From the NCBI GenBank assembly GCA_964635195.1, contig CAZWNC010000001.1, positions 1,312 to 65,311 of the forward strand: 64,000 bases of DNA, written 5' to 3'. The translations under genes and the position numbers were made by a program. The stretch comes from an uncultured Candidatus Saccharibacteria bacterium. GTDB lineage: Bacteria > Patescibacteriota > Minisyncoccia > Phycocordibacterales > UBA12088. Below the pieces are notes generated by a model that saw only the letters and a list, made by a program, of their open reading frames with translations, searched no databases and was not told the DNA's origin. Positions within the stretch are counted from its first letter, which is position 1. The number at the start of each line of letters is the position of its first letter. Of this stretch, positions 1 through 64,000 are shown one piece after another.

Positions 1-65
1 TCTGTCGTCATGCATCGCGTGGTACTCCTTTTGGTGTGGTAGTCTGCCAAGATTCTTTCACATTG

Positions 66-854
66 CTACCGTTTGTCAACATTCGCGATTCGTATAGCCT
101 CGAGGGTATAGCGACGGAGCGTGGTGACTTCTCTTTGTGAGATGACTTCACACGGGATGTCCCAGTGCATCGTGACGAGGTGACCGGGGGCGAGCATCTC
201 GATATCGTAGTCGGCCTCGAGACGACGAATAATCTTTTTTTCAATCGGAGCGCCGAGCATGAGCAGGTCGCCTGTGCGTATGAGTGGTTCGTAGGTGAGT
301 GTGATGTGTGGGCCGGAAACGGCGGTGACGGTGCCCCACGATACGCGACAAGAATCCATAAAGTTGACGTCGGTTTCGCCACTTATGCCACCCATCGCAT
401 GCGGAACATTGAGTACATGGTAGTTGTGGTTGGGGAGAAGGCCGGTACCGATACGCTTTTCAAGCAAGCGGTATGTTGCACGTGGGAACTTATCCTTCAT
501 GCGGAATGTGTCGGTAAGGTGACGATGTAGGGCAGCTTTTTCGATGTGTCCCAAGAGTTCATTGCCAAGCCAGTATGCTTCAACCACTCTCGGGTCGAAG
601 GGGTCTTCGATATGGTTTTCGCGCGCAATGTGTTGGAGGTAGGGGTACAATGCTTCAAATCCCTTGAGGAGCTTCTGAAGTCCAAAGTCGGTATAGCCAT
701 CGTTCACGTAGTCCCATATCTCGCGGTTCGCATCCGGACCGCAAAAATGCAGGCGGTTTGGTCCAAATGCGTAGCGGCTGCAGCGAAGTACCCCGTCCAT
801 ACTAGGTAGGGTAACGTGCGCGGGTGTGCGGAAGAATATTGACAAGTTTTCCAC
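66..854 (-). CDS. Conserved hypothetical protein (262 aa), no recognisable motif
   Basis: Long intact ORF from track. Divergent from the downstream + gene. No overlapping better ORF. Confidence 0.5.
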   Translation of the reverse strand: MENLSIFFRTPAHVTLPSMDGVLRCSRYAFGPNRLHFCGPDANREIWDYVNDGYTDFGLQKLLKGFEALYPYLQHIARENHIEDPFDPRVVEAYWLGNELLGHIEKAALHRHLTDTFRMKDKFPRATYRLLEKRIGTGLLPNHNYHVLNVPHAMGGISGETDVNFMDSCRVSWGTVTAVSGPHITLTYEPLIRTGDLLMLGAPIEKKIIRRLEADYDIEMLAPGHLVTMHWDIPCEVISQREVTTLRRYTLEAIRIANVDKR

Positions 855-895
855 ACATGGTATTACTCATGTCGGGTTTCCACTGTTGACATGAG

Positions 896-1216
896 GTGAG
901 TATGACCACAACCGCAATCAATGAAGAAATTTTGGATACGCAGTATCTGCTCGAGGAAAAAGACGGTAGCATGGTACGCATCACTCTCGATGTAGATGGT
1001 ACAGAAAAGACCATCTCTCTGGGGCAGCGCATTGCTGCAGGGCGCACTGTCATGGGTATTGTGAAAATAAGCGAAGAGGGTGTGGTCACTCGACTGCATG
1101 ATCCTCGCAAGACGCAGTTTCCCGTACGTGTCGTGTGGGGTCTGACAGAACAGGAAGGAGAGCGAAACATGACGCACCGCGAAGGTGATATGATGTTTGG
1201 CGAGCTCATGTTCTAA
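896..1216 (+). CDS. Small hypothetical protein (about 104 aa; likely true start ATG 902 after GAGGTGAG SD)
   Basis: ORF track. SD-like gaggtgagt immediately upstream. Followed by an intrinsic terminator. Confidence 0.4.
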   Translation: MSMTTTAINEEILDTQYLLEEKDGSMVRITLDVDGTEKTISLGQRIAAGRTVMGIVKISEEGVVTRLHDPRKTQFPVRVVWGLTEQEGERNMTHREGDMMFGELMF

Positions 1217-1230
1217 ACAGGTGTACATAA

Positions 1231-1256
1231 AAAAAGCCGCGTTCGCGCGGCTTTTG
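1231..1256 (+). terminator. Rho-independent terminator (GCCGCG-ttcg-CGCGGC + TTTT)
   Basis: Perfect GC hairpin followed by T-run right after the stop of 896..1216. Confidence 0.7.
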
Positions 1257-1288
1257 CATACCTTGGCACAAACGCTATACTTAACTCC

Positions 1289-2653
1289 ATGCAGACCGAT
1301 GATACATCAGTTCGATGTCAACCTAAATCTCTGAAGCCTCAGCGCGGCCTTTCTCGCAGTCTTGTTGCGAGCATCTCGGAGCGTAAGGGTGAGCCGGAGT
1401 GGATGCTCGAAAAACGTTTGCAGGCCTTCGACCGCATGCAGGCGATGTCCTTGCCTGCGTGGGGCCCGTCACTTGCCGGGCTCGATCTGGAGAGTCTTGT
1501 GTACTATCTCGATCCTGAAGTTGCCGAGACGACCGTGTGGGATGAGTTGCCGACTGAAATCATCGAAACGTTTGATAAGCTTGGTATACCCAAGGCTGAG
1601 CAGGAGTACCTCGGTGGTGTGGGTGCACAGTATGACAGTGGTATGGTGTACCATAAGCTCAAAGAGGGTTTGGCCACACAGGGAGTTATTTTTGAAAATA
1701 TGGATGTGGCGGTACGCAAGTATCCGGAACTCGTGCAAACGTATTTCATGACCCGCTGCGTGCCTGTCGATGATCACTACTTTGCAGCTATGCATGCTGC
1801 AAGTTGGAGCGGTGGGACGTTCATCTACGTGCCCAAGGGCGTCAAAGTGGAGCAACCCCTGCAGGCATACTTTCGTATGAACCGCATGGCGAGCGGACAG
1901 TTTGAGCACACGCTCATCATTGCCGACGAAGGTGCGGAAGTTACGTATATTGAAGGATGCAGTGCGCCGCGGTACAACGCCAGCTCACTCCATGCGGGCT
2001 GCGTTGAGCTTTTTGTGGGAGAGGGCGCACACATGAAATACATCAGTGTTGAAAATTGGTCGCATAACACGTACAACCTGAATACTAAACGAGCAATCGT
2101 GAGCGCGCGCGGCACCATCAACTGGGTGAGTGGTAATATGGGTAGTGGCGTGACGATGCTCTATCCAAGCTCGATCCTCGTGGGGGAGGGTGCACGGAGT
2201 GACAACCTCGGACTTGTGTTTGCCGGCAAGGGGCAGGTGCAGGACACGGGGGCTAAATCAATACACCTTGCGCCACACACTGTGAGTACGATTCGGAGTA
2301 AGTCCATTTCGAAAGATGGCGGCGTGGCCAATTATCGTGGATTGATTAAAGTGTCGCGTGCGGCAAAGGGTGCAAGTGCATCTTTGGTGTGCGAGTCGCT
2401 CTTGCTCGATAGTGACAGTGAGGCGAACACTTACCCGCAGGTCATGAACGCGCAGGACGATGTGACTATCAGCCATGAAGCAACCATCGGCAAGATAGGT
2501 GAAGAGGAGCTTTTTTACCTGCAAACACGAGGCCTTACCAGAGATGAAGGGGTGCGTATGGTGATTGGTGGCTTCGTAGAGCCAATCACAAGAGCTTTGC
2601 CCCTTGAGTATGCGGTGGAGTTCAACAAGCTGGTCGAGCTTGAAATGACCTAG
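1289..2653 (+). CDS. sufB: Fe-S cluster assembly protein SufB (SufB/SufD family)
   Basis: 454-aa ORF with SufB-like C-terminal region. Located directly upstream of sufS/sufU/sufC. Confidence 0.8.
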   Translation: MQTDDTSVRCQPKSLKPQRGLSRSLVASISERKGEPEWMLEKRLQAFDRMQAMSLPAWGPSLAGLDLESLVYYLDPEVAETTVWDELPTEIIETFDKLGIPKAEQEYLGGVGAQYDSGMVYHKLKEGLATQGVIFENMDVAVRKYPELVQTYFMTRCVPVDDHYFAAMHAASWSGGTFIYVPKGVKVEQPLQAYFRMNRMASGQFEHTLIIADEGAEVTYIEGCSAPRYNASSLHAGCVELFVGEGAHMKYISVENWSHNTYNLNTKRAIVSARGTINWVSGNMGSGVTMLYPSSILVGEGARSDNLGLVFAGKGQVQDTGAKSIHLAPHTVSTIRSKSISKDGGVANYRGLIKVSRAAKGASASLVCESLLLDSDSEANTYPQVMNAQDDVTISHEATIGKIGEEELFYLQTRGLTRDEGVRMVIGGFVEPITRALPLEYAVEFNKLVELEMT

Positions 2654-2681
2654 TCGAAACGAGTGATTCTACAGACTACTT

Positions 2682-3902
2682 ATGAGAACGAACATAAAAA
2701 AATTGCGTGACGACTTCCCGATATTTCATACGAAGCCGGACTGGGCGTACCTTGACACTGCGGCAACCGCGCAGGTGCCGCAAGTGGTCATTGATGCGGT
2801 GGCGGAGTTTCAGTGTGCATACCGTTCATCGATACATCGCGGCTTGTACCGCGAGGCGTTACGTGCGACCGAGGTGTATGAACAAGCGCGTGGCACTGTG
2901 GCGAGCTTTCTCAATGCTGAAAGTGCTGAAGAGGTGGTGTTCACATACGGCGCAACATCTTCCTCGAACATGCTCATTGCCATGCTTGAGCATAGTGGGC
3001 TTTTTACAGAAGGGGACGAACTGGTGACAACGGTCACTGAGCATCATTCGTCACTTGTGCCGCAAAGTATGCTGGCGCAACGTCTCGGACTTACCATGTC
3101 GTGTATACCCATGAAGCATTCTCTCCTCCTCGATTATGAATACGCGCGATCCGTTATCACACAAAGGACTAAACTGGTCTCAGTCATGCTCGCGAGCAAC
3201 GTGACCGGTACTATTCACAACGTTCGTCGCATCGCTCGTATGGCACATGCGGTGGGTGCGCTTGTCGCGTGTGATGCGACTGCGGCAGCCGGACACTTGT
3301 CCATTGATGTGCGTGCGCTCGAAGTGGACTTTCTGTACTTTTCAGGACATAAAATGGGTAGCCCGATGGGAATCGGTGCACTGTATGGTAAGCGTGAACT
3401 GTTGCGCGACCTTGAGCCGGGTTGGTATGGGGGCGGTATGGTGGAAGAGGTGGCCTGTACCGGCGCTCGGTGGACGGATGGGCCACAGCGTTTTGAGGCG
3501 GGTACGCCCAATATAGCGGGTGCGATAGGCCTTGCGACCGCCGTGCGATATCTTGCCGAACACAACATGGTTGCCATACGTCAGTACATCGAAGCGTTGC
3601 TTGCGCGCGCGGTAGAAGAGCTCCGAGGGATTGACGGGGTGCAGTTGTTTACGGCGGCACCACATCTGAACGTTGGGATTGTGTCTTTTGTGGTGGAGGG
3701 TGTGCATGCGCACGATCTTGCCGAGATTGCCGCTCGTGAAGGGGTTGCCCTACGGGCTGGGCATCATTGCGCAATGCCGCTCCATGAAGCCTTGGGGGTG
3801 TCGGCGACGGTTCGCGCAAGCTTCTTTCTGTACAACACGAAGCACGACGTCGATGCGCTGGTGGCCGCGGTGAAAAAAGCGAAGCGTATCTTTGAAGCAT
3901 GA
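2682..3902 (+). CDS. sufS: Cysteine desulfurase SufS (class V aminotransferase)
   Basis: 406 aa. N-terminus ...DFPIF...AYLDTAATAQVPQ..., SGHKMGSPMGIGALYGKRELL PLP-lysine region, C-terminal HHCAMPL motif. suf context. Confidence 0.85.
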   Translation: MRTNIKKLRDDFPIFHTKPDWAYLDTAATAQVPQVVIDAVAEFQCAYRSSIHRGLYREALRATEVYEQARGTVASFLNAESAEEVVFTYGATSSSNMLIAMLEHSGLFTEGDELVTTVTEHHSSLVPQSMLAQRLGLTMSCIPMKHSLLLDYEYARSVITQRTKLVSVMLASNVTGTIHNVRRIARMAHAVGALVACDATAAAGHLSIDVRALEVDFLYFSGHKMGSPMGIGALYGKRELLRDLEPGWYGGGMVEEVACTGARWTDGPQRFEAGTPNIAGAIGLATAVRYLAEHNMVAIRQYIEALLARAVEELRGIDGVQLFTAAPHLNVGIVSFVVEGVHAHDLAEIAAREGVALRAGHHCAMPLHEALGVSATVRASFFLYNTKHDVDALVAAVKKAKRIFEA

Positions 3903-3908
3903 ACACTT

Positions 3909-4313
3909 GTGAGTATGCATGATGCACTGTACCAAGCCCGCATACTTGACCATGCCAAGAATCCGCGGAACAAACGAAAGCTTTTACACGCAGACGCGAC
4001 AATCAAGGGCTCCAATCCTTCATGTGGTGATACACTCGTGCTGTACCTCCGTTTCAATGGTGATACGATAGCGGAAGCGGCTTTTGAGGGCGATGGGTGT
4101 GCCATTTCCCAAGCCACTGCGTCCTTGCTCACCGAAAAGCTCGTCGGCCTGTCAAAAAAACAAGCACAGTCGCTCGGAGAGCCTGACATCTACGCACTGC
4201 TTGGCGTCGAGGTGTCGATCGGACGGCAAAAGTGTGCACTCCTTGCATGGCGAGCGTTGCAAGATGTTTTGAAAAAAAACGCAATAGTCGGTACTGCTAT
4301 GTACTACCAGTAG
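3909..4313 (+). CDS. sufU: SufU/IscU-like Fe-S scaffold (true start probably ATG 3915)
   Basis: About 130 aa with three conserved Cys (SNPSCGD, DGCAISQA, RQKCALLAW), typical of the SufU/NifU-like N-domain. Directly downstream of sufS. Confidence 0.7.
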   Translation: MSMHDALYQARILDHAKNPRNKRKLLHADATIKGSNPSCGDTLVLYLRFNGDTIAEAAFEGDGCAISQATASLLTEKLVGLSKKQAQSLGEPDIYALLGVEVSIGRQKCALLAWRALQDVLKKNAIVGTAMYYQ

Positions 4314-4612
4314 TTATGTAACTACTACTAGTATTTTTTTCACAATACATCGTACCTATTCTCGCCGTAGGTCTTGTTTCGCGCTATAGTGTAGCCATTC
4401 CACACCATCTGTGATTATTGAGACTTATATTGGGAACTTGCTGACCGAGCTAAAAAAGAGAATAAAATCAGGGTGCAATTCGGCAGGACTTCAAATGTTG
4501 TGTAGGAGTTGGTTAATAAAAACTTGCTTGATCGTTTTTATAATAAGGGCTAGAAATAGAGATACAATCAGTTTTTGTTATTTCAAGTTGTCCCAAACGT
4601 AACTATTTATTC

Positions 4613-5389
4613 ATGTCCGAACTTACGATCAATCACCTTTTCGTCACTGCGGGGGAAAAACAGGTTGTGTTCGACGTGTCGCTTTCGCTCCTGGCTGGCG
4701 AAGTGGCGATACTTATGGGTCCGAACGGTTCGGGTAAAAGCACGCTCGTGAATGCGCTCATGGGCCACCCGCACTATACCGTGACGCAAGGGGAGGTGCT
4801 CCTGGACGGTGAGAGCATACTCACTCTTGCGCCCCACGAGAGGGCTCGAAAAGGCATGTTTCTTTCATTGCAGCATACTCCCAAGGTGGGTGGTGTGACG
4901 CTCGCGACTTTTTTACACGCGGTGCATACCGCACGTACTGGTGAGCAGGTCGATGTACTCGAGTATTACCTGCGTATGCGAGACCTTGCGGATGAATACG
5001 GTATTCGCAAGGACCTTCTGGATCGCCCCCTTACCGAAGGGCTCTCCGGCGGTGAACGAAAACTTTCTGAGACGCTCCAGCTCATTGCGTTCAAGCCGCA
5101 GGTCGCGTGCCTTGACGAGATAGATTCAGGTGTGGACGTGGATGCGTTACGTGTGGTGTGCGGTGCAGTGTCACGTCTTGCGCACGAGGGCACCGCGTTT
5201 TTGCTCATCAGTCACCACCCTTCGTTACTCGAACACCTCTCCCCGCAGCGGGTGCACCTCATGGCGAATGGACGCTTGGTGCGCAGTGCGGGCAGGGAAC
5301 TTGCCGACTTGGTGCATCGTGAAGGTTTTTGCCAGGCAATTGCATGTCCGATGGTGGAAGGCTGCGAGGCGGCAGGCAGGGCTGACTAG
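4613..5389 (+). CDS. sufC: Fe-S cluster assembly ATPase SufC
   Basis: Walker A GPNGSGKST, ABC signature LSGGERK, Walker B CLDEIDSGVD, H-loop. SufC-like N-terminus. Confidence 0.85.
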   Translation: MSELTINHLFVTAGEKQVVFDVSLSLLAGEVAILMGPNGSGKSTLVNALMGHPHYTVTQGEVLLDGESILTLAPHERARKGMFLSLQHTPKVGGVTLATFLHAVHTARTGEQVDVLEYYLRMRDLADEYGIRKDLLDRPLTEGLSGGERKLSETLQLIAFKPQVACLDEIDSGVDVDALRVVCGAVSRLAHEGTAFLLISHHPSLLEHLSPQRVHLMANGRLVRSAGRELADLVHREGFCQAIACPMVEGCEAAGRAD

Positions 5390-5404
5390 TGACTTTGAGT
5401 CGTC

Positions 5405-5430
5405 TTGACTATTCCTTCGCTTGCTATACT
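5405..5430 (+). promoter_or_regulatory. Putative sigma70-type promoter (TTGACT ... extended -10 TGcTATACT) upstream of tuf leader
   Basis: TTGACT at 5405-5410 and TGCTATACT at 5422-5430. The spacer is only 14 nt, so weak support. About 340-nt leader before tuf. Confidence 0.3.
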
Positions 5431-5769
5431 ATAAGCTGTACCGCATCTGGGCGTATTTTTTTCTGTGTAGGATATGCGGAGCACCTTTTTAGTGACTCCC
5501 AATAACTGACCCCGAAAAGAGCTACGAGCAGGTGAGGGCTTTATCAAAAGCGCACCTTTCGGGGTTGAGGCCATGTTCTCGCGCCTTCATCTCCGCAAGG
5601 TCGCATGCGAAAAGTACGGAGTTTCGGAGCACGTTTTGCCTGCAGAGCACTGTCAGGGATGCGTGTCACACAAGGTTTTGAGTGAGCGGGTTCGACACGT
5701 TCACTTGAAAGTTTGCAAGGCGTCTTGCGACGCACCGGCTCGTACCTTTCGATAATCAAGGAACATACT

Positions 5770-6978
5770 ATGGCAACAGAAGTATTCAATCGGTCCAAGC
5801 CACACGTCAACGTGGGTACGATCGGTCACGTTGACCACGGCAAGACCACCACAACCGCGGCCATCCTGCATGTTCTCGGCAATCTTGCCAAGGACAAGGG
5901 TTACAACGCTCGCGTTGAAGCCGTGGACGGTATTGACAATGCACCGGAAGAGAAGGCACGAGGTATCACCATCGCCCTTCACCACAGTGAGTACGAGAGT
6001 CCTATTCGTCACTATGCGCACGTGGACGCACCGGGTCACGCCGACTATATCAAGAACATGATCACCGGTGCCGCTCAGATGGACGGCGCGGTACTTGTCG
6101 TTGCGGCAACCGACGGCGCGATGCCACAGACTCGCGAGCACGTCCTTTTGGCTCGCCAGGTCGGTGTACCCCGTATCGTGGTCTTTATGAACAAGTGTGA
6201 CATGGTCGATGACCCTGACATGCTTGACCTTGTTGAGGAAGAGCTTCGCGAACTTCTTGACGCAAACGGTTTTGATGGCAAGAACGCACCGGTTATTCGT
6301 GGCTCCGGCTTGAAGGCGCTCAGCGCCACATCGGCGGACGACGAGTACGCAAAGAAAATCATTGAGCTCATTGACACGCTCGACACCTACATTGAACAGC
6401 CTGTACGTGAGACCGAAAAGCCATTCTTGATGCCGATCGAAGATATCTTCTCGATTGAAGGTCGCGGCACCGTGGTAACGGGTCGTATCGAACGCGGTAT
6501 CGTCAAGGTTGGTGAAGAGGTCGAGATCGTTGGTATCAAGCCGACCACCAAGACAACCGTTACCGGTATCGAAATGTTCAACAAGCAGCTTGACCAGGGT
6601 ATGGCCGGCGATAACGCAGGTATTCTCTTGCGCGGTACCAAGAAAGACGACGTACATCGTGGTCAGGTGCTCGCAAAGACCGGTTCTGTGACCCCGCACA
6701 CCGACTTCGAATCCGAGGTGTACATCCTCAAGAAGGAGGAAGGAGGCCGCCACACGCCGTTCTTTACCGGTTACAAGCCACAGTTCTATATCCGCACCAC
6801 TGACGTGACAGGCGAAGTGACGCTTGCTGAAGGTGTGGAAATGGTCATGCCGGGTGACACAGTGACATTCAAAGTCAAACTGGTTGCTCCGGTTGCACTT
6901 GAGGAACAGCAGCGCTTTGCTATCCGCGAGGGTGGCCGTACGGTTGGCGCCGGTGTCGTTACTAAGATCAACGCGTAA
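5770..6978 (+). CDS. tuf: Elongation factor Tu
   Basis: [27 protein letters not shown]..., [12 protein letters not shown] motifs. The track ORF begins at 5713 but the canonical EF-Tu N-terminus starts at ATG 5770. Confidence 0.95.
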
Positions 6979-7001
6979 GCGATCCACTAATCACGACTCC
7001 T

Positions 7002-7361
7002 ATGGCAACAACCACCGCAGCACGACAAAAGACGAAGACCGCACCCGCGATCGAAGGTGGAAAACTCCGCATTCGTATTCGCGCGTACGAGCACAAGATT
7101 CTTGATGCGAGCATCAAGCAAATCATGGATACCGCGCTTCGCTATGATGCGAAGGTGGTGGGTCCGGTGCCGTTGCCCACGGAGATCAAGAAATATACGG
7201 TCAACCGCGCGGCATTCGTGCACAAGGACGCGCGAGAACAGTTCGAAATGCGGGTCCATAAACGGCTGATCGACATTCTCAACCCGAGCGGGAAGGTGAT
7301 CGAGGCTCTTACGAACCTCTCTCTTCCAAGTGGAGTGAACATTGACGTGAAGATGGGTTGA
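7002..7361 (+). CDS. rpsJ: 30S ribosomal protein S10
   Basis: LRIRIRAYEHKILDASIKQI...HKDAREQFEMRVHKRLIDI matches S10 over its full length. Confidence 0.9.
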   Translation: MATTTAARQKTKTAPAIEGGKLRIRIRAYEHKILDASIKQIMDTALRYDAKVVGPVPLPTEIKKYTVNRAAFVHKDAREQFEMRVHKRLIDILNPSGKVIEALTNLSLPSGVNIDVKMG

Positions 7362-7370
7362 TATTCACCT

Positions 7371-7418
7371 CCCATACACCAAAACGCCCTCATACCCGAG
7401 GGCGTTTTGGTGTATGGG
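7371..7418. repeat. Perfect 21-bp-stem inverted repeat (possible terminator/attenuator) after rpsJ
   Basis: cccatacaccaaaacgccctc / gagggcgttttggtgtatggg with 6-nt loop. No flanking T-run on either strand. Confidence 0.5.
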
Positions 7419-7794
7419 AGAGACCGCAAAAATAAAGCATACCTGGTTACTGTCTACCGTCGGTCGCTTGACGAAACTGGTGTCAACAATGAAATCATAA
7501 CAACCAACCTATCATTGCATACTAAAAAAGACCCTCAGTTCCTTTTTCTATCTTTCTAGCAACATTTCGGCAGTACCGGCACTTTGGATTTAGACTAGTT
7601 TTTCTAGCGAGCTTGTAATTTGGAAACAAAAGTGCCCTCGTGATAAAAATGGAGTGCTTTTGTCTTGGGGTGTCCATATGCGTCTTGCATATAATATACT
7701 GATATGCTGTGAAGTGCGGGTACCGTTTTGGTACCATGCCGTTTAAGGGAATGAGTAGCGTACGGTGTCATATTAGGTGAGTTGATGCGAAGAT

Positions 7795-7822
7795 TTGCAT
7801 ATTCATCCAAATGTGCTATAAT
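7795..7822 (+). promoter_or_regulatory. Strong sigma70-like promoter (TTGCAT-16nt-TGcTATAAT)
   Basis: -35 TTGCAT 7795-7800, extended -10 TGCTATAAT 7814-7822, 16-nt spacer. Located in a 600-bp non-coding AT-rich region. Confidence 0.5.
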
Positions 7823-7828
7823 ACAGAG

Positions 7829-7921
7829 GTGAGTGCTAGAGTGCAAAACTCTGCATAACGAAGAACTGCGTAAATCCCCCCTTGTGGGGGCTTTACGTAT
7901 TCACCTTACGCATACTTTTTG
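7829..7921 (+). ncRNA. Candidate small RNA (about 90 nt) with two hairpins and terminal T-run
   Basis: Downstream of the promoter above. Hairpins agagtgcaaaactct and cgtaaa-tcccccc-ttgt-gggggg-c-tttacg. TTTTT at 7916-7920. No ORF. Confidence 0.3.
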
Positions 7922-8043
7922 CCACCAGTGCTTACTGTGATATACTTTACTTGCTTGCTCCTCGAGTGGAGCGCCGCGGCACTCACAAATTAGTTTTTCG
8001 TGGAGCTCGCACCGGCGTTCCATTCGAGGTACAAACGTGACTC

Positions 8044-9108
8044 ATGCGCTTACTCGAAAACGTTTCCCTCGCGGAACTCACAACGCTACGCCTTGGAGGT
8101 GTGGCGCGTTTTTATGTGTCTGTGTACTCGATAGCCGATTTGCGAGAAGCGGTTCATTTTGCACAGCTGAAGCATTTGCCAGTGTGGATACTTGGAGGTG
8201 GCTCCAACACACTCTTTACCGAAGAGGGTTGGCCTGGCCTCGTCATTCGTATTGCGATCTTAGGCACGGAATACAAAGAGGATACAAAGGGTGATGCCCG
8301 GGTTGTGGCGGGTGCGGGCGAGCGGTGGGATACGCTCGTGCAAGATACTGTTTCGCAAGGATTCTGGGGATTGGAGAATCTATCATATGTGCCGGGAAGC
8401 GTGGGTGCGACACCCGTTCAAAATGTTGGATGCTACGGAGTATCGGTTAGTGACTGTATTGACTGGGTTGAGGTGTACGATTGTCGTGATGATGCGCTGC
8501 ACATATTATCTCCAAATTCTTGTGCGTTTGGGTATCGTGACAGTATTTTTAAACATCCGGAAGGTGCTTCCTACATAGTCACTCGCGTTGCATATCGCAT
8601 GAAAACTCGCAGAGCCCCTGTTCTCGAGTACAAAGAACTGGCTGAGCGTTTTGTGGCAAAACCTCCTGAGAGTCCTGCAGAAGTTCGCGACGCTCTTCGC
8701 GAGATACGTGGGAGAAAATTTCCAGATTTGACACGAGTCGGTACCGCCGGTTCATTTTTCAAGAACCCAATCGTACGCAAATCGTCTGTGAAGGATATCG
8801 AGCAGTGGCTTAAATGTTCGGTGCCACAGTATCCTGTTGATGATGAACGTGTCAAGATACCGCTCGCATGGTTACTTGAGGTCTTGGGTTGGAAGGGAAA
8901 GCGGGTCGGATCTGTCGGTACATGGGATGCACATGCATTGGTGTTGGTGCATTACGGCGGGGGAACTGCGTCAGATCTTTTGGCGTTCATTGAGAGTATT
9001 GCAGGTGATGTAAAACGTCGCACGACGATTCGTATCGAGCCGGAAGTGTGTATAGCACGCGTTTCTGAAGTGCAGAGCCGCCTTGAATCGACGTCGAATC
9101 ATGCGTAA
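8044..9108 (+). CDS. murB: UDP-N-acetylenolpyruvoylglucosamine reductase MurB
   Basis: FAD-binding N-domain (LRLGG..., LGGGSNTLF). 354 aa, typical MurB length. Confidence 0.85.
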   Translation: MRLLENVSLAELTTLRLGGVARFYVSVYSIADLREAVHFAQLKHLPVWILGGGSNTLFTEEGWPGLVIRIAILGTEYKEDTKGDARVVAGAGERWDTLVQDTVSQGFWGLENLSYVPGSVGATPVQNVGCYGVSVSDCIDWVEVYDCRDDALHILSPNSCAFGYRDSIFKHPEGASYIVTRVAYRMKTRRAPVLEYKELAERFVAKPPESPAEVRDALREIRGRKFPDLTRVGTAGSFFKNPIVRKSSVKDIEQWLKCSVPQYPVDDERVKIPLAWLLEVLGWKGKRVGSVGTWDAHALVLVHYGGGTASDLLAFIESIAGDVKRRTTIRIEPEVCIARVSEVQSRLESTSNHA

Positions 9109-9271
9109 TGCTGAGTGATGTATCGACGTCGAAACGTAAGATGGATAAAAAAATAAAGTATCGACGTCGATACGACTTATCCACACTCGATATACCCTCC
9201 ACACATTGTATCGAGTGTATGTTTGCATGATAATGATAGTACGTTAACGACGAAATCTTGGTCGACGTCGT
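9088..9271. promoter_or_regulatory. Cluster of four copies of palindromic motif (A)TCGACGTCGA(T) spanning murB 3' end to histone-like gene start
   Basis: Perfect 10-mers at 9088-9097, 9123-9132 and 9161-9170. A 9/10 copy at 9262-9271. Spacings about 35-40 bp. Confidence 0.5.
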
Positions 9272-9300
9272 TCATTACTTCGCACATAACCACCACTTCC

Positions 9301-9435
9301 ATGCCAGCAAAGAAAAAGGCGGTAAAGAAGGTTGCAGCTAAGAAGCCTGTAGCAAAAAAGGTTGCAAAGAAAGTAGTAAAGAAGGTTGCAGCCAAGAAGC
9401 CCGCAGCAAAAAAAGTTGCAGCTAAGAAGAAGTAG
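9301..9435 (+). CDS. Lysine-rich histone H1/Hc1-like DNA-binding protein (AKK/KKV repeats)
   Basis: MPAKKKAVKKVAAKKPVAKKVAKKVVKKVAAKKPAAKKVAAKKK. The track ORF starts at 9223 but the basic repeat region starts at ATG 9301. Terminator follows. Confidence 0.6.
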   Translation: MPAKKKAVKKVAAKKPVAKKVAKKVVKKVAAKKPAAKKVAAKKK

Positions 9436-9451
9436 TCTTCTCTCGTGACCA

Positions 9452-9484
9452 CAAAACAAGCCGCATGTTGCGGCTTGTTTTGTG
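9452..9484 (+). terminator. Rho-independent terminator (caagccgca-tgt-tgcggcttg + TTTT)
   Basis: Hairpin then T-run immediately after the histone-like gene stop. Confidence 0.7.
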
Positions 9485-9593
9485 CTACCCATCATGCAGT
9501 ACCGAGTGCAGAGGAAACAGGTGAGCGTCTTTGCATGCGGGTGAATATCCTGTCAACTGGCATCAATACCGATGCGTGGTACAATCGAGTGTA

Positions 9594-12131
9594 ATGTTCT
9601 CATTGAAACAGTTATTTCGAGAAAACACCAACAAACGTACATTGCGTGAGCTTGATAGTGTGGTGCGAAGCGTGAATGCGCAAGAGGAGCGGTTTGCGTT
9701 GTTGGACGATGCGCTGTTACGTGCGCAGACTCAAATTTTTATTGACCGATTGCAGAGTGGGGAAACGTTCGACAATATACTCCCCGAGGCGTTTGCGGTG
9801 GTGCGAGAGGCTGCGCGACGTGTGTTGGGGGAGCGACACTATGATGTGCAGATTATGGGTGGTGTTGTGCTGCATCGACATGCAATCGCCGAGATGCGTA
9901 CCGGTGAAGGTAAGACACTTGTTGCAACTCTGCCTGCGTATCTTAATGCGCTCGCACGAAAGGGTGTCCATGTTGTTACGGTAAACGATTATCTTTCTCG
10001 TCGCGATGCCGTGTGGATGGGACAGGTCTATGCATTCTTAGGCCTCTCGGTTGGGGTAGTAAATACGCAAGCCTCATACCTATACGATCCAACTCATAAG
10101 GAGGACTCTTCCGAAGACACGAAACGTGATGAAACGGGTTCATTCAAGGTTGCTTATGAATTCTTGCGACCGTGCACGCGCAGAGAAGCATATGAAGCGG
10201 ATATCACGTATGGTACAAACAGTGAGTTTGGATTTGATTATTTGCGCGACAATATTGAATACGAAGCGAACAATCTCCGTCAGCGCGGGCACCACTACGC
10301 GATTATTGACGAGGTAGACTCGATACTTATTGACGAAGCGCGTACGCCGCTTATCATCAGTGCACCTGCCGATGCAAGCGGTGCACTCTATGCTACGTTT
10401 GCTGAAATCGTACGATCGTTTGTTGAGGGTGAAGATTACACGAAAGATGAAAAACTCCGTGCCATTCAGCTTACTGATAGTGGTATCGAAAAAGCACAAC
10501 GCGCGTTGGGAGTAGAGAATATATACACGGATGCCGGTATCAAGTATGTTCACCATTTGGAGAGTTCTGTGCGCGCGAAGGCGCTCTTTGAGCGAGATAG
10601 ACACTATGTCGTACGCGACGATCAAATTGTAATCGTTGATGAATTCACGGGTCGATTGCAGCCGGGTAGGCGATGGAGTGAAGGTCTGCACCAGGCAGTG
10701 GAAGCGAAGGAGGGTGTCACTGTGCAGCGTGAGAGTCGCACATACGCGTCTGTTACGTATCAAAACTTCTTTCGCATGTACGAAAAGATAGCCGGTATGA
10801 CGGGAACCGCCGAGACGAGTGCGGAAGAATTTTATAGCGTATACAAACTTGACGTTGTCCAGATTCCTACCAACAAAAAGGTTGCGCGCATTGATCGGAA
10901 CGATCTCATTTTTCGCAACGAGGCAGGTAAGCTTTCCGCGGTCGTGCGTAAGGTGCGCGAGGTGCATGAAAAGGGTCAGCCGATTCTTATCGGTACGGCA
11001 TCTATTGACAAGAATGAGCAACTTTCCGAAAGTCTTGCTCGAGCAGGTGTTCCGCATGAAATGCTTAATGCAAAAAATCATGAACGAGAAGGTGAAATTA
11101 TTGCACAAGCGGGTCGTAAGGGTGCAGTAACGATAGCGACCAATATGGCAGGCAGGGGTGTTGACATTAAGCTTGGGGGAAGTCCGGCACTTCCTGGTAC
11201 TGCGGACGAAGTACGTGCGCTCGGGGGTTTGTTTGTGCTTGGAACAGAGCGTCACGAAGCGAGACGCATTGACAATCAGTTACGTGGTCGAGCGGGACGT
11301 CAAGGCGACCCGGGCGAGACGCTTTTTTGTGTTTCGCTTGATGATCACCTGATGCGAGTGTTCGGGAATCACGAGACCATCAAGAATCTCATGCAACGTG
11401 CGACTGAGGCGGATGATGTGCCGATAGAGTTTGGACTTATCTCACGACAGATTGAGAGTGCGCAAAAGCGTATCGAAGGTTTTCATTTTGATTCGCGCAA
11501 GCGAGTGCTGGCGTATGATGACGTATTGAATCACCAGCGTATGACGGTATATGCAAGACGTCGTAAGTATCTTGAAGGTAACAGAGAGGCGATGGGCGTG
11601 TTTCTTGCACAGCTATCCGCAGCACATGATACATACGAGGAATTGGTTCGAGTAAAGCGGGTCGAAATGGGTGATGACGAATTCTATTTGGCGCTCCGTC
11701 GTTTATTGATGCAGACTATCGATCTGTTCTGGCTCGAACATTTGGAGACTATGGAGTATTTGCGCAGCTCGGTAAATTTACGCGCCTATGGTCAGCGAGA
11801 TCCGCTTATCGAGTACCGTAAGGAAGGACTCCGTATGTTCCGTTCATTTGAAACGAGCATAGCTGATCGCGTTATGGAGTTTTTGCCCCAAATGGGTGCG
11901 GGGGCATTCGCAAGCGAAGAAGAGCGCATGAAGCGGGAAAGTGAGAAAGCGCAGCAAGTGTCTTCAAGTGTTACGACAGGTATTTCCGGCCCTGTGATGC
12001 GTTCTCAGACACTGGCACGGAGTCATGGCCGCAATGATCAAGTGCGGATAGAAAAAGACGGAGTAATTCGTGAGATGAAGTATAAAAAAGCCGAGCAATT
12101 TTTAACACAAGGATGGAAGGTGGTTGAATAG
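9594..12131 (+). CDS. secA: Preprotein translocase ATPase SecA
   Basis: About 846 aa with SecA DEAD motor motifs (MRTGEGKT, DEVDSILIDEARTPLIIS, TNMAGRGVDI). Canonical start MFSLKQLF at 9594 (track ORF 9531). Confidence 0.95.
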   Translation: MFSLKQLFRENTNKRTLRELDSVVRSVNAQEERFALLDDALLRAQTQIFIDRLQSGETFDNILPEAFAVVREAARRVLGERHYDVQIMGGVVLHRHAIAEMRTGEGKTLVATLPAYLNALARKGVHVVTVNDYLSRRDAVWMGQVYAFLGLSVGVVNTQASYLYDPTHKEDSSEDTKRDETGSFKVAYEFLRPCTRREAYEADITYGTNSEFGFDYLRDNIEYEANNLRQRGHHYAIIDEVDSILIDEARTPLIISAPADASGALYATFAEIVRSFVEGEDYTKDEKLRAIQLTDSGIEKAQRALGVENIYTDAGIKYVHHLESSVRAKALFERDRHYVVRDDQIVIVDEFTGRLQPGRRWSEGLHQAVEAKEGVTVQRESRTYASVTYQNFFRMYEKIAGMTGTAETSAEEFYSVYKLDVVQIPTNKKVARIDRNDLIFRNEAGKLSAVVRKVREVHEKGQPILIGTASIDKNEQLSESLARAGVPHEMLNAKNHEREGEIIAQAGRKGAVTIATNMAGRGVDIKLGGSPALPGTADEVRALGGLFVLGTERHEARRIDNQLRGRAGRQGDPGETLFCVSLDDHLMRVFGNHETIKNLMQRATEADDVPIEFGLISRQIESAQKRIEGFHFDSRKRVLAYDDVLNHQRMTVYARRRKYLEGNREAMGVFLAQLSAAHDTYEELVRVKRVEMGDDEFYLALRRLLMQTIDLFWLEHLETMEYLRSSVNLRAYGQRDPLIEYRKEGLRMFRSFETSIADRVMEFLPQMGAGAFASEEERMKRESEKAQQVSSSVTTGISGPVMRSQTLARSHGRNDQVRIEKDGVIREMKYKKAEQFLTQGWKVVE

Positions 12132-12147
12132 TAAAGAGTTACTGAAT

Positions 12148-12186
12148 CGTGCATACCAAAAAAAAACGACGTAGCGAGACCACGTC
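12148..12186. terminator. Bidirectional rho-independent terminator (A9-ACGACGT...ACGTCGT-T9) between secA and the convergent minus gene
   Basis: Hairpin flanked by A-run and T-run. Embedded in a larger palindrome ggtatg...catacc. Confidence 0.75.
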
Positions 12187-12221
12187 GTTTTTTTTTGGTA
12201 TGATTGAGTGTGTACGTTGTA

Positions 12222-12656
12222 CTACTTACCACCATTGCCATGCATGCCACCTCTTCCTGCACCCATACCACCGTGCATCATCCCTCCGCGGGCACCCTGA
12301 TTGTTGTTGGGTGAGAATGTCAAACCGAGTTCTTCGCGAAGTTCACTTGCTTTCTCGGTGTCACCATTCTCCATTGCTTCATGCATTTCGACGAACGTAT
12401 CGAAGTTGTCTTGGGTAACAACGCTCGTTATGCGTCCACGATCGCCGTGAAGCTCTTTCCATGCCGCGTAATCACCTTCTTCCATCGCTTTCTCCATTGC
12501 TTCGTGTCGTTCGGGGTCGCATGAACCACGCTGTGCACCAAATCCTGTCATGGGTTCTGCGGCGGATGCGCTCACTGCCATTGCAAACCCTGCACCGAGA
12601 AGTGCCGCAACAGTGCTGAAGGTGATAAGTTTTGTGTTAATCGCTTTTGTTTCCAT
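12222..12656 (-). CDS. Secreted protein with internal HEAMExxxD repeats and Met/His/Gly-rich C-terminus (possible metal-binding periplasmic protein)
   Basis: N-terminal signal peptide (LITFSTVAALLGAGFAMAVSASAAEP). Repeats HEAMEKAMEEGDY / HEAMENGDTEKA. C-terminus GGMMHGGMGAGRGGMHGNGG. Confidence 0.5.
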   Translation of the reverse strand: METKAINTKLITFSTVAALLGAGFAMAVSASAAEPMTGFGAQRGSCDPERHEAMEKAMEEGDYAAWKELHGDRGRITSVVTQDNFDTFVEMHEAMENGDTEKASELREELGLTFSPNNNQGARGGMMHGGMGAGRGGMHGNGGK

Positions 12657-12969
12657 ATATTTTGTTCTATTTATTGTGTAATGTAGGATTAGCCTGATCA
12701 GCCTGCTTTCTTATACGCCTCTTCGTGTCATTTTCTTTCATGCAGAAATGGGTCACATACTGTTGAGGTGTTATATTTTTAACAACATTGTGTGGGTTAT
12801 GGAGCTGTGATTGTGCGTCATGGAGTCGGACACAAGTAAGATTGTAAGTATATGGTGAAAATATTCCAGGTTATACACAGTTTTGCGAGTGTTACCTATG
12901 CGCATGGTGTATACTAAAGTGCAATGCAGGACGCGTATGCCGTAACGCGCGGCCAGCATTTTCCATACA

Positions 12970-14196
12970 ATGCGTGTACTTATGTACGGCTGGGAGTATC
13001 CCCCACACAACAGTGGTGGTCTTGGTGTTGCATGTCACGGCCTCGCTCGCGGACTGGTGGCTGAGGGTGCCGATGTACGTTTCGTGCTTCCACGCAAGTA
13101 TCCCGTAGTCGGCAGTGGAGCGCGTATGGTTTTTGCTGACGAAGCGAATCCGCTTACTTCGGTGCAGGCGGACTCTTTTGCAAATGGGTACATGACCGAG
13201 GATCGGTTGCGTTTTTTACGTGGCCGCTACCCTGAACTTCAGTACGGCCCAAGCTTGTTTGATGAGGTGTTGCGGTACGCCGCACTGTCTCCTATGGTGG
13301 CACTTGCGCATCAGCCGGACGTGATACATATGCATGACTGGCTCTGTTATCCTGCGGGTATGGCGGCAAAGCGGGCGACAGGTGCCCCGCTCGTGGCGCA
13401 CGTGCACGCTACGGAATTTGACCGTACAGGGTTCGGCAAAGTCAATCAAGCCATTTATGAGATAGAGCGTCGGGGTATGTACGAGGCTGATGTGGTGGTG
13501 ACCGTCTCTGACTACACGAAACGCATTGTTGTAGACCGGTATGGTATTGATCCGAATAAGGTTGAAGTGGTACATAACGGTATCGATGTCGACGACGTAG
13601 CCGTCGCAAGTACCATGGAGTCTGATATGCGCAGATTCAAGGGGCTGGGTTGGGGAGTGGTGCTTTTTGTTGGTCGCCTCACCTTGCAAAAGGGTCCGGA
13701 CTATTTCCTCGAAGCGGCAAAAAAGGTTCTCTCACGTCGCACGAATACGATATTCGTTGTATCCGGCTCAGGGGATATGGCACAGACAATCATTGATCGT
13801 GCCGCCTATCTTGGTATTGGGGACAGAGTCCTCTTTACCGGTTTCTTGCGTGAAAAACAGCTCGCACGACTGTACGGACTGGCAGACCTTGTTGTCATGC
13901 CCTCTGTCTCAGAACCTTTCGGGATTGTTCCACTCGAGTCACTTTTAAATGGCACGCCCGTTCTCATCTCAAAACAATCGGGCGTTTCCGAAGTGCTTCG
14001 CAATGCGCTCAAGGTCGACTTTTGGGACACTGATGATATGGCAAGTAAAATAACGGCAGTACTTGATTACCCGTCTCTACGCGAAACGCTTTCCTCCGAA
14101 GGGCGTCGTGAAGCGAGTGTACAGACTTGGAGAAAAGTGGCAGGGCGCTGTATGATGATATATAGGTCTCTTGTAAAGACCGTTCTTCGAGTATGA
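12970..14196 (+). CDS. GT-B fold glycosyltransferase (GT4/GT5-like; probable glycogen/alpha-glucan synthase)
   Basis: N-terminal ...EYPPHNSGGLGVACHGLARGL... glycogen-synthase-like motif. C-terminal E-x7-E. Adjacent to GH57 and GH15 genes. Confidence 0.6.
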   Translation: MRVLMYGWEYPPHNSGGLGVACHGLARGLVAEGADVRFVLPRKYPVVGSGARMVFADEANPLTSVQADSFANGYMTEDRLRFLRGRYPELQYGPSLFDEVLRYAALSPMVALAHQPDVIHMHDWLCYPAGMAAKRATGAPLVAHVHATEFDRTGFGKVNQAIYEIERRGMYEADVVVTVSDYTKRIVVDRYGIDPNKVEVVHNGIDVDDVAVASTMESDMRRFKGLGWGVVLFVGRLTLQKGPDYFLEAAKKVLSRRTNTIFVVSGSGDMAQTIIDRAAYLGIGDRVLFTGFLREKQLARLYGLADLVVMPSVSEPFGIVPLESLLNGTPVLISKQSGVSEVLRNALKVDFWDTDDMASKITAVLDYPSLRETLSSEGRREASVQTWRKVAGRCMMIYRSLVKTVLRV

Positions 14197-15470
14197 GTGC
14201 TGTGTGCATGTATTTTCAAGTGCATCAACCAAGACGTATCAAACGGTACGGTTTTTTCGACATCGGTGCCGATCACACGTATTTCAACGATGACACAGAG
14301 CGTGATACGAACAACGCACGTATTGTTCGTAAGGTCGCAGAAAAGTGTTATCTTCCCGCAAACGCAACACTTCTTGAGAACTTGCGCGCGCATCCGGAAT
14401 TCAAAGTTGCTTTCTCCTTTTCCGGCATAGCACTCGAGCAGTTTGAGGAGTACTCACCTGAAGTCATAGACTCTTTCAAACGTCTCATTGACACAGGGCG
14501 TGTTGAAGTGCTTTCAGAAACATACTACCACTCACTTGCATTTTTGGAATCTCCTGATGAGTTTCGAGAACAAGTCCGCATGCATGCACGAAAAGTTCGC
14601 GACCTCTTCGGTGTGCGCCCGTATGTATTTCGGAATACAGAACTCATCTATCGAAATGATATCGCCGCCATGGTCGCTGACATGGGATATTTGGGTATGT
14701 TGGCCGAGGGTGCCGATCATGTACTTGACTGGCGCAAGCCGACCTATGTGTATCACGCAAAGAATGATCCAAGTTTTAAGCTTCTACTGAAACACTATAA
14801 ACTTTCCGATGACATTGCGTTTCGTTTTTCCAATAAAGGTTGGGAAGAGTGGCCGCTGACCGCGCCAAAATTTGCACGCTGGGTGGATGCGCACAATGGC
14901 GATGGCCACGTGATCAATCTTTTTATGGATTACGAGACGTTTGGTGAGCACCAGTGGGAGGATACCGGCATTTTTGATTTCCTCCGAGCGCTTCCACGGG
15001 AAGTGTTGCGTCACCCTGACAACACCTTTGTGACTCCGACCGAAGCGCTTACGCAGTATCCATCGGTTGGTGAGATTGATGTACCACACTATGTGTCATG
15101 GGCTGATGTTGAGCGCGATCTTTCCGCATGGCGCAGTAATCCGATACAACACGATGCACTTCGAGCACTCTATGCGCTTGAGGGTGAGGTGAAGAAAAAC
15201 AACGATCCAGAACTCCTTCGTGACTGGCGTCGTCTCACCACGTCCGATCATTTTTACTACATGTGTACCAAATGGTGGGAAGATGGCGACGTGCATAAGT
15301 ACTTCAGTCCGTACGATTCGCCGTATGAAGCGTATATAGCATATATGAACGTGCTTAACGATCTCACGTTGCGAGTGCATGCCTCTCCTGAGAATCTTCG
15401 CTCAAAACGTTCATTCTGGGAAGCTCTTACACATAAATCACGTTCCGTATTACAAGCCATTAAGTCATAA
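14193..15470 (+). CDS. Glycoside hydrolase family 57 protein (alpha-amylase/4-alpha-glucanotransferase/branching-enzyme-like)
   Basis: N-terminal YFQVHQPRR motif, FMDYETFGEHQWE catalytic region. 4-nt overlap with upstream GT gene. Confidence 0.7.
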   Translation: MSAVCMYFQVHQPRRIKRYGFFDIGADHTYFNDDTERDTNNARIVRKVAEKCYLPANATLLENLRAHPEFKVAFSFSGIALEQFEEYSPEVIDSFKRLIDTGRVEVLSETYYHSLAFLESPDEFREQVRMHARKVRDLFGVRPYVFRNTELIYRNDIAAMVADMGYLGMLAEGADHVLDWRKPTYVYHAKNDPSFKLLLKHYKLSDDIAFRFSNKGWEEWPLTAPKFARWVDAHNGDGHVINLFMDYETFGEHQWEDTGIFDFLRALPREVLRHPDNTFVTPTEALTQYPSVGEIDVPHYVSWADVERDLSAWRSNPIQHDALRALYALEGEVKKNNDPELLRDWRRLTTSDHFYYMCTKWWEDGDVHKYFSPYDSPYEAYIAYMNVLNDLTLRVHASPENLRSKRSFWEALTHKSRSVLQAIKS

Positions 15471-15474
15471 GCAT

Positions 15475-15900
15475 ATGCCAACAAAGACTATCGCGACAAA
15501 AAAAACAGAAGAGCGGCCGGCTCCAAAGACCAAAAAAACAGCACCAGCACCACGCTCTGTGGCAGTAAAAGGCAAACAAGCTCCGGTTGCGAGCAAGCAG
15601 ACTATTGTCACTAAGAAAGTATCGACAAAAACCAGCGTATGCAAATGTCGCACTGTTTGCAAACCAGAGGAAGCGTTTTGGATACATCATGGCCCGGTGG
15701 TTGTGTCTATCGCAGAGCTCATGTCCGCACTCGCTGATATGAGTGACGAGCAATTTGCCTACCATACAGAGCGAAATGGTAATGACTTTTCAGCATGGCT
15801 CCGAGATTGCTTGGATGAGAAGACGCTTGCAGCTCGTATTGAGCATGCTTCGACTCGCACACATGCATTACAGGCACTCAAGGCGCCTTGCTGTAAATAG
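15475..15900 (+). CDS. Hypothetical protein with Lys/Pro/Ala-rich basic N-terminal region and conserved C-terminal domain
   Basis: MPTKTIATKKTEERPAPKTKKTAPAP... then EEAFWIHHGPVVVSIAELMSALADMSDEQFAYH.... Sits inside the glucan cluster. Confidence 0.45.
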   Translation: MPTKTIATKKTEERPAPKTKKTAPAPRSVAVKGKQAPVASKQTIVTKKVSTKTSVCKCRTVCKPEEAFWIHHGPVVVSIAELMSALADMSDEQFAYHTERNGNDFSAWLRDCLDEKTLAARIEHASTRTHALQALKAPCCK

Positions 15901-15928
15901 CATACCGATAGTATATGTATTTTTGAAC

Positions 15929-17890
15929 ATGGCTCGCTCGCTCGTACTTGGTAACGGGAATGTGCTCATTGTGTATGATGAGTGGGGTCAAGTGCGTGAC
16001 TTCTATTTTCCACAAGTCGGTCTTGAAAATCATGTGGGCGAGCGTCTGATGCATCGAATTGGTGTTTTTGTGGATGGAGCGATGCATTGGCTCTCAGGTG
16101 GCGGCTTTGAGGTAGAGGTCACCTACTGGAGCGACACGCTCGTAGGTAAAGTGCATGCGGTGCATCGTGAGGCAGGTATTGCACTTACTTTTTCCGATAT
16201 TGTGTACAATGAGCACGATATTTACGTGCGCTCTCTCGTTGTTGAAAATCTTTTCCCGCGCGATAGAACAGTCAAATTGTTTTTCAATCAGCAATTTCAT
16301 ATCAGTGAGGCGGAGCGAGGTGATACAGCGTACTATTCACCCGAACTCCAGGCGCTTGTGCACTACAAGGGGCGCAGGGTCATTTTGGTATCAGCACATA
16401 GTGACGGGGATTTTTTTGATGACTATGGTGTCGGCTTGCTTGGTATTGAGGGGAAGGAGGGTACCTGGCGTGATGCGGAAGACGGTGTCCTTTCGAAGAG
16501 TGGTATAGAACACGGAAGCGTTGATTCGGTACTTGGCCTTACCTTGCAGATGCGAAGCAATGCAGCTCGGTCGGTTTCGTATTGGATTGCGGTCGGTCAA
16601 TCGTATCGCGTTGTGGAGCGACACCATCGTGATATTCTGACTCGCGGTCCGGCGCATTTACTACGGACTACGTCTGATTACTGGAAGGCGTGGGTCGATC
16701 GTCCCGGAAAAATCCCCGAAGGTATTGATGTTGAGCTTGCGGCACTGTGTCGTCGATCATTACTTGTCATGCGGACACATGCAGACAATGGCGGGGCGGT
16801 GATTGCGTCGGGAGACTCAAGTATACTGCAGAGTGGGCGGGACACGTATAGTTACTGTTGGCCGCGAGATTCTGCCTACGTCGTGCTCGCATTCCTCGAA
16901 ATGGGTCACATCAACATTTCGCATTCGTTCCACAAGTTTGTCCAAGAGATACTTACCGATGATGGGTATTTGTTACATAAATATCGTACAGACCGTTCGC
17001 TTGGAAGCTCGTGGCATCCCTGGGTGCGCGAGGGTCGTGCTCAGCCCCCAATCCAAGAAGATGAGACTGCAATTACACTAATCACTCTTGGTAGACACTA
17101 CGAGCTCACGCATGACGTTGAGTTCATCGAAGAAATGTACAATCCGTACATTCGACGCGTGGCGGATTTTCTCGCTCGTTACCGTGATAAGAAGACAAAA
17201 CTACCCCTTCCAAGCCACGATCTGTGGGAGGAGCATGTAGGCACCTTTACCTATACATCATGCGTTGTGTACTCTGCACTTTCCACGGCCGCTTCGTTTG
17301 CGAAGCTACTTGGGAAGGAGGTCTCGCGCAAGCGGTGGGCAAGTGCAGCGGAAGAAATGCGTGAGGGTATATTGCGTGTACTTATCTCGGAAAATGGTCG
17401 TGCTGCAAAGCGGGTCGCATGTACGCACGGAGAATCGACCCTCGATGAGACGATTGATGTTTCAAGCTTCTATGGCCTCTTTCGCTTCGGTGTCCTCTCT
17501 TATGACGATCCGATACTTGAGAGGATATATGAACGGACGTGTGCGGCACTGACGACCGACGCGGAGGGTATTGGAGTTGCGCGGTATGACGGAGACCGAT
17601 ATTTTGCACATCATGATGCTGCGAGCAATCCGTGGGTGGTGACCACTTGTTGGATTGCGGAGTACGAAATAGCGCGGGCGAAGAGTGCGCAAGATCTTGA
17701 AATGCCGCGACGACGCCTTGAGTGGATAAAACAGCGGGCAAATATGGCAGGATTGTTTGCGGAACAGTATCACCCACGTACCCATGCACCAACATCGGTC
17801 ACGCCATTGATTTGGAGTCATGCACAGTACATTTTGACATTCCTTGCATATTCAAAAAAATATGCTGAATTCCGAAAGAAACAGGCGTGA
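15929..17890 (+). CDS. GH15-family glucoamylase/glucodextranase-like protein
   Basis: MARSLVLGNGNVLIVYDEWGQVRDFYFPQVG N-domain. (alpha/alpha)6 catalytic region with SGRDTYSYCWPRDSAYV. Track ORF 15743 has an N-terminal extension. Confidence 0.7.
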   Translation: MARSLVLGNGNVLIVYDEWGQVRDFYFPQVGLENHVGERLMHRIGVFVDGAMHWLSGGGFEVEVTYWSDTLVGKVHAVHREAGIALTFSDIVYNEHDIYVRSLVVENLFPRDRTVKLFFNQQFHISEAERGDTAYYSPELQALVHYKGRRVILVSAHSDGDFFDDYGVGLLGIEGKEGTWRDAEDGVLSKSGIEHGSVDSVLGLTLQMRSNAARSVSYWIAVGQSYRVVERHHRDILTRGPAHLLRTTSDYWKAWVDRPGKIPEGIDVELAALCRRSLLVMRTHADNGGAVIASGDSSILQSGRDTYSYCWPRDSAYVVLAFLEMGHINISHSFHKFVQEILTDDGYLLHKYRTDRSLGSSWHPWVREGRAQPPIQEDETAITLITLGRHYELTHDVEFIEEMYNPYIRRVADFLARYRDKKTKLPLPSHDLWEEHVGTFTYTSCVVYSALSTAASFAKLLGKEVSRKRWASAAEEMREGILRVLISENGRAAKRVACTHGESTLDETIDVSSFYGLFRFGVLSYDDPILERIYERTCAALTTDAEGIGVARYDGDRYFAHHDAASNPWVVTTCWIAEYEIARAKSAQDLEMPRRRLEWIKQRANMAGLFAEQYHPRTHAPTSVTPLIWSHAQYILTFLAYSKKYAEFRKKQA

Positions 17891-18244
17891 GAACGTCACG
17901 CGTATCAAGATGTACACTGTTGTCACAAAAATATCCCCACGACTTCCGTGTCGTGGGGATGCGTGAGTCTATGCATACCGTAGCGCCCACAGTTTGTTGA
18001 TGAGCGATCGCCAACATCTCCTGCAAAGGTCGTGGTGATAGTCGGGAGGTGGCCTGATTTTGCCGCGCACGAGTATTCCCGAGATGTGTCGTCCACACTC
18101 GCAACGATTTCGTTCCTGCATGATATACCTCCGTTTCGATGCTTGCTTCTGGGAAGATACTACAACATATACAATTGCATGTAAATAGGTGGTTGGTAGT
18201 CAGGTGGAAGCGTCCGCCGTATTTCACATCCTGTCTACTTCCAT

Positions 18245-19540
18245 TTGTACAGAAAGTTCGCTATGCTGACACGTATGCGTAACCTAGAAAAACCGGAAAT
18301 ACTTTCACCAATACAAGATCTTACCTCACTGCGCGCCGCAATAGACGCGGGAGCGGATGCGGTCTTTTTTGGTGTCCAGGGGTACAACATGCGTGTCTCG
18401 GCAAAAAACTTTACCCTGGAGGACATAGCCACCGTCACCACAATCGCCCACGAAGCGGGTGTGAAAGCATACCTTGCACTAAACACCATCATCTACCAGG
18501 AAGAGCTTGCGGGTATGGAGGCGGTCTTAAAGAGCGCTAAAAGTGCACAGGTCGACGCGGTCATCTGTTGGGATCTTGCCGTTGTGGAAAAAGCTCGTGA
18601 GATCGGACTCACGGTGCATGTCAGTACCCAGGCCAGCGTTGCCAATGCGGAGTCGGCGCTGTTCTACAAGCGCTTGGGTGCTACGCGTGTCGTACTGGCG
18701 CGTGAGTGCAATCTGGAGCAAATTGTTGCAATTAAAGAAAAAGCAGGCATTGAGGTTGAGACATTTATCCATGGAGCAATGTGTGTCTCTGTGTCCGGAC
18801 GTTGTTTCTTGTCACAGTTCGCAACGTGCCACTCCGCAAACCGTGGGGCATGTTTGCAGCCTTGTAGACGCAGGTACCTCATCAAAGACGCGGACAGTGA
18901 CCTTGAGTATGAGCTCGGGCCAGAGTATCTGTTGAGCCCCAAAGACCTCTGCGCGCTTCCTTTTATCGAGAAGCTCGTGCTTGCCGGTATCGATTGTTTC
19001 AAAATAGAGGGAAGGAATAAAAGTCCCGAGTATGTGCATGATGTCACATCAGTCTATCGTGAAGCGGTCGATTTTGTCTGGGACAATAAAGAACACCTGC
19101 ATGAAAAGGAGTGTATGGAGCAACTTACTCAACTGAAAGAGCGACTCTTGCCGAAACTCGAACGCGTATTTAATCGTGGTTTCTCATCCGGTTTTTACTT
19201 AGGTAAGCCGATCGATGAGTGGTCACGTGCAGCTGACAGTCAAGCAACGGAGCGAAAGGTTCATGTAGGTGAGGTGGTGCATTATTATGCCAAGCCGGGC
19301 GTTGCGGAGGTTATGATCCTCACGGATGAGACACTCTCGATCGGTGATGCTATCTTGGTGCAAGGTCCGACAACCGGAAGTGTGCGGGCCACCATTGAAT
19401 CAATGGAGGTTGAACATGTGCAGGTTGATTGTGCCACAAAAGGACGTACCGTTGCCATTAAAATCGCCACACGGGTGCGCCCTCACGATGCGGTGCGAAA
19501 GGTCGTATTGCGCGACACGGAGACACGACACGGAGCGTGA
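18245..19540 (+). CDS. Peptidase U32 family protein
   Basis: N-terminal PEILSPIQDLTSLRAAIDAGADAVFFG, Cys-rich CVSVSGRCFLSQFATCHSANRGACLQPCRR typical of U32. Confidence 0.8.
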   Translation: MYRKFAMLTRMRNLEKPEILSPIQDLTSLRAAIDAGADAVFFGVQGYNMRVSAKNFTLEDIATVTTIAHEAGVKAYLALNTIIYQEELAGMEAVLKSAKSAQVDAVICWDLAVVEKAREIGLTVHVSTQASVANAESALFYKRLGATRVVLARECNLEQIVAIKEKAGIEVETFIHGAMCVSVSGRCFLSQFATCHSANRGACLQPCRRRYLIKDADSDLEYELGPEYLLSPKDLCALPFIEKLVLAGIDCFKIEGRNKSPEYVHDVTSVYREAVDFVWDNKEHLHEKECMEQLTQLKERLLPKLERVFNRGFSSGFYLGKPIDEWSRAADSQATERKVHVGEVVHYYAKPGVAEVMILTDETLSIGDAILVQGPTTGSVRATIESMEVEHVQVDCATKGRTVAIKIATRVRPHDAVRKVVLRDTETRHGA

Positions 19541-19585
19541 TGTTCGGGCACCATGAGGGCTTGGGTAAGGGCTTGACCAGAGTAT

Positions 19586-20995
19586 TCAAATTTCCTTGCG
19601 TGCCTGGGTGCGGGGAAGCGTGTACACAGGTGGTTTTCCATGTATGAAATCCTGTGCAAGTGAGTAGGTAAGCGCACCCTGATTTGGCACAACGATCAAG
19701 TCTCCAATTTCTAATCTTGATGCAAAACAGGAGTAGCCCCATCTATCTTGCATCATGCAGAGTGAACCGTAGATCATGGTATCAATTTCCTTGGTGCTCG
19801 GGTGTGTAATGTTTATGATAGGGAAATACTCATCTTCGAAACGTTCATACCCTATCATGTTCATCCCCCCATCGACTATCACGAGCCCGTCTTTACGGTC
19901 TGCGATACGAAGAAGCACGTGCATTGCGCTGTCTGCAATGATGCGACCCGGTTCTGTCAGGTATGTCGCGTTAGGGAGTAGTGGTCGGAGGTGCGTGTCA
20001 ATACCCAGAGCGATACCTTGTGCATAGTCGTGTAATGATGTGGAACGAAACGTGTGATGCTTGTACGGGAAAGGTGCCGGTGTATCGAAGTACTCGTATA
20101 TGGCTTGCACCACCTTTCCTTGAGGTGGATACCATGGGTACTCACCCTCTGTTGCGTCGGGAACGAACCCACCCCCAAAATCATAGAAAAGAATACCGGC
20201 AAGCTCTTCTTGGGAAAAATTTGCTTGGAGGTATTCCGCGACACTATGCATAGTCTCCACGTATGGTTGCGCGTCCGTATTCCAACTTTGATGTACCTGT
20301 ATGCCACAAAGATTGATGTGTTTGTGTGCCCGTGCAATGTCATAGAAACGTCTAAGCTCATTGAGCGGTATCCCGAACTTGTTCCATTTTTTTGCAGAAG
20401 TTATCCTGATACCTGTGTTGATGGTTCGATGGTGTGTTGCTGCAACTTCGGCCAAAAGTTCGAGCTCACGGAAACTGTCCATGTGAATGATCACTCGTGA
20501 GGCATGTTTACATGCGAGGGTTAGTCCTTGATGCGTTTTTGCGGGACCGGTGTATATAATGCGTTTCGCTTTCGCGTTAAGTGCAAGACGTAGCTCGCGT
20601 TCACTCGAGACATCAAGCCCGTATCCGTGTTTGACGATGGTGCGTAACACGTGTGGGTGGTCATTTACTTTCACCGCAAAATACGCGCTTATGTCAGGTA
20701 TGGCGCGTGAGAACTCTTTGGTGAAAGAGGTGAGGGCGTGTTCCAGCGCTTCGTCGTCGAGCACGAAGCACGGTGTGTCATGTTCGTGTGCAATGGTAAG
20801 GAAGCGATCCCGTTTTCGGTGAATAGCACGGACAACCGGTAGCATGCTTTGTGCAGATTCGGTATGGACCTCTTGAAGAATATGTGAAAATTTCTTTCGC
20901 AGGTCTGCCTTCATGGTGTCGGTGACAAGCGGGACGGTTCTTTGTTCTTTCTTTTGCATGAGAGAGATATTACATGAATAGTGCGGAAACTGCAC
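19586..20995 (-). CDS. PLP-dependent fold-III decarboxylase (Orn/DAP/Arg decarboxylase family) with about 60-aa N-terminal extension
   Basis: YFAVKVN PLP-lysine motif, FYDFGGGF glycine loop, EPGR, and C-terminal GSLCMMQDRW active-site Cys region. Confidence 0.75.
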   Translation of the reverse strand: MQFPHYSCNISLMQKKEQRTVPLVTDTMKADLRKKFSHILQEVHTESAQSMLPVVRAIHRKRDRFLTIAHEHDTPCFVLDDEALEHALTSFTKEFSRAIPDISAYFAVKVNDHPHVLRTIVKHGYGLDVSSERELRLALNAKAKRIIYTGPAKTHQGLTLACKHASRVIIHMDSFRELELLAEVAATHHRTINTGIRITSAKKWNKFGIPLNELRRFYDIARAHKHINLCGIQVHQSWNTDAQPYVETMHSVAEYLQANFSQEELAGILFYDFGGGFVPDATEGEYPWYPPQGKVVQAIYEYFDTPAPFPYKHHTFRSTSLHDYAQGIALGIDTHLRPLLPNATYLTEPGRIIADSAMHVLLRIADRKDGLVIVDGGMNMIGYERFEDEYFPIINITHPSTKEIDTMIYGSLCMMQDRWGYSCFASRLEIGDLIVVPNQGALTYSLAQDFIHGKPPVYTLPRTQARKEI

Positions 20996-22259
20996 TGCGG
21001 ATACTCAATCCTCGCGCATTGAGCGACCCTGTGATGGGGTCGTAGAGGGGACTGTCGCTGAAAATGGTTGCAAGTGTAAATTCTTCTTCGATGCGAGCAT
21101 GTGGCACTGAGAGGTCATGAAAGAGAAAAAAAGTATCTAATCCTGAAGGAATGTGTTGTTCGTCTGCAATGTGGCTAATGCCACGCGCAGTCAGCTGGTA
21201 TGTCCCCACCATAGGTATTTTTGAGACATCGGTGTATGCCGGTACGTCGATATCGAGAGTTGCACCCTCATAGTGACTGCTCGGAATATGCGCTTCTTCC
21301 TTTTGAGTCGTTCCGAGTGTGTCACGTACACACGCTCGTGTATACAGCCTCCATGGTTCTTTGTGTGGGGTAAGACCATTTGTGGAAAAAAGCTGTGGTG
21401 TCGCCGCTGAGAGTCGTGGGTTGCATTCAAGCACGTATGCCCTCTCGTTAGACACAATAAAGTCAATGTTCGCCATGCCGGCAAACTTTGTCGCATGCAG
21501 TAGAGCGCTTGTTTTCAGGAGCTCTCCTTGCAGTGAACGAAGTGCCTCGTCTGAGAAATAATTCGTCGGTAACCATTGTATACCCAAGAATATATTTGGA
21601 AAATCATTCTCGTATAGAAAACATTGGCGTCGTATTGCAGAAAATACCGCATGGCCTGCATGGTCTATGATGATGCTTACGCCGATCGGTGTTCCCGGTA
21701 CGTACTCACGCACAAGCACGGACTTCGTAAGCGATGCAGGTGGCACGCTGCCCGCTTGCAGAAATACTGTGCCTTGCATGCCGGATCCGGTACTTTCCTG
21801 AATAACGTACGTCTTAGTGGGTAGCATGTGTGCGGGAGTACTCAATGTTGGCGGTGTGTGCACCGCGTGCTTTCTGAGAAGACGTTGGAATACGCGCTTG
21901 TTTTCGAGGCGAGTTTGTATGCGTGCCGGAGGAGTTATCAGTGTAATTTTGTTCTTACGAGCCCACTCCCGGTACTCCTTTTTTGTTCGATACGGGACTG
22001 CAAGATGAGTGATAGATCGTTCGTGGAGTTTTTCTGCAAGATCGGTCTCAAAGAGTAGTTGATCAAAGGTTGGATAGGGAAGTTCTCGAACGCTTGAGAC
22101 CATGATGAGTTCGCTCTCGTGAAAGTGAGTGTGTGCGTAGGTGGCGACGGGTGTACCTGCAAGTACGATGATGAAGAGTCCGGCGCGATCATGTTCACGG
22201 AAAAACAATGGCTCCATCATGCTAAGCCAGACAGCCAGGGTGTTCGGAGTGTGTTGCAT
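20970..22259 (-). CDS. ATP-grasp family ligase (CPSase/biotin-carboxylase-like ATP-binding domain)
   Basis: Glycine-rich loop ESTGSGMQG. ANIDFIVSNERAYVLECNPR Mg/ATP motif. 26-nt overlap with downstream decarboxylase gene. Confidence 0.65.
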   Translation of the reverse strand: MQHTPNTLAVWLSMMEPLFFREHDRAGLFIIVLAGTPVATYAHTHFHESELIMVSSVRELPYPTFDQLLFETDLAEKLHERSITHLAVPYRTKKEYREWARKNKITLITPPARIQTRLENKRVFQRLLRKHAVHTPPTLSTPAHMLPTKTYVIQESTGSGMQGTVFLQAGSVPPASLTKSVLVREYVPGTPIGVSIIIDHAGHAVFSAIRRQCFLYENDFPNIFLGIQWLPTNYFSDEALRSLQGELLKTSALLHATKFAGMANIDFIVSNERAYVLECNPRLSAATPQLFSTNGLTPHKEPWRLYTRACVRDTLGTTQKEEAHIPSSHYEGATLDIDVPAYTDVSKIPMVGTYQLTARGISHIADEQHIPSGLDTFFLFHDLSVPHARIEEEFTLATIFSDSPLYDPITGSLNARGLSIRSAVSALFM

Positions 22260-22291
22260 GCTCGTGTCACTAGGCTTGTAACTCTGAAGAG

Positions 22292-23698
22292 TTATCGTTT
22301 TGATGTGTTCCTTTTTGTTGGCGATGATGGTGCAAGTTCTTCCTTGTAAATCGTGATGATCTTTTCAGCTACTTCTGCCGGTATGTTTTGAAAACGGTGA
22401 ATGCCAAGGTATAGCTGTGCGAGCTCTCTTTTGCGTGCCTCAAAATCGGCAAGCATTTTTTTCTTGAAAAGATCAATGCTGTAACCGGTGCGACCTCGTT
22501 CTGTTGCCAGTAAGAACGCAAGACCGAGCTCATCCTTGGTGCCATACTCAAGATTACTGACGGTCCGTTTAAAGAAGTCAGCGTACAGGTGGGCATGTTC
22601 TCGATCGAAAAGGTTTTCGGTGAAGCCCATGCCATACAGATCGATATCCGAGGCCGCTGAGAGCGCATACACGTATGCGCATTTTGAGCAGTTTTGGCAC
22701 CATCGAACCTGCTTCGCTTGTTCGTTATTTGCAAAACAGGACATCTGAAATGTACCGTACTCTGAGTACCTGGTGTGCAACACCTTCAGGATTGCGAGCT
22801 CGTAGAGTGGTTCCATTAGACTCACGACTTTGACATCCCTTCCGAGGAGTAGAGACCCAAGAAGGCCTTGTTGGGTTGTCCAGTCAGTGTGTTGGTCATA
22901 TGCGGCAGAGTAGGTGAGAACACCTTCTTTGTCAAAGAATGAGTCGTTACAAGACTGCTCGTTTCCGAGGATGATGTAGTCTGCGTTGAAGTGGTGTGCA
23001 AAGGGAAGCGCAAGTACCGCACACTCAGTCGTATGCAGTCCCCAACCCAGCTCAGTTGAAAATCCCCAGTATTTGCCATATCGAAATATACCGGGAGTGT
23101 TTTGTAAGACGTGTATCTTTACATCGAATTTCTTTTCAAAAGCGGCGGTCATTTTTTGTTTGTGGGCATGTTCAAAATCGTGAGATGGTTCTACGAACAT
23201 CACCAGTATTGGTCGTATCCCGAGCTCTTTGCAAAGTGCAAGCGTGAGCATGCTCTCTTTTCCAAACGAGAACGGTATGACCGCTGTCGGTGCATCTGAC
23301 GGGGGGCGATTGGTGTGGACGGTCTGAATCTCGTTAGTGCCAAAATACGAACGGACATTGAAAAAATCCTTCATGTATGAAACAGAGGATTTTTTGTCGG
23401 AGTGTGCGGTGCAGGGCATGTCGTATATACCGTTTTTGAAAAAAAATGTTTCCGCGAGCGATCGCGCCGTTTTGTAGTGTATGTCCGGAAGGGAAAGAAT
23501 TTGCGGAAGAAACATCGTCGAGCTCACGGTTACCGCGTCTCGCAGCGCCTCTTTTGCTTCTTGCGGGTAGCTCGTCCACACATCCTTTGGGTAACGAATC
23601 GGAAAGTGTTCTTTGTTTACCACGACCGAGACTCCGTCTTTCGTGATTTTGCCATCGACGATCAATTCGTTTGGTAATGGTGCGTGTGGTGTGTTCAT
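22292..23698 (-). CDS. Hypothetical protein with degenerate PP-loop (SFGKES ~ SGGKDS) and C-terminal CxxC zinc-ribbon; possible adenylating ATP-pyrophosphatase
   Basis: VIPFSFGKESMLTLAL resembles PP-loop of Dph6/MJ0570-like ATPases. CQNCSKCAYVYAL Cys pair. Weak assignment. Confidence 0.4.
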   Translation of the reverse strand: MNTPHAPLPNELIVDGKITKDGVSVVVNKEHFPIRYPKDVWTSYPQEAKEALRDAVTVSSTMFLPQILSLPDIHYKTARSLAETFFFKNGIYDMPCTAHSDKKSSVSYMKDFFNVRSYFGTNEIQTVHTNRPPSDAPTAVIPFSFGKESMLTLALCKELGIRPILVMFVEPSHDFEHAHKQKMTAAFEKKFDVKIHVLQNTPGIFRYGKYWGFSTELGWGLHTTECAVLALPFAHHFNADYIILGNEQSCNDSFFDKEGVLTYSAAYDQHTDWTTQQGLLGSLLLGRDVKVVSLMEPLYELAILKVLHTRYSEYGTFQMSCFANNEQAKQVRWCQNCSKCAYVYALSAASDIDLYGMGFTENLFDREHAHLYADFFKRTVSNLEYGTKDELGLAFLLATERGRTGYSIDLFKKKMLADFEARKRELAQLYLGIHRFQNIPAEVAEKIITIYKEELAPSSPTKRNTSKR

Positions 23699-23731
23699 AT
23701 TGCTTTGAGAGTTCGTGCGAATAAATGTATC

Positions 23732-26167
23732 CTACATGGAGTCGGTTTGGAGATGATAGTACTGGGGTCGATTCTCGTACCGTTTGATGGCGACACGTAA
23801 TACCTCCTCCACAAGGTCTGCGTAACTCATTTTTACCAGGCGTGCCGCGCGGGGAAGTATGTCATGCGTGTCCATGTGCTGGTTTGGATTAAGCTCAAGA
23901 ACGTACGGATTGCTATTCTTGTCGACCTTTATCTCTACGATACCATAGTCATGGCAATCGAGTATATTGTATGTGTCGAGGGCGATTTCGGTTATGAGTG
24001 ACTCAAGTTTTTTATTCATGTTCATAGAGGGCTCCTCGATGGATATTTTTTCGTAGAGTGATTTGTCAACCCATTTCGCTTCGTACGGGTAAATGTGCCA
24101 AAGCCCTTCGGGGAGTGCGTCGAATGTTGAGCGTGAGAGAGGAAGAACTCGAAGGTCGTCCTCTTCGCTACCGATAATCGGCACCGCATACTCGTCTCCA
24201 TCAATGTATTCTTCTACGAGCGCCGGACTTCCGAGTTCGTGTATGACGTAAGCAAGTCGTTTTTGGAGCTGTGTCTTGTCGGTAACGACCGACTCATTGG
24301 TGATTCCAATCGAATTATCGGTGTTCGAGGGTTTAACGATAAGTGGATACTTGAGTGTCTGATCGATATCGTCTTCGGTGGTGTACGCATAGTCCCAACG
24401 CGGAGTTGGGATTCCGTGGAAAGAAAGTAGTTTTTTGATACGGATCTTGTCATTACAGAGTCCAAGGGTAAATGGATTTGATCCGGTGTAGGGTATTTGC
24501 AACATGTCCAGAAGTGCGGCCGAATGCGGTTTGAGCATGCTTGAATTATTTATTCTTCCGCAAGCATTAAATACAATATCAACATTACTATTTCGAAGTT
24601 CGTTTATGCAACGCACCGGTTCGTTCATGTCGAAAACGGTTGTCGCATATCCTCGTTCGGCAAGGGCTTCTTCAATGTGTGTGCCAACCGCCGAAAGGGC
24701 GGCCTCAATCACACCATCCTCTTCTTGAAACATGTTGTAGAGAATTCCCACGTGCAAATTGCGTTGGCTTTTGATCGAAGTGCGTCGCATGCGTTCGATT
24801 TTTGCGGCTCCCTCAAGGAGTTCTTTGTTGGTGGAAGCCATGGAAAATCGGTTGCGTCGGAGTGTCTTTCCTATCGAGGATGACGAATGGAACTTCGCAA
24901 CGTCGTACTTGATGTACTTCAAGGCTTCGTTGAAATTGTGTTCGGTATCGAGGGGGTTTTCTCCTGAAACCACAATCCAACCAAGGTACTCGTACCCTTC
25001 GGGCGGAACCAGTACCGCATCACCCGCCTGCTTAAAGAGGCAGAGCTCCTCAACCCCCGGAACTTTTTTGATGCGTTCGTCCATTTCAAGTTTAACGAGA
25101 AGCCCGGACTGTTTCGGAGTGAATGTGTTGCTCATCAAATACTTATGGGGCGTGTCCGGTTTCCGAACTTTTTGGAGGTAGATTCCGAGGGCGATTTTCA
25201 CAGCACCCTCGATGAGATCGACCCCCCATGCCTCTTTGCTAAAGGTATACGTCTCATCGCCCCCCATGCGAAGATTGATTTCAATCGGCACAGGACCTTT
25301 TCGCGTTGTTTTGGCTTCAAAATGAATACATCCGTTCTGTATTCCCAGTTTTTCAAGCACGGTCTCCGCCATTTCCACGAGCGCCTCCTGATCTTTTGCG
25401 GGAAGTTCCGAAGGGATTGCCTGCTGTGTCTCTATGAAAAAAGGTTCCTCGGTTCGGTAATTGTCGACGACGGCGAAATACTTAATTTTTCCGTTTTGAA
25501 GCAGTATGTCGACGTCGACCTCGTCACCATCGATGTAGCTTTCGACGAGAATGTCGAGTCCTTCGTTGAGTGACGATTCGATGTTCGGGGATATGTTACG
25601 TTCAATGTACTCGTAGGTATTGTAAAACTCCTCTTTGTCTTGTGCCTTGATGACAAACGCACTCCCCGAGCCGTAGGTCGGCTTGAGGACAACGGGAAAG
25701 GTGAAAGAGGTGACGACCTGTTCCAAATCCTCCTCGTCTTTGATAAGCATATGTTCCGGGGTGCGAATCCCGTTCTCGGTACAAAATTTTCGAAAGAGAA
25801 ACTTATCACGCACTTGTTTTGCAATAGCGATTGGAACGCCTATCAGGTCGAGTGCGTCTGCTATTTTTGAGGTCAGAAGCACATCGTCTTCCCAGAACGT
25901 TACCACACCATCCACTGACACGCTTGGGTTCGCGCTGAGGAATGTCTCAATATCCTCAATCACTTTTGCGTGGTTCTTGTTGTCGGTAAGTATCCATCGG
26001 TCGATGAAGGGAGCGGCCCAATTCTTTTCATGATGGATAGCAATAATGTGAAGACCGAGCTGTTTCAGTCGCTGTACGATAAACTTCTTCTTTACCGAGC
26101 CGGTATTGACCAACAAGATGGTCTTGCCGACCAGTTCAGAGCGCTCAACATCCTGTTTCTTTTTCAC
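23732..26167 (-). CDS. Two-domain ATP-grasp ligase (N-terminal carnosine-synthase/L-amino-acid-ligase-like + C-terminal D-Ala-D-Ala-ligase-like)
   Basis: N-half has PVVLKPTYGSGSAFV and IEINLRMGGDE. C-half has Ddl-like layout (HVGILYNMF..., IVFNACGRINNSSM..., YPLIVKPSNTDNSIGI, YVLELNPNQ). 811 aa. Confidence 0.7.
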   Translation of the reverse strand: MKKKQDVERSELVGKTILLVNTGSVKKKFIVQRLKQLGLHIIAIHHEKNWAAPFIDRWILTDNKNHAKVIEDIETFLSANPSVSVDGVVTFWEDDVLLTSKIADALDLIGVPIAIAKQVRDKFLFRKFCTENGIRTPEHMLIKDEEDLEQVVTSFTFPVVLKPTYGSGSAFVIKAQDKEEFYNTYEYIERNISPNIESSLNEGLDILVESYIDGDEVDVDILLQNGKIKYFAVVDNYRTEEPFFIETQQAIPSELPAKDQEALVEMAETVLEKLGIQNGCIHFEAKTTRKGPVPIEINLRMGGDETYTFSKEAWGVDLIEGAVKIALGIYLQKVRKPDTPHKYLMSNTFTPKQSGLLVKLEMDERIKKVPGVEELCLFKQAGDAVLVPPEGYEYLGWIVVSGENPLDTEHNFNEALKYIKYDVAKFHSSSSIGKTLRRNRFSMASTNKELLEGAAKIERMRRTSIKSQRNLHVGILYNMFQEEDGVIEAALSAVGTHIEEALAERGYATTVFDMNEPVRCINELRNSNVDIVFNACGRINNSSMLKPHSAALLDMLQIPYTGSNPFTLGLCNDKIRIKKLLSFHGIPTPRWDYAYTTEDDIDQTLKYPLIVKPSNTDNSIGITNESVVTDKTQLQKRLAYVIHELGSPALVEEYIDGDEYAVPIIGSEEDDLRVLPLSRSTFDALPEGLWHIYPYEAKWVDKSLYEKISIEEPSMNMNKKLESLITEIALDTYNILDCHDYGIVEIKVDKNSNPYVLELNPNQHMDTHDILPRAARLVKMSYADLVEEVLRVAIKRYENRPQYYHLQTDSM

Positions 26168-26300
26168 GGTTGTTTTGGAGGGTATAAGATTCGGTATGTT
26201 CTATTTGCATGTCGATTACATGCAGGTGTGGACATGTGGTTGCACGCATAAATATAGCGGTATTACACAATATGTCAATCAATATTGCGCAGGTGTGGTG

Positions 26301-26328
26301 TTGTGTTCTTGTGACTTGGTGCTATTAT
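26301..26328 (+). promoter_or_regulatory. Putative promoter (TTGTGT-16nt-TGcTATTAT) for 26367 gene
   Basis: Sequence motifs. Strong SD GGAGGTG 6 nt before ATG 26367. Confidence 0.35.
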
Positions 26329-26366
26329 CCACCCTAGATTAAGCATTAGCGAGGAGGTGAACCTAC

Positions 26367-26780
26367 ATGAAAGACGATCTCGGCAGGCATCTGATTGCTG
26401 AAATGGTCGTATTTCTCTGTCTGCTGTATCGGGAAGGTGCCACAGCGAAAGAATTGGAGACGCACATGAGTGTCTTCAATAACATGAAGCCCGTGACGCA
26501 GTGTGCGGTCGGGAGGTGGCTCGAAGGTCGTACCCACCCTGATGTGTCCATGGATGTCGGGGATGAATTACTCGAGACACAAGAGCATGTGGCGGTCCTA
26601 TGGTGTTCATTGGAGCATTATCTTGACATACGTACAGACTTCGGTCATCTGGAACGTGACACTCGATCCGGACGGTACTTGGTCACACCCAAAGGGAAGG
26701 TCTATTTCGATGCGAGACGTAAGGCGTTGGAGATCCATCGACTGGTGACCCAAAAAAATGTACACAAACAACCTGCGTGA
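26367..26780 (+). CDS. Hypothetical protein (137 aa), divergent from the ATP-grasp operon; possible regulator
   Basis: Strong RBS. No recognisable motif. Position suggests an operon-associated regulator but this is unproven. Confidence 0.5.
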   Translation: MKDDLGRHLIAEMVVFLCLLYREGATAKELETHMSVFNNMKPVTQCAVGRWLEGRTHPDVSMDVGDELLETQEHVAVLWCSLEHYLDIRTDFGHLERDTRSGRYLVTPKGKVYFDARRKALEIHRLVTQKNVHKQPA

Positions 26781-26932
26781 GGATGGAGAGAGACATGCTG
26801 GTTGCTACACATGTCTCTTTTTGTTGTATACATGCATGTGTTGGTAGTTTTAAAATGCACATACGAAGTTCGAGAGCGGTTCGTTTCTGGGCCCGATTGC
26901 GTACAGCGTGTGAGCGTCGTATTGCGCAGCAT

Positions 26933-26960
26933 AAAAAAGGCCGGTACTTGGACCGGCCTT
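26933..26960 (-). terminator. Rho-independent terminator on minus strand (GGCCGGT hairpin + U6)
   Basis: Minus-strand reading aaggccggtccaagtaccggccTTTTTT, 77 nt downstream of the stop of the 27037..27237 minus ORF. Confidence 0.65.
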
Positions 26961-27036
26961 GTGTGCGTCTGTGTGGTTTGAACTGTGTGCAGACCTGTCG
27001 CGTTGAGTATCAAATACGTCTGCGCGGTTTACCCCA

Positions 27037-27237
27037 CTACGTAGGTATCGTTTCGCGAAGGGAAGTACCTTTTGACACACAAACATCAGATTTCCAGCGA
27101 GAAATGCAGTGACCGGTGTCTGATGGGCAGGTGGACTTTTGGATTTTTCGTGCGCAGCGTCCTGATTCGGGTAAGCGGTTACACTCCTTCAGTTGTGCTC
27201 CAAGCGGAGTCTCAAGTTCAGTGCTGTAAGAAATCAT
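27037..27237 (-). CDS. Small Cys-rich protein (66 aa, 5-6 Cys, no signal peptide)
   Basis: SD GAGGA 9 nt upstream of ATG. Own terminator. Cys spacing C-x8-C-x8-C-x6-C-x8-C. Could still be non-coding. Confidence 0.4.
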   Translation of the reverse strand: MISYSTELETPLGAQLKECNRLPESGRCARKIQKSTCPSDTGHCISRWKSDVCVSKGTSLRETIPT

Positions 27238-27288
27238 TGTCTAAATCCTCGTATTGTGTATTTGTAAAGAGCAGTTTGAAACAGAAAC

Positions 27289-27304
27289 CCTGACACGTGT
27301 CAGG
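27289..27304. promoter_or_regulatory. 16-bp perfect palindrome CCTGACACGTGTCAGG plus two further TGACAC/GTGTCA half-sites (27344-27349, 27385-27390) in divergent promoter region
   Basis: Seen directly. Lies between the small Cys-rich gene (-) and the helicase gene (+). Confidence 0.5.
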
Positions 27305-27419
27305 CGTGTGCGTTGTTTCTACGCGTTGGTAATGCCGACAACCTGACACCTGGTGCGTTTTAGATACAATCTGAACGATAACCGTGTCAGCACTGTGCTA
27401 GCATCAATATACGGAGGGG

Positions 27420-29174
27420 GTGCGGCAACGGCAAGGGAGACATTGTGGAAAAGTGTGTTCATGTGTGGAGTGTGCTAGTCTGTTAGGCATGACACAAGAT
27501 GAGGCCTTTGCGATACTGTGTATGGGTAAAAACGTGTTTTTGACCGGTGCGGCGGGGAGTGGCAAGACCTACGTCATCAACCGCTACGTACGATGGTTGC
27601 GTGAGCGCGGTATCGAGCCAGCTGTCACTGCGTCAACGGGGATTGCCGCTACACACATCGGGGGTCAAACGATCCACAGTTGGTCGGGAATCGGAGTAAA
27701 AGAGTACCTTGGTCCATACGAACTCGATCACATTGCGCAGAACGAACGCTTGGTCAAGCGCTTTCAAGGCACGCAGGTACTTATTATCGATGAAGTATCG
27801 ATGCTTGCCGGCAATACGCTTGGTCTTGTGGATCAGGCATTGCGCGCAGGCCTTTCCAAGGAAGAGCCGTTCGGAGGTCTGCAGGTGATACTGTGTGGTG
27901 ATTTTTTTCAGCTACCCCCGGTGGTACGAGGAAATGGCATGATGCAGTTTGCGTTTCAGAGTGATGCGTGGCATGCGCTTGGGCTCGTCGTATGCTATCT
28001 CCATGAACAATACCGCCAGGATGACGAAGCACTGCTTGCAATTTTGAACGGTATTCGAGCAGGTGATGTATCACACGCACTCCGTGCAATGCTCGAAATG
28101 CGTATCGGATGTGTTTCCCCAACCGAGGTTCCCCATCTCTACACACACAATGTCGACGTCGACCGTTTAAATACTGAGCGCCTCGCTCTTTTAGAGGGTC
28201 CTGCACGTTCGTACCATATGCGTACCAAGGGAAGCAAAAAACACCTTGAATTGCTCAAGCGCGGTACGATGGTGCCTGAAGTATTGCAAATCAAAGAAGG
28301 TGCGGTGGTGATGTGCATCAAGAACCATCCACAAGGTAAATATGTGAACGGAACATTGGGTACGGTCGTGCGTTTTGCCGGAATTGGAAACCCTGTAATA
28401 GTGACACGTGCCGGCGTTGAGCTCGAAATAGAAGAAGATAGTTGGAAGATGGAAGATGGTGACAAAGTAAAGGCGGAGCTTATACAAATCCCTCTTCGTC
28501 TCGCATGGGCGGTTACTGTGCACAAGAGCCAAGGGCTTACTCTTGATGCGGCACAAATTGACCTGCGTAAGACGTTTGTCGAGGGGCAGGGCTATGTGTC
28601 ACTCTCGCGGGTTCGCTCACTCACCGGTCTCTATCTTGAAGGAATATCCGAGCTTGCCTACGGGAGACACCCTGCGGTTGCCGAGGCAGATCAATTTTTT
28701 ATTGCAGCATCCGACATGAGTGTGCGACGACTCACAGTAACTTCGCAGGAACGAGTGTTAGAACTGACGAATGAGTTCATTCGCTCGTGTGGAGGCCACC
28801 TGCCGGATCCGAAACGGAGCGCGGTAAAGAGTAAAAAGGGGGCAAAAGAGGGGACATATGACAAAACGTTACGTATGGTCCGTGAGCACATGAGCATACA
28901 AGAAATTGCCGATGAGCGTGAGTACAGTGAAGATACAATCATGACACACATCGAACGCTTGATGCGTCAAGGTGTTTTGAGTACAAAAGATATAGCATAT
29001 CTTGCCCCAAACGATGATTCATTCGAAGCTGTTTTGAAGGAAGTCGCAGAGGCCTTTGAAACACTGGGGGTATGGAATCTTGCGCCGGTGCGTGCACACC
29101 TCGATGACCGTTTTAGTTACCCGGAACTCCGTTTCCTGCGTCTCTTCGTACAGAAGAGCGACGGCGTTGCGTGA
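27420..29174 (+). CDS. PIF1/RecD-like superfamily-1 helicase with C-terminal HTH-like domain
   Basis: Walker A GAAGSGKT, Walker B LIIDEVSM, C-terminal helicase motif VTVHKSQGLTLD, then a helix-turn-helix-like tail. True start may be M at 27489. Confidence 0.75.
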   Translation: MRQRQGRHCGKVCSCVECASLLGMTQDEAFAILCMGKNVFLTGAAGSGKTYVINRYVRWLRERGIEPAVTASTGIAATHIGGQTIHSWSGIGVKEYLGPYELDHIAQNERLVKRFQGTQVLIIDEVSMLAGNTLGLVDQALRAGLSKEEPFGGLQVILCGDFFQLPPVVRGNGMMQFAFQSDAWHALGLVVCYLHEQYRQDDEALLAILNGIRAGDVSHALRAMLEMRIGCVSPTEVPHLYTHNVDVDRLNTERLALLEGPARSYHMRTKGSKKHLELLKRGTMVPEVLQIKEGAVVMCIKNHPQGKYVNGTLGTVVRFAGIGNPVIVTRAGVELEIEEDSWKMEDGDKVKAELIQIPLRLAWAVTVHKSQGLTLDAAQIDLRKTFVEGQGYVSLSRVRSLTGLYLEGISELAYGRHPAVAEADQFFIAASDMSVRRLTVTSQERVLELTNEFIRSCGGHLPDPKRSAVKSKKGAKEGTYDKTLRMVREHMSIQEIADEREYSEDTIMTHIERLMRQGVLSTKDIAYLAPNDDSFEAVLKEVAEAFETLGVWNLAPVRAHLDDRFSYPELRFLRLFVQKSDGVA

Positions 29175-29209
29175 AGGGGACGCTCCGACGTCTTTTCCTA
29201 CGCGTCCCA

Positions 29210-30130
29210 TTAGTGGAGGAGTGAGCGGTATATATCTTCGAGCGCCTTTACGGCATCACCGACCGCGATGTTGTTTTGTGCGTAGAGGCAGTCTGTGCAG
29301 TCCCCTGCAGCCCACACACCCCCGCATGATGTTTGTTGTGTGCGAGGATCTACCTTTACGTGTCCGTAGGGATCACGTTCGGCGACGTCTTTAATCATGT
29401 CTGTATTTGGTATGGTTCCGATTTCCACAAAGACGCCCTGGACGGGGAGTGTATGCACTTCGTTTGACACAAGGTCTCGATAAGTGACACCGGTAACCAT
29501 GCGGTCACCCTGTATCTCAGTAATCTCCGCATTCACCAAACCTCGCATGTTTTCGTGCGCGAGCACTTTCTCTACGGTGATGGGTTCCGCACGGTAGCTT
29601 GGGTTTCGTTCAAGTAAGGTGACACTTTTTGCGTATGCGAGGAGTTGTGCAGCGGATTCAAACCCGGCGTTTCCGCCACCTACAACGACGACATCCATAC
29701 CTCCAAAAAGCGGACCATCACAGGTTGCACAGTAGGTGACCCCTTTGTGTTCAAATACGTCTGCCCCCGGTACGGTAAGTGTTCGTCTGCGTGCACCAGA
29801 CGCCACCAAGACCGCTCGTGCTGTGCAGGTGCTCGTGTCACTCAGGGTGACCGTGAACGCACCCTGAGATCCGGTTACTTTCTCGACGGTTACCCCCTCT
29901 TTCATGGTAACGTATGTTCCTGCATATGCGTACGCGTGCTGCTTTAGTTGTTGAGCGAGGGCTTCTCCCGGAATTTCGACCGTACCAATCCAATTTTGTA
30001 TCCCGGGCGACACAATGCTTTGTCCACCCCAGTCTTTGGTAACAAGAATCGTGCTTAGTTTTTTGCGCCCTGCGTACACGGCTGCCGCACAAGCTGCTGG
30101 TCCGCCACCTATGATGATGAGGTCGTGCAT
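29210..30130 (-). CDS. trxB: Thioredoxin-disulfide reductase
   Basis: LIIIGGGPAACAAAVYAGR FAD motif, redox CATCDG, second Rossmann VVVVGGGNAG. Track ORF has a 33-aa N-terminal extension. Confidence 0.85.
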   Translation of the reverse strand: MHDLIIIGGGPAACAAAVYAGRKKLSTILVTKDWGGQSIVSPGIQNWIGTVEIPGEALAQQLKQHAYAYAGTYVTMKEGVTVEKVTGSQGAFTVTLSDTSTCTARAVLVASGARRRTLTVPGADVFEHKGVTYCATCDGPLFGGMDVVVVGGGNAGFESAAQLLAYAKSVTLLERNPSYRAEPITVEKVLAHENMRGLVNAEITEIQGDRMVTGVTYRDLVSNEVHTLPVQGVFVEIGTIPNTDMIKDVAERDPYGHVKVDPRTQQTSCGGVWAAGDCTDCLYAQNNIAVGDAVKALEDIYRSLLH

Positions 30131-30392
30131 AGTGTGATGATAGTGTGGGTAATGGGTATTGAAGCAGTGTAAGCGAATACTGCGGTCAAACTGCGTGTAT
30201 TGAAGTACCGACAGTACATCGATTCTCACCTACTCGGGCAGTATGAGAACAGTAGGTACTATTGAGGCGGAATGTGTGTGTTTGGAAACACTTACTGACG
30301 TTGATGGAACACACCTTCCAAAGTATAGCACACACGCACGTCCTATACGTGTAGGTGCGAATCACACACAAAGTCACAGAACCAGCGTACCA

Positions 30393-31673
30393 CTACTTGA
30401 TCTTTGATCGACGAAGGAACGGTGGAATACCCCATTCCGAGTCGTCATCGTCCACCTCCGGTGCAGGTGCTGGAGTGGTAGGTGCCGTAGGTGTTTCTTG
30501 AGGAATTTGGTTGCGTGCCGCACGTTTTTCGTCACGTACCGGTTCATCGTTCGGCTCCTTATGTCGTCCGAATGTCGCAATCGGTCGTGGGGTTGTGGGA
30601 CGAATGTCGCGGTTATCGATAAACGTGTTATGGATTTGTCCCGTACGATCGTGGTCATCTCGCTTTTCAACTGATTTTGTGAGGCTGCTGAATGGGGCTT
30701 CGGCATCCGTATGAATGTCCTCAATAAAGCCGGTCGCGATAACGGTGACCTTGATCTCATCTTTTTTGAGCTTGTCGTCACGGAAGGCACCAAATATGAC
30801 ACGCGCATTCGGGTCGATGGTCTCGGTAATCATGCGTGCCGCGTCCTGTATCTCAAGCATACCCAAGTCATCGCCGCCGGCAATCGCAAAGAGAACACCA
30901 CGTGCACCTGAAATGGATACTTCAAGCAGTGGGGAATTGATTGCTCGTTGTGCAGCCTCCTCGGCACGTTTTTCGCCTGAAGCAAGGCCGATTCCCATAA
31001 GTGCTGAGCCTGCATTTTGCATGACAGTCTTGATGTCGGCAAAGTCAACGTTCACGATACCTGGAGTCGTGATGAGGTCGGAAATCCCTTCGACTGCTTG
31101 ACGTAAGACGTCATCGCAGAGAGCAAAGGCATTCAGGACGGACGTATCGCGATCAACAATCGCGAGTAATCGATCGTTCGGTATGGTAATGATGGCGTCC
31201 ACTTCGGCCTTGAGTGCCGCGATACCTTCTTCGGCAGAACGCATGCGCTGCTGTCCTTCAAACGTGAATGGTTTGGTCACCACGCCAACCGTTAAAGCAC
31301 CCGCTTCTTTCGCGAGTTTGGCAATCACCGGTGCCGCCCCGGTGCCGGTGCCGCCTCCCATGCCGCACGCTATAAATACCATGTCTGAGTCACGGAGTGC
31401 TTCCAAAACCTCCTCCTGAGTTTCTTCTGCCGCGCGACGGCCAAAATCAGGGTTACCACCCGCACCAAGACCGCGGGTAAGGTTTTTGCCGACATGGACT
31501 TTCTTTTTCGCTTTTGAATGTTGCAGATCTTGCGCATCGGTATTGATCGCAATGAATTCCACTCCTTTCACATCGGAGTTGATCATGTGGTTGATGGCAT
31601 TGCTTCCTGAACCACCGACCCCTACTACTCGAATGCGTGCGAAAGACTCTACCTCTGGTTGAACTTGCGGCAT
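30393..31673 (-). CDS. ftsZ: Cell division GTPase FtsZ
   Basis: GVGGSGSNAINHM and tubulin signature GGGTGTG. Proline-rich C-terminal linker and conserved C-terminal peptide. Confidence 0.95.
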   Translation of the reverse strand: MPQVQPEVESFARIRVVGVGGSGSNAINHMINSDVKGVEFIAINTDAQDLQHSKAKKKVHVGKNLTRGLGAGGNPDFGRRAAEETQEEVLEALRDSDMVFIACGMGGGTGTGAAPVIAKLAKEAGALTVGVVTKPFTFEGQQRMRSAEEGIAALKAEVDAIITIPNDRLLAIVDRDTSVLNAFALCDDVLRQAVEGISDLITTPGIVNVDFADIKTVMQNAGSALMGIGLASGEKRAEEAAQRAINSPLLEVSISGARGVLFAIAGGDDLGMLEIQDAARMITETIDPNARVIFGAFRDDKLKKDEIKVTVIATGFIEDIHTDAEAPFSSLTKSVEKRDDHDRTGQIHNTFIDNRDIRPTTPRPIATFGRHKEPNDEPVRDEKRAARNQIPQETPTAPTTPAPAPEVDDDDSEWGIPPFLRRSKIK

Positions 31674-31803
31674 ATATGTTGTGTTGCGTGAAGGTTACGT
31701 AGTATGCACTATAGCAAACATATGCAGCGCCGTAACTGTTGACAAAAGACCCTGATGTATCATGCAACATGGGAGAGAAATACCGTGACGGCGTTCGTTT
31801 TGA

Positions 31804-32964
31804 TCACGGGAGGAATTGTTTGAACCACTGGAACGCATCGGAGGCGTTTTCGCGCAAGCTGGAGAGTGTGCTTGTTTGCGCTTCGTTGCGCAGACCCCAA
31901 ATACAGAGGCCGTATGCCACAGCCCAACTTGAATCCTTGAGCTTGGTTGGTTGTGGAATGGTGAGTGTTGCGCGCTTGCTGGGAAGTTTCAGTGCAGCCT
32001 TGGCAATGTCCTCAATCGTTGTGACGCCGGAACCGCCACCTGATATCACAATACCGGCTGGTAGCAGGCCGTTCCTGCCGATTCGTTTCAGGTGAACGTC
32101 AATGAGTCGGAATATATCAGTGAGACGATTTGTAATGATCTCTTCCAGACGTTTTTGTGTACCGAGTGGCGCGCTCTGTGCACCGATTTTCGCGTCCTCA
32201 GCGTCTTCAAGTGATAGCTTAAGACCAAGCGCAATGTCATGTGTAATCGTGGTTGATCCCACAGGGAACACACGCACGCTGATAGGGGTCTCGTTCTCAA
32301 AGACCGCTATCGAAACGGTCTCAGCCCCGATGTTTACGAGGACGACGCCCGCAATTTTTTGTGCTTTTGTAAGTGTGACAAAACTGCCGGCCATGGGACT
32401 TGCCATGACGTCTGTTACCGATATGCCAAGTTCCTCCACCGCGGCGATAAGATCGTTCACGTGTTGCTCAAGACTTGATACGAAAAGAGTTTCCACTTCG
32501 AGTTTCGTACCTTTCATGCCTGCCGGTCTCCCGAGTACGCGGTCGCCATCCAATCGATACGCGAGCGGTATTGCATGGATTACTTTGCGGTTGGTAAGAC
32601 GAGTGGCAATTTTACGCTCACTTTCTTCGAGTACGTTTTTGACGTCCTGCTCACTCACTTCACCGTCTGCCCGTGACACAATAATCTCTGCACGGGAACG
32701 ATACTCCTCAAGACCGATGCCGCCTATTGAGAGAAAGGCACGACGAACAGCGACACCGGATTCTTTTTCCGCTTGTGAGATGGCAGTCTGTAGGGTGCGT
32801 ACCATATCGTCCTTATTGATGATGTATCCATGACGAATCCCGCGAGATTGTGCATGGCCGGTGCCGAGAATGACCGGTCGTTGATCTTTTTTTGAACTGG
32901 ACGCAATCACAACCTTGACCTGGTAGGTGCCTATATCGATGCCGACAGCGAAGGTTTGTGACAT
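31804..32964 (-). CDS. ftsA: Cell division protein FtsA
   Basis: Actin-fold ATPase. N-terminus VGIDIGTYQVKVV. Immediately upstream of ftsZ in the canonical order. Confidence 0.9.
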   Translation of the reverse strand: MSQTFAVGIDIGTYQVKVVIASSSKKDQRPVILGTGHAQSRGIRHGYIINKDDMVRTLQTAISQAEKESGVAVRRAFLSIGGIGLEEYRSRAEIIVSRADGEVSEQDVKNVLEESERKIATRLTNRKVIHAIPLAYRLDGDRVLGRPAGMKGTKLEVETLFVSSLEQHVNDLIAAVEELGISVTDVMASPMAGSFVTLTKAQKIAGVVLVNIGAETVSIAVFENETPISVRVFPVGSTTITHDIALGLKLSLEDAEDAKIGAQSAPLGTQKRLEEIITNRLTDIFRLIDVHLKRIGRNGLLPAGIVISGGGSGVTTIEDIAKAALKLPSKRATLTIPQPTKLKDSSWAVAYGLCIWGLRNEAQTSTLSSLRENASDAFQWFKQFLP

Positions 32965-33041
32965 GGTGGTGTATATAAAGAGCGATTGACGCGACGTCCA
33001 TCACCACTCATCTGAAGGTGACACAGTTTGGGAGAACGATT

Positions 33042-33437
33042 TTATGTAATACCAAATTGCTCAATGAGCTCTCGCTCCATACGCTCCATTGTACTCCCAT
33101 GATGGTTACCCTTCAAATGAAGACAACCGTGGATAAGCAAATAACGCAGGTGACCCTCGGGAGAAAGCTCAAACAATCGACACTCGCGAGTAATGCGTGC
33201 GATGTTCAAATATATTTCCCCGGAACGCTCATCAAGGGGAAAGGAAAGGACGTTCGGAGAGTAATCTTTGTTTCGGTAGGTTCGATTGAGCGTTCGTGCG
33301 CGCGTATCACCCACGATCACAATGGATAGGGTATAGGTTTCGCCAAGGATATGGCTCGCAATAGCACAAAGACCCGAAGTGTCCACATTCCTTCGTACGA
33401 CACTCGTGGTCACACAATGCGACGCGCAATCCGTCAT
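33042..33437 (-). CDS. ybeY: rRNA maturation endoribonuclease YbeY
   Basis: C-terminal HGCLHLKGNHH zinc-binding motif. About 131 aa from the internal Met. The track ORF 33042..33587 overlaps rpsU. Confidence 0.7.
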   Translation of the reverse strand: MTDCASHCVTTSVVRRNVDTSGLCAIASHILGETYTLSIVIVGDTRARTLNRTYRNKDYSPNVLSFPLDERSGEIYLNIARITRECRLFELSPEGHLRYLLIHGCLHLKGNHHGSTMERMERELIEQFGIT

Positions 33438-33441
33438 ACTT

Positions 33442-33687
33442 TTAACGGCGCTTCTTTTTTGTTTGTGGCTCACGGCCGAGTTTGTAGAGTGCGAGGTATT
33501 CTTCGGTGCGCTTGATGCGAGTAAGTGCGTCAAGCTTTTTTCGTGCTGCAGAAAGTGCTCTTCCGTGGTACCGCAAAGACCGGACACGCTTCACGACACC
33601 GCCTCCTTGTGCCTTGCGGGTAAAGCGACGCATCATGCCGAGTACGTTTTCATTACCGTGCCGTACGACTTCAGTGTGAACTATCAT
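33442..33687 (-). CDS. rpsU: 30S ribosomal protein S21
   Basis: MIVHTEVVRHGNENVLGMMRRFTRK... basic C-terminus, typical S21 pattern. Start chosen at internal Met. Confidence 0.65.
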   Translation of the reverse strand: MIVHTEVVRHGNENVLGMMRRFTRKAQGGGVVKRVRSLRYHGRALSAARKKLDALTRIKRTEEYLALYKLGREPQTKKKRR

Positions 33688-33796
33688 AGTGAGGGGATTG
33701 TACCATGGGTACATGCGACACGCAAGCGGAGCAAATACTCAAGGATAACACGTTTAAAATAGTTGGCGTATGTCCACTATTTGTTACCAAGTATAC

Positions 33797-34978
33797 TCAA
33801 ACTACCGCTCTTACGAAGTCCGTGAGCGTTGCGAGGGGGATTGTCTTTTGCGACCGGTCGCTTACATCTCGAATCACGACTACGTTGTCGTGAACCTCAC
33901 GTTGACCAAGTATGATAATATATCGAGCTCCTCGAGACTCCGCGTAGGCGACTTGCTCAGAAAAACGTTCAAACTGGAGACATTGTCCGATTGGGATTCG
34001 CGCACGTCGGAACGCTTCGATGATTGATATACTCTTGATACGTGCCTCGCGACCGATATGCACAAGGCACGTGGAAGGTTTTTTGACGCGCAGGCGTGCT
34101 ATCGGGTCGGTCGATTCCGTATGACCGGTTGGGAAAGCGATGACGACACCTGTCGCGGGAACCGCAGAGCGCGCATGTGAACGGGTGAGCGTATCGTATC
34201 GTCCACCGCGAGCAAGAATGGTCGGGCTTGTACCTGGCGCAGGAGCAGTACTAACGAATTCAAAGATCGTGTGGGCGTACATGTTCTGATTTCCGTAGAG
34301 CATGTCGTCGATTTCAAACGGTATACCCGTTTGTTCCAGGAGTTCGAGAATTTGTTTAAAATGGCGACGGCTGGGGGCGGTCAAAAATTCGATAGGGCGT
34401 GGCAACGTCTCCGTTATGGGATGTCGTTCCTCGTAGCATTGTGCTATCGCAGCACGGACGTCCTGTCGAAGTAGCTCTGAAAGTGGGGGCGGTAGATCCT
34501 TGGCGACCTGACGGAGTTTTGTGCCGACTTCACGTACAAAACGAGTTGCCGAATCGCTATCACCAAGACTGTTAATGCGTAACACGCTGTTTGCGTTGCC
34601 GAGTTCCTCAAGGATGGTTGCCGCGCTTTTCATGACGACAATCTCAGTAAGTGGGTCGGGCGAGCCGATGGCGTTCAAAGTGATTGCGGAGAGTGTTGAT
34701 CCGGGAGTACCGGCATGCCGCACGAGTGAGGGTGTATAGAAGAGTACAGCGTTTCGCTTGCGAAGTTCGATAGACTCGGTCAAGCGGGAGAGTGCGTACT
34801 CAATGACATGCGAGTCTATTTTGCCATGTCCGGCAAGTGGTGTTTCAACTGTGTATGGGCTTTCGCATGGAGGGCGTTCGTGAAGCGCAAGGTCGTCCAC
34901 GTTGCAAAACCCATAATGTTCCGCGACCGCCATGGCGCGTTTAAAGAAAGTCTGTGTTGCGAGTGGTGTTGACCTCAT
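33797..34978 (-). CDS. hisS: Histidyl-tRNA synthetase (class II; compact)
   Basis: HisRS motif 3 GGRYD, class II core, C-terminal anticodon-binding-like region. 393 aa (HisZ-like paralog not fully excluded). Confidence 0.75.
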   Translation of the reverse strand: MRSTPLATQTFFKRAMAVAEHYGFCNVDDLALHERPPCESPYTVETPLAGHGKIDSHVIEYALSRLTESIELRKRNAVLFYTPSLVRHAGTPGSTLSAITLNAIGSPDPLTEIVVMKSAATILEELGNANSVLRINSLGDSDSATRFVREVGTKLRQVAKDLPPPLSELLRQDVRAAIAQCYEERHPITETLPRPIEFLTAPSRRHFKQILELLEQTGIPFEIDDMLYGNQNMYAHTIFEFVSTAPAPGTSPTILARGGRYDTLTRSHARSAVPATGVVIAFPTGHTESTDPIARLRVKKPSTCLVHIGREARIKSISIIEAFRRARIPIGQCLQFERFSEQVAYAESRGARYIIILGQREVHDNVVVIRDVSDRSQKTIPLATLTDFVRAVV

Positions 34979-34987
34979 GAGACACGG

Positions 34988-35656
34988 TTAGGAAGTGGGT
35001 GTTTCAGTGGAGTATATGTAGCTGCCCGGAAATATCCCGAAGTGTGTTGGAGGAAGAAGGCGCATGAATGCTCTCCCTATGATGTTTTCACGAGGTACCG
35101 GCCCCCAGTTCCTCGAATCCGAGCTCGCCCCGCGATTGTCGCCCATCACGAAATATTCATCTGAAGAAAGTCGTATAGTGATGTGCTCGTCCGTTCGATC
35201 GGTCTTTAAGTAGGGCTCGTCAAGAGTTGTGCGTGCTCCGTCAGATGTGTCGATTATTGTGGTGATGCCATTCGCAAGCTCAACCGTTTCGCCGGGAAGA
35301 CCGATGACACGTTTTATAAAGAATTTTGACGGTTCGTTAGGGTATCGAAAGATGATCACATCTCCTCGCTGCGGTTGCTCAATGTGATAGGTCGCTCGAT
35401 CCACGATAAGGTACTCGCCAGTTTCAAAAGTGGGTGCCATTGACGCACCGCTCACGATGAATGGCTGTGCGACATACATACGAAACGGAATGACAATTGC
35501 GAGCGCAAGTATGGAGAACTTGAACACCTCCGTGATGATGTTTCCTTGTTTTTGTTCGGGTTCTTCCCATGTTGGCACATCAGCGGAGTCGTCTGATAAT
35601 CTTGCGTGGACGGATGCCTGGTACGCGGTACGCGGTTGTATGTTGAGTGGATCCAT
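34988..35656 (-). CDS. lepB: Signal peptidase I
   Basis: VSGASMAPTF Ser box, GDNRGASSDSRNWGPVP box, N-terminal TM helix. Confidence 0.85.
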   Translation of the reverse strand: MDPLNIQPRTAYQASVHARLSDDSADVPTWEEPEQKQGNIITEVFKFSILALAIVIPFRMYVAQPFIVSGASMAPTFETGEYLIVDRATYHIEQPQRGDVIIFRYPNEPSKFFIKRVIGLPGETVELANGITTIIDTSDGARTTLDEPYLKTDRTDEHITIRLSSDEYFVMGDNRGASSDSRNWGPVPRENIIGRAFMRLLPPTHFGIFPGSYIYSTETPTS

Positions 35657-35828
35657 AAGAACAAGGAGAAAAGATTGCGACGTGCTCAGTATACCACAAA
35701 AAACGCGTGTGCAAGGTTACTTCCCGTAAGACAGTAGTTGCATTGCATGCAGGGATCATGTCCGTGTCCGTTTCTAAGTCGATGACCATCTTTCTCCTTT
35801 TTGATTTCTCTCGTATACTTCGTAGTGT

Positions 35829-36452
35829 ATGGAGTATCTTTTGATCGGCCTCGGTAACCCCGGTGAAGCGTACGCAACGAGTCGACATAACCTCGGGAGG
35901 GTTGCGCTCGAGCGAATGTATGACAGGTGTGCGGGTGTGTCGTGGCGTACTGATACCCACGCGCATGCACGAGTGGCACGAGGGGTCACCCCGGCCGGTA
36001 CGAGCGTTACATTTTTACTGCCCGATACCTTCATGAACCGTTCGGGCGTGGCGGTGCGGCCATTCGTCGAGCGTGTTGAAGATCTTGAGCATGTCATTGT
36101 CCTGCATGACGATATCGACTTGCCGGAGGGAACAGTCAAAATCGCGTTTGATCGAGGATCAGGTGGACACAACGGCGTTCGTTCTATTGAGAGGATGTTT
36201 GCAAGTAAGGCCTTTGTTCGCGTGCGTATCGGTATAGCACCTGTGGCAACGGACGGTACAATCTCCAAGCCTGCAAAAGGAAACGAGCTTGACGACTTCG
36301 TGCTTCGTGCGCTTCGGGGTGCTGCATGGGACAACCTTCTTTCTGTTGCAGACATAGCGGCGAGTGCGACAATCGCGATTATTGATGAGGGGAGAGAAGC
36401 GGCGATGTTACGTTTTCATAGTACCGCAGTAGCGTCTCGTCCTGCAGCATAA
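35829..36452 (+). CDS. pth: Peptidyl-tRNA hydrolase
   Basis: LLIGLGNPGEAYATSRHNLG N-terminal signature. Confidence 0.9.
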   Translation: MEYLLIGLGNPGEAYATSRHNLGRVALERMYDRCAGVSWRTDTHAHARVARGVTPAGTSVTFLLPDTFMNRSGVAVRPFVERVEDLEHVIVLHDDIDLPEGTVKIAFDRGSGGHNGVRSIERMFASKAFVRVRIGIAPVATDGTISKPAKGNELDDFVLRALRGAAWDNLLSVADIAASATIAIIDEGREAAMLRFHSTAVASRPAA

Positions 36453-36579
36453 AGGATGTGTGACATTTTGCTTTGGGACACTTTGCACGTATTATGTTTG
36501 CTAGTGATACGCCCTTGCGATCTATGGCGGTACTGGAGTGTCTCGGTATAGAATACAAAGAATCCTAATTATAATACAT

Positions 36580-36987
36580 ATGAAACAGTATAAATCGCTC
36601 GTGTTTACATTTATCGCAACTGCAATCATAGTCGGTGCGTTTGTTGGTGTGTTCTACGTCATGGGTGAACGTTCTGACGTGTCTTCAAAGGATACCGAAG
36701 GATTGGCTGCGCTCGCGACATGCCTTACTGAACGTGGGGCAAAGTTTTATGGATCGTTCACGTGTCCACACTGCCAAGAGCAGAAGAAAGATTTTGGAGA
36801 TGCGGTAGGTATGGTTCCGTATATCGAGTGCAGCACTCCTGACGGTCGAGAGCAAATGCAGGTGTGTGCCGACGCGGGGATTACCGCCTATCCCACTTGG
36901 GTCTTTGCGAACGGTGAGCAAGTGATGGGCAGAGTCACGCTTTCCAGTTTGGCGGAGGCAACAGGGTGTCCTGTTCCTGTGCAGTAA
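36580..36987 (+). CDS. Membrane-anchored thioredoxin-fold protein (CxxC, DsbA/Trx-like)
   Basis: N-terminal TM helix, FTCPHCQEQK redox motif. Immediately upstream of the VKOR gene. Confidence 0.6.
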   Translation: MKQYKSLVFTFIATAIIVGAFVGVFYVMGERSDVSSKDTEGLAALATCLTERGAKFYGSFTCPHCQEQKKDFGDAVGMVPYIECSTPDGREQMQVCADAGITAYPTWVFANGEQVMGRVTLSSLAEATGCPVPVQ

Positions 36988-36993
36988 ACACGT

Positions 36994-37530
36994 ATGGAAC
37001 CTTACGCAGCCTCGCTCACCTACCTTTTCTCGGTGATTATCGTGTGTCTCGACGTGGTCGTCGTGTTCTTGGCGGTATCGCGTGGTGTCATGCGGATGTG
37101 GTTGCCGCCCGCATTCGATCGCGTCTTGTTGCGGTACATTTTGCCCTTCGCGAGCGTGAGTGCACTTATGGGAGTGCTTTTGTCACTTTTCTATTCGGAA
37201 ATTGTCGGTTTTTCGGTCTGCGTCTTGTGCTGGTTGTCGCGAGCGATGCTTTTCCCGTATGCTCTCATAGCGAGTGTTGCGTGGGTGCGTAGGGATGTTC
37301 AAGTGTGGCCTTATCTCTTGTCACTAGCGGTAGTGGGTATGATGATTACGTTGTACCATCACCTGTACCAGATGGGTGTGACGGCGGGGACGCTCTGTAC
37401 CACCTTTGCCAACGGGGGTGATTGTGCGGCGCGGTATGTCTTTGAGTTTGGGTTTGTCACTATGCCCTGGATGGGCTTCACGCTTTTCACTGTACTCGCA
37501 TTCCTTGCGTGGCGGATGCGGGAGCGGTAG
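36994..37530 (+). CDS. Vitamin K epoxide reductase (VKOR)-family membrane protein
   Basis: Multi-TM protein with CVLC active-site-like CxxC and additional Cys pair. Classic pairing with a Trx-like partner. Confidence 0.55.
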   Translation: MEPYAASLTYLFSVIIVCLDVVVVFLAVSRGVMRMWLPPAFDRVLLRYILPFASVSALMGVLLSLFYSEIVGFSVCVLCWLSRAMLFPYALIASVAWVRRDVQVWPYLLSLAVVGMMITLYHHLYQMGVTAGTLCTTFANGGDCAARYVFEFGFVTMPWMGFTLFTVLAFLAWRMRER

Positions 37531-37596
37531 GATGCGGTGTGGCATGCTACGCGCGCTCGCGCGCGACTCCGCGTACTGTTCGCACTTGTGCACCCT

Positions 37597-38775
37597 ATGT
37601 CACCGATTACCTTTGAAATTCTCGCGCGCTCAAAGCATTCAAAAGCGCGTGCGGGCAGTATTCACACTCCGCACGGTAGCATCAAAACGCCTGCTTTTGT
37701 GGCGGTTGGCACCAAAGCTACGGTCAAAGGCGTGACCGTAGACCTGCTCCGTGGTACGGGAGTGCAAACACTCATCGCGAACACGTATCATCTACACCTG
37801 CAACCGGGAAGCCCGCTCGTGCGCGACATCGGCGGTGTGCACGCATTTATGGGTTGGGATGGGCCCATTCTTACCGATTCGGGTGGTTTTCAGGTATTCT
37901 CACTCGGGGCTGCATACGGCAAAACGGTATCCAAGGTGTCGCGCGAGGACTTGGATGCGAACACTCGAACCACGAGTGTGTATGATCCGGACATTGCGTC
38001 TTCACATGGCAAGCTCGCACAAATTGACGAAGAAGGGGTGAGCTTCACGTCGCACATAGATGGTTCGTTGCACCGCTTCACTCCCGAGCGGAGTGTTGAG
38101 ATACAGCACGAGCTTGGCGCGGATATATTTTTTGCGTTCGACGAATGTACCGGCGCTGAGGCGGATCATGCCTACCAAAAGGAAGCGATGGAGCGCACAC
38201 ATCGGTGGGCGGAACGTTCCTTGCGCGCACATCGTCAGAATATTGAAGCCGGCACTCGACAAGGTATCTTTGGTATTGTGCAAGGTGGTAGGTTTGAAGA
38301 TTTGCGTCGTGAGAGTGCGCGAACACTCGCGCACATGGATTTCGATGGGTACGGTATCGGGGGGAGTTATCAAAAACTCGATCTCGATACGGCGGTAGGG
38401 TGGGTGACGGATGAACTGCCCTACGAGAAACCGCGACACTTATTGGGAATCGGTGAGCCGGAAGATCTGCTGCGCGGGGTCGAGCAGGGTATTGACCTGT
38501 TTGACTGTGTACAACCCACTCGTCTCGCTCGTACAGGTACGGTGTACGGGCCAAACGGTGTGAAGATGTCACTGACGAACGAACAGTACACGAGGGACTT
38601 CTCGCCCATTGCTAGTGATTGTGAGTGTATGACATGTGCGGTCTACACTCGTGCGTACCTGCGGCATCTATTCATCGCACACGAGATGCTTGGTGCCACA
38701 CTCGCGAGTGTGCACAATCTGCACTTTCTTGCGAGACTGGTGGAACGAGAACGAGAACGGATTTTGAACGAGTAG
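37597..38775 (+). CDS. tgt: Queuine tRNA-ribosyltransferase
   Basis: TPAFVAVGTKATVKG, LTDSGGFQV, zinc site CxCxxC...H (CECMTCAVYTRAYLRHL). Confidence 0.85.
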   Translation: MSPITFEILARSKHSKARAGSIHTPHGSIKTPAFVAVGTKATVKGVTVDLLRGTGVQTLIANTYHLHLQPGSPLVRDIGGVHAFMGWDGPILTDSGGFQVFSLGAAYGKTVSKVSREDLDANTRTTSVYDPDIASSHGKLAQIDEEGVSFTSHIDGSLHRFTPERSVEIQHELGADIFFAFDECTGAEADHAYQKEAMERTHRWAERSLRAHRQNIEAGTRQGIFGIVQGGRFEDLRRESARTLAHMDFDGYGIGGSYQKLDLDTAVGWVTDELPYEKPRHLLGIGEPEDLLRGVEQGIDLFDCVQPTRLARTGTVYGPNGVKMSLTNEQYTRDFSPIASDCECMTCAVYTRAYLRHLFIAHEMLGATLASVHNLHFLARLVERERERILNE

Positions 38776-38849
38776 AGTGGCTTTGATACGTATCAAAGTT
38801 CCGCCACGAAACTACCATTCTTATGAAAAATGTGGTATAATATTACCTT

Positions 38850-40904
38850 ATGTCACGCACACCAACGAAAGGTTCATTTGACCTGCATGCTCCGTTTACG
38901 CCCGCCGGTGACCAACCGGAAGCGATACACGCGCTTGTGGAAGGTGTGCGAGCAGGTCTTCGTCACCAGACCCTTTTTGGAGCGACCGGTACCGGCAAGA
39001 CCTATACGGTGGCGAATGTGATAGCACAGGTACAGCAGCCCACCTTAGTAATCGCACACAATAAAACCCTCGCAGCACAGCTTGCGCAGGAGTATCGCGA
39101 GTTTTTTCCAAATAATGCGGTACACTACTTCGTTTCCTACTATGATTTTTACCAACCGGAAGCCTACATGCCGGTATCGGACACGTATATAGAAAAGGAG
39201 GCGATGGTGAACGCGGAAATCGAACGATTGCGACATGCGTCGACTCAGGCGCTCCTGACGCGACGCGACGTGATCGTTGTTGCTTCGGTGTCTTGCATTT
39301 ACGGTCTCGGGAGTCCCAAGGAATACGAGAAGGTGCACCTACGGTTGGAACGTGGTGCCACACTCGACCGCACGACGTTCATTCGTGAACTTGTCCGCAT
39401 TCATTTCTCGCGCACGAGTGCAGATCTTGAGCCCGGCCTGTTTCGCGCGCGCGGTAATCAGGTTGAGGTCATGCCAACGAACGAGCGTGTAATCTATCGG
39501 TTCGGGTTTACGGGTGACTCACTCGGGGTCATCGAAGAGATTGATGCGATATCGCGAGTCATTCGATGTGAGCATGATACGTTATTCCTTTTTCCCGCAA
39601 AACATTTCGTTACTTCACCGGAAGATGCGAAACGAGCGTTTCTCGACATACGGAAGGAGCTTACTGTGCGATTGAAAGAATTTAAAGCTCGTGGCAAAGT
39701 GCTCGAGCACGAGCGGTTAAAGCGACGCGCAGAACATGATCTCGCACTCATCCGTGAGATCGGGTACTGTAACGGTATCGAAAATTACTCACGTCACTTC
39801 GACGGACGTAAAGCAGGCGAGCCGTCACACACATTGCTTTCGTATTTTCCGCACCTATCCGATGGTACTCCCGACTTTCTTACCGTAATCGATGAATCAC
39901 ACGTGACCGTACCGCAGCTCTCAGGTATGTATGCGGGAGATCGAGCTCGAAAGGAAACACTGGTTGAACACGGTTTCCGACTTCCTTCAGCGCTCGACAA
40001 CCGACCTCTCATGTTCGATGAGTTTTGTGAACGGGTGGGGCAAGTGGTGTATACAAGTGCGACACCGGCTGCGTATGAACGCACTCTTTCCACTCCACCT
40101 GCAGGTAAGACGGTCGAACAGATCATCCGTCCGACCGGACTTTTAGACCCGGAAATCATTATTCGTCCTATTGTGGGTCATGCAAGGTACAAGGGGCAGG
40201 TCTATGATTTTATCATGGAGGCGCAACGTGTGGCGAAGGTTGGAGAGCGTGCGCTCGTCACCACGCTTACAAAGAAAATGGCGGAGGATCTCTCCGGCTT
40301 TCTACGTGACAAGGGTTTGGCGGCGGAATACTTACACAGTGACGTTAAGACGATCGATCGTATCGAGATACTGACGAAGTTTCGTAAGGGTGATTTTGAT
40401 GTGTTGGTGGGAGTCAACTTGTTGCGAGAGGGATTGGATCTCCCGGAGGTGTCGTTAGTGGGGATTTTGGATGCTGATAAAGAAGGATTTTTGCGCTCAG
40501 AGACAGCGCTCATTCAGACTATAGGGAGGGCTGCACGAAATGTAAACGGTAAAGTGTTGCTGTATGCAGACGCCATTACCGACTCGATGCGACGTGCAAT
40601 CGACGAAACGGAGCGTCGTCGGGTCGTACAACAATCGTACAACACAAAGCATAACATTACTCCAACCACGATACGTAAGGCCATCAAGGATATTACCGAA
40701 TCATTACGCAATGAGCATCAAAAGGCGGTGCACACACTTCTCGCAGTCGATCGTGCGCGGTACGAAAAAGCTCCCGACGCTCTTATAAAAGAGAAGCGAA
40801 TACACATGCAGAATGCCGTTAAACGTCTCGACTTTGAGACTGCTGCCATCTTGCGAGATGAAATACGGGCGCTCGAATCAATGCAACGTGAGTCTACTAC
40901 TTGA
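38850..40904 (+). CDS. uvrB: Excinuclease ABC subunit B
   Basis: GATGTGKTYT Walker A, helicase motifs, C-terminal UVR domain (FETAAILRDEIRAL). Confidence 0.95.
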   Translation: MSRTPTKGSFDLHAPFTPAGDQPEAIHALVEGVRAGLRHQTLFGATGTGKTYTVANVIAQVQQPTLVIAHNKTLAAQLAQEYREFFPNNAVHYFVSYYDFYQPEAYMPVSDTYIEKEAMVNAEIERLRHASTQALLTRRDVIVVASVSCIYGLGSPKEYEKVHLRLERGATLDRTTFIRELVRIHFSRTSADLEPGLFRARGNQVEVMPTNERVIYRFGFTGDSLGVIEEIDAISRVIRCEHDTLFLFPAKHFVTSPEDAKRAFLDIRKELTVRLKEFKARGKVLEHERLKRRAEHDLALIREIGYCNGIENYSRHFDGRKAGEPSHTLLSYFPHLSDGTPDFLTVIDESHVTVPQLSGMYAGDRARKETLVEHGFRLPSALDNRPLMFDEFCERVGQVVYTSATPAAYERTLSTPPAGKTVEQIIRPTGLLDPEIIIRPIVGHARYKGQVYDFIMEAQRVAKVGERALVTTLTKKMAEDLSGFLRDKGLAAEYLHSDVKTIDRIEILTKFRKGDFDVLVGVNLLREGLDLPEVSLVGILDADKEGFLRSETALIQTIGRAARNVNGKVLLYADAITDSMRRAIDETERRRVVQQSYNTKHNITPTTIRKAIKDITESLRNEHQKAVHTLLAVDRARYEKAPDALIKEKRIHMQNAVKRLDFETAAILRDEIRALESMQRESTT

Positions 40905-41100
40905 ACTTAAGGTGTACGAGCGAAAAGTAGGCCATGATGAACGAAAGTCCGCAGAATGCCCACAATGCGAAGTTTGGAACGGTGGTTCCCGAGAGAATGA
41001 CCGAATCGGTTTGTGTGGCGAGTGTTCCGAGTCCAATCGCACACAGCATGTAAATAATCGCGGAGGCAATCGAGAAGAACGGTTGGCGCATGCGGATCAT
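40897..41100 (-). CDS. Possible small 2-TM membrane protein (67 aa)
   Basis: Two hydrophobic helices. Sits in the uvrB-uvrA intergenic gap. Weak. Confidence 0.25.
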   Translation of the reverse strand: MIRMRQPFFSIASAIIYMLCAIGLGTLATQTDSVILSGTTVPNFALWAFCGLSFIMAYFSLVHLKFK

Positions 41101-41282
41101 AGTGTATGTGTTTATAGTAAGGCTACCGTTTTTGTGACGTGTAGCACAGTCGAGCTTATTTCTTATTTCTGTATCGTATCGTATTCACCCCCGTGCGGGT
41201 ATGGTTGGAGTGTGGATAAGAGAATGGTACACTCGTCCGTGCGGATTATAGTTATATCGAGCACGCTTCCGCCCAGTAACGT

Positions 41283-43871
41283 ATGCAAGACACTATTATC
41301 GTAAAGGGTGCACGCACGCACAATCTTCGAAACGTGACCGTTGAGCTACCACGCAACGCGATGGTGGTGTTTACTGGTTTGTCCGGGTCTGGCAAATCGT
41401 CCCTCGCGTTCGATACCATTTTTGCAGAAGGGCAGCGACGCTATGTTGAATCACTTTCTGCGTATGCACGACAGTTTCTGAACCAAATGCAAAAGCCGGA
41501 TGTTGACGAAATAACGGGACTTTCTCCGGCCATATCGATTGATCAAAAGTCACGTTCGAATAATCCTCGTTCGACGGTCGCGACCATTACCGAGATATAC
41601 GATTATCTTCGCATCTTGTACGCACGTGTGGGGACCGCATACTGTGTCGGATGCAGTAAGCCGGTTCGGAAACTTTCTCGGGAGGAGATGCAACGAGTGG
41701 TATTTGATGCGGTGCAGAGCGGAACGGCAAAGAATAAAAAAGAGGTGCTTGGAGTTTCCTACGATGATGGCAAGGTTCGACTCTGGTCACCTGTTGTTGT
41801 GGGGCGAAAGGGAGAGTACTACCAGCTGCTTTACGATCTCTTGGGAAAGGGGTATGAGCGTGTAAAGATTGACGGAGTTGAGTACCCGCTCCGGGAGAAG
41901 ATCGTACTTGCGAAACATGTGCGTCACGCGATCAGCGTACTCGTTGATGAGATTCACGCAAGCGCGTTACGTTCGGGAGAGCGTGATGCACGCGAGCGAC
42001 TCACGGAGGCGATTGAGCTTGCGTTACATGAATCCGACGGCTTGATCGAAATCGAATCACCGGATGGTATCGTACAGACACTTTCCTCGAAGTTCGTGTG
42101 CGCGGCGTGTGGGCTTGCCTTTCCTGAGGTGGAGCCACGTCTTTTTTCATTCAATTCCCCCTATGGGGCATGTGAGGGGTGCAATGGTCTCGGGACAACC
42201 GGTTTTCTGCATGAGGAGGTGTGTACCGTGTGTCACGGTGCTCGTTTGCGTCCTGAAGCACTTCATGTGCTTGTGGGAGGAGGGGTTGGTACGGGAAGGA
42301 ATATCGTAGATTTGACCGCACGATCGATAGATGATGCGCAGTCATTCATCCAAGATCTTGCACTCACGGAAAAAGAACGCGAGATAGCCAAAGTGGTCTT
42401 GAAGGAAATTGAAGCGCGTCTCAGTTTTATGCAAAATGTCGGTATCGAGTACCTCACGTTAGACCGTCGTGCGAATACGCTTTCGGGTGGGGAAGCGCAG
42501 CGTATTCGACTTGCAAGCCAGCTTGGGAGCGGTCTCGTGGGAGCACTCTATGTCCTGGACGAGCCGACGATAGGTCTACATCAACGTGACAATGAACGAC
42601 TCATTCGAACACTTACCGCACTTCGTGATCTTGGTAACACCATCATCGTGGTCGAGCATGACGAAGACACTATATTCGCGTCAGACTATCTGGTGGATAT
42701 CGGTCCGGGTGCGGGGATACATGGTGGCAATGTGGTGGTGTCGGGTCGTCTGGATGACCTGATTACGGCGGAAACAAACGCGAGTGGTTCTCGTACGCTC
42801 GCATATCTTCGCGGAGAAGAGGTAATACCTGTTCCTGACAAGCGGCGCGATGAAGATCGTGGGTGGCTTCGAATACGCGGAGGTACCGCCTACAACATTG
42901 CAGAGCTCAATGCCGACATTCCGCTGGGACGTCTCGTGTGTGTCACGGGGGTTTCCGGTTCCGGAAAATCGACCTTCATGTACGAGCTCCTCTTTAAGAA
43001 TCTGCGTGCGCGGCTTGAAAAAGAGCACCGTTCGGTTGAACTTTTCAATATTACCAGCATGACCGGCACCGAGTATCTTTCGCGGGTCGTTTTGATCGAT
43101 CAGTCGCCCATCGGTCGCACCCCAAGAAGTAACCCGGCAACGTACACCGGCGCGTGGTCTTACATTCGTGAACTTTTTGCCGCAGCTGAGGAGTCGCGTG
43201 CGCGCGGATGGAAACCGTCACGGTTCTCTTTCAATGTGGCGCAAAATCGGGGAAGTGGTCGGTGTGAGGCGTGCCAGGGAAATGGAACTATCGCCGTTGA
43301 GATGCATTTCCTACCGACAGTCTACGTGACGTGTGATGTGTGTGATGGCAAACGGTTCACGAAGGATACCCTTGAGGTGCGATACAAAAAGAAGAACGTG
43401 CACGACGTACTGCACCTGTCGGTTGATGCCGCGCTCGACTTTTTCAACGATATCCCGCAGATTTATGATCGACTGAAAACGCTCAGGGATGTCGGCCTCG
43501 GATACTTGGAACTGGGTCAAAGTGCAAACACACTCTCTGGCGGAGAAGCGCAGAGGGTGAAGATTTCAAGCGAACTGTACCGGCCGTATACGCAAAAGAC
43601 CATTTATTTGCTCGATGAGCCGACCATTGGTTTGCACTATGATGATGTTCGACGCTTGATCGATATTCTTCAGGAATTGGTGAAGCGTGGTAACACGGTG
43701 GTCTTGATCGAACACAACATGGATGTTGTCAAGTCATGCGATTGGCTCATTGATATCGGTCCCGATGGAGGAAGTGGAGGGGGTAAAATTGTTGCGAAAG
43801 GTACCCCTGAGCATGTGGCAAAACGTAAGGGCTCGTATACCGGAACCTACTTGAAGAAAGTACTTGGATAG
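41283..43871 (+). CDS. uvrA: Excinuclease ABC subunit A (compact, 862 aa)
   Basis: Tandem ABC ATPase modules (GLSGSGKSS / GVSGSGKST), zinc-finger Cys pairs, canonical N-terminus. Confidence 0.95.
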   Translation: MQDTIIVKGARTHNLRNVTVELPRNAMVVFTGLSGSGKSSLAFDTIFAEGQRRYVESLSAYARQFLNQMQKPDVDEITGLSPAISIDQKSRSNNPRSTVATITEIYDYLRILYARVGTAYCVGCSKPVRKLSREEMQRVVFDAVQSGTAKNKKEVLGVSYDDGKVRLWSPVVVGRKGEYYQLLYDLLGKGYERVKIDGVEYPLREKIVLAKHVRHAISVLVDEIHASALRSGERDARERLTEAIELALHESDGLIEIESPDGIVQTLSSKFVCAACGLAFPEVEPRLFSFNSPYGACEGCNGLGTTGFLHEEVCTVCHGARLRPEALHVLVGGGVGTGRNIVDLTARSIDDAQSFIQDLALTEKEREIAKVVLKEIEARLSFMQNVGIEYLTLDRRANTLSGGEAQRIRLASQLGSGLVGALYVLDEPTIGLHQRDNERLIRTLTALRDLGNTIIVVEHDEDTIFASDYLVDIGPGAGIHGGNVVVSGRLDDLITAETNASGSRTLAYLRGEEVIPVPDKRRDEDRGWLRIRGGTAYNIAELNADIPLGRLVCVTGVSGSGKSTFMYELLFKNLRARLEKEHRSVELFNITSMTGTEYLSRVVLIDQSPIGRTPRSNPATYTGAWSYIRELFAAAEESRARGWKPSRFSFNVAQNRGSGRCEACQGNGTIAVEMHFLPTVYVTCDVCDGKRFTKDTLEVRYKKKNVHDVLHLSVDAALDFFNDIPQIYDRLKTLRDVGLGYLELGQSANTLSGGEAQRVKISSELYRPYTQKTIYLLDEPTIGLHYDDVRRLIDILQELVKRGNTVVLIEHNMDVVKSCDWLIDIGPDGGSGGGKIVAKGTPEHVAKRKGSYTGTYLKKVLG

Positions 43872-44000
43872 ACTTGTGTGTTTTGAGCATGGCAGTGAAG
43901 CCCGCTCGGTTGAGTCGGGGTAATTCTGATCGGCATAACCGTTTATTCGACGTCGAAACATGTCCTTGCGGACGTTACATATCTTGGTATCATCATCTCC

Positions 44001-45293
44001 ATGACACGCGATCACTCAAGCATGCGGTCTTTGCCCGACACTCCGGGCGTGTATTTTTTTATCGGCGCACGCCGTGAAGTGCTCTACGTGGGCAAGGCGA
44101 CGTCGCTTTTGGGTCGCGTGCGGAGCTATTTTGCGACAGATCTCGCAACCACTCGTGGCCAGCACATTGTGCATATGGTGGAAGAAGCATTGCGGGTTGA
44201 ATTTCGTGAGACCGACAGTGTGCTTGAGGCACTCATACTCGAGGCGAAATGTATCAAGGAGCTGAAGCCTCGGTATAATACACGTGATAAGGATGACAAG
44301 AGTTGGAACTACGTCGTTATTACCATGCAGGAGTCGTTTCCGAGAGTGCTTTTGGTGCGTGGAAAAGATCTGGAGGCAAAACTTCGTGAATTCGGATCTT
44401 TACTGCAAGGTGGAGCGTTAGATATTCCCTGTTATGGTCCGTTCGTTCATGCGGCGCAACTGAAAGAAGCCCTGAAACTGGTCCGGAAAATCTTTCCGTT
44501 TTACGACTCTGCAGTACCGGTGCAGACACTGCGTGTACGCGATGACAGGAAACTGAGGTTCAATGAATCCATCGGCATATATCCTCGCGAAGGTACGAAT
44601 GAAAAGCAGTACGCTCGAACGATACAACACATACGACTGTTGTTTGATGGGAAGAAGCAACATATTTTACGCTCGCTCGAACGCGATATGCGAACGTACG
44701 CACTCAAGGAGGAGTTTGAAGAAGCTGCGTATTGTAAGCGACAGATATTTGCTCTTCGTCACGTGAACGACGTGTCACTTTTGCGTCGGGATACCGAGGG
44801 AGTTTCGCGAGCGCAACAGGGTGTACGAATCGAGGGGTACGACGTAGCACATTTGCAGGGTGCCGGTATGGTCGGAGTTATGACGGTCGTTGTGGGCGGA
44901 GAAGTACGTACGCGTGAGTACCGCACGTTCAGCATTCGTTCCGTAGAGAAAAGTAATGACACTGCCGCGTTGCGTGAAGTGCTGTTGCGTCGTTTCGGAC
45001 ACCCTGAGTGGGAGTACCCGCGCGCTCTTGTTGTTGATGGGGGCAAAGCGCAGTTGAATACGGCGCGTGCGGTTGTACGTGAGCTCGGTATGGAGATACC
45101 CGTTGTTGCGGTGACCAAAGACGACCATCATCGTCCAAAAGCCCTCTTGGGGCCACTCCCGTGGCGCACGACGTACGCGCATGAGGTGCTTTTGGTGAAT
45201 GCAGAAGCACACCGTTTTTCACTCGCACAACATCGGTCTGCCACTCGACGTGCGCTGGTGAAAGGGAGCACTCGAAAGGGGGTCGATAGGTAA
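44001..45293 (+). CDS. uvrC: Excinuclease ABC subunit C, short form (GIY-YIG + UvrBC-interacting + EndoV-like; lacks C-terminal (HhH)2)
   Basis: GVYFFIGARREVLYVGKATSL...YNTRDKDD GIY-YIG. 430 aa versus about 600 typical. Confidence 0.8.
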   Translation: MTRDHSSMRSLPDTPGVYFFIGARREVLYVGKATSLLGRVRSYFATDLATTRGQHIVHMVEEALRVEFRETDSVLEALILEAKCIKELKPRYNTRDKDDKSWNYVVITMQESFPRVLLVRGKDLEAKLREFGSLLQGGALDIPCYGPFVHAAQLKEALKLVRKIFPFYDSAVPVQTLRVRDDRKLRFNESIGIYPREGTNEKQYARTIQHIRLLFDGKKQHILRSLERDMRTYALKEEFEEAAYCKRQIFALRHVNDVSLLRRDTEGVSRAQQGVRIEGYDVAHLQGAGMVGVMTVVVGGEVRTREYRTFSIRSVEKSNDTAALREVLLRRFGHPEWEYPRALVVDGGKAQLNTARAVVRELGMEIPVVAVTKDDHHRPKALLGPLPWRTTYAHEVLLVNAEAHRFSLAQHRSATRRALVKGSTRKGVDR

Positions 45294-45416
45294 AAGCGGA
45301 CATATATTTTTTTGCGCATCTGGGTTGCGTCTTTCAAAGGACGTTTGCCCCGTTATGCACGTTGTGCAATACGGGCGCGATGGTGTCGTGTCGTCCGTTG
45401 CTGGTATACTATAGGT

Positions 45417-46484
45417 ATGATTAAGCCACGTGTGGGAGTAATGCGCGGCGGTCCATCACCTGAATATGAGGTTTCGCTTAAGACGGGGCGAGCTGTTTTG
45501 CAGCATGTCTCGCGCGAGCGGTACGAGGTACTCGACCTCTTTATCGACCGAATGGGTGTCTGGCACGTGCGGGGCAAACCTGTCGAGCCAGCACGTGCAT
45601 TGAGTCAAGTCGACGTCGTATTCAACGCACTGCATGGCAAGTATGGAGAAGATGGCGCGCTCCAGCGATACATGGACATGCATCGCGTGCGATACACCGG
45701 TTCTGATGCATTAGGGTCGGGTGTCGCGATGCACAAGGGGCTCACCAAGCGTGAGCTTTTCCGACGATTGTTTGATGATGAGAGTCCTGTGCCGACGGCG
45801 GGGTATCGACCGGTGTACGTTCCCCTACCTGCGCGCCCGCATCGTGAGGCAGGTGTGCGTGGGGGTGAGCGAGCACGATTGCTTTTTCCAGCTGACATTG
45901 TCCTTTCGGCGCCTGCCGATGCAGGTGAGCTTGCCGGGGTGTTCGAACGTCTTTCTCCTCCACTCATGGTGAAGCCGATGAACGGTGGCTCGTCATTAGG
46001 TATGAGTGTCGTGCGTTCGCGAGATGAGTTTTTGTACGCAGTGCTCTTTGCGTTTGAAAATGCGGAACAAGTGCTGGTGGAACAGTACGTGCGGGGTAGA
46101 GAAGTGACCGTCGCGGTTTTGGAAGATTTTCGTGGGGAGGAGCAGTATGCTTTCCCACCCGTAGAGGTGGTACCTACCAAAAACTCGTGGTTTGACTATG
46201 AAGAAAAGTATGCAGGTCATGCACGGGAACTGTGTCCGGCGCCAGTGCGACCTGAAACGACTCGGGCACTTCTTGAGCTTGCACGTCACATACACCGGAC
46301 GCTCGGCTTGCGAGACTACTCACGGAGTGACTTCATCCTGGGGCGTGATGGTATCTATTTCCTAGAGGTGAACACACTTCCGGGGCTTACCAACACGTCA
46401 CTCTTGCCGAGGGCGGTCGAATCCGTTGGCGCTACATTGCCCCAATTTGTAGACCACGTGCTGACTCGTGCACTTGCACGATAA
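45417..46484 (+). CDS. ddl: D-alanine--D-alanine ligase
   Basis: ATP-grasp with Ddl layout (VFNALHGKYGEDGALQ, LMVKPMNGGSSLGMSVV, YFLEVNTLPGLT). Start MIKPRVGVMRGG. Confidence 0.85.
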   Translation: MIKPRVGVMRGGPSPEYEVSLKTGRAVLQHVSRERYEVLDLFIDRMGVWHVRGKPVEPARALSQVDVVFNALHGKYGEDGALQRYMDMHRVRYTGSDALGSGVAMHKGLTKRELFRRLFDDESPVPTAGYRPVYVPLPARPHREAGVRGGERARLLFPADIVLSAPADAGELAGVFERLSPPLMVKPMNGGSSLGMSVVRSRDEFLYAVLFAFENAEQVLVEQYVRGREVTVAVLEDFRGEEQYAFPPVEVVPTKNSWFDYEEKYAGHARELCPAPVRPETTRALLELARHIHRTLGLRDYSRSDFILGRDGIYFLEVNTLPGLTNTSLLPRAVESVGATLPQFVDHVLTRALAR

Positions 46485-46486
46485 AT

Positions 46487-46521
46487 AAAAAACCGCCGTA
46501 CACCATGTTGGTGTACGGCGG
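46487..46521. terminator. Hairpin terminator (12-bp GC-rich stem) serving the convergent minus-strand secreted-protein genes; possibly also ddl
   Basis: ccgccgtacacc-atgt-ggtgtacggcgg. Flanking A-run on + gives a U-run for minus-strand transcripts. Confidence 0.65.
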
Positions 46522-46535
46522 CGCGTTACGCATGA

Positions 46536-46955
46536 CTAGAGGTCGCAGTCTCCTTTGCATCCTCCATTTTGGTCGACGTCGACACGGGTGCCGACGTTAA
46601 CAAAAACGGGATTTCCACCACTGGAAGACTCAGACATGGCCTGCGCCTTCATGTGGTCTCCGATGACGCTCGCTGTCGCAACAGGCACAGAGCTCGCCAG
46701 ATTTTGAAGCATGCCCTGTGCAGTGCCGACGTTTGCAGCGCCACCGATATGCTTCACCTGCGTTGAAGCCCCCTCCATTATGATCGCGTAGCGGTCAATA
46801 ACAACTGGCCCGCCGTGTCCCCGTACGCCGTTGTCGACGTAGCAGTGTGTAAGGCGAGTACTTCCCTGCGGGCCGACATCAACGCATTCCGATGTCGGTT
46901 TGATTGCACAACCCACAAGTGCGAGAAGTGCGATGCTGATCAACAATATTTTCAT
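46536..46955 (-). CDS. Small lipoprotein (signal peptide with LVGC lipobox)
   Basis: MKILLISIALLALVGCAIKP. Several Cys in the mature part. Contains an internal GTCGACGTCGAC motif. Confidence 0.5.
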   Translation of the reverse strand: MKILLISIALLALVGCAIKPTSECVDVGPQGSTRLTHCYVDNGVRGHGGPVVIDRYAIIMEGASTQVKHIGGAANVGTAQGMLQNLASSVPVATASVIGDHMKAQAMSESSSGGNPVFVNVGTRVDVDQNGGCKGDCDL

Positions 46956-47512
46956 TTCTTTCCTCCGGTGGTGAATTGGCACTCAAAAAGGTTGCTGTCA
47001 AAGGTTGTTGTCGTTGCGGTACCGCCGACAAACGTCGACCCCACTCCCGCACCTGCACCGCCTACGGTACTGGACCCTTGTTCTTTACCCGTGTCACGGC
47101 AGATCATGCGAGGGTCGCCACCTTTGGCGCGCACAGCGTTTCCGCATGTGCCACTGAAGATTGGGCTACCGTTGATACATGCGAAGCGCTCGTCCGGGTA
47201 TGCTTGTCGGTAGATAGTACCGACACTCCATGTGCCGTCCGCAAAACGAAGTCCGTCGCTCCAGAACCATCCCTGATATGAACAGGTAGCATAGCTTTTT
47301 GTTGCGAGCACTTCACTTGCGTGTGCTCTTGTCCATCCTTGATGGTGGGCGAGGCCTTCGGTAAACGCTTGCGCATACGGTGTATGTTGCAACGTTTGCC
47401 ATGCTTCGTGAGGTGCTCGTCCGTGAGCGTGTTCGAGAAAGGGCTTCAGCTCTCCTCCGGGCGCGTTAGTTGCTCCTCCCGCGAGTAGCACGAGGATGAG
47501 TAAGACATACAT
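46952..47512 (-). CDS. Secreted Cys-containing protein (about 187 aa)
   Basis: Signal peptide MYVLLILVLLAGGATNA. The mature region has 6 Cys and Trp-rich segments. Start chosen at internal Met of track ORF 46952..47608. Confidence 0.45.
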   Translation of the reverse strand: MYVLLILVLLAGGATNAPGGELKPFLEHAHGRAPHEAWQTLQHTPYAQAFTEGLAHHQGWTRAHASEVLATKSYATCSYQGWFWSDGLRFADGTWSVGTIYRQAYPDERFACINGSPIFSGTCGNAVRAKGGDPRMICRDTGKEQGSSTVGGAGAGVGSTFVGGTATTTTFDSNLFECQFTTGGKK

Positions 47513-47696
47513 AGTAGTGTCGCCTCCGTGGGTTGTGAATGAATCTCTAAATAGTATAGCACATTTCCCAAAAAAAGCAAATAGCGACATGCTACACATG
47601 CTTGACACATAACCGATACTATGCTAATATCGCATGTGGTGAAGGGCTTGTCGTGTCGACAATCCTTTTGTACTTCCAAAAAAGACGGAGATAGAG

Positions 47697-48029
47697 ATGA
47701 AAAAAATCATTGGTTGCATGCTGTTTGCCATCGCCTTCGCGTTTTTCGCAGGGACTGCGTTCGCCTGTGAGGGCGAGTGTGGTGGAAAGCAGTTCACCAA
47801 ACTGAGCGTCAAGTCGGTCGCATTGGCTGAGTCGCTGAATGGCGGGTATGCCGCCGTGAACGTCTATGGAGTTGGCGATTTGCACGTCGACCTGCCCAAC
47901 GGACATGGAACAGCGGGGGGTCACATCGAGGGCGAAGCCTGGGACGAGGGTCTCGGCAAAGCCGGCGCTGGCTTCGGCGGCGCAATCGAGATCGATTTTG
48001 GTAGTTGCCTCTCGGGTTGTGACGAGTAG
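47697..48029 (+). CDS. Small secreted Gly-rich protein with N- and C-terminal Cys pairs (110 aa)
   Basis: Signal peptide MKKIIGCMLFAIAFAFFAGTAFA. CEGECGG near N-terminus and GSCLSGCDE at C-terminus. Confidence 0.5.
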   Translation: MKKIIGCMLFAIAFAFFAGTAFACEGECGGKQFTKLSVKSVALAESLNGGYAAVNVYGVGDLHVDLPNGHGTAGGHIEGEAWDEGLGKAGAGFGGAIEIDFGSCLSGCDE

Positions 48030-48159
48030 TTCCCGAGTGACAGTCACACGTCACGGATGATGTGTGTTTAAAACAGTGAAAAGAGAGACAGGACGTCTCT
48101 CTTTTTTGTATTCGACTAGTACTGATCAGACGATCCACCTTTGTGATACTATTATCAGT

Positions 48160-49413
48160 ATGAACAAGGGTGTGGGTGTTTCAAGCAAATTCCTTTGGGG
48201 CGCAGCTACTGCATCTTTCCAGGTGGAGGGTGGGATAGAAAACAATGATTGGGCGCAGGCGGCTCGTGAGGGGAAGGTGCCACCCTGTGGTCGTGCGTGT
48301 GACCATTACCATCGTTTTCGTGAGGATTTCGATATTGCTAAAACACTTGGACATACGGCGCATCGCTTTTCGATTGAGTGGTCTCGTATCGAGCCATGCG
48401 AGGGTGAGTTTGACGAGAGCGCCATAGTCCACTACCGTGAAGTGATTGTTGCGTTGCACGAGCGCGGTATTGAACCCGTCGTAACCTTGTGGCATTGGAC
48501 ACTTCCCGAATGGCTTTCGAACACGGGAGGTATTGAGCGTAGTGACTTTCCGGAACGCTTCGCACGGTATTGCGCGTACGTGGTCGAGTGTCTCGCCGAG
48601 CACGCACACTATTTCACCACACTCAACGAGCCCTACAGTACGATCGTAAACGGTTGGGTGCGTGGCACCTTTCCGCCATTTCATCGATTTCCACCAATCG
48701 GCGTAGCACGTATTCCAAGTGATCGAACGCTTGCAGAGAATTCCGTACCCGACTGGTTTGGGTTCGTGAAGTTTTTTACACTCGCAAATACGCTTGCACG
48801 CGCGCACGTGTATGCCTACCGCGCCATAAAGGCCAAGGTGTCCACGGTCGATGTCGGCATTACTTTCCAGGTACACGTATTCACCGGGCGCACCTGGTGG
48901 GGCAAGCTCAAGGCGCGCTTCATGATGTGGAACAACAATCACCGTTTCCTCAAGCGGGTTATACGTCAATGTGACACACTTGGTCTGAATTATTACTTTT
49001 ACACCGACTTCGACGATCATACTGTGCATCCCAAAACAGACATGGGGTGGGACGCACGCCCGGAGAAAATATACGACGCGCTTATGGCAGTGAAGCGCTA
49101 TCGTAAGCCGGTCATTGTCGAGGAGTGCGGGTGCGCGGATGCCCACGATAGGTTTCGTACGGAGTACATTCGGCGGACGGTGGAGGGTATTGAGTGTGCG
49201 ATCCGTGACGGTGTCGATGTGCGTGGCTTCATGTATTGGTCGCTGCTAGATAACTATGAGTGGGCGCATGGCTTCGACAAGCGCTTTGGCCTCGTTGAGG
49301 TAGACTACGACACGCTCGAACGCACCATTCGTCCCTCGGCGTATGCCTATCGTGACCTCATTGCCTCCCGCGTGATTGAAGTCAACCTCCAAGTAGCCCG
49401 GAATTGTACATAA
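48160..49413 (+). CDS. Glycoside hydrolase family 1 beta-glycosidase
   Basis: FLWGAATASFQVEGG N-terminal signature, TLNEP acid/base region, nucleophile region VIVEECGCAD (non-canonical for GH1 I-T-E-N-G). Track ORF from 48064 is an extension. Confidence 0.8.
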   Translation: MNKGVGVSSKFLWGAATASFQVEGGIENNDWAQAAREGKVPPCGRACDHYHRFREDFDIAKTLGHTAHRFSIEWSRIEPCEGEFDESAIVHYREVIVALHERGIEPVVTLWHWTLPEWLSNTGGIERSDFPERFARYCAYVVECLAEHAHYFTTLNEPYSTIVNGWVRGTFPPFHRFPPIGVARIPSDRTLAENSVPDWFGFVKFFTLANTLARAHVYAYRAIKAKVSTVDVGITFQVHVFTGRTWWGKLKARFMMWNNNHRFLKRVIRQCDTLGLNYYFYTDFDDHTVHPKTDMGWDARPEKIYDALMAVKRYRKPVIVEECGCADAHDRFRTEYIRRTVEGIECAIRDGVDVRGFMYWSLLDNYEWAHGFDKRFGLVEVDYDTLERTIRPSAYAYRDLIASRVIEVNLQVARNCT

Positions 49414-49476
49414 GATACTCACACGTTTCAAAAAAAAGCATGGAAAGCAAGTGTCGTGATGTGGTAGACTGCGAAC

Positions 49477-50847
49477 ATGTTTTCGAATGATGGACGTACT
49501 AATGGTCAAGACATACAGAGTACACGTAACGGAGGTGATGTTCCCACCGTATGGGAGTCAGCCATTCCTCACCCATCTTCAGAGGTTGAGCGAGGTGCGC
49601 CACAACCCTTACGTCCAGATGCCGTAGCGCAAGTGGCCAATCACGCAGTTGTTGGTGAGATGCCACACGGTGGACATCGTGATGCCGAGCTTTTTATCCA
49701 GGGGGTTTTAAACGAAGCGATAGCACGCAGAGCTTCTGACGTGCATTTTGAGCCTCGCACCGATCAATATCGTGTTCGGCTTCGCATAGACGGTGTATTG
49801 CATGTATACCTTGAACGTCCGCTTGAGGAGTACGCATCGGTATTGAATACGGTCAAAGTGCTTGCTGATGTCGATATCGCCGAGCACAGTCTTCCGCAGG
49901 ATGGCCACATCGAAATAGCGGTTGCAGGGCGCGGATCATCACCCGCAAGCGAACAGCATGTCTACGATGTTCGGGTGTCCACATTTCCTTCGGTAAACGG
50001 TGAAGTGATTGTTATGCGTGTACTGAACCGTTCCGACGCGCTTTTAAGTGTTGATGCGCTCGGCATGGATGAATCATCGTTCAAGATGCTTCGCACCATG
50101 CTTCTTTCATCGTTTGGTATGATATTGGTGACCGGTCCGACCGGTTCCGGTAAGACAACCACGTTGTACTCCATGATGCGTGAATTGAAGAGTTCTGAAA
50201 AGAATATGATTACTCTCGAAGACCCGATCGAGTTCCACTTGGACTGGATGCGACAGTGTGAGATACGTGAAGAACGTGGTTTCACTTACGAGCGGGCAAT
50301 GTCTGCGGTACTGAGACAAGACCCCGACGTGCTCATGGTAGGTGAGGTGCGTGACGCAAAGACGGCGGAGTATGCGGTACGCAGTGCTCTCGTGGGACAC
50401 TTGGTTGGGTGTACCATCCATGCAAATACAACGACCGGCACCATAGCGCGCCTTCTTGACCTGGGAGTACCGAGGAGCAGTCTCGCACATGCATTGAACG
50501 GCGTTATCGCGCAACGTCTTGTGCGCATGGTGTGTGCAAGCTGTAGAGAATCGTACATGCCGGAACAATTTCATCTTGAACATTTCGGGTTACGCTCGGA
50601 TTCCGGAACATACTATCGTGGGCGGGGGTGTGCTGTATGCAGTAACACCGGCTATGCTGGCAGAGTTGCCATTTATTCCGTTATGCTTGTTACCGATGGT
50701 CTGCGCAGTATGATATTTGGACAGCATTCTTTGGTCGATATTCAGCAATTCGCCATGCAAGAGGGTATGCGTACACTCAAGATGGACGCGGTTGCGAAAA
50801 TTCTTGCGGGAATCACTACGGTCGAGGAAGCGGCGAGGGTTATTTAG
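49477..50847 (+). CDS. Type II/IV secretion system ATPase (PilB/GspE family, short N-terminus)
   Basis: Walker A GPTGSGKTTT, Asp/His boxes, tetracysteine CASC...CAVC zinc motif. 456 aa. Confidence 0.8.
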   Translation: MFSNDGRTNGQDIQSTRNGGDVPTVWESAIPHPSSEVERGAPQPLRPDAVAQVANHAVVGEMPHGGHRDAELFIQGVLNEAIARRASDVHFEPRTDQYRVRLRIDGVLHVYLERPLEEYASVLNTVKVLADVDIAEHSLPQDGHIEIAVAGRGSSPASEQHVYDVRVSTFPSVNGEVIVMRVLNRSDALLSVDALGMDESSFKMLRTMLLSSFGMILVTGPTGSGKTTTLYSMMRELKSSEKNMITLEDPIEFHLDWMRQCEIREERGFTYERAMSAVLRQDPDVLMVGEVRDAKTAEYAVRSALVGHLVGCTIHANTTTGTIARLLDLGVPRSSLAHALNGVIAQRLVRMVCASCRESYMPEQFHLEHFGLRSDSGTYYRGRGCAVCSNTGYAGRVAIYSVMLVTDGLRSMIFGQHSLVDIQQFAMQEGMRTLKMDAVAKILAGITTVEEAARVI

Positions 50848-50939
50848 GGTTATTCACGCTTCCTACCGCACATTGCTTGTCATATGCGTGTCGGCGCGGT
50901 ACCATACTCGGTATTGATGTATGACGAAACTGTTTCCAT

Positions 50940-51323
50940 ATGAAATTATTTGATTTGTTTAAAAAAGAACGAAAAGTCCTTGTGGTCGAGGATGACGTGC
51001 GCCTTCGGGAATCGTTACGTGATGTCTTTGAAGCAAAAGGGTATGTGGTTACCGAAGCGGGCGACGCAACCACCGTACTTGCTTCAATAGGAAAAAGCGT
51101 TCCCGACGTAATGGTGCTCGACCTTATTCTTCCTGCAAAAGACGGTATTACGTTGCTTGAAGAGATGCGAAACGAAGGTTACTCGTTTCCCGTCGTTATT
51201 TTGTCAAACCTACTTGGTTCCGATTCATTGCGTGAAGATGCCGAACGTCTCGGTGCCGTATTTTACAACAAGTCATCGACGTCGCTTGAGGACATTGCGG
51301 GTGCGGTGTCGAAGGTGATTTAA
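50940..51323 (+). CDS. Stand-alone response regulator receiver (CheY-like)
   Basis: VLVVEDDVRLRESL...VMVLDLILPAKDG receiver motifs (DD, D, K). Confidence 0.8.
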   Translation: MKLFDLFKKERKVLVVEDDVRLRESLRDVFEAKGYVVTEAGDATTVLASIGKSVPDVMVLDLILPAKDGITLLEEMRNEGYSFPVVILSNLLGSDSLREDAERLGAVFYNKSSTSLEDIAGAVSKVI

Positions 51324-51326
51324 TCA

Positions 51327-51731
51327 ATGTCGTGCATGGGTTTCTTTCGTTCAATCTTTTCACAAGAAAAAAATACGGTACTACTTGTCGAGGACGATGT
51401 TCCTTTGCGTCAATTTATGGCGGAGCAGCTGACAGGACGCGGTTTGCACGTCATTGAAACAGGTGATGGTTCCGCAGCATCTCAGATTATCGCCGAGAAG
51501 CAACCCGATTGCGTCGTGCTGGACGTTATGTTGCCGGGGAAGAACGGTATGCAGATTCTCGCTGAACTCCGCGCGGTTGATACTCGAACGCCTGTTGTGG
51601 TGCTCACTACGCTTTCCGGAGAGGGTGGCCTGCGTCTTGAAGCAGAAAAACACAATGCAACATTTTTGAATAAGGCCGATACCTCCCTCGAGGCGGTTAT
51701 TGAGACCGTCGTCAAAAAGCTTGATCGTTAG
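51327..51731 (+). CDS. Stand-alone response regulator receiver (CheY-like), second copy
   Basis: VLLVEDDVPLRQFM...CVVLDVMLPGKNG. Confidence 0.8.
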   Translation: MSCMGFFRSIFSQEKNTVLLVEDDVPLRQFMAEQLTGRGLHVIETGDGSAASQIIAEKQPDCVVLDVMLPGKNGMQILAELRAVDTRTPVVVLTTLSGEGGLRLEAEKHNATFLNKADTSLEAVIETVVKKLDR

Positions 51732-51739
51732 TTTGACCT

Positions 51740-52444
51740 ATGGCACCTGAAGTTCATACCCATGCGATGTTGCTGCGTGTCATCGCGCATGACCTATTGT
51801 CACCACTTACCGCAATAAAGTGGCAAACGGAGCTCATGGAGCGTCCGGACATCTCGCGTGAAAAACGGGAAGGCTATTTTGCGACAATACGTTCAACGAC
51901 CGAGCTTGGTATTACCATCACCAAACATGCTCACGTTGCGGGGAGCGTGCTCACCAACACCTACACAGGAGAACCTTCCATGCTTGCACCGTCGAACGCG
52001 GTTGATTCCGCATGCGCATCGCTCAAGCCACAATTCGAGCGGCATGGTATTGCGCTTGTGTGGGACGTCGGAACTTCTGAAGAGCAAATGCTCGATTCTT
52101 CGCTTACCGGACTCCTGATGTGGTCGATTGCAAAGTTTTTTCTTGCCTGTGTACCCATGAACGGTACAGTCCGTGTCACAGCCGGTTCCAATATCGGTAA
52201 AGATGATGATGGTGTTTCCGTATACGAAGTGGTGTGCAGTTCTCCGAATACGATTGAGTCTGATGCGCTTGTTAAGGTCTTCACTACACTTACTCCACGC
52301 ACCTCGCTCGACCAAGAGTATGTGTTTGCATTTCTCATACACGAGGTCGCACGTTCGCTGAAAAATGTATCCGTTTCCGCATCGATGGAACAGGGGAGTC
52401 TTACACTACGTGCACGTTTTGCGCCTGATCCCACAACCTCTTAA
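51740..52444 (+). CDS. Short cytoplasmic histidine-kinase-like protein (HisKA H-box present; ATPase motifs degenerate)
   Basis: IAHDLLSPLTAI H-box. No convincing N/G1/G2 boxes found by eye. Confidence 0.5.
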   Translation: MAPEVHTHAMLLRVIAHDLLSPLTAIKWQTELMERPDISREKREGYFATIRSTTELGITITKHAHVAGSVLTNTYTGEPSMLAPSNAVDSACASLKPQFERHGIALVWDVGTSEEQMLDSSLTGLLMWSIAKFFLACVPMNGTVRVTAGSNIGKDDDGVSVYEVVCSSPNTIESDALVKVFTTLTPRTSLDQEYVFAFLIHEVARSLKNVSVSASMEQGSLTLRARFAPDPTTS

Positions 52445-52608
52445 TACACAGGGTTTACATCATTTGGATGAAGTTCGCGAAGTCAAGGAGCAACACCGGC
52501 GAGTAGTATCGAGATATAGTGTGAGTCGGTTTGCGACGTGGGAGACAAAGAAATTCGCCGCATGCGTAAGCCCTATAAACTTGTATTGGCCGGCCGTCTA
52601 GGTGTAGC

Positions 52609-54195
52609 ATGGAAGGTATGCGCATCTCTTATTGGTACATACTCGGACTCCTTGCTCTTGTTGGTGTTGTAGGTGTCGCGTGGTTTGAGATGCGGCAGGT
52701 TGGTACTGTGCCCGCGTTTGAAGTTGCGCGTGTCGAACAGAGTGATCTCGAATATATTGTCAGTGTCACAGGTCGGGCAGAGCCGCTACAGCGCCTGTCA
52801 CTTGCGTTTCCGGTTGGAGGCAGGATTGAGCGTATAGCGGTTAAGGAGGGTGACCTGATCACACAAGGCGCACTTGTGGCTCGACTTGAAGGCTCATACA
52901 TGGAAGCGCAGTTGCTCGAGTCGGAAGCGCGTGTTGCGCGTGAGCGCACGTTTTATGAAGAACTTATTGCTCCGATACGAAGTGAGTCGGTTCGACTTGA
53001 AGATGTGAAGGTTGTTCAGGCCAGGGAAGCGCTTGCCCGTGCCGAAGACACTGCCCGTACCGCTCTCGCACGAGCGTACGTCCAAGTTGAAGATGCACTT
53101 CATAGACAAATAGATACGTTGTTTGAGCAAGCACCGGAGAACGGATTTTTCGGCATTGAATACACCACAGCTAATGCGACGTACCGTATTCGGGGTGACT
53201 ATCGTGAGACCATGCTGTTGAATGATTTGCGTGCCGATGCGGAACGGGCGATTGTCGGCATGCGTGACCGTATGGACGATTCCATACCGGTGTCCAAACT
53301 CCTTGTGCTCTCCAGTACCGATCTCCTTGCTGTTGAGCGCCTAAGTACGGAACTCGCTCGAGTGGTCAACGGTTATAGTGCAGATGATATTTACGAAGAA
53401 GCTGCGTACGCGCCTTTTCAGAACGCAGTTCAGCAAGCGCGTACCACCATAGCACAAGTGCGGGGCGACATTGATTCTGTTGCAAGTGCGTATGACGGAC
53501 ATACGCACGCACTCAATCGCGTCATACAAGAGCGCGATCTTGCGTTTGCGGGCGTACGGAGCGAAACGGTGCGCACGCAGCAGGCGGCGATTGCACTTGC
53601 CGAACGCGGGTACGCAAGTGCGCGGGCTAAGCTTGAGGAAAACAATCTTGTGTCTCCGGTCTCCGGTCGTGTCGTTCGGATTGAGCCTTTGGAGGGTGAA
53701 ACAGTACATGCGTACGATGAAGTGCTTGCGGTTGAGGTCGATGCCGGTTCATACGAGGTGCAGGTGTATATGCCCGAAGTAGATATAGCGCGCGTGAGTC
53801 TGGGCGATCGGGCGTCCATCACGTTCGATGCGTTTGGTCGCGAGTATGTTTTTGGTGGTAAGGTCGTACGTATCGCGCTTGCGGAGACCGTTCGTGAAGG
53901 GGTGCCGACTTACAAAACAACAATCGCCGTTACCGATACGCCGGATGCAACATTGCTCGTGCGCCCGGGTATGACCGCAGATGTCGATATCACTACGGAC
54001 GAACGTCCGCACGTCCTCACAGTTCCGACGCGCAGCATTCTTGCACGGGGTGAGCAAAAGTACGTCCGCCTCGTTGAGGGCGCGCAATTCACAGAGCGCC
54101 CTGTGACAGTTGGTTTACGTGGTTCACAAGGCACGACCGAAATCGTCGAAGGTCTTGCAGAAGGTGATGAAGTTGTGGTGTATATGAAAGAATAG
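52609..54195 (+). CDS. HlyD/MacA-family periplasmic adaptor (membrane fusion protein)
   Basis: N-terminal TM anchor, long coiled-coil, C-terminal beta-barrel/lipoyl-like region. Upstream of ABC ATPase and permease. Confidence 0.7.
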   Translation: MEGMRISYWYILGLLALVGVVGVAWFEMRQVGTVPAFEVARVEQSDLEYIVSVTGRAEPLQRLSLAFPVGGRIERIAVKEGDLITQGALVARLEGSYMEAQLLESEARVARERTFYEELIAPIRSESVRLEDVKVVQAREALARAEDTARTALARAYVQVEDALHRQIDTLFEQAPENGFFGIEYTTANATYRIRGDYRETMLLNDLRADAERAIVGMRDRMDDSIPVSKLLVLSSTDLLAVERLSTELARVVNGYSADDIYEEAAYAPFQNAVQQARTTIAQVRGDIDSVASAYDGHTHALNRVIQERDLAFAGVRSETVRTQQAAIALAERGYASARAKLEENNLVSPVSGRVVRIEPLEGETVHAYDEVLAVEVDAGSYEVQVYMPEVDIARVSLGDRASITFDAFGREYVFGGKVVRIALAETVREGVPTYKTTIAVTDTPDATLLVRPGMTADVDITTDERPHVLTVPTRSILARGEQKYVRLVEGAQFTERPVTVGLRGSQGTTEIVEGLAEGDEVVVYMKE

Positions 54196-54208
54196 CGTTT
54201 AGTCATAT

Positions 54209-54889
54209 ATGACCTCATCGTCGCTTATAGAGGCGATTAATCTTACAAAGACGTATTCCGACGGGACGAGCGCTTTGCGCAATGCCACCTTCACAATTGA
54301 TTCAGGAGAATTTGTGGCGATTATGGGCCCGTCAGGGTCGGGTAAGTCGACTCTACTGCATATCCTTGGCTTTCTTGATCCACAGACGACCGGGGAATAC
54401 CTTTTTCGAGGAAAATCCGCACTTACCATACCGCCACATGAAATAGCACGAATACGCAATGAAGAGATTGGTTTTGTTTTCCAGCAGTTTAATCTTCTTC
54501 CTCGAGAGACAGTGCTCGAAAATGTCTACTTACCGCTCTACTACAGTATGGTGCCAAAGCGTGAGTGGCTTGCTCGTGCGACACGAGCGGTGGAGGAGGT
54601 GGGGCTGACTCAGCGTATACAACACGAAGCGTACATGCTCTCGGGAGGAGAGAAGCAACGTGTTGCGATTGCGCGTGCGCTCATACAAGACCCAAAAGTG
54701 ATCTTTGCGGATGAGCCGACCGGTAATCTCGACACTGTTGCAGGAAATACGGTGCTCGCATTGGTAGAGCGTTTGCATCAAAAGGGACACACGGTCATTT
54801 TGATAACTCACGACTCTGACGTGGCAGCGAGAGCCAAGCGTATGCTAATTGTTCGTGATGGGGTACTGGAAGGAGGGTGTCCTGCTTGA
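54209..54889 (+). CDS. ABC transporter ATP-binding protein (MacB/LolD-like)
   Basis: [34 protein letters not shown]. Confidence 0.9.
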
Positions 54890-54892
54890 CCT

Positions 54893-56137
54893 ATGAGGAT
54901 TCTTGCCACCACAGAGATCGCAGTGCATGGCTTGGGTACTAAGCCCTCGCGTACGTTCTTGACACTCCTTGGTATTGCCATCGGAGTTGCTGCGGTTATC
55001 ACTATTGCATCCCTTGGAGCAGGGACACAGCTACTTATTACAGACGAAATCAGTGGACTCGGTGCTGATGTGATAGCTGTACAGCCGGGAAGAAATACGA
55101 CAGGAATCGCGGATATCGCTTCGCGTCTGTATGCGAAGTCGCTCGACGGTGCCGATGTTGAGGCGTTGCGTCGCACTGAAAACGTACCCCACGCTGTTTC
55201 CGTGGAGCCGGTTGTTATGGTGCCCGGCTCGGTGAGTTTTGAAAGCGAAACGTATTACCCGCAAATAGTGGGAGGGAGCGCAGAGCTCTATCAGCAGATG
55301 TTCGACATCTATCCTGCGGAAGGGGACATGTTCGGCGATACGGAGATACGTGAAAAGGCGAGCATTGCAGTTATTGGTTATAAAGTTAATCTTGAGCTCT
55401 TTTCCGGTCGTTCAGGGTATGGTGAAAAGATTACCATAGGCGGAAAGAAGTTTCGTGTGACGGGTGTATTGCCACAACTTGGCCAGGTTGCTTTTGCACA
55501 GGTGGATGACATGGTACTTATTCCGCACACAACCGCACAAACTTACTTGTTGGGGCAGAAACATTACAACGAGTTCATTGTACAAGTTGATGACCCTGTG
55601 CACGTGGCTCGCACCGAGGAGGACATCAAGCGGACACTTCGCGAGACACACAAACTGGACAATGGGGAGGAAAGTGATTTCGTGGTACAGACTCCGAGTG
55701 CGCTCATTGAACAGGTCGGTACCATCCTAGATACGCTCACACTCTTTCTCACCGCCGTTGTTGCTATTGCACTTGTGGTTGGTGGTATCGGTATTATGAA
55801 TATTATGCTTGTTTCGGTTACCGAGCGTACTCGCGAGATAGGGTTACGCAAGGCGCTTGGCGCAACAGACATGAACATTCTCACACAGTTTCTACTTGAA
55901 GCGATGTTGCTGACCATGCTGGGCGGAGCTGTGGGCATCTTTTTTGGTGCGGGAGCCGCATATGGAGCAAGTGTGGCTATTCGTACTTTTTCAACACTCG
56001 ACTGGACGTTTGTGTTTCCCCTGGAAGCGGCAAGTGTCGCACTCATCTTTTCAGCATGCATCGGACTCGTATTCGGACTGTATCCGGCGAGGAAGGCTTC
56101 AAAGAAGAGTCCGATGGAGGCATTGCGATACGAATGA
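54893..56137 (+). CDS. ABC transporter permease (MacB/FtsX-like)
   Basis: N-terminal TM, large periplasmic domain, C-terminal FtsX-type 3-TM bundle. Confidence 0.85.
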   Translation: MRILATTEIAVHGLGTKPSRTFLTLLGIAIGVAAVITIASLGAGTQLLITDEISGLGADVIAVQPGRNTTGIADIASRLYAKSLDGADVEALRRTENVPHAVSVEPVVMVPGSVSFESETYYPQIVGGSAELYQQMFDIYPAEGDMFGDTEIREKASIAVIGYKVNLELFSGRSGYGEKITIGGKKFRVTGVLPQLGQVAFAQVDDMVLIPHTTAQTYLLGQKHYNEFIVQVDDPVHVARTEEDIKRTLRETHKLDNGEESDFVVQTPSALIEQVGTILDTLTLFLTAVVAIALVVGGIGIMNIMLVSVTERTREIGLRKALGATDMNILTQFLLEAMLLTMLGGAVGIFFGAGAAYGASVAIRTFSTLDWTFVFPLEAASVALIFSACIGLVFGLYPARKASKKSPMEALRYE

Positions 56138-56197
56138 GTGTGCTATTTGAGCATCGGCACAAGATGTAGTAAGATACTGTGGTACCCGTAGAAGGGT

Positions 56198-56273
56198 GCC
56201 GAGATAGCTCAGTCGGTAGAGCACCCCCATGGTAAGGGGGAGGTCCCGAGTTCGATCCTCGGTCTCGGCTCCA
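56198..56273 (+). tRNA. tRNA-Thr (anticodon GGU), CCA encoded
   Basis: Cloverleaf GCCGAGA/TCTCGGC acceptor, D-arm GCTC-AGTCGGTA-GAGC, anticodon loop aTGGTaa, T-arm CCGAG-TTCGATC-CTCGG. Confidence 0.8.
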
Positions 56274-56430
56274 AGAGCGAGAGAGCAGCGTGCCTGCGCA
56301 CGCTGTGTCGAGGATAGAAAGGCGCAACCATCGACTTGCTATACGCGAGGAGAGGCGAGCCGGGGTCGAGAGCACTTGGTTATTGAGGAACCGCCTCAGG
56401 CGGAGATGAAATAACCTAGTGACTCGTGAC

Positions 56431-56453
56431 CGATCCTCGGTCTCGGCTCCAAG
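56431..56453 (+). repeat. 23-bp exact direct repeat of tRNA-Thr 3' end (CGATCCTCGGTCTCGGCTCCAAG), 178 bp downstream of first copy (56253-56275)
   Basis: Direct sequence comparison. att-core-like partial tRNA duplication. Confidence 0.8.
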
Positions 56454-56522
56454 GAGACGCGCGTGCGTCTAGGATGTACAGTATAAATACTTGTAGGTAT
56501 ACTGTAATACGTGTGTGACCGT

Positions 56523-56595
56523 GCCGCCTTAGCTCAGTCGGTAGAGCAATGCATTCGTAACGCATAGGTCCCCAGTTCGATCCTGGGAGGCGGCT
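56523..56595 (+). tRNA. tRNA-Thr (anticodon CGU), no encoded CCA
   Basis: GCCGCCT/AGGCGGC acceptor, identical D-arm, anticodon loop tTCGTaa (A-C mismatch at stem base), T-arm CCCAG-TTCGATC-CTGGG. Confidence 0.7.
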
Positions 56596-56672
56596 CACAA
56601 ACAGGGTGCGTGAAAAAGTCGCGAGAGTGGCGGTAGTCATTAATGATTCGCTGTTGAATCAAGAAACGTTTT

Positions 56673-57047
56673 TTGTACAAGGACGTACTTTTTTTGTATC
56701 CACAAAGTCCGACAGCGCATCATGTAAAGCGATACTTTGGACAAAGGCCACGTCTTGCGAATATGGTCGTGTGTGCTAACGTATCTCATGGGTTCAAGAT
56801 CTTTCACGCTTTCTCTGTCAGAGGAGTCACTCGCATGCTTGCTACAATTCCCGCAAAAGGGGTTGTGAATGAGAATTGCCCATTGTGCATTTCAGCCGGT
56901 GGCAAACTTACACATCTGACGTATTGCATCAATGGTCCCGTTTTGAAATGTGACACCTGCCACTGTCGTTTTTTCCCGAAAAAGAAATTCTTTGGACTTA
57001 TACATTTCTACGAAATGGGCATCCATTTTTCTGACCTCAGGTCTTAG
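56673..57047 (+). CDS. Possible small Zn-ribbon protein (CPLC...CDTCHC); true start uncertain
   Basis: ORF in the tRNA-proximal gap. Competes with a minus ORF 56892..57473. Weak. Confidence 0.25.
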   Translation: MYKDVLFLYPQSPTAHHVKRYFGQRPRLANMVVCANVSHGFKIFHAFSVRGVTRMLATIPAKGVVNENCPLCISAGGKLTHLTYCINGPVLKCDTCHCRFFPKKKFFGLIHFYEMGIHFSDLRS

Positions 57048-57158
57048 TGTTCCCGCGAATACAGAAGTTCCTAACCGCCCACTCGCATTTGGTTGTGAGG
57101 GGCGGTTTTTCATAGCATCTGGATTAACGTATGGTATGACATAGGCATTGAAGGTTTC

Positions 57159-58055
57159 TTGCGGTATAGTATTTGCATGGCCGACCCGGACGCTACACAA
57201 CGCATTGCTGACATCGAGGCCTCGATGTGTTTGCCCGATTTTTGGAAAGACCCAAAACGGGCGCAAGAATTGATCGCGGAACTGCAAGATCTGAAGACTG
57301 TGGCGGAAGGTGGTACTCCATACGATAAATGCCGTGCAATCGTCGCGATTTATGCGGGCGCTGGCGGTGATGATGCGGAGGACTTTGCCGGCATGCTTTT
57401 TCGCATGTACCAAAAACTGTGCGAACGCAAGGGTTGGGCATGGCACCTGCTCCATGATCACGAGAATGACCATGGAGGGTTTCGCAATCTGGCGTTTGAG
57501 ATCGAGGCCAAAGGGTCATACGGTGCTGTGCGGGGTGAGTATGGAGTACATCGACTGGTACGCATTTCTCCCTTTAATGCGAATGCCAAACGTCAAACAT
57601 CCTTCGTGCTCGTGGAGGTCTTGCCGGTCATTGAAAAACACAAACTTGATATTCCGGAGAGTGATCTCGAGATTTCGTTTGCGCGGTCGTCCGGCCCGGG
57701 TGGGCAAAACGTCAATAAGCGCGAGACTGCGGTCCGCATGACTCATCGTCCGACGGGTGTTTCCGTCCACTGTCACGGTGAGCGCACGCAGGAGGCGAAC
57801 AGGGAGAAAGCGCTTGCATTCATTGAAGCGAAGTTGCTGCATCGCATGGAAGAAGAACATAAGGGAACCCTCGCGGAATTAACGATAGATCCGGGTAAAA
57901 TAGAGTGGGGAAGCCAGATGCGTTCGTACGTTCTTCACCCCTATCAGATGGTCAAAGACCACCGCACTGGGGTGGAGACAAGTAACACCGAAGGCGTGCT
58001 CGAGAAAGGTGAATTGGATGAGTTTCTTGAAACAGGGACATCACTTTCACAGTAA
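57159..58055 (+). CDS. prfB: Peptide chain release factor 2 (short N-terminal domain; likely start ATG 57177)
   Basis: SPF tripeptide (RISPFNANAKRQTSF), GGQ (SSGPGGQNVNK). No in-frame upstream extension or CTT-TGA frameshift site. Confidence 0.85.
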   Translation: MRYSICMADPDATQRIADIEASMCLPDFWKDPKRAQELIAELQDLKTVAEGGTPYDKCRAIVAIYAGAGGDDAEDFAGMLFRMYQKLCERKGWAWHLLHDHENDHGGFRNLAFEIEAKGSYGAVRGEYGVHRLVRISPFNANAKRQTSFVLVEVLPVIEKHKLDIPESDLEISFARSSGPGGQNVNKRETAVRMTHRPTGVSVHCHGERTQEANREKALAFIEAKLLHRMEEEHKGTLAELTIDPGKIEWGSQMRSYVLHPYQMVKDHRTGVETSNTEGVLEKGELDEFLETGTSLSQ

Positions 58056-58183
58056 TGGTGTGTGGAACGTTACGGACAGGGCGCTTTTTCTCGCCAGCCA
58101 TCCCGTGGTATACTTTTGAGTGACGCGGTTTGTTTCGGTCGGCATCCCACGGTTTGTTTGCCGGTCACAAGAACCACCTCGAT

Positions 58184-58864
58184 ATGATTTATTTCGACAA
58201 TGTTTCAAAGGAGTATGCTGATCGTTCTCGCGCACTTCATGAAGTGACGCTTTCCATAAATCCCGGAGAGTTTGTTTCGATAGTGGGGCATTCGGGAGCC
58301 GGCAAGACGACGCTTCTCAAGCTCTTGCTGGTAGAGGACAACCCAACAGAGGGTGCAGTGTACTACCACTCGACCGACATCCACAACTTGCGACGTAGTC
58401 ATTTGACACAGTACCGTCAAAAAATCGGCACTGTTTTTCAAGATTTTCGTTTACTCCCCAACCGTACCGCGTATGAGAATATTGCATTCGCTATGGAGGC
58501 TGCGGGGCGTGATGACGAAGAGATTGAGACCGACGTGCCGTATGTGCTCGAGCTTGTTGGTTTGCGAGAAAAAATGTGGAGCTTTCCACGTGAGCTTTCC
58601 GGTGGTGAGCGGCAACGGGTTGCTATTGCACGCGCAATTGTCAATCAGCCCGACGTCATTATTGCTGATGAGCCGACCGGTAATCTCGATCCCATCAACA
58701 CCTACGAAATAGTGCAAATACTCAAAAAGATCAACGATCTTGGTACGACGGTCTTACTTACGACGCACAACAAGGGAGTCATCGACAATCTCGGACGGCG
58801 TGTTATCACCATGGATTCCGGTAAAGTAGTGCGCGATGATGCGAGCGGACGATATGTATTGTAG
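58184..58864 (+). CDS. ftsE: Cell division ABC ATPase FtsE
   Basis: MIYFDNVSKEY..., [23 protein letters not shown]. Upstream of ftsX. Confidence 0.85.
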   Translation: MIYFDNVSKEYADRSRALHEVTLSINPGEFVSIVGHSGAGKTTLLKLLLVEDNPTEGAVYYHSTDIHNLRRSHLTQYRQKIGTVFQDFRLLPNRTAYENIAFAMEAAGRDDEEIETDVPYVLELVGLREKMWSFPRELSGGERQRVAIARAIVNQPDVIIADEPTGNLDPINTYEIVQILKKINDLGTTVLLTTHNKGVIDNLGRRVITMDSGKVVRDDASGRYVL

Positions 58865-58923
58865 TGCGACACATTGCATGCAGTCATTTCGATAATCAAC
58901 GATTACAAGGATAGCAACTCACC

Positions 58924-59850
58924 ATGTTCTTATCATTTCGACGCATCGTCAAGACAGGTTTCGTAAATTTCTGGCGCAATGGTTTTGTCTCCACCTCCTC
59001 TATTGTGGTCATGACGATTACCCTTTTTGTACTCGGTTCATTGTTCTTTTTAAATGCTCTCTTGGATACGTCGCTCGGTTCGCTTAAAGAAAAAGTGGAC
59101 ATAAATGTCTACTTTGCGCTCGATGCATCGGACGAAGAAGTTGCTAAAGTCCGCGACAGTGTTGCCGCTCTTCCCGAAGTGCGTGAGGTGGAACTTACCA
59201 CACGTGAGCAAGCCCGCGATCGCTTCAAAGAACGACATGCAAATGACGAGCTCGAACTTCAGGCACTCGAGGAGCTTCCGGATAACCCGTTTCCGGCATC
59301 ACTTGCGATACGTGCCGTCGATCCTTCGCAGTACACAAGCATCAGCACCTTCCTTACTGAAGATACTGCGACACTTTCATCTGATGGTTCGCGTATTGTT
59401 TCAAAGGTGAACTATAAAGACAACAAAGCGGCCATTGAGCGCTTGCGCGATATCATTCGCGGAGTGGAACTTTTTGGGCTCGCACTTTCGACGGTACTCA
59501 TCACGTCCTCGATCATCATCGTATTTAATACCATTCGCATGGCGATTTACATTTCCCGTGAGGAAATAGCAGTCATGCGTTTAGTGGGGGCGAGTGACAT
59601 GTACATTCGCGGTCCGTTCGTGATCGAGGGTATGATGTATGGGGTGATAGCGGCCATCATTGCACTCGTGTCGTTCTACCCGCTCGTGCTATGGCTCGGT
59701 CCGTCGACACAGCAATTTTTCGGTACCATCAACTTGTTTAGCTACTACACCGGCAATTTTGGCCAGATATTCCTTACCATCATGGGTACCGGGATGTTTC
59801 TGGGGGCACTCTCAAGTTTCCTTGCGGTAAAAAAGTACTTGCGGGTGTAA
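58924..59850 (+). CDS. ftsX: Cell division permease-like protein FtsX
   Basis: TM1, periplasmic domain, C-terminal 3-TM FtsX domain. Pairs with ftsE. Confidence 0.8.
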   Translation: MFLSFRRIVKTGFVNFWRNGFVSTSSIVVMTITLFVLGSLFFLNALLDTSLGSLKEKVDINVYFALDASDEEVAKVRDSVAALPEVREVELTTREQARDRFKERHANDELELQALEELPDNPFPASLAIRAVDPSQYTSISTFLTEDTATLSSDGSRIVSKVNYKDNKAAIERLRDIIRGVELFGLALSTVLITSSIIIVFNTIRMAIYISREEIAVMRLVGASDMYIRGPFVIEGMMYGVIAAIIALVSFYPLVLWLGPSTQQFFGTINLFSYYTGNFGQIFLTIMGTGMFLGALSSFLAVKKYLRV

Positions 59851-59854
59851 GGGA

Positions 59855-61609
59855 TTGGGCCACGACTCTGGACATATGAAACAGAAGATACACGAAGAGC
59901 GATACACAAAAGAAAGTGAAAGTACGGACTCAGTTTCACCTCGTAATGCTCGGACAGGCAGTAAAAAGGGTTCGACGAAGTATATTTTTGTCGTTGGAGG
60001 CGTCATGTCCGGCGTCGGTAAGGGAGTGGCGACGAGCTCCATCGGCACTATTCTCAAAGCGCGCGGACTCACGGTGACCGCCCTTAAGATCGACCCGTAC
60101 ATCAATGTAGATGCCGGCACCATGAACCCCACGGAGCATGGAGAAGTTGCAGTGCTTGTCGATGGTGATGAGTGTGACCAGGACATGTGCAACTACGAAC
60201 GTTTCCTCGATGTGTCACTCACGAGCGACAATTACATGACGACCGGCCGTGTATACCAAACGGTCATAGCCCGCGAACGCAACTTGGAATACAAAGGTAA
60301 ATGCGTCCAAGTTGTACCACATATCCCCGAAGAGGTCATTCGTCGTATTAAGCGCGCGGCTGAGAACACTAAGGCTGATGTGGCTGTCATTGAGATAGGG
60401 GGTACTGTAGGTGAGTATGAGAACATTCTTTTCATTGAAGCGGTACGTATGCTCAAGCTCAAACAACCCGACGACGTAGCGGTTGTGATGGTAAGTTATT
60501 TGCCGGTACCGAACAAGATCGGAGAAATGAAAACCAAGCCAACCCAACATGCAGTGCGCACCCTGAACAGTAACGGGGTGCATCCTGACTTCATCATTGC
60601 ACGCAGTGATTGCGCGCTTGATAAGAAACGGAAAGAGAAAATGGCACTTTTTTGCAACGTCGCAGAGGAACGCATCGTGAGTGCCCCTGATGTGGAGAGT
60701 ATCTATGACGTACCTATCAATTTTGAAAAAGACAACCTTTCTGATCGTTTGCTCGAACGCTTACACGTCACTCCTCGACAGCCTTCTGATTTGCGTGCGT
60801 GGAAAACGTTCGTGCGCAAATCAAAAGATTCAAAAGACTCGGTGACGATTGCGGTGGTGGGTAAGTATTTTGACACGGGTGATTTCGTGCTTTCTGATGC
60901 ATATTTATCCGTACTGGAGGCCATAAAGTTTTCCGCATACAAACTGGGTGCACGGCCGGACATTCGGTGGGTGAATGCAAAGGATTTCGAGGCGGGCGAA
61001 GACCCGAGTGTGCTTGCGTGGGCGGACGGAATACTGGTGCCCGGGGGCTTCGGTGGCTCAGGAGTAGAGGGTATGATTAAGGTCATTGAGTACGCGCGGA
61101 CACACGCAGTCCCTTATTTTGGTATCTGCTATGGTATGCAGCTTATGGTTATTGAGTATGCGCGACACGTGCTGATGCGCTCACGCGCGCATACTATCGA
61201 AATAAATCCTGACACTCCCGATCCTGTGATTGATATCATGCCGGAACAAAAAAAGATTCTCACACTTGGTAAGTATGGCGGTACTATGCGCCTCGGTGCG
61301 TACCCGGCGCATTTAAAACGGAGTACACTCGCTCGTGCACTGTATGGTGCGGATGTGGTCGAAGAGCGTCATCGTCACCGATATGAGGTGAATCCTGAAT
61401 ATGTCGCGGCTCTGGAAGCCGAAGGTCTCGTATTCTCAGGCACAAGTCCCGATGGTTCACTCATGGAGATAGCTGAGTTGCCTCGCAGTACGCACCCGTT
61501 CTTTTTGGGTACACAATTTCATCCGGAGTTTACGGCGCGTCCACTTCATCCGCAGCCACTCTTCACGGGCTTTGTGAAGGCCGCTCTCGCTCGAAGGTCG
61601 GAGAGGTAG
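59855..61609 (+). CDS. pyrG: CTP synthase (about 40-aa non-canonical N-terminal extension; true start uncertain)
   Basis: KYIFVVGGVMSGVGKG P-loop-like synthase domain, C-terminal GATase (GICYGMQ, HRHRYEVN). Confidence 0.9.
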   Translation: MGHDSGHMKQKIHEERYTKESESTDSVSPRNARTGSKKGSTKYIFVVGGVMSGVGKGVATSSIGTILKARGLTVTALKIDPYINVDAGTMNPTEHGEVAVLVDGDECDQDMCNYERFLDVSLTSDNYMTTGRVYQTVIARERNLEYKGKCVQVVPHIPEEVIRRIKRAAENTKADVAVIEIGGTVGEYENILFIEAVRMLKLKQPDDVAVVMVSYLPVPNKIGEMKTKPTQHAVRTLNSNGVHPDFIIARSDCALDKKRKEKMALFCNVAEERIVSAPDVESIYDVPINFEKDNLSDRLLERLHVTPRQPSDLRAWKTFVRKSKDSKDSVTIAVVGKYFDTGDFVLSDAYLSVLEAIKFSAYKLGARPDIRWVNAKDFEAGEDPSVLAWADGILVPGGFGGSGVEGMIKVIEYARTHAVPYFGICYGMQLMVIEYARHVLMRSRAHTIEINPDTPDPVIDIMPEQKKILTLGKYGGTMRLGAYPAHLKRSTLARALYGADVVEERHRHRYEVNPEYVAALEAEGLVFSGTSPDGSLMEIAELPRSTHPFFLGTQFHPEFTARPLHPQPLFTGFVKAALARRSER

Positions 61610-61695
61610 TTTGTAGGTTGTATGAGAATGCAACATCGCATCTTGTTGTGCGTAGTACTCCACGTATCGCTCCAAATGTAGTACGATAGGGTAGT

Positions 61696-62997
61696 ATGAA
61701 TGTTCGTGATGCGTCTTTAATATCTGATCTTGCGCCGCTTGCGGTACAAGACTATGAGTACCTTCGATACGGCAACGATCGTAGTATCAAGGATGCTTTT
61801 TTTGCGGGTGATGTGCTCGAGCCTTGGTTCTATTACCACGACATCGACGTTGAGCGTATCGATGAACAGCTTGGGGATGTGTCCGCTTTAACGGCAGTTG
61901 TTGAGCTTTTTGAGGATACGTTGGTGCGTGCACCGTATGTTGAGAAATTACGTAAAATACGAGAGAAGTTTGAACTCATCCGTGCCGCTCGTATGGGCGA
62001 TGATCCCGCAGTACTCGATGCATCACTTCGACTCTATGGTGATCCTCAAGAGGATATGTTTCAGTATGCACTCGACCATGTGCGGAGCTGTCTCTCCAGT
62101 GCTGTACAAGTGTACGGGGAGCACCCGCTTATTCGACCTCTCATCGAAGCACTCAAGCCTGTTGTCACCGGTGAAGGGGAGGGTGTGTACCCGTGGAGTG
62201 GTATAGAACTTCCCACTCCTCGCACGTACGCAACTGAGGAGTCGCTCACGTCACACGAGATACTTCGCCGAGTCTACGCCGCCTACGAGCAGTATGGCAT
62301 CACAGGATGGAGTGCGGTTGTTGATGCGCCCGGGGAGCGCATGACCTTCAACACAAACCACGAGCTTGCGACGATATTCATTCCCAGTGATGAAGATCTT
62401 TCTGTGCGTCGCTACGCGCTTTCGCACGAACGGGTCGAAGCGATTATTGCTCATGAGGTCGGTGTGCACGTGCGTCGCCGTGTCGAGGGAGAAAAGAGCC
62501 CATTACGCCTTCTTGGTTTTGGCCTTGCGGGGTACTTGCGGGCGGAAGAAGGTATCGCAACCTATGCGGAGCAAGTACGTGACGGCGCACGACATTTCGC
62601 GGGAATACTCGGGTATCTTTCTGTCGGGTGGGCACGGGGCATCGACGGTACGCCGCGTACCTTTCGAGGTCTTTTCGACATGGTCTATCCGTACCTGGTG
62701 CTTGCATCACTTGAACATGCGCTTGTGTATGATACAAAAGTGGTCGATGTGGCAAAGCTCTGTGAAAAAAACAGGAGGCGTGCGTGGGCACGCTGTGTAC
62801 GGACTTTTCGTGGCACAACCGGCGCGACTCCCGGGGCGTGCTTCACAAAAGACATTGTGTACCTTGAGGGCAATATCGCCATTTGGCAGCTCGTCCAAAA
62901 AGACCCAAAGCGAGTCGATACATTCCATCTGGGTAAGTACGATCCCGCAAACGAGGAACATGTGCGACTCTTGCGCGAGCTTGAGATGTTGAAGTGA
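61696..62997 (+). CDS. DUF1704/QEGLA-motif family putative zinc metallopeptidase
   Basis: HEVGVH zinc-binding HExxH followed by EEGIATYAEQ (QEGLA-like). 433 aa. Confidence 0.45.
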   Translation: MNVRDASLISDLAPLAVQDYEYLRYGNDRSIKDAFFAGDVLEPWFYYHDIDVERIDEQLGDVSALTAVVELFEDTLVRAPYVEKLRKIREKFELIRAARMGDDPAVLDASLRLYGDPQEDMFQYALDHVRSCLSSAVQVYGEHPLIRPLIEALKPVVTGEGEGVYPWSGIELPTPRTYATEESLTSHEILRRVYAAYEQYGITGWSAVVDAPGERMTFNTNHELATIFIPSDEDLSVRRYALSHERVEAIIAHEVGVHVRRRVEGEKSPLRLLGFGLAGYLRAEEGIATYAEQVRDGARHFAGILGYLSVGWARGIDGTPRTFRGLFDMVYPYLVLASLEHALVYDTKVVDVAKLCEKNRRRAWARCVRTFRGTTGATPGACFTKDIVYLEGNIAIWQLVQKDPKRVDTFHLGKYDPANEEHVRLLRELEMLK

Positions 62998-63128
62998 TGT
63001 CATGCACATATGCCTTCAGATAGATATCGTGCACTCCTTGCTACTTAAGGAGCAAGAGATCATGCAGCATTAATAAAGGTGCATATAGCTCCGCTATCTT
63101 TTTCCGCTCAGTATGGTATAATATCGAT

Positions 63129-64000
63129 ATGTATAAGTCATATACGTTCGGGCTGTTAGCCCTCTTTTTTGTATGTGATGGGGTATTTTCTCACGCTTCG
63201 TTTGCAGTCGCGCAGTCAACCTCCTTGGTGGCGAGTACAACCGCAACCACCTCCACTTCATCCGAGCAAAAGTACGCATCGACATCAGAATTGATGCAGG
63301 GTGGGAGTATCCTGGAGGTGCTTACGACTCCGCGTCAAGACCTCACGAAGCCCGAAGAGCAACCGGTCAAGGATGAAATACAGATCCTGCTCGAACGTCG
63401 CCCTGCGCCTGAACTTGGCCTGTTCAATATCATTGCCTACTGGGTACAGCGAGCGATAGAGCTTGGTATACCTGCGAACACCATCGTGCTCATCATGCTC
63501 ATTCCAGTCATCGCCACGCTCGTGACATTCGTGCGAGTGGTGGTGGGACTGCCCGCGCTTGAAATGCTCGTGCCTATCGTACTCGCCTTTGCGTTTGTTG
63601 CGGTCGGCATCACTGCGGGCCTGATTATTTTGGGTGCCGTGATACTCGCATCGTTTGTGTCACGCACGCTCTTGCGTAAGGTGCCTATTATGTTCTTTCC
63701 GAAACGCTCTATTTCGCATCTCCTCCTTGCGTTTTTCGTATTTGCCGCGTTGACACTTTCCATTACACTCGACATTGGTTCCATTCACGAACTGTCGATT
63801 TTTCCGATACTCATTCTTACCCTTCTTGGCGATTCGATCGTTTCGGTTCAGTTGCACAAGACGATTCGTGAGACCGCAATCATTACCCTTGTCACACTCG
63901 GTATCGCGTTAGCTGGTTACTTGCTTGCGACCAGCATTGCCGTGCGTGATATCATCATTCTTTGGCCGGAGCTCGTGCTACTTACCGTGCCGGTGAATTT
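63129..64000 (+). CDS. Polytopic membrane protein (partial, continues past window end)
   Basis: Open frame not in track because it has no in-window stop. Signal/TM at N-terminus then at least 6 hydrophobic helices. Confidence 0.5.
   Translation, partial: MYKSYTFGLLALFFVCDGVFSHASFAVAQSTSLVASTTATTSTSSEQKYASTSELMQGGSILEVLTTPRQDLTKPEEQPVKDEIQILLERRPAPELGLFNIIAYWVQRAIELGIPANTIVLIMLIPVIATLVTFVRVVVGLPALEMLVPIVLAFAFVAVGITAGLIILGAVILASFVSRTLLRKVPIMFFPKRSISHLLLAFFVFAALTLSITLDIGSIHELSIFPILILTLLGDSIVSVQLHKTIRETAIITLVTLGIALAGYLLATSIAVRDIIILWPELVLLTVPVN

What the first reader, a model, noticed from the sequence alone, without database searches (positions are those of the whole stretch)
7795..7921. Promoter-driven structured small RNA candidate in the 600-bp gap between rpsJ and murB
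A near-consensus promoter (TTGCAT-16-TGcTATAAT) is followed by about 90 nt with no ORF. This segment holds two stable hairpins, including a C6/G6-cored stem flanked by cgtaaa/tttacg arms, and ends in a T5 run. The surrounding 7430-8040 region is AT-rich and non-coding, which is unusual in this compact gene-dense window.
Basis: seen in the sequence. Interest (0 to 1): 0.5.

Follow-up and report, generated by a model that had tools for sequence, protein, structure and literature searches.

The report
Conserved sRNA pairing with murB leader
The flagged stretch is a real, roughly 72-nt small-RNA gene with its own promoter; it is conserved across Paceibacterota (uncultivated ultra-small CPR bacteria), and its two single-stranded stretches co-vary with the loop of a neighbouring hairpin RNA that here forms the 5' leader of the cell-wall gene murB.

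Summary
The promoter is TTGCAT-16-TGcTATAAT (7795-7822). It is followed by a structured RNA (unit A, 7829 to about 7900) with a 5' tail GUGAGUG, hairpin 1, a linker ACGAAGAACUG and a terminator-type hairpin.

- **Conservation.** A covariance model built from relatives finds one copy of A in 105 of 127 related Paceibacterota loci. It finds none in 6 chance-hit control loci. Both A hairpins covary.
About 50 nt downstream lies a second conserved promoter (7919-7946). It drives a 17-22 bp hairpin (unit B, 7960-8029) that runs into murB (ATG 8044).
- **A pairs with B.** The A tail and linker are complementary to two adjacent sites in the B loop (7978-7986 and 7991-8001). These intermolecular pairs covary: GC to AU and UA to AU, with no non-pairs in 81 cognate pairs. 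Cognate duplexes are stronger than non-cognate ones.
- **Separate genes.** A and B lie on opposite strands or kilobases apart in some genomes.
- **B is not tied to murB.** In many lineages it stands alone with a terminator, or it precedes secA.

Rfam 15, ARAGORN and the literature searches I ran contain nothing matching either RNA.

Best reading: A is a new trans-acting base-pairing sRNA whose dedicated partner is B, and here it probably controls murB post-transcriptionally. The regulatory outcome and expression are untested.

The parts
7795..7800 (+). P1 -35 hexamer TTGCAT of the sRNA (unit A) promoter
   Evidence: Conserved in L001 and L132, where homology to the window begins here. Position-specific TTG at -34 to -32 in 83 upstream regions.
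7814..7822 (+). P1 extended -10, TGcTATAAT
   Evidence: TG at -15/-14 and TAtaaT at -12 to -7 across relatives.
7829..7903 (+). Unit A: small RNA gene. Predicted +1 is G7829. The functional 3' end is probably about 7898-7903.
   Evidence: Covariance-model hit 7829-7903, 56 bits, E = 1.4e-9. Single copy in the window. Structure covariation: 91.6% of cells paired against 73% in shuffles, 16 of 17 pairs with changes on both sides.
7829..7837 (+). A seg1: 5' tail GUGAGUGCU. The core GUGAGUG is single-stranded; the last 2-3 nt belong to hairpin 1.
   Evidence: 93-99% conserved from +1. Complementary to B 7978-7986. 98% of cells paired in 81 cognate pairs, and the variation is mostly wobble-compatible.
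7835..7854 (+). A hairpin 1: GC(U)AGAGU / ACUCUGC with loop GCAAA
   Evidence: All four model pairs of this helix change on both sides across relatives, e.g. GCCAC/GUGGC, GUCAC/GUGAC, GCUAG/CUAGC.
7858..7868 (+). A seg2: linker ACGAAGAACUG between the two hairpins
   Evidence: Complementary to B 7991-8001 (11 bp including one G.U, -10.9 kcal/mol). Intermolecular covariation.
7869..7897 (+). A hairpin 2: terminator-type stem CGUAAAUCCCCC / GGGGGCUUUACG with one U.C mismatch
   Evidence: 12 of 13 pairs change on both sides and 93.7% of cells are paired. Directly followed by a U run in most relatives but not in the window or L132.
7916..7920 (+). It overlaps the -35 region of P2 and is not adjacent to the hairpin.
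7919..7946 (+). P2: promoter of unit B and murB (TTGCCA-16-TGaTATACT; extended -10 at 7938-7946)
   Evidence: 10 of 12, with TG. An extended -10 is present in 84 of 114 distinct B upstream regions, peaking 36-38 nt before the loop. In the window the -10 starts (T7941) 36 nt before the loop.
7960..8029 (+). Unit B: 17-bp hairpin (7960-7976 pairs with 8013-8029) with a 36-nt loop (7977-8012). It is the 5' leader of murB.
   Evidence: Stem covariation over 117 sequences: 94% of cells paired against 69% in shuffles, and 18 of 20 pairs change on both sides. The block is read in all three frames by over-extended MurB gene models, so conservation is at nucleotide level, not peptide level.
7978..7986 (+). 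B seg1': GGCACUCAC, the target of the A 5' tail
   Evidence: Most loci were collected with a pattern that fixes this site. L011, found independently through MurB, shows a shifted but maintained helix.
7991..8001 (+). B seg2': UAGUUUUUCGU, the target of the A linker
   Evidence: Covaries with A seg2 in classes GAAAGUC/GACUUUC, GAAAAUC/GAUUUUC, GAAAAACU/AGUUUUUC and AAUGUCU/AGACAUU.
8002..8012 (+). B loop 3' part GGAGCUCGCAC. Highly conserved, with no partner in A.
   Evidence: Identical in 8 of 10 loci found independently through MurB. Variants are GGAGCUGGCC in L011 and GGAGCCAGCAC in L133. In the metagenome loci its invariance was imposed by the search pattern.
8044..9108 (+). murB (UDP-N-acetylenolpyruvoylglucosamine reductase). 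It starts 14 nt after the B stem, with no room for a promoter of its own.

Best explanation
**What it is.** The flagged segment is the gene of a roughly 70-75-nt trans-acting small RNA (unit A). It is transcribed from its own sigma-70-type promoter starting at G7829, and it ends at or shortly after the hairpin at 7869-7897.

**How it acts.** A has two exposed stretches: the 5' tail GUGAGUG and the linker ACGAAGAACUG between its two hairpins. Both base-pair with two adjacent sites in the apical loop of a second, separately promoted RNA (unit B, the hairpin at 7960-8029).

**Likely function here.** In this genome B is the 5'-terminal stem-loop of the murB mRNA. A is therefore most likely a dedicated post-transcriptional regulator of murB, changing processing, stability or translation of the B-led transcript.

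**Shown:**
- The promoter, and a conservation boundary exactly at +1.
- A single-copy sRNA family spread across Paceibacterota.
- Covariation in both A hairpins and in the B stem.
- A:B complementarity that covaries.
- A and B are separate genes.
- murB has no promoter of its own after B.

**Inferred:**
- That A and B are expressed.
- That they pair in vivo.
- That pairing changes murB output. The direction of regulation is unknown.

**Sub-confidences:** real sRNA gene about 0.9; A pairs with the B loop about 0.8; the pairing regulates murB expression about 0.45.
For: **Promoter and boundaries.**
- Searches show the promoter.
- Homology with L001 (MurB 84%) and L132 (92%) starts at the -35 hexamer, while the upstream genes differ.
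- The promoter logo and the sharp onset of conservation at +1 come from 83 sequences.

**Fold.** z = -4.3.

**Family.**
- Model R1 hits the window at 7829-7903 (56 bits).
- It hits 84 of 100 and 21 of 27 related sources, and 0 of 6 chance-hit control loci.

**Structure covariation.**
- A: 91.6% of cells paired against 73% in shuffles, 16 of 17 pairs with double changes, 0 of 500 shuffles as good.
- B: 20-bp stem, 94% against 69%, 18 of 20 pairs with double changes.

**A:B pairing.**
- Cognate linker/loop duplexes average -10.4 kcal/mol against -7.6 for non-cognate pairs; 0 of 10000 permutations were as good.
- There are 48 duplex classes with compensatory changes.
- In the formal count, the central pairs are GC57/AU23/GU1 and UA66/AU14/UG1, with no unpaired cell in 81 pairs. 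The covariation score is 0.172 against 0.110, 0 of 500 shuffles as good.
- The variation is wobble-tolerant and strand-specific (C-G to U.G in 19 and 11 cells), which fits RNA and not DNA sites.

**Separate genes.** A is on the opposite strand in 16 of 96 loci and up to several kilobases from B.

**B promoter.** An extended -10 is conserved, 36-38 nt before the loop.

**Specificity.** The B loop is the best two-seed target of A in the 64-kb window: -27.8 kcal/mol, z about -5.9.

**Precedent.** sRNA control of murB through its 5' UTR is known for PmaR in Agrobacterium (PMC6234868).
Against: - No transcript data exist, so expression and RNA ends are predictions.
- B is not specific to murB. In about 56 loci it stands alone with a U run, and in others it precedes secA or other genes. 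A may therefore serve B itself rather than murB.
- No uniform effect on the murB ribosome-binding site can be proposed. An SD-like motif sits in the B stem in some lineages only.
- The net predicted binding energy in the window is only about -3.5 kcal/mol after opening costs.
- The runner-up site in the window is only 2 kcal/mol weaker.
- In the window and L132 no U run directly follows the A hairpin, so read-through into B is possible.
- Most loci were collected with a pattern that fixes the B loop ends. The apparent invariance of those positions, and the one-sided variation in helix 1, are partly ascertainment effects.
- The sequences are phylogenetically related, so shuffle counts are not probabilities.
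Confidence: 0.6

Rival explanations
1. A and B are the two subunits of one bipartite stable RNA, possibly part of a ribonucleoprotein or a catalytic or scaffold RNA specific to Paceibacterota. On this view murB (or secA) is merely co-transcribed behind B, as ygfA is behind 6S RNA in E. coli. The A:B helices are then architectural, not regulatory.
For: - B keeps its own promoter and a terminator, and persists in lineages where murB is not downstream.
- The A 5' GUGAGUG and the B loop 3' part are more conserved than pairing alone would need. GGAGCUCGCAC is identical in 8 of 10 loci found independently through MurB.
- Both genes are single-copy and syntenic across Kaiserbacteria-, Taylorbacteria- and Pacebacteria-type genomes.
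Against: - No match to SRP, 6S, tmRNA, RNase P or any other Rfam family, and none by ARAGORN.
- L134 has no room for A or B between the Wzy_C gene and murB. L133 and L010 have B but no A within 2-2.5 kb, which is odd for an essential housekeeping RNA. A could, however, lie elsewhere in those genomes.
- No associated protein gene is evident.
Confidence: 0.2
2. B is a decoy or sponge for A (or the reverse). The real targets of A are other mRNAs that carry GACUUUC/CACUCAC-like sites, and the link to murB is incidental.
For: - Stand-alone B RNAs with terminators are common.
- A second site in the window scores nearly as well as B (52926-52975 on the minus strand, -25.9 kcal/mol).
Against: - That second site is antisense to a coding gene.
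- A and B seg2 covary with each other across lineages. That would be hard to maintain if many other targets constrained the A seed.
- No other conserved target was found in the loci held.
Confidence: 0.1
3. The whole of 7829-8043 is one cis-acting leader of murB, read from P1. On this view the A hairpin is an attenuator and the A/B complementarity forms a long-range pseudoknot (a riboswitch-like element).
For: - In the window and L132 the A hairpin lacks an adjacent U run.
- A and B are adjacent and on the same strand in 80 of 96 loci.
- The whole region folds with z = -6.4.
Against: - A lies on the opposite strand in 16 loci, and sometimes downstream of B or kilobases away.
- In most relatives the A hairpin is followed by a U run.
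- B has its own conserved extended -10 promoter.
- L010 and L133 keep P2 and B with no A immediately upstream.
- The closing stems predicted for the window (GGUGA/UCACC, and pairing with CUUACUG) are not conserved in L132 or others.
Confidence: 0.05
4. There is no functional RNA. The conserved blocks are DNA-level protein-binding sites or promoter elements, or the hairpins are chance features of an AT-rich spacer.
For: The complementary blocks are also inverted repeats at the DNA level. The region carries two promoters.
Against: - Compensatory changes occur in three helices plus two intermolecular helices.
- G.U-compatible, strand-specific variation is seen.
- Conservation starts at +1 and not upstream of it.
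- The fold z-score is -4.3.
- The covariance model gives no hits in the control loci.
Confidence: 0.02

Closest known systems
PmaR sRNA of Agrobacterium tumefaciens (PMC6234868)
   Same: A trans-encoded sRNA that binds the 5' UTR of murB and controls peptidoglycan precursor synthesis post-transcriptionally. It stabilises the murB transcript.
   Different: No sequence or structural relationship was seen or tested. PmaR uses a loop CCCA motif and has many targets. It is not encoded next to murB. Its target is not a conserved, independently promoted hairpin RNA.
Yfr1 sRNA of cyanobacteria (PMC6974561, title and abstract only)
   Same: A short, phylogenetically conserved sRNA implicated in cell-wall regulation. 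From my own knowledge, not checked here: it has hairpins flanking a conserved single-stranded motif.
   Different: It comes from a different phylum and has a different sequence. It has one seed rather than two, and no dedicated neighbouring partner RNA. I did not read the paper in detail.
Two-site sRNA-mRNA complexes and loop-linear antisense pairs (OxyS-fhlA, CopA/CopT, RNAI/RNAII; own knowledge)
   Same: Recognition uses two short helices, and an apical hairpin loop serves as the landing site for a complementary single strand.
   Different: Those are cis-antisense plasmid systems or enterobacterial Hfq sRNAs. Here the partners are chromosomal, tandem or dispersed, and conserved across a phylum. 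The sub-threshold Rfam RNAI hit on unit A of L112 (22 bits against a gathering score of 47) is chance.
GlmY/GlmZ-glmS circuit (own knowledge)
   Same: Small RNAs that control an early enzyme of cell-envelope precursor synthesis by acting on its mRNA leader. Two RNAs work as a pair.
   Different: GlmY and GlmZ are homologous to each other and act through the protein RapZ and RNase E. A and B are not homologous to each other. No adaptor protein is known here.
6S RNA-ygfA type co-transcription of a stable RNA with a downstream mRNA (own knowledge)
   Same: An RNA gene with a strong promoter lies directly upstream of a protein gene that has no promoter of its own. This is relevant to the rival reading of B.
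   Different: B has no 6S-like central bubble. Rfam 6S models do not match it.

Membership tests
Trans-encoded base-pairing small RNA (general class) | Own promoter and a defined 5' end | tested here: met
   Near-consensus extended -10 promoter. The -35, TG and -10 elements sit at fixed positions in 83 relatives, and conservation starts at +1. The transcript itself was not observed.
Trans-encoded base-pairing small RNA (general class) | Rho-independent terminator at the 3' end | tested here: inconclusive
   A covarying GC-rich hairpin is followed by a U run in most relatives. In the window and L132 the U run is 18-30 nt away, and the stem in the window has a U.C mismatch.
Trans-encoded base-pairing small RNA (general class) | Conserved single-stranded seed complementary to a target, with compensatory evolution | tested here: met
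   Two seeds (7829-7835 and 7858-7868) match the B loop (7980-7986 and 7991-8001).
Trans-encoded base-pairing small RNA (general class) | Encoded separately from the target (acts in trans) | tested here: met
   Opposite strand in 16 of 96 loci, at distances up to several kilobases (examples L123 and L126). B has its own promoter.
Trans-encoded base-pairing small RNA (general class) | Expression, and a regulatory effect on the target | not testable with these tools
   No transcriptome or genetic data were available for these uncultivated organisms.
Known RNA families of Rfam 15 (6S, SRP, tmRNA, RNase P, riboswitches, named sRNAs) | Score at or above the family gathering threshold | tested here: not met
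   The window has only two tRNAs, both elsewhere. E-value mode on 7300-8100 and on L112 2900-3420 gave only chance hairpin-to-miRNA hits. 23 further loci (13, 10) gave nothing at A or B. ARAGORN found nothing.
Riboswitch or cis-acting attenuator leader | The sensor lies on the same transcript, upstream of the regulated gene, in all members | tested here: not met
   A is on the opposite strand, downstream or distant in a minority of loci. A and B each have their own promoter. For B alone, as a leader of murB, the feature is met only in about 36 of about 126 loci.
Leader peptide or N-terminal extension of MurB (for the conserved block 7966-8025) | Reading frame conserved; substitutions biased to synonymous sites | tested here: not met
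   Over-extended MurB gene models read the same nucleotides in all three frames: ERRGTHK / GAPRHSH / WSAAALTK. An in-frame TGA precedes murB in the window. The block is 98% identical at nucleotide level between genomes whose MurB is 84% identical.
PmaR (Agrobacterium) sRNA family | Sequence and structure homology to PmaR | not tested
   Only the functional analogy is used. No PmaR sequence was compared. Any PmaR model in Rfam did not score.

The most novel reading that the evidence does not exclude
A and B are not a regulator and its target. They would instead be the two halves of a previously unrecognised, phylum-wide bipartite RNA of Paceibacterota: a hairpin RNA whose large conserved loop is completed by a second small RNA through two helices, leaving the conserved UUUGGAGCUCGCAC stretch exposed for a third partner. 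Its function would be housekeeping or catalytic, tied to cell-envelope biogenesis, given the conserved neighbourhood Wzy_C/TPR gene - A - B - murB - Lys-rich ORF - secA. The roughly 135-nt modules inserted next to B in 8 loci, which are complementary to that exposed stretch, would then be elements that exploit this RNA.
Probability: 0.15. Interest if true: 0.85.

Novelty: new member of a known kind. Interest (0 to 1): 0.62.

Why it matters
- **Gap in knowledge.** My literature searches found no described regulatory RNA of Paceibacterota or other CPR bacteria. As far as I know these organisms are uncultivated, have genomes of about 1 Mb and encode few recognisable regulators.
- **What this adds.** This is a pair of small RNA genes conserved across the phylum. 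They have clear promoters, covarying structures and covarying intermolecular helices. They sit in front of an essential peptidoglycan gene and near secA.
- **Testability.** It gives a concrete, testable entry point into post-transcriptional control of cell-envelope synthesis in these organisms. The tests are metatranscriptome mapping, in-vitro binding and heterologous reporters.
- **Annotation gains.** It yields two new covariance-model-ready RNA families for genome annotation. It also corrects a recurrent annotation error, in which MurB gene models are extended through the B hairpin.

Tried and rejected
- **Known RNA family.** Rfam at gathering thresholds on the window and on 23 loci, Rfam in E-value mode on the region and on a full A-B-module locus, and ARAGORN all found nothing at A or B.
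- **SRP, 6S, tmRNA, RNase P by eye.** The heptamer GAAAGUC resembles RNase P CR-I, and B resembles 4.5S RNA in being a roughly 100-nt hairpin near secA. However, the order of complementary segments is crossing, not nested. B has no helix-8 motif or GGAA loop. No model scores. Rejected.
- **Peptide reading of the 60-nt conserved block.** Rejected, because all three frames are used by different gene models.
- **B stem sequestering the murB Shine-Dalgarno.** This is true for some lineages (GGGGAG in the stem base, 4-5 nt before the ATG) but not in general. In the window GAGG lies 14 nt from the ATG. Not adopted as the mechanism.
- **Closing stem GGUGA/UCACC and pairing of the A 5' end with CUUACUG inside P2.** Both are specific to the window or L001 and absent in L132.
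- **RNAcofold-type joint folding.** It cannot represent loop-tail pairing, so I used duplex energies plus opening energies instead.
- **Viral contig scan for B.** No hits.
- **Literature.** Searches by topic and by sequence strings found nothing relevant except the PmaR and Yfr1 analogues.
- **Ruling out the SRP reading by co-occurrence.** Finding a canonical SRP RNA on the same contigs would have excluded it, but none of the loci held happens to carry one.

Full report
**Observation.** The sequence shows TTGCAT at 7795-7800, a 16-nt spacer and TGcTATAAT at 7814-7822. The consensus scan scores this 10 of 12 with a TG extension. The next 98 nt fold at -35.8 kcal/mol, against -21.3 +/- 3.4 for dinucleotide shuffles (z = -4.3). 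They form two hairpins: 7835-7854 (AGAGU/ACUCU core) and 7869-7897 (CGUAAA-CCCCC / GGGGG-UUUACG, with one U.C mismatch). The T5 run at 7916-7920 is real, but it lies 18 nt beyond the second hairpin. The gap between rpsJ and murB (7362-8043) has GC 0.39-0.45, against 0.5-0.6 around it. Pfam confirms S10, MurB, EF-Tu and SecA.

**No known family.** Rfam 15 finds only two unrelated tRNAs in the window at gathering thresholds. In E-value mode on 7300-8100 it finds only chance hairpin hits.

**Relatives and organism.** The MurB protein retrieves a Candidatus Paceibacterota MAG with 84% identity (L001). It also retrieves many metagenomic homologues. Contexts of MurB homologues at 92-46% identity were fetched (L002-L011 and L132-L134). 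In L001 and L132, homology with the window starts exactly at the -35 hexamer of the flagged promoter and runs to murB, while the upstream genes differ. The element therefore belongs with murB, not rpsJ. The stretch 7430-7795 is specific to this lineage.

**Two units.** All of the close relatives fetched show the same two units.
- Unit A has a promoter followed by 5' GUGAGUGCC, hairpin 1, a linker containing ACGAAAAACU (or a variant), a GC-rich hairpin and usually a U run.
- Unit B has a second promoter (TTGCCA-16-TGaTATACT at 7919-7946 in the window), then a 17-22 bp hairpin with a loop of about 37 nt. In these genomes murB follows directly. In the window the stem ends at 8029 and the ATG is at 8044.

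The 60-nt core of B is 98% identical between genomes whose MurB is only 84% identical. Public MurB gene models that run through it read it in all three frames. The constraint is therefore on the nucleotide sequence, not on a peptide.

**Key finding.** The A 5' tail is the reverse complement of GGCACUCAC in the B loop (7978-7986). The A linker is the reverse complement of UAGUUUUUCGU (7991-8001). Among the MurB-derived loci the second helix already changes in a compensatory way: ACGAAAAACU/AGUUUUUCGU, AAGAAAAACU/AGUUUUUCUU, and AAUGUCU/AGACAUU in a Taylorbacteria genome.

**Wider sampling.** Six of these are chance matches inside unrelated ORFs, and I used them as controls.

**B is not tied to murB.**
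- About 36 B copies are followed directly by murB.
- About 56 are followed by a U run, so B stands alone as a roughly 100-nt hairpin RNA.
- The rest are followed by secA or other genes.

The B stem is strongly supported: 20 pairs, 94% of cells paired against 69% in shuffles, and 18 pairs with changes on both sides. An extended -10 promoter lies 36-38 nt before the loop in 84 of 114 distinct upstream regions, so the transcript starts at the base of the stem. SecA names place the stand-alone type in Kaiserbacteria and related Paceibacterota.

**Unit A as a family.** A covariance model built from 40 A sequences hits the window at 7829-7903 (56 bits, E = 1.4e-9). It hits 84 of 100 and 21 of 27 related sources, almost always once per locus, and none of the six control loci. 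On the 87-sequence alignment both helices covary: 91.6% of cells paired against 73%, 16 of 17 pairs changing on both sides, and 0 of 500 shuffles as good. Slid controls give 40-49% pairing. Upstream of A, TTG sits at -34 to -32, TG at -15/-14 and TAtaaT at -12 to -7. Positions -6 to -1 are unconserved and positions 0-8 are 80-99% conserved. This is the signature of an RNA whose first nucleotide is the G at 7829.

**A and B are separate genes that pair.** Of 96 loci with both units, A is on the same strand in 80, typically 90-300 nt upstream. It is on the opposite strand in 16, and sometimes downstream or kilobases away.
- Cognate linker/loop duplexes average -10.4 kcal/mol, against -7.6 for non-cognate combinations (0 of 10000 permutations as good).
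- There are 48 distinct duplex classes, many differing by compensatory changes.
- In a formal count on 81 concatenated cognate pairs, the two central variable pairs of helix 2 are GC57/AU23/GU1 and UA66/AU14/UG1, with no unpaired cell.
- Helix 1 is 98% paired. Its variation is mostly C-G to U.G or G-C to G.U/A-U, which fits RNA on these strands and not DNA sites.
- The overall covariation score is 0.172 against 0.110 (0 of 500 shuffles as good), and slid controls pair at 35-45%.

**Caveats on the pairing evidence.**
- The scan pattern fixed the ends of the B loop. Helix 1 can therefore only vary on the A side in most loci, and the 'invariance' of GGAGCUCGCACC in those loci was imposed.
- The sequences are related, so shuffle counts are not probabilities.
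- Independent loci found through MurB do show that the loop 3' part is identical in 8 of 10. It varies in the most distant ones: GGAGCUGGCC in L011 and GGAGCCAGCAC in L133.
- Those variants hint at a 3-bp helix closing the inner loop (CGG/UCG, UUG/UGG, UUG/CAG). This rests on three sequence types only.

**The window itself.** Duplex energies are -14.0 kcal/mol (seg1) and -10.9 (seg2). Opening costs are about 10.7 kcal/mol for each RNA, giving a net of about -3.5. This is favourable but modest. The B loop is the best two-seed target of A on either strand of the 64-kb window (-27.8 kcal/mol, z about -5.9), but a site antisense to a gene at 52926-52975 is only 2 kcal/mol weaker. A and B are each single-copy in the window. 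In the window and its closest relative L132 no U run directly follows the A hairpin, so some read-through from P1 into B is possible there.

**Mechanism.**
- Shown: two promoters; two covarying RNAs; covarying intermolecular complementarity; separate genes; murB without a promoter of its own behind B.
- Inferred: A binds the apical loop of the 5'-terminal stem-loop of the murB mRNA and alters its processing, stability or translation.
- Precedent: PmaR of Agrobacterium binds the murB 5' UTR and stabilises the transcript (PMC6234868).
- I could not derive a uniform ribosome-binding-site mechanism. An SD-like motif lies in the B stem base only in some lineages.
- B persists as a stand-alone RNA, and parts of both RNAs are more conserved than pairing requires. 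The main rival is therefore that A and B form one bipartite stable RNA with a function of its own.
- A purely cis-acting leader is excluded as a general model by the dispersed and opposite-strand arrangements.
- DNA-site or chance explanations are excluded by the covariation.

**Distribution limits.** L134 (MurB 46%) has only 9 nt between the Wzy_C gene and murB, and carries neither unit. L133 (MurB 50%) and L010 (51%) have B but no A within 2-2.5 kb. The system is therefore widespread in Paceibacterota, but it is neither universal nor always clustered.

**Novelty.** No Rfam family matches, ARAGORN finds nothing, and topic and sequence-string searches of the literature turn up nothing. I file A as a new family within a known kind (trans-acting base-pairing sRNA), with an unusually well-defined and conserved partner. 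The more ambitious bipartite-RNA reading remains open, at about 15%.

Noticed in passing
L112:3227-3362 (also L019, L025, L031, L056, L102, L106, L123): A structured module of about 135 nt lies directly 3' of B in 8 loci. It starts with GGUGCGAGCUCCAAAGU, the reverse complement of the 3' part of the B loop. It then contains GGGGGUCGGGGAAAC-UGUA-GUUUCCCCGUGGAGGA and the hairpin UUAAGAACCGnnGGUUCUUAA. It ends in a direct duplicate of the B 3' half. L106 appears to carry several copies. No Rfam match. It looks like an insertion or mobile RNA module that targets the B gene.
   Followed up: partly
window 9177-9435 (DnaA box 9177-9185; ORF 9301-9435); the same arrangement in L019, L031, L056, L069, L112, L123: A DnaA-box sequence TTATCCACA, a TGCAATAAT-type promoter and a conserved leader precede a tiny Lys-rich ORF (44 aa in the window, no Pfam hit) just upstream of secA. 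The arrangement is conserved across the loci.
   Followed up: no
P0002, P0004, P0018, P0027, P0037, P0055, P0057 (public MurB gene models): These MurB models are extended at the N-terminus through the B hairpin, in three different frames. This is a recurrent annotation artefact caused by the stop-free conserved RNA block.
   Followed up: yes
window 7364-7795: rpsJ ends with a hairpin of about 25 bp at 7364-7424 and is not followed by rplC. The 370 nt from 7430 to 7795 have no counterpart in L001 or L132. In those relatives a Wzy_C/TPR gene, and in some an AbrB-like small gene, precede unit A. This suggests a lineage-specific rearrangement that placed tuf-rpsJ next to the A-B-murB block.
   Followed up: partly
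window 52926-52975 (minus strand): Second-best predicted two-seed target of unit A in the window (-25.9 kcal/mol, against -27.8 for B). It is antisense to the ORF at 52609-54195 and is probably chance.
   Followed up: no
L134:2492-2501; L133:2400-2480; L010:1940-2047: The system is not universal. L134 has the Wzy_C gene and murB 9 nt apart, with neither A nor B. L133 has a divergent B (loop UUGCACUCACAUAAGACAUUUGUUUUGGAGCCAGCAC) but no A within 2.5 kb. L010 has B directly after the upstream gene and no A within 2 kb.
   Followed up: partly
window 8038-8040: In the window an in-frame TGA separates the B-derived pseudo-ORF from the murB ATG. In L001 the same frame runs uninterrupted into murB. 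This explains why some gene callers fuse them.
   Followed up: yes

What the first reader, a model, noticed from the sequence alone, without database searches (positions are those of the whole stretch)
9088..9271. Over-represented palindromic 10-mer TCGACGTCGA, with a cluster of four sites upstream of the histone-like gene
Perfect TCGACGTCGA occurs at 9088, 9123, 9161, 28153, 43947 and 46573. 9/10 variants occur at 9262, 3844 and 51281. A random 64-kb sequence is expected to contain about 0.06 copies of a given palindromic 10-mer. Four copies are spaced about 35-40 bp apart across the murB stop and the promoter region of the lysine-rich histone-like gene. Another sits in the uvrA-uvrC intergenic gap (43947). 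This is the signature of a regulator operator array, or of a genome-wide selected motif such as a DNA-uptake-like or methylation-related sequence.
Basis: seen in the sequence. Interest (0 to 1): 0.65.

Follow-up and report, generated by a model that had tools for sequence, protein, structure and literature searches.

The report
Conserved palindromic boxes before histone-like gene
The repeated palindrome TCGACGTCGA is a real, evolutionarily conserved control element in front of a tiny lysine-rich "histone-like" gene of an uncultured Paceibacteria-type bacterium; what binds it is unknown, and it is not a genome-wide uptake or replication signal.

Summary

Three perfect copies (9088, 9123, 9161) and a fourth copy differing only at its last base (9262) lie between murB and a 44-aa Lys-rich ORF. 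Related uncultured genomes keep this array while the spacers diverge. The number of upstream boxes varies from 0 to 3 between lineages.

The module also holds:
- an invariant DnaA-box-like TTATCCACA (9177);
- a conserved promoter, TTGTAT-N17-GATAAT;
- a structured leader containing GGTCGACGTCGTT (9260-9272).

The GGTCGA half of the leader box is ancient across the class and sits at a fixed ~41 nt from the ATG.

In low-GC relatives the 8-mer core is almost confined to this gene. The other window copies (the uvrA-uvrC gap and three VDVD codon runs) exceed chance but are not conserved in relatives diverged by about 25% or more.

Best reading: lineage-specific operator-like boxes for an unidentified dimeric DNA-binding regulator of this gene. 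An RNA-level role is a serious rival, above all for the leader copy. Origin, parS, SOS-box and uptake-sequence readings fail their tests. The motif matches no Rfam family and no transcription-factor motif in the searched literature.

The parts
9088..9097 (.). Upstream box 1, perfect TCGACGTCGA, inside the last codons of murB (TCG ACG TCG = S-T-S)
   Evidence: an equivalent first box is present in L081, L083 and L084
9123..9132 (.). Upstream box 2, perfect TCGACGTCGA, intergenic
   Evidence: conserved in L081 and L083 with different spacing (27/26 bp against 35 bp)
9161..9170 (.). Upstream box 3, perfect TCGACGTCGA (16-bp palindrome GTATCGACGTCGATAC), 6 nt before the DnaA-box-like sequence
   Evidence: the 5-6 nt gap to TTATCCACA is kept in the window, L081, L083, L087 and L089
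9177..9185 (+). TTATCCACA, a perfect DnaA-box consensus. It is present in all 8 murB-anchored lineages that carry the palindromic leader box, and exact in 14 of the 20 more distant Lys-rich-gene loci
9206..9234 (+). Inferred promoter of the Lys-rich gene: -35-like TTGTAT (9206-9211), 17-nt spacer, -10 GATAAT (9229-9234)
   Evidence: Both hexamers are conserved across relatives. The transcription start is inferred, not shown
9246..9252 (+). 5' arm AACGACG of the predicted leader hairpin, complementary to CGTCGTT at 9266-9272
   Evidence: RNAalifold helix; minimum-free-energy folds recover it in 11 of 12 leaders; pair counts
9260..9272 (+). It is identical in 7 of the 8 murB-anchored lineages (L087 was missed by that automated scan but shows GGTCGACGTCGTT). 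Its GGTCGA half is conserved class-wide, and it lies 41 nt before the ATG
9301..9435 (+). 44-aa Lys/Ala-rich ORF (MPAKKKAVKKVAAKK...), histone-H1-like by composition only
   Evidence: NCBIfam histone-H1-like models score far below cutoff (16.6 bits against 80); orthologues of 30-91 aa
9451..9483 (+). Terminator-like hairpin after the ORF (ACAAAACAAGCCGC-atgtt-GCGGCTTGTTTTGT)
   Evidence: an equivalent hairpin is seen in the relatives' sequence
43947..43956 (.). Dispersed perfect copy in the uvrA-uvrC gap, 45 nt before the uvrC ATG; not conserved
25509..25518 (.). Dispersed perfect copy inside an ATP-grasp gene (GTC GAC GTC GAC = VDVD); the L218 orthologue has GTCGATATCGAT
28153..28162 (.). Dispersed perfect copy inside the Pif1-like helicase gene (VDVD). 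The peptide is conserved but the codons differ in L218 and L219
46573..46582 (.). Dispersed perfect copy near the 3' end of a 148-aa ORF on the minus strand (TRVDVDQN). Nucleotide-identical in L214 and L217; L215 has VKVG

Best explanation
TCGACGTCGA (core CGACGTCG) is a lineage-specific cis-regulatory box of the small Lys-rich, histone-H1-like gene that lies between murB and secA in a Paceibacteria-type (CPR) bacterium.

Shown:
- The gene has a conserved module: 0-3 palindromic boxes, an invariant DnaA-box-like TTATCCACA, about 44 nt holding a -35-like TTGTnT and a GATAAT -10, a structured leader containing GGTCGACGTCGTT, about 41 nt, then the ATG.
- The boxes are kept while the spacers diverge.
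- In low-GC relatives the core is almost confined to this locus.

Inferred:
- The upstream palindromes are operators for an unidentified sequence-specific dimeric DNA-binding protein. The GACGTC core is shared with the MetJ metbox, which makes a ribbon-helix-helix- or AbrB-like beta-ribbon binder one candidate.
- This protein, together with DnaA bound 5-6 bp from the proximal box, tunes transcription of the nucleoid-protein gene.
- The number of auxiliary operators (three in this genome) sets the strength of the control.
- The leader copy was built on an older RNA-leader element (GGUCGA at a fixed distance from the start codon). It probably serves both as the downstream operator and as the 3' strand of a 5'-terminal mRNA hairpin.
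- The dispersed copies elsewhere in this genome are recent gains: weak or secondary targets, or neutral spread.
For: Statistics:
- 7 copies against 0.19 expected.
- Top palindromic 8-mer outlier.
- Three perfect copies within 83 bp.

Footprinting:
- L081, L083 and L084 (murB 82-84% identical) keep 3 perfect boxes plus TCGACGTCGT, with spacings of 27/26, 38 and 100 bp against 35, 38 and 101 bp in the window.
- Wider relatives (murB 55-65% identical) and 11 metagenome loci keep the module with 0, 1, 2 or 3 upstream boxes. One of them, L206, shows an independent triplication at 18-bp spacing.
- In 1.15 Mb of loci with GC below 0.5, 26 of 34 CGACGTCG lie in this gene's upstream region.
- The 80 murB-anchored loci (murB 39-57% identical, 1.25 Mb) hold only 4 copies of the 10-mer.

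DNA-level hints:
- Upstream copies are perfect 10-bp dyads: position 1 is T, matching A at position 10, rather than the A that would extend complementarity to the leader.
- The proximal box sits a fixed 5-6 bp from TTATCCACA in five lineages.
- Boxes lie both upstream and downstream of the conserved promoter.

Other:
- There is no general excess of palindromes: 71 against 72 for 10 bp, 20 against 18 for 12 bp.
- No Rfam family covers the region.
Against: - No candidate regulator was identified. Pfam scans of 50 of the window's 56 ORFs found no recognisable transcription factor or methyltransferase, only receiver-only response regulators; 13 ORFs had no hit.
- The leader copy keeps a constrained distance to the ATG (40-46 nt, sd 1.3) but not to the -10 (24-45 nt). 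Its GGTCGA half is conserved in distant relatives that have no palindrome. Both points favour an RNA or translation-linked role for that copy.
- Flanks of the upstream boxes are asymmetric (A-box-A).
- Both upstream copies in L089 carry the same oriented variant, CGACGGCG.
- L002 and L202 have ACGACGTCGA, which extends complementarity to the leader box.
- Distances from box to leader box (100-151 bp) show no helical phasing.
- In AT-rich relatives the single upstream box lies between the murB stop and a terminator-like hairpin, so it is transcribed.
Confidence: 0.5

Rival explanations
1. RNA-level element. The boxes act in the transcript. The leader copy is part of a conserved 5'-terminal hairpin and junction (GGUCGA) that controls mRNA stability or translation of a gene with no Shine-Dalgarno sequence. 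The self-complementary upstream copies, present in murB 3'UTR or read-through RNA, pair with each other or with the leader box. That pairing insulates or modulates expression from read-through transcripts.
For: - GGTCG lies 40-46 nt from the ATG in 18 clade sequences (sd 1.3) and 33-45 nt in most distant ones, while its distance to the -10 varies from 24 to 75 nt.
- GCGGTCGAA is invariant at the foot of a hairpin that shows double-sided compensatory changes in 6 of 10 pairs in distant relatives.
- The clade helix AACGACG:CGUCGUU is recovered in 11 of 12 minimum-free-energy folds. It is 96% paired. The extended helix is 85% paired and has 3 pairs with double changes.
- Loop insertions are themselves self-complementary.
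- The oriented variants in L089 and the extended complementarity in L002 and L202 fit this reading.
- No plus-strand terminator is predicted between murB and the gene in the window.
Against: - Covariation support is weak. The 3' arm is invariant, and the one-sided wobble changes are what transitions in an A/C-rich arm give anyway. For cells with a change on both sides, the shuffle control reaches the observed value in 17 of 500 trials.
- Fold z-scores are mostly unremarkable; the window's is +0.14.
- Most upstream copies are perfect dyads rather than complements of the leader box.
- The fixed 5-6 bp spacing to the DnaA-box-like site is a DNA-level feature.
- This reading does not explain the dispersed copies.
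Confidence: 0.27
2. Genome-wide selected DNA word. The motif is the target of a protein that acts along the chromosome: a nucleoid-organising or segregation protein, a DNA-uptake receptor, or an orphan methyltransferase with a reader. The histone-like gene is just its densest cluster.
For: - Outside the array there are 4 perfect copies against 0.31 expected from synonymous-codon shuffles, and 8 core 8-mers against 2.0 (P about 0.001 each).
- 3 of the 4 VDVD peptides are encoded as GTCGACGTCGAC.
- Orthologous VDVD sites in L218 and L219 use other codons, so this lineage gained the word.
- High-GC relatives show roughly 3-fold excess of the 8-mer outside their arrays.
- 4 of 12 core sites lie within 70 nt upstream of a start codon (coordinates).
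Against: - Density is about 1 per 9 kb, against roughly 1 per kb for Neisseria DUS or Haemophilus USS (own knowledge).
- There is no positional conservation beyond close relatives.
- L218 (21.8 kb, GC 0.55) has none.
- In low-GC members of the clade the word is essentially restricted to one locus.
- The dispersed copies have different flanks (G...C) from the regulatory boxes (A...A).
- The sample is small: one 64-kb window.
Confidence: 0.12
3. Replication origin or partition site: the DnaA box plus repeated palindromes mark oriC or a parS-like centromere.
For: - A perfect TTATCCACA lies next to the repeats.
- A cluster of short palindromes resembles a plasmid centromere.
Against: - GC skew is positive on both sides of 9.2 kb and throughout the window.
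- The locus holds only one DnaA box, and 1-mismatch boxes are not enriched (17 against 12).
- No canonical parS is found, even allowing 3 mismatches.
- The box number drops to 0 in relatives that keep the rest of the module.
Confidence: 0.03
4. SOS or LexA-type box shared by DNA-repair genes, suggested by the uvrA-uvrC copy.
For: - A perfect copy lies 45 nt before the uvrC ATG.
- The half-site TCGAC resembles the TCGAAC of actinobacterial LexA boxes (own knowledge).
Against: - The site is absent from the same gap in L214 (UvrC 93% identical), L217 and L215.
- The copy inside uvrC (44098) is explained by the conserved K-A-T-S codons.
- No copy lies upstream of uvrA or uvrB.
Confidence: 0.02

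Closest known systems
MetJ metbox operator arrays (E. coli met regulon)
   Same: Both are short palindromic boxes with the identical central GACGTC (AGACGTCT against CGACGTCG). Both occur in 2-5 copies around a promoter, with copy number varying between targets. MetJ shows that a ribbon-helix-helix beta-ribbon can read such a compact dyad. The comparison rests on my own knowledge.
   Different: Metboxes abut each other as tandem 8-bp repeats, whereas here the boxes are 18-38 bp apart and one lies about 100 bp away in the leader. The outer bases differ. The target is a nucleoid-protein gene, not a methionine gene. MetJ is known only from gamma-proteobacteria, and no MetJ-like protein was seen in the window.
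Multi-operator repression with auxiliary sites (lac O1/O2/O3, gal OE/OI)
   Same: A site just downstream of the transcription start is combined with auxiliary identical sites upstream of the promoter, and the number and position of the auxiliaries vary.
   Different: No binder is known. The operator distances (100-151 bp) show no helical phasing. The downstream site is also part of a conserved RNA leader.
DnaA-regulated promoters (for example dnaA and nrdAB in E. coli, sda in B. subtilis)
   Same: A perfect DnaA-box consensus lies at a conserved distance (about 40-44 nt) upstream of the -10 of a conserved promoter.
   Different: There is a single box. DnaA binding is untested. The partner palindromes have no counterpart in known DnaA-regulated promoters.
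DNA uptake sequences (Neisseria DUS, Pasteurellaceae USS)
   Same: A 10-mer over-represented beyond codon-aware expectation, including inside genes.
   Different: DUS and USS are not palindromes. They occur at about 1 per kb genome-wide and are not tied to one gene. Here the density is about 1 per 9 kb, and in most of the clade the word is confined to one locus.
Post-transcriptional control of chlamydial histone-like Hc1 (hctA) by the sRNA IhtA
   Same: Expression of a Lys-rich histone-H1-like protein is controlled through its mRNA leader (own knowledge). It serves as a precedent for the RNA-level rival.
   Different: There is no sequence or structural relationship, and no trans-acting RNA was identified here.

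Membership tests
MetJ metbox operator | 8-bp consensus AGACGTCT | tested here: not met
   The core here is CGACGTCG. The inner six bases are identical and the outer two differ in every copy.
MetJ metbox operator | Two or more boxes in direct tandem contact (8-bp register) | tested here: not met
   Centre-to-centre spacings are 18-38 bp and about 100 bp.
MetJ metbox operator | MetJ repressor encoded in the genome | not testable with these tools
   Only 64 kb of the genome is available. No such protein was found among the window ORFs.
Chromosomal origin (oriC) | Cluster of several DnaA boxes | tested here: not met
   There is one perfect box at 9177; the next is at 41211. Boxes with at most 1 mismatch number 17 against 12 expected.
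Chromosomal origin (oriC) | Sign change of GC skew | tested here: not met
   The skew is positive in every 2-kb bin of the window.
parS / ParB centromere | 16-bp TGTTNCACGTGAAACA-type palindrome | tested here: not met
   0 matches with up to 3 mismatches. The motif here is a different 10-mer.
DNA uptake sequence (DUS/USS) | About 1 copy per kb spread over the whole genome, in all close relatives | tested here: not met
   7 copies per 64 kb. There are 0 in 21.8 kb of L218. Low-GC relatives carry it almost only at one locus.
DNA uptake sequence (DUS/USS) | Preferential uptake of motif-bearing DNA | not testable with these tools
   Needs a transformation assay.
LexA (SOS) box | Conserved sites upstream of DNA-repair genes across relatives | tested here: not met
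   The uvrA-uvrC copy is absent in L214, L215 and L217. None lies before uvrA or uvrB.
Restriction-modification or methylation target | Methylated bases at the motif; cognate methyltransferase | not testable with these tools
   No kinetics or methylation data are available, and no methyltransferase was found in the window. GACGTC is not avoided: 26 observed against 17 expected.
Known RNA families (Rfam 15) | Match to a covariance model | tested here: not met
   No match overlaps 9088-9300 even at E up to 10; the nine listed matches all lie at 9380-9515 and are far below gathering score. No credible match in nine related loci either.
Intrinsic terminator of murB | GC-rich hairpin followed directly by a U-run on the murB strand | tested here: not met
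   The scan finds only a minus-strand match at 9173-9158; nothing is found on the plus strand between 9108 and 9300.

The most novel reading that the evidence does not exclude
The palindrome is the recognition site of a so far unknown chromosome-acting protein of CPR bacteria. Such a protein could be a nucleoid organiser, a reader of an epigenetic mark or a DNA-uptake specificity factor. Its sites are spreading through the genome of this lineage, into coding sequence by synonymous codon choice, and its master target is the gene for the cell's H1-like nucleoid protein. Alongside this, the class-wide GCGGUCGAA leader would be a new structured regulatory RNA of Paceibacteria.
Probability: 0.12. 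Interest if true: 0.75.

Novelty: new member of a known kind. Interest (0 to 1): 0.45.

Why it matters
CPR/Patescibacteria have tiny genomes and few recognisable regulators, and almost nothing is known about how they control gene expression or organise their nucleoid. This work defines a conserved, testable control module for what is probably their main histone-H1-like DNA-packaging protein. The module has a DnaA-box-like site, a palindromic box present in 0-3 auxiliary copies, and a structured leader conserved across the class. It offers bait sequences for finding the regulator. It suggests a link between replication-initiator status and nucleoid-protein supply. It also points to a candidate new leader RNA that is absent from Rfam.

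Tried and rejected
- Literature searches for the 10-mer and the 8-mer returned only cloning primers and unrelated motifs. The haloarchaeal RosR motif TCGnCGACGAGnTCGnCGAC is different. Searches on Patescibacteria regulons and on CPR histone-like proteins found nothing relevant.
- Scanning viral contigs for two boxes 15-45 bp apart gave 110 stretches (80 listed). I did not examine them and judged the array pattern too unspecific for the single metagenome scan.
Close relatives had to be fetched protein by protein.
- The source contig (101,895 bp, NCBI) could not be retrieved, so no whole-contig count was possible.
- Quasi-palindrome correction is rejected: there is no general palindrome excess.
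- Slippage duplication of GTCGAC is rejected. Tandem 6x2 repeats number 27 against 17 +/- 6. GTCGAC is the only unit seen at three loci. The 46573 site aligns with VKVG in L215 without an indel.
- An ATG-proximal second promoter with the box as its -35 was considered. It is plausible in the clade (TCGACG-N17-CATAAC) but does not fit the distant relatives, so it is kept only as a minor possibility.
- The wobble-only changes in the 5' arm first looked like strong RNA evidence. On reflection they are what transitions in an A/C-rich arm would give anyway.
- The AbrB/MazE-like gene upstream of murB in L081 carries a box in its coding sequence (CGA CGT CGA = RRR) but has no counterpart in the window.
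Full report
**Observation**

TCGACGTCGA occurs seven times in the window: 9088, 9123, 9161, 25509, 28153, 43947 and 46573. Dinucleotide-preserving shuffles expect 0.19 copies, and none of 100 shuffles reaches seven. Markov models of order 0-5 expect 0.06-0.41.

With one mismatch allowed there are 14 sites against 4.1 expected. They include 9262 (TCGACGTCGT) and 3844.

The word is the commonest 10-mer in the window and its core CGACGTCG (12 copies) is the commonest 8-mer. Among all 256 palindromic 8-mers the core is the strongest outlier, with 12 copies against 2.1 expected (z 6.9). The permuted word CGTCGACG has 0 copies. GACGTC alone is only mildly frequent, so the signal lies in the extended word. 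The window has no general excess of palindromes: 71 ten-bp palindromes against 72 simulated, and 20 twelve-bp against 18.

**Setting**

The window is 91% coding. It carries EF-Tu, rpsJ, murB (8044-9108), a 44-aa Lys/Ala-rich ORF (9301-9435), secA, an ATP-grasp cluster, a Pif1-like helicase, ftsA/ftsZ, uvrB/uvrA/uvrC, ddl and other genes.

The best protein matches are from uncultured 'Candidatus Pacebacteria/Paceibacterota' MAGs. The likely source is a 101,895-bp NCBI contig that could not be fetched. GC skew is positive across the whole window.

The Lys-rich ORF is 'histone-like' by composition only. Pfam gives no hit, and the NCBIfam histone-H1-like models score far below cutoff.

**The cluster is conserved**

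Close relatives keep three perfect boxes plus the TCGACGTCGT copy in front of the orthologous Lys-rich gene. These are L081/L082 (murB 84% identical) and L083-L086 (82%). The sequence between the boxes has diverged, with spacings of 27/26, 38 and 100 bp against 35, 38 and 101 bp here. In L081 a 330-bp insertion separates murB from the first box.

Wider relatives anchored on murB (55-65% identity: L087, L089, L090, L001, L002) show the same module. So do 11 metagenome loci found with the pattern TTATCCACA-N65-95-GGTCGACGTCGTT. The module reads, in order:
- murB stop;
- 0-3 boxes;
- TTATCCACA;
- about 40-44 nt containing TTGTnT;
- GATAAT;
- a leader with GGTCGACGTCGTT;
- about 41 nt;
- the ATG.

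The number of upstream boxes differs between lineages:

| Upstream boxes | Lineages |
|---|---|
| 0 | L090, L001, L205, L211 |
| 1 | L002, L201-L204, L208, L210, L212 |
| 2 | L087; L089 (both as the variant CGACGGCG) |
| 3 | window, L081, L083; independently L206, at 18-bp spacing |

One caveat applies. In the metagenome loci, the invariance of TTATCCACA and of the leader box follows from the search pattern. The murB-anchored loci are the independent evidence.

**Specificity to this gene**

The 80 murB-anchored loci (murB 39-57% identical; 1.25 Mb) hold only four copies of the 10-mer. In 1.15 Mb of loci with GC below 0.5 there are 34 copies of CGACGTCG, and 26 of them are in the upstream region of the Lys-rich gene. 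The ancestral role of the word is therefore gene-specific and cis-regulatory.

**The leader copy**

Distant members of the class include Kaiser-, Yonath- and Taylorbacteria-type MAGs (murB 39-49% identical). In these the Lys-rich gene after murB has the same [TC]GATAAT promoter, with exact TTATCCACA in 14 of the 20 loci and one-mismatch variants in several others. It also has a long leader hairpin closing just before an invariant GCGGTCGAA.
- All 22 Lys-rich genes found have GGTCG within 190 nt upstream.
- 13 of the 17 GCGGTCGAA occurrences in 297 kb are at the leader.
- The hairpin shows double-sided compensatory changes in 6 of 10 pairs.

So the GGTCGA half of the window's leader box is ancient. 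The palindrome and the upstream copies are an innovation of the window's clade.

The distance from GGTCG to the ATG is tightly constrained: 40-46 nt in the clade (sd 1.3), and 33-45 nt in most distant relatives. The distance to the -10 varies from 24 to 75 nt. This ties the leader copy to the start codon and hence to an RNA or translation-linked role. The gene has no evident Shine-Dalgarno sequence.

Within the clade, CGUCGUU (the 3' part of the box) is predicted to pair with a 5' arm: AACGACG at 9246-9252, with variants AACGGCG, AGCGATG and GGCGACA.
- The helix is found by RNAalifold and in 11 of 12 single-sequence folds.
- It is 96% paired.
- An extended version is 85% paired, with three pairs showing double changes; for cells with a change on both sides, 17 of 500 shuffles reach the observed value.

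Support for the hairpin is therefore moderate, not decisive. The 3' arm never varies, and the one-sided wobble changes are what transitions in an A/C-rich arm would give anyway. No Rfam family matches any of these leaders.

**The upstream copies**

These are perfect 10-bp dyads. Position 1 is T in most lineages, matching A at position 10, rather than the A that would extend complementarity to the leader box.

In the window, L081, L083, L087 and L089 the proximal box sits a fixed 5-6 bp from TTATCCACA. TTATCCACA is the DnaA-box consensus and lies at a conserved distance from the -10. This is DNA-level architecture. It is the main reason I favour an operator reading: an unidentified dimeric DNA-binding protein that recognises the dyad, with auxiliary sites in variable number. 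It may act together with, or against, DnaA.

By analogy (own knowledge), the MetJ metbox AGACGTCT shares the central GACGTC and also occurs in arrays. A beta-ribbon (RHH or AbrB-type) binder is therefore a reasonable candidate, but every membership test for MetJ operators fails.

Several points count against a pure DNA model:
- the flanks are asymmetric (A-box-A);
- both upstream copies in L089 carry the same oriented variant;
- L002 and L202 have ACGACGTCGA;
- the distances between box and leader box (100-151 bp) show no helical phasing;
- in AT-rich relatives the single box lies between the murB stop and a terminator-like hairpin, so it is transcribed.

**The dispersed copies**

The uvrA-uvrC copy (43947) is not conserved. 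L214 (UvrC 93% identical), L217 and L215 carry an extra 86-aa ORF in that gap and no box.

The 8-mer inside uvrC (44098) encodes the conserved K-A-T-S of the GIY-YIG motif. This explains its conservation.

Sites 25509, 28153 and 46573 are all GTC GAC GTC GAC, encoding VDVD. In the Pif1 and ATP-grasp orthologues of L218 and L219 (about 72% identity) the peptide is VDVD or VDID, but the codons differ (GTCGATGTGGAT, GTCGATGTAGAC, GTCGATATCGAT). L218 has no 8-mer at all in 21.8 kb. Site 46573 is nucleotide-identical in L214 and L217, but L215 has VKVG there, without an indel.

These copies still exceed chance:
- Synonymous-codon shuffles of the window's genes expect 0.31 ten-mers and 2.0 eight-mers, against 4 and 8 observed (P about 0.001 each). 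GACGTC itself is as expected, 20 against 19.
- Three of the four VDVD peptides use the palindromic codons.
- Slippage does not explain this, and neither does quasi-palindrome correction.
- High-GC relatives show roughly a 3-fold excess of the 8-mer outside their arrays.

I read these as recent, lineage-specific gains of uncertain function. They keep a genome-wide role alive but do not establish one.

**Rejected readings**

- Origin of replication: there is one DnaA box and no skew switch.
- parS: none found.
- SOS box: not conserved.
- Uptake sequence: density about 1 per 9 kb, and locus-restricted in most of the clade.
- murB terminator: no plus-strand terminator signature.
- Known RNA family: none.
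- Known transcription-factor motif in the searchable literature: none.

**Verdict**

The array is a conserved regulatory feature of the Lys-rich nucleoid-protein gene. The mechanism is most likely operator binding by an unknown regulator (about 0.5). An RNA-level role is a serious rival (about 0.27), especially for the 9262 copy, and a broader chromosomal role is a minority possibility (about 0.12). It is a new member of a known kind, a cis-regulatory box array with a leader. It is of moderate interest because regulation in CPR bacteria is almost uncharted and the module is directly testable.

Noticed in passing
window 9177-9185; L001-L090 and L201-L213 upstream of the Lys-rich genes: A perfect DnaA-box consensus, TTATCCACA, lies about 40-44 nt upstream of the GATAAT -10 of the Lys-rich gene. 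It is present in all 8 murB-anchored lineages of the clade and exact in 14 of the 20 more distant Paceibacteria-class loci, with one-mismatch variants in several others. It suggests DnaA-dependent control of the nucleoid-protein gene.
   Followed up: partly
L006-L062 leaders (e.g. L016:1789-1886, L024:11156-11254); window 9241-9300: There is a class-wide structured 5' leader of the Lys-rich gene. It starts near GTAAGCA, forms a hairpin with compensatory changes, and then has an invariant GCGGTCGAA about 36-44 nt before the ATG. No Rfam match exists, so this is a candidate new cis-regulatory RNA.
   Followed up: partly
window 41211-41219 (minus strand): A second perfect DnaA-box-like sequence (TGTGGATAA on the plus strand) lies about 65 nt upstream of the uvrA ATG, inside a conserved block GGTTGGAGTGTGGATAAGAG..TGGTACACTCGT. 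It is also present in L214 and L217.
   Followed up: partly
window 43872-44000 vs L214:6287-6786, L217:9587-10000: Relatives carry a conserved 86-aa ORF (plus a 49-aa ORF in L214) between uvrA and uvrC. It is missing from the window, where the shorter gap holds the non-conserved box instead.
   Followed up: partly
window 7362-8043: About 680 bp between rpsJ and murB has no convincing ORF, tRNA or Rfam match. rpsJ is detached from the rest of the S10 operon. In L215 the rplC-rplE ribosomal genes lie about 3.8 kb upstream of uvrC, separated from it by two ORFs.
   Followed up: no
L219:11526-11554: Two core copies form a 12-bp inverted repeat, CGACGTCGACGG-gggtg-CCGTCGACGTCG, between the TGT gene and a minus-strand ORF. 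This makes a strong hairpin out of the same word.
   Followed up: no
L081:7166-7173 and 9687-9696: In the relative GCA_041920275.1, one core copy lies 13 nt upstream of a TATAGT -10-like hexamer (within TGGTATAGT), just before a Wzy_C-domain gene. A perfect 10-mer lies inside a 69-aa AbrB/MazE-like gene (CGA CGT CGA = RRR) upstream of murB.
   Followed up: partly
window, whole: The palindrome AAGATCTT is also over-represented (6 against 1.1, z 4.6). CCTAGG and TCTAGA are absent, and GGCGCC, CAATTG, GGATCC and CCGCGG are under-represented (ratio 0.39-0.49). These could be restriction-avoidance signatures.
   Followed up: no
window 19586-26167 (minus strand): An operon-like run holds an Orn/DAP-type decarboxylase, an ATP-grasp protein, a 468-aa protein with no Pfam hit and an 811-aa double ATP-grasp/D-Ala-D-Ala-ligase-like protein. 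It is conserved in L218 and is possibly a peptide-ligase pathway.
   Followed up: no
window 50940-52444: Two adjacent receiver-only response-regulator genes are followed by a short HisKA-containing protein. A one-mismatch box (TCGACGTCGC, 51276) lies 42 nt before the second receiver gene's start codon.
   Followed up: no
window 56198-56596: Two tRNA-Thr genes (GGU and CGU anticodons) lie 250 bp apart.
   Followed up: no

What the first reader, a model, noticed from the sequence alone, without database searches (positions are those of the whole stretch)
19586..26167. Orphan four-gene operon built from three ATP-grasp domains, a PP-loop-like ATPase and a fold-III PLP decarboxylase
Four co-directional, tightly packed minus-strand genes (overlap or gaps of 34 nt or less) encode, in transcription order: (1) an 811-aa fusion of two ATP-grasp ligase domains whose C-terminal half has the D-Ala-D-Ala-ligase layout, even though a housekeeping ddl exists separately at 45417; (2) a 468-aa protein with a degenerate PP-loop (SFGKES) and Cys-rich tail; (3) a 429-aa CPSase-like ATP-grasp enzyme; (4) an Orn/DAP/Arg-family PLP decarboxylase with an N-terminal extension. 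Three carboxylate-amine ligase domains plus a decarboxylase implies stepwise ATP-dependent amide-bond formation on an amino-acid-derived scaffold, as in NRPS-independent pseudopeptide or polyamine-conjugate synthesis (cf. the ATP-grasp/decarboxylase logic of BtrJ/BtrK, L-amino-acid ligases, MysC/MysD). The gene combination matches no canonical pathway I know. A divergent small gene (26367) and a palindromic operator region lie immediately upstream.
Basis: partly seen in the sequence, partly recalled or inferred. Interest (0 to 1): 0.8.

Follow-up and report, generated by a model that had tools for sequence, protein, structure and literature searches.

The report
Uncharacterised peptide-building operon with MurL-like enzyme
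A real, tightly packed four-gene operon in a candidate-phyla-radiation bacterium combines three ATP-grasp ligase domains, a distant relative of the peptide epimerase MurL and a PLP decarboxylase; the same genes recur together in dozens of uncultured bacteria (part of the set also in archaea) and probably build a small D-amino-acid-containing peptide-amine that nobody has characterised.

Summary
Four co-directional minus-strand genes sit at 19586-26167 with the stated sizes, domains and spacing. They are not housekeeping genes. The Ddl-like half of the 811-aa protein and the decarboxylase both score below the NCBIfam cut-offs for Ddl and LysA and lack their substrate-binding residues, and a true ddl lies elsewhere in the window.

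The main new result concerns the "degenerate PP-loop" protein. It belongs to a conserved family (182 representatives at E<=1e-30, 1,439 at E<=1e-3). Its only characterised relative is MurL, the ATP-dependent epimerase of a peptide's C-terminal residue. Its core fold is QueC-like.

Synteny shows two modules. The MurL-like gene lies next to a Ddl-type ligase in CPR bacteria and in Bathyarchaeia, Asgard and DPANN archaea. ATP-grasp C lies next to decarboxylase D in 32 of 34 testable loci.

My inferred mechanism has three steps. The ligases make a short peptide. The MurL-like enzyme adenylates and inverts its C-terminal residue. C and D add an amide-linked decarboxylated residue. Substrates, product and role are unknown. 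I rate it a new variant of a known kind, of moderately high interest.

The parts
26251..26278 (-). Sigma-70-like promoter (TTGACA, 16 nt, TATATT) about 85 nt upstream of gene A
   Evidence: Consensus scan gives 11 of 12 matches. Both hexamers are conserved in the syntenic relative L005 while the surrounding spacer diverges. Function was not tested.
24848..26167 (-). Gene A, N-terminal half (residues 1-440): L-amino-acid-ligase-type ATP-grasp domain
   Evidence: Pfam ATPgrasp_N, ATP-grasp_4 (1.8e-31) and LAL_C2 (48 bits, cut-off 29.4). The best solved relative is the L-amino acid ligase BL00235, 3vot, 1.1e-26. K162, E296, R300, G302, G303 and D304 are invariant in 26 fusion proteins. The GTG start is conserved in L005.
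23732..24760 (-). Gene A, C-terminal half (residues about 470-811): divergent D-Ala-D-Ala-ligase-like ATP-grasp domain
   Evidence: Dala_Dala_lig_C 3.8e-31. NCBIfam Ddl scores 192.8 bits, below the cut-off of 243. It aligns to DdlB structures at 1e-20 to 1e-24. ATP/Mg residues are kept (K97, K144, E180, K215, E270, N272), but S150N, Y216W, R255I, D257E, G276H and S281D.
22292..23698 (-). Gene B: MurL-like PP-loop (QueC-fold) ATP pyrophosphatase with SFGKES loop and a four-Cys motif
20970..22259 (-). Gene C: three-domain ATP-grasp carboxylate-amine ligase (ATP-grasp_3 type)
19586..20995 (-). Gene D: fold-type III PLP decarboxylase of a distinct subfamily (probable true start ATG at 20959)
   Evidence: Orn_Arg_deC_N 9.3e-29 and Orn_DAP_Arg_deC 5.2e-8. 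NCBIfam lysA scores 144.9, below the cut-off of 297.9, and FslC scores 93, below 500. It is about equally distant from LysA, BtrK and FslC structures. The PLP-Lys, His, GGG, EPGR and Cys motifs are conserved, but the family motif YGSLC(T/M)PxDxWGY aligns opposite GPLCESGD of T. maritima LysA.

Best explanation
This is a conserved, uncharacterised, NRPS-independent peptide-assembly operon of a Paceibacterota-like CPR bacterium. It is built from two evolutionary modules.

Module 1 (genes A and B) pairs amino-acid ligases with a MurL-like enzyme. The intact LAL domain of A condenses two amino acids. B then adenylates the new C-terminal alpha-carboxylate. By analogy with MurD2/MurL, this inverts that residue from L to D, giving an L-Xaa-D-Xaa peptide. 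The divergent Ddl-like domain of A then binds or extends that D-terminated product.

Module 2 (genes C and D) is an almost obligatory pair of ATP-grasp ligase and fold-III PLP decarboxylase. It attaches a further amino acid through an amide bond and removes its alpha-carboxyl, or decarboxylates first and then couples the amine. The end unit is therefore an amine. The predicted product is a short D-residue-containing peptidyl-amine.

Shown here: the gene structure, the domain and fold assignments, the failure of the Ddl and LysA membership tests, and the conserved linkage. Inferred: the order of steps, epimerisation by B, catalytic competence of the Ddl-like domain, and the substrates, product and cellular role.
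For: 1. Operon structure and a conserved promoter.

2. The LAL domain has invariant catalytic residues.

3. B has a PP-loop/QueC fold, which is that of carboxylate-adenylating enzymes. MurL is the only family in NCBIfam matched by all 26 members tested (best 6.4e-12); the only other matches were 1-3 members to 'hypothetical protein' models at E 9e-4 to 5e-3, and no QueC model matched. MurL itself needs ATP/Mg, releases AMP and inverts a peptide's terminal L-Glu right after a ligase adds it (PMC8788868, PMC5808125).

4. In genomes of 80 species, B sits next to a Ddl-type ligase. This is so in 40 of 48 judgeable archaeal loci and 13 of 23 CPR loci; in CPR it is usually the LAL+Ddl fusion.

5. 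Recurrent neighbours act on dipeptides with a D or L C-terminus. They are a relative of L-Ala-D/L-Glu epimerase (169 bits) in both CPR and archaea, an M19 dipeptidase, Amidohydro_3 and a gamma-glutamyl cyclotransferase.

6. C and D are linked. 32 of 34 C loci with enough flank have D within 2.5 kb, also outside CPR. 18 of 19 with 5 kb upstream also carry an A-like gene, B or both, in several gene orders.

7. C resembles PylC, LAL and peptide ligases. D is as close to the conjugate decarboxylases BtrK and FslC as to LysA.
Against: 1. No enzyme was assayed, and B scores 32.7 bits against a MurL cut-off of 700, so epimerisation is an analogy. QueC-fold enzymes also make amides and nitriles.

2. 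The Ddl-like domain of the window's protein has Ile at the Arg255 position, so it may not ligate.

3. A PLP decarboxylase needs a free alpha-amino acid centre. Its substrate must therefore be a free amino acid or a side-chain-linked residue, and nothing here shows which.

4. Many related clusters carry extra genes that the window lacks (a dipeptide epimerase, a faint DegT-like protein, a FemAB-like GNAT). The window's product may therefore differ from theirs.

5. Archaeal loci keep only the ligase plus the MurL-like gene, in peptide-catabolic surroundings. That could point to salvage rather than biosynthesis.
Confidence: 0.5

Rival explanations
1. B is not an epimerase but a fourth amide-forming or amidating enzyme. 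Like QueC, Cap9, NAD synthetase or beta-lactam synthetase, it would adenylate a carboxylate and pass it to ammonia, an amine or an intramolecular nitrogen. The operon would then make an amidated, cyclised or branched pseudopeptide without any D-residue.
Against: No QueC, NAD-synthetase or asparagine-synthetase model matches B or any of 25 relatives in NCBIfam, whereas MurL matches all 26 over the same collinear span in proteins of similar length. No glutaminase or ammonia-donor partner is seen in the clusters. The recurrent neighbours are dipeptide epimerases and D-specific dipeptidase families.
Confidence: 0.2
2. The operon is an alternative peptidoglycan-precursor route in a CPR bacterium, a MurD2/MurL-type bypass. 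It would supply D-Glu- or D-Ala-terminated peptides, or a cross-bridge or stem-peptide modification. One example would be in-situ decarboxylation of the free D-centre of peptide-bound meso-DAP to lysine.
For: The homology is to MurL, Ddl and L-Ala-D/L-Glu epimerase. FemAB-like GNAT (Acetyltransf_6) genes occur in the Microgenomates versions. From my own knowledge, CPR bacteria make murein. D lacks the residues after the catalytic Cys that a LysA structure has at that position, which would fit a peptide-embedded DAP.
Against: The ligase plus MurL-like core is most common in Bathyarchaeia, Thorarchaeota and other archaea, which as far as I know lack murein. No Mur-ligase, MraY or MurG gene lies adjacent in the neighbourhoods I annotated. 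The window has its own canonical ddl 19 kb away, not linked to the operon. At least one CPR bacterium has a working glutamate racemase (Penalver 2024, cited in PMC11974145). B is far below the MurL cut-off.
Confidence: 0.15
3. The system salvages or converts D-amino-acid-containing dipeptides taken up from hosts or necromass, rather than building a new metabolite. The ligase and the MurL-like enzyme would together re-set stereochemistry at the cost of ATP.
For: Archaeal loci place the pair beside M19 and M24 peptidases, Amidohydro_3, gamma-glutamyl cyclotransferase, a dipeptide epimerase and aldehyde:ferredoxin oxidoreductase. One DPANN locus has DUF1611 next to B. From my own knowledge DUF1611 is the DgcN family of D-Glu catabolism; the DgcN-DgcA pathway is mentioned in PMC10845958.
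Against: ATP-grasp ligases are biosynthetic and effectively irreversible. The CPR version adds two more ligase domains and a decarboxylase, which fits assembly better than breakdown. No transporter is consistently linked.
Confidence: 0.1
4. The four genes are ordinary housekeeping genes that happen to be adjacent: lysA, a second ddl, purine/CPS-type ATP-grasp fragments and a tRNA-modifying PP-loop enzyme.
For: The top-scoring named models are lysA, Ddl and CPSase-like.
Against: Every one of these matches is far below its curated cut-off: lysA 144.9 against 297.9, Ddl 192.8 against 243, CPSase 68 against 1027. Ddl substrate and catalytic residues are changed, and the residues after the catalytic Cys differ from LysA. 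The same four families are linked in many distant genomes.
Confidence: 0.02

Closest known systems
MurD2/MurL alternative peptidoglycan pathway of Xanthomonas (a ligase adds L-Glu, then the ATP-dependent epimerase MurL inverts it)
   Same: A ligase gene is adjacent to a MurL-homologous gene. B is of similar length and collinear with the MurL model over positions 139-360 of 447. The PP-loop fold is compatible with the AMP-forming adenylation proposed for MurL.
   Different: The partner ligase is an ATP-grasp enzyme (LAL and Ddl type), not a Mur ligase. B scores 32.7 bits against a cut-off of 700. There is no UDP-MurNAc context. The family is abundant in archaea. The cluster also carries an ATP-grasp plus decarboxylase module.
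L-amino acid ligases (BL00235, BacD/YwfE, RizA, TabS, DdaF)
   Same: The N-half of A has the LAL domain set including LAL_C2, finds BL00235 as best solved relative, and has invariant catalytic Lys, Glu and Arg.
   Different: It is fused to a Ddl-like domain in one polypeptide of about 800 aa. The specificity is unknown. It scores below the equivalog cut-offs (DdaF 63 against 840).
D-alanine--D-alanine ligase (Ddl, VanA family)
   Same: The C-half of A has the Ddl fold and ATP/Mg residues. The archaeal stand-alone partners of B keep nearly all Ddl catalytic residues.
   Different: The window's domain has S150N, Y216W, R255I, D257E, G276H and S281D, and scores below the Ddl cut-off. A genuine ddl exists elsewhere in the window.
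Decarboxylases acting on amino-acid conjugates, each with a ligase partner: BtrK (with BtrJ, butirosin) and FslC (with FslA, rhizoferrin). MfnA/MfnD of methanofuran synthesis follows the reverse order.
   Same: D is about as similar to BtrK (1e-19) and FslC (2.5e-18) as to LysA. It is almost always paired with ligase C. C weakly matches the MfnD model (4.6e-5).
   Different: There is no acyl carrier protein as in Btr and no NIS synthetase as in Fsl. MfnA is, as I recall, a fold-I decarboxylase. FslC scores 93 against a cut-off of 500.
QueC and Cap9 (PP-loop enzymes that adenylate a carboxylate)
   Different: There is no significant sequence match to QueC models for B. B has extra N-terminal (about 135 aa) and C-terminal (about 120 aa) domains. 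There is no queuosine or CBASS gene context.

Membership tests
[quoted passage not shown] | Sequence reaches the curated equivalog cut-off (700 bits) | tested here: not met
   B scores 32.7 bits, E 2.8e-8. All 26 relatives match, best E 6.4e-12, and none comes near the cut-off. B is a distant homolog, not an ortholog.
[quoted passage not shown] | Encoded next to its partner ligase MurD2 (Mur-ligase family) | tested here: not met
   The neighbours are ATP-grasp ligases (LAL+Ddl fusion, or stand-alone Ddl-like). No Mur ligase was found in the neighbourhoods I annotated.
[quoted passage not shown] | ATP/Mg-dependent, AMP-forming, unidirectional L-to-D inversion of a peptide's C-terminal residue | not testable with these tools
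   Only the compatible fold (PP-loop ATP pyrophosphatase) and the conserved SFGK(E/D)S loop could be shown.
[quoted passage not shown] | Host genome lacks glutamate racemase and D-amino-acid aminotransferase | not testable with these tools
   Only a 64-kb window is available. None of the window ORFs I scanned is a murI, but not all ORFs were scanned and the rest of the genome is unseen.
D-alanine--D-alanine ligase (Ddl) | Reaches the NCBIfam Ddl cut-off (243 bits) | tested here: not met
   The C-half of A scores 192.8 bits. The window's other ddl scores 246.4 bits.
D-alanine--D-alanine ligase (Ddl) | Substrate and transition-state residues of E. coli DdlB (E15, S150, Y216, R255, S281, L282; roles from my own knowledge of Shi & Walsh 1995) | tested here: not met
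   E15 is kept, but S150N, Y216W, R255I, S281D and L282I. The R255 equivalent is Arg in only 11 of 26 fusion proteins.
D-alanine--D-alanine ligase (Ddl) | ATP-grasp nucleotide and Mg residues (K97, K144, E180, K215, E270, N272) | tested here: met
   All are present in the window's protein. K215 is lost in 11 of 26 relatives.
L-amino acid ligase (LAL) | ATP-grasp core plus the LAL-specific C-terminal domain 2, with catalytic Lys, Glu and Arg | tested here: met
   LAL_C2 scores 48 bits against a cut-off of 29.4, and ATP-grasp_4 gives 1.8e-31. BL00235 matches at 1.1e-26. K162, E296 and R300 are invariant.
L-amino acid ligase (LAL) | Forms alpha-dipeptides from unprotected L-amino acids | not testable with these tools
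   This needs an enzyme assay.
Diaminopimelate decarboxylase (LysA, TIGR01048) | Reaches the curated cut-off (297.9 bits) | tested here: not met
   D scores 144.9 bits.
Diaminopimelate decarboxylase (LysA, TIGR01048) | Fold-III catalytic set (PLP-Lys, His, Gly-rich loop, EPGR, catalytic Cys) | tested here: met
   FAVKVN, VHQSW, FGGGF, EPGR and YGSLC are conserved in 14 family members.
Diaminopimelate decarboxylase (LysA, TIGR01048) | Glu-Ser after the catalytic Cys (C-E-S), which I recall as recognising the distal centre of DAP | tested here: not met
   D has C-M-M opposite C-E-S of T. maritima LysA. The family has C-(T/M)-P. The role of these residues is from my own knowledge.
BtrJ/BtrK-type carrier-protein pathway | Substrate tethered to a dedicated acyl carrier protein (BtrI) | tested here: not met
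   No PP-binding/ACP domain is present in A-D or in the Pfam annotations of the two related clusters looked up.
QueC (7-cyano-7-deazaguanine synthase) | Matches QueC sequence models; queuosine gene context | tested here: not met
   B has no QueC hit at E<=0.1. One archaeal relative has a sub-threshold hit at 0.0055. Only the fold is shared.

The most novel reading that the evidence does not exclude
A Ddl-type ATP-grasp ligase coupled to a MurL-like adenylating epimerase may be an ancient, racemase-independent way of making peptides with a D-configured C-terminus. It would be shared by CPR bacteria and by Bathyarchaeia, Asgard and DPANN archaea, which as far as I know lack murein. CPR bacteria would have extended it, with an LAL domain, a further ATP-grasp ligase and a dedicated decarboxylase, into a pathway for a so far unknown D-amino-acid-containing peptidyl-amine of the cell envelope or of the symbiont-host interface.
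Probability: 0.25. Interest if true: 0.85.

Novelty: new variant of a known kind. Interest (0 to 1): 0.65.

Why it matters
MurL is so far a single characterised enzyme, known as a curiosity of Xanthomonas-type peptidoglycan synthesis. Its mechanism is unsolved, and a sequence search with the B-family profile found no related solved structure.

This locus shows that a much larger MurL-related family exists: 182 representatives at E<=1e-30 and 1,439 at E<=1e-3. The family is almost always wired to Ddl-type or LAL-type ligases. It is concentrated in the least understood prokaryotes, namely CPR bacteria, Bathyarchaeia, Asgard and DPANN archaea.

If the inference is right, it gives a testable route to D-amino-acid peptides without racemases. 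It also gives a new family of stereo-inverting enzymes for biocatalysis, and a conserved small-molecule pathway in organisms otherwise known for having almost no biosynthesis.

The four-gene version in this window is the minimal form of the CPR cluster. That makes it a convenient candidate for heterologous expression.

Tried and rejected
- Exact look-up of the window's proteins B and C in the contig index found no record, so the source contig could not be retrieved.
- The precomputed label PF26298 on some B relatives could not be resolved with the local Pfam copy. Only sub-threshold DUF6395 and PAPS_reduct hits appeared.
- A sequence search of the B-family profile against PDB gave nothing meaningful.
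- The afdb50 fold library was not available.
- tblastn of B against plasmids gave no match.
- I tried to approach true MurL through the weakest listed representatives. They match MurL no better than B does.
- Literature searches for MurL homologs with ATP-grasp partners, for CPR D-glutamate supply, and for amidoligase, PP-loop and decarboxylase neighbourhoods found no description of this cluster.
- The palindromic operator is not conserved in the nearest relative. The repeat finder at 10 nt minimum reported nothing upstream of A.
- The small divergent gene as a regulator of the cluster is rejected as a conserved component. It has no Pfam or NCBIfam match and is conserved only in L005.
- The housekeeping interpretation is rejected on cut-offs and residues.
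- Rfam and the tRNA scan found nothing in or beside the operon.

Full report
**Observation.** The window carries four co-directional minus-strand ORFs exactly as reported:

- A: 23732-26167, 811 aa, GTG start.
- B: 22292-23698, 468 aa.
- C: 20970-22259, 429 aa.
- D: 19586-20995, 469 aa.

The spacers are 33 nt (A-B) and 32 nt (B-C). C and D overlap by 26 nt. The overlap becomes a 10-nt gap if D starts at the ATG at 20959, which is where similarity to the nearest relative begins. A sigma-70-like promoter (TTGACA-16-TATATT, 26278-26251) lies about 85 nt upstream of A. Both hexamers and the GTG start are conserved in the syntenic relative L005 while the rest of the spacer diverges. The surrounding genes (FtsZ, FtsA, UvrA/B/C, thioredoxin reductase, TGT, CTP synthase, a canonical ddl) show an ordinary chromosomal region. 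The organism is a CPR bacterium: the closest locus, 78-89% identical at protein level and syntenic from ftsA to gene D, is a Paceibacterota MAG.

**Protein A.** The N-half of A is an L-amino-acid-ligase-type ATP-grasp. It has ATPgrasp_N, ATP-grasp_4 and the LAL-specific LAL_C2 domain above its cut-off. Its best solved relative is LAL BL00235. Its catalytic K162, E296 and R300 are invariant in 26 fusion proteins.

The C-half of A is Ddl-like but fails the Ddl tests. It scores 192.8 bits against a cut-off of 243. Aligned to E. coli DdlB, it keeps the ATP/Mg residues but has S150N, Y216W, R255I, D257E, G276H and S281D. Across the CPR fusions the K215 and R255 equivalents are retained in only 15 and 11 of 26 sequences. 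Even so, the domain is as conserved overall as the N-half. It is therefore under selection but may not be a conventional ligase. A genuine ddl that passes the cut-off lies at 45312-46484.

**Protein C.** C is a complete three-domain ATP-grasp with an invariant ECNPR motif. Its high-confidence model (pLDDT 90.1) is closest to biotin carboxylase, PylC, PurD, a Streptomyces ATP-grasp peptide ligase, LALs, PGM1 and BesA. That makes it a carboxylate-amine ligase of unknown specificity.

**Protein D.** D has all the catalytic motifs of fold-III decarboxylases. It scores 144.9 against 297.9 for lysA. It is about equally distant from LysA, BtrK and FslC structures. Its family motif YGSLC(T/M)PxDxWGY lies where T. 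maritima LysA has GPLCESGD.

[quoted passage not shown] Adenylation of the alpha-carboxylate is the proposed mechanism, and no conserved domain had been recognised in it (PMC8788868, PMC5808125). B is thus a distant homolog of MurL with a fold that fits that mechanism, but it is not an ortholog (32.7 bits against 700). An exhaustive profile search gives 182 cluster representatives at E<=1e-30, 545 at 1e-10 and 1,439 at 1e-3. Every source name shown for B relatives is 'hypothetical protein'.

**Synteny, module 1.** A scan of one genome per GTDB species found 239 relatives of B. The best 80 loci comprise about 25 CPR (or CPR-like) loci and about 55 archaeal loci: Bathyarchaeia, Thorarchaeota, Borrarchaeum, Woesearchaeota, Iainarchaeum and Methanosarcinales MAGs. 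BLAST of my own ORF calls shows B next to a Ddl-type ligase almost everywhere. In archaea the ligase is a stand-alone protein of about 335 aa immediately downstream, adjacent in 40 of 48 judgeable loci. That count is an underestimate, because overlapping ORFs were dropped by my gene filter. In CPR it is the LAL+Ddl fusion of about 800 aa. The archaeal Ddl-like proteins keep nearly all DdlB catalytic residues.

Recurrent neighbours are as follows:

- In archaea: a threonine-synthase-like fold-II PLP enzyme (PRK06381, 348 bits), a small protein with a GNAT-like motif (seen by eye), gamma-glutamyl cyclotransferase, Amidohydro_3, and M19 and M24 peptidases.
- In both domains: a relative of L-Ala-D/L-Glu epimerase.
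- In CPR: a faintly DegT-like protein and, in Microgenomates, FemAB-like GNATs.

**Synteny, module 2.** Homologs of C are rare (22 hits in the word-indexed search of 5.8 billion sequences). A metagenome scan with the C profile gave 48 confirmed loci. 32 of the 34 with at least 1.5 kb downstream have D within 2.5 kb. 18 of the 19 with at least 5 kb upstream also carry an A-like gene, B or both. The orders vary: A-B-...-C-D, B-A-C-D, B-C-D and C-D alone. Some of these loci are near-duplicates. The C-D pair also occurs in a deltaproteobacterial MAG beside a PIG-L deacetylase, and in another context with a 681-aa Ddl-like protein. The window, L005, L011 and L023 carry the minimal contiguous A-B-C-D form.

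**Mechanism.** What is shown is the gene structure, the folds, the failed membership tests and the linkage. The rest is inference. The pairing of a ligase with a MurL-like enzyme mirrors MurD2/MurL. An adenylated C-terminal residue of an N-acylated amino acid is chemically prone to inversion (my own knowledge of peptide chemistry). The recurring neighbours act on dipeptides with D or L C-termini.

I therefore propose three steps. The LAL domain makes a dipeptide. B inverts its C-terminal residue at the cost of ATP. The Ddl-like domain binds or extends the D-terminated product. For the near-obligatory C-D pair there are two possibilities. One is to attach an amino acid through a side chain and then decarboxylate it, as in FslA/FslC or BtrJ/BtrK. 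The other is to decarboxylate first and then couple the amine, as in MfnA/MfnD. Either way the end unit is an amide-linked amine.

I give this about 0.5 overall. Confidence is higher (about 0.8) for 'NRPS-independent assembly of a small peptide-like molecule involving carboxylate adenylation'. It is lower (about 0.3) for the exact order of steps and for epimerisation.

**Rivals.**

- B could be an amide-, nitrile- or lactam-forming enzyme like its structural neighbours (0.2).
- The operon could feed peptidoglycan (0.15). The homologies favour this. Against it are the archaeal distribution, the lack of Mur genes nearby, the unlinked canonical ddl, and evidence that a CPR bacterium has a working glutamate racemase.
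- It could be a salvage system for D-peptides (0.1), as the archaeal neighbourhoods suggest.
- The housekeeping reading is excluded (0.02).

**Novelty and verdict.** I found no description of this cluster or of the B family in the searchable literature, and the source names I saw for B and C relatives are all 'hypothetical protein'. It is built from known kinds of enzymes and resembles MurD2/MurL in logic, so I class it as a new variant of a known kind. Its interpretation is partly supported: right about the chemistry class and the non-housekeeping nature, but it missed the MurL relationship and the modular, widely conserved nature of the cluster. It also over-counted secure ligase activities and included two unconserved upstream features. 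Interest: 0.65.

Noticed in passing
window 61696-62997 (+): A 433-aa protein matches Pfam MATCAP (microtubule-associated tyrosine carboxypeptidase, 8.1e-22). This is an unexpected family for a CPR bacterium.
   Followed up: no
window 26781-27419: This 640-bp stretch has no convincing gene. It carries a minus-strand terminator-like hairpin (26960-26937, 9-bp GC-rich stem plus T-run) and a minus-strand promoter-like site (27434-27406). That suggests a transcript of about 450 nt or a small ORF (27037-27237, minus strand). There is no Rfam match.
   Followed up: no
window 26367-26780 (+): This divergent 137-aa gene has a strong GGAGG ribosome-binding site and no Pfam or NCBIfam match. It is conserved (42% identity) only in the closest relative L005, not in other clusters, so it is probably not part of the system.
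   Followed up: partly
window 12970-17890 (+): A glycogen-type gene set: a GT4/GT5 glycogen-synthase-like protein, a GH57 enzyme and a GH15 glucoamylase-like protein of 715 aa.
   Followed up: no
L003/L009 (Jacksonbacteria), locus coordinates 1-10758 of L003: An expanded version of the cluster. It has two B paralogs (49% and 54% identical to the window's B), a dipeptide-epimerase-like MR_MLE gene, a faintly DegT-like gene and a faintly LPG_synthase_C-like gene, between the LAL+Ddl fusion and C-B-D.
   Followed up: partly
L052 (unclassified archaeon MAG), 3000-12672: This archaeal locus carries three stand-alone Ddl-like genes, a FemAB-like GNAT, another ATP-grasp, a D-type decarboxylase, B and a lysine-2,3-aminomutase-like radical SAM gene. 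It is the only archaeal locus seen with the decarboxylase.
   Followed up: partly
L030 (Iainarchaeum MAG), 11409-12497: B is followed by a DUF1611 protein (1e-58). From my own knowledge this family includes DgcN of D-glutamate catabolism, which is another hint of D-amino-acid chemistry around B.
   Followed up: no
L014, L017, L016, L018, L021, L032, L056: Several B-bearing contigs with CPR-type gene content and 45-48% identity to CPR proteins are labelled Bdellovibrionota, Acidobacteriaceae or Gammaproteobacteria in their MAG titles. These may be binning errors.
   Followed up: no
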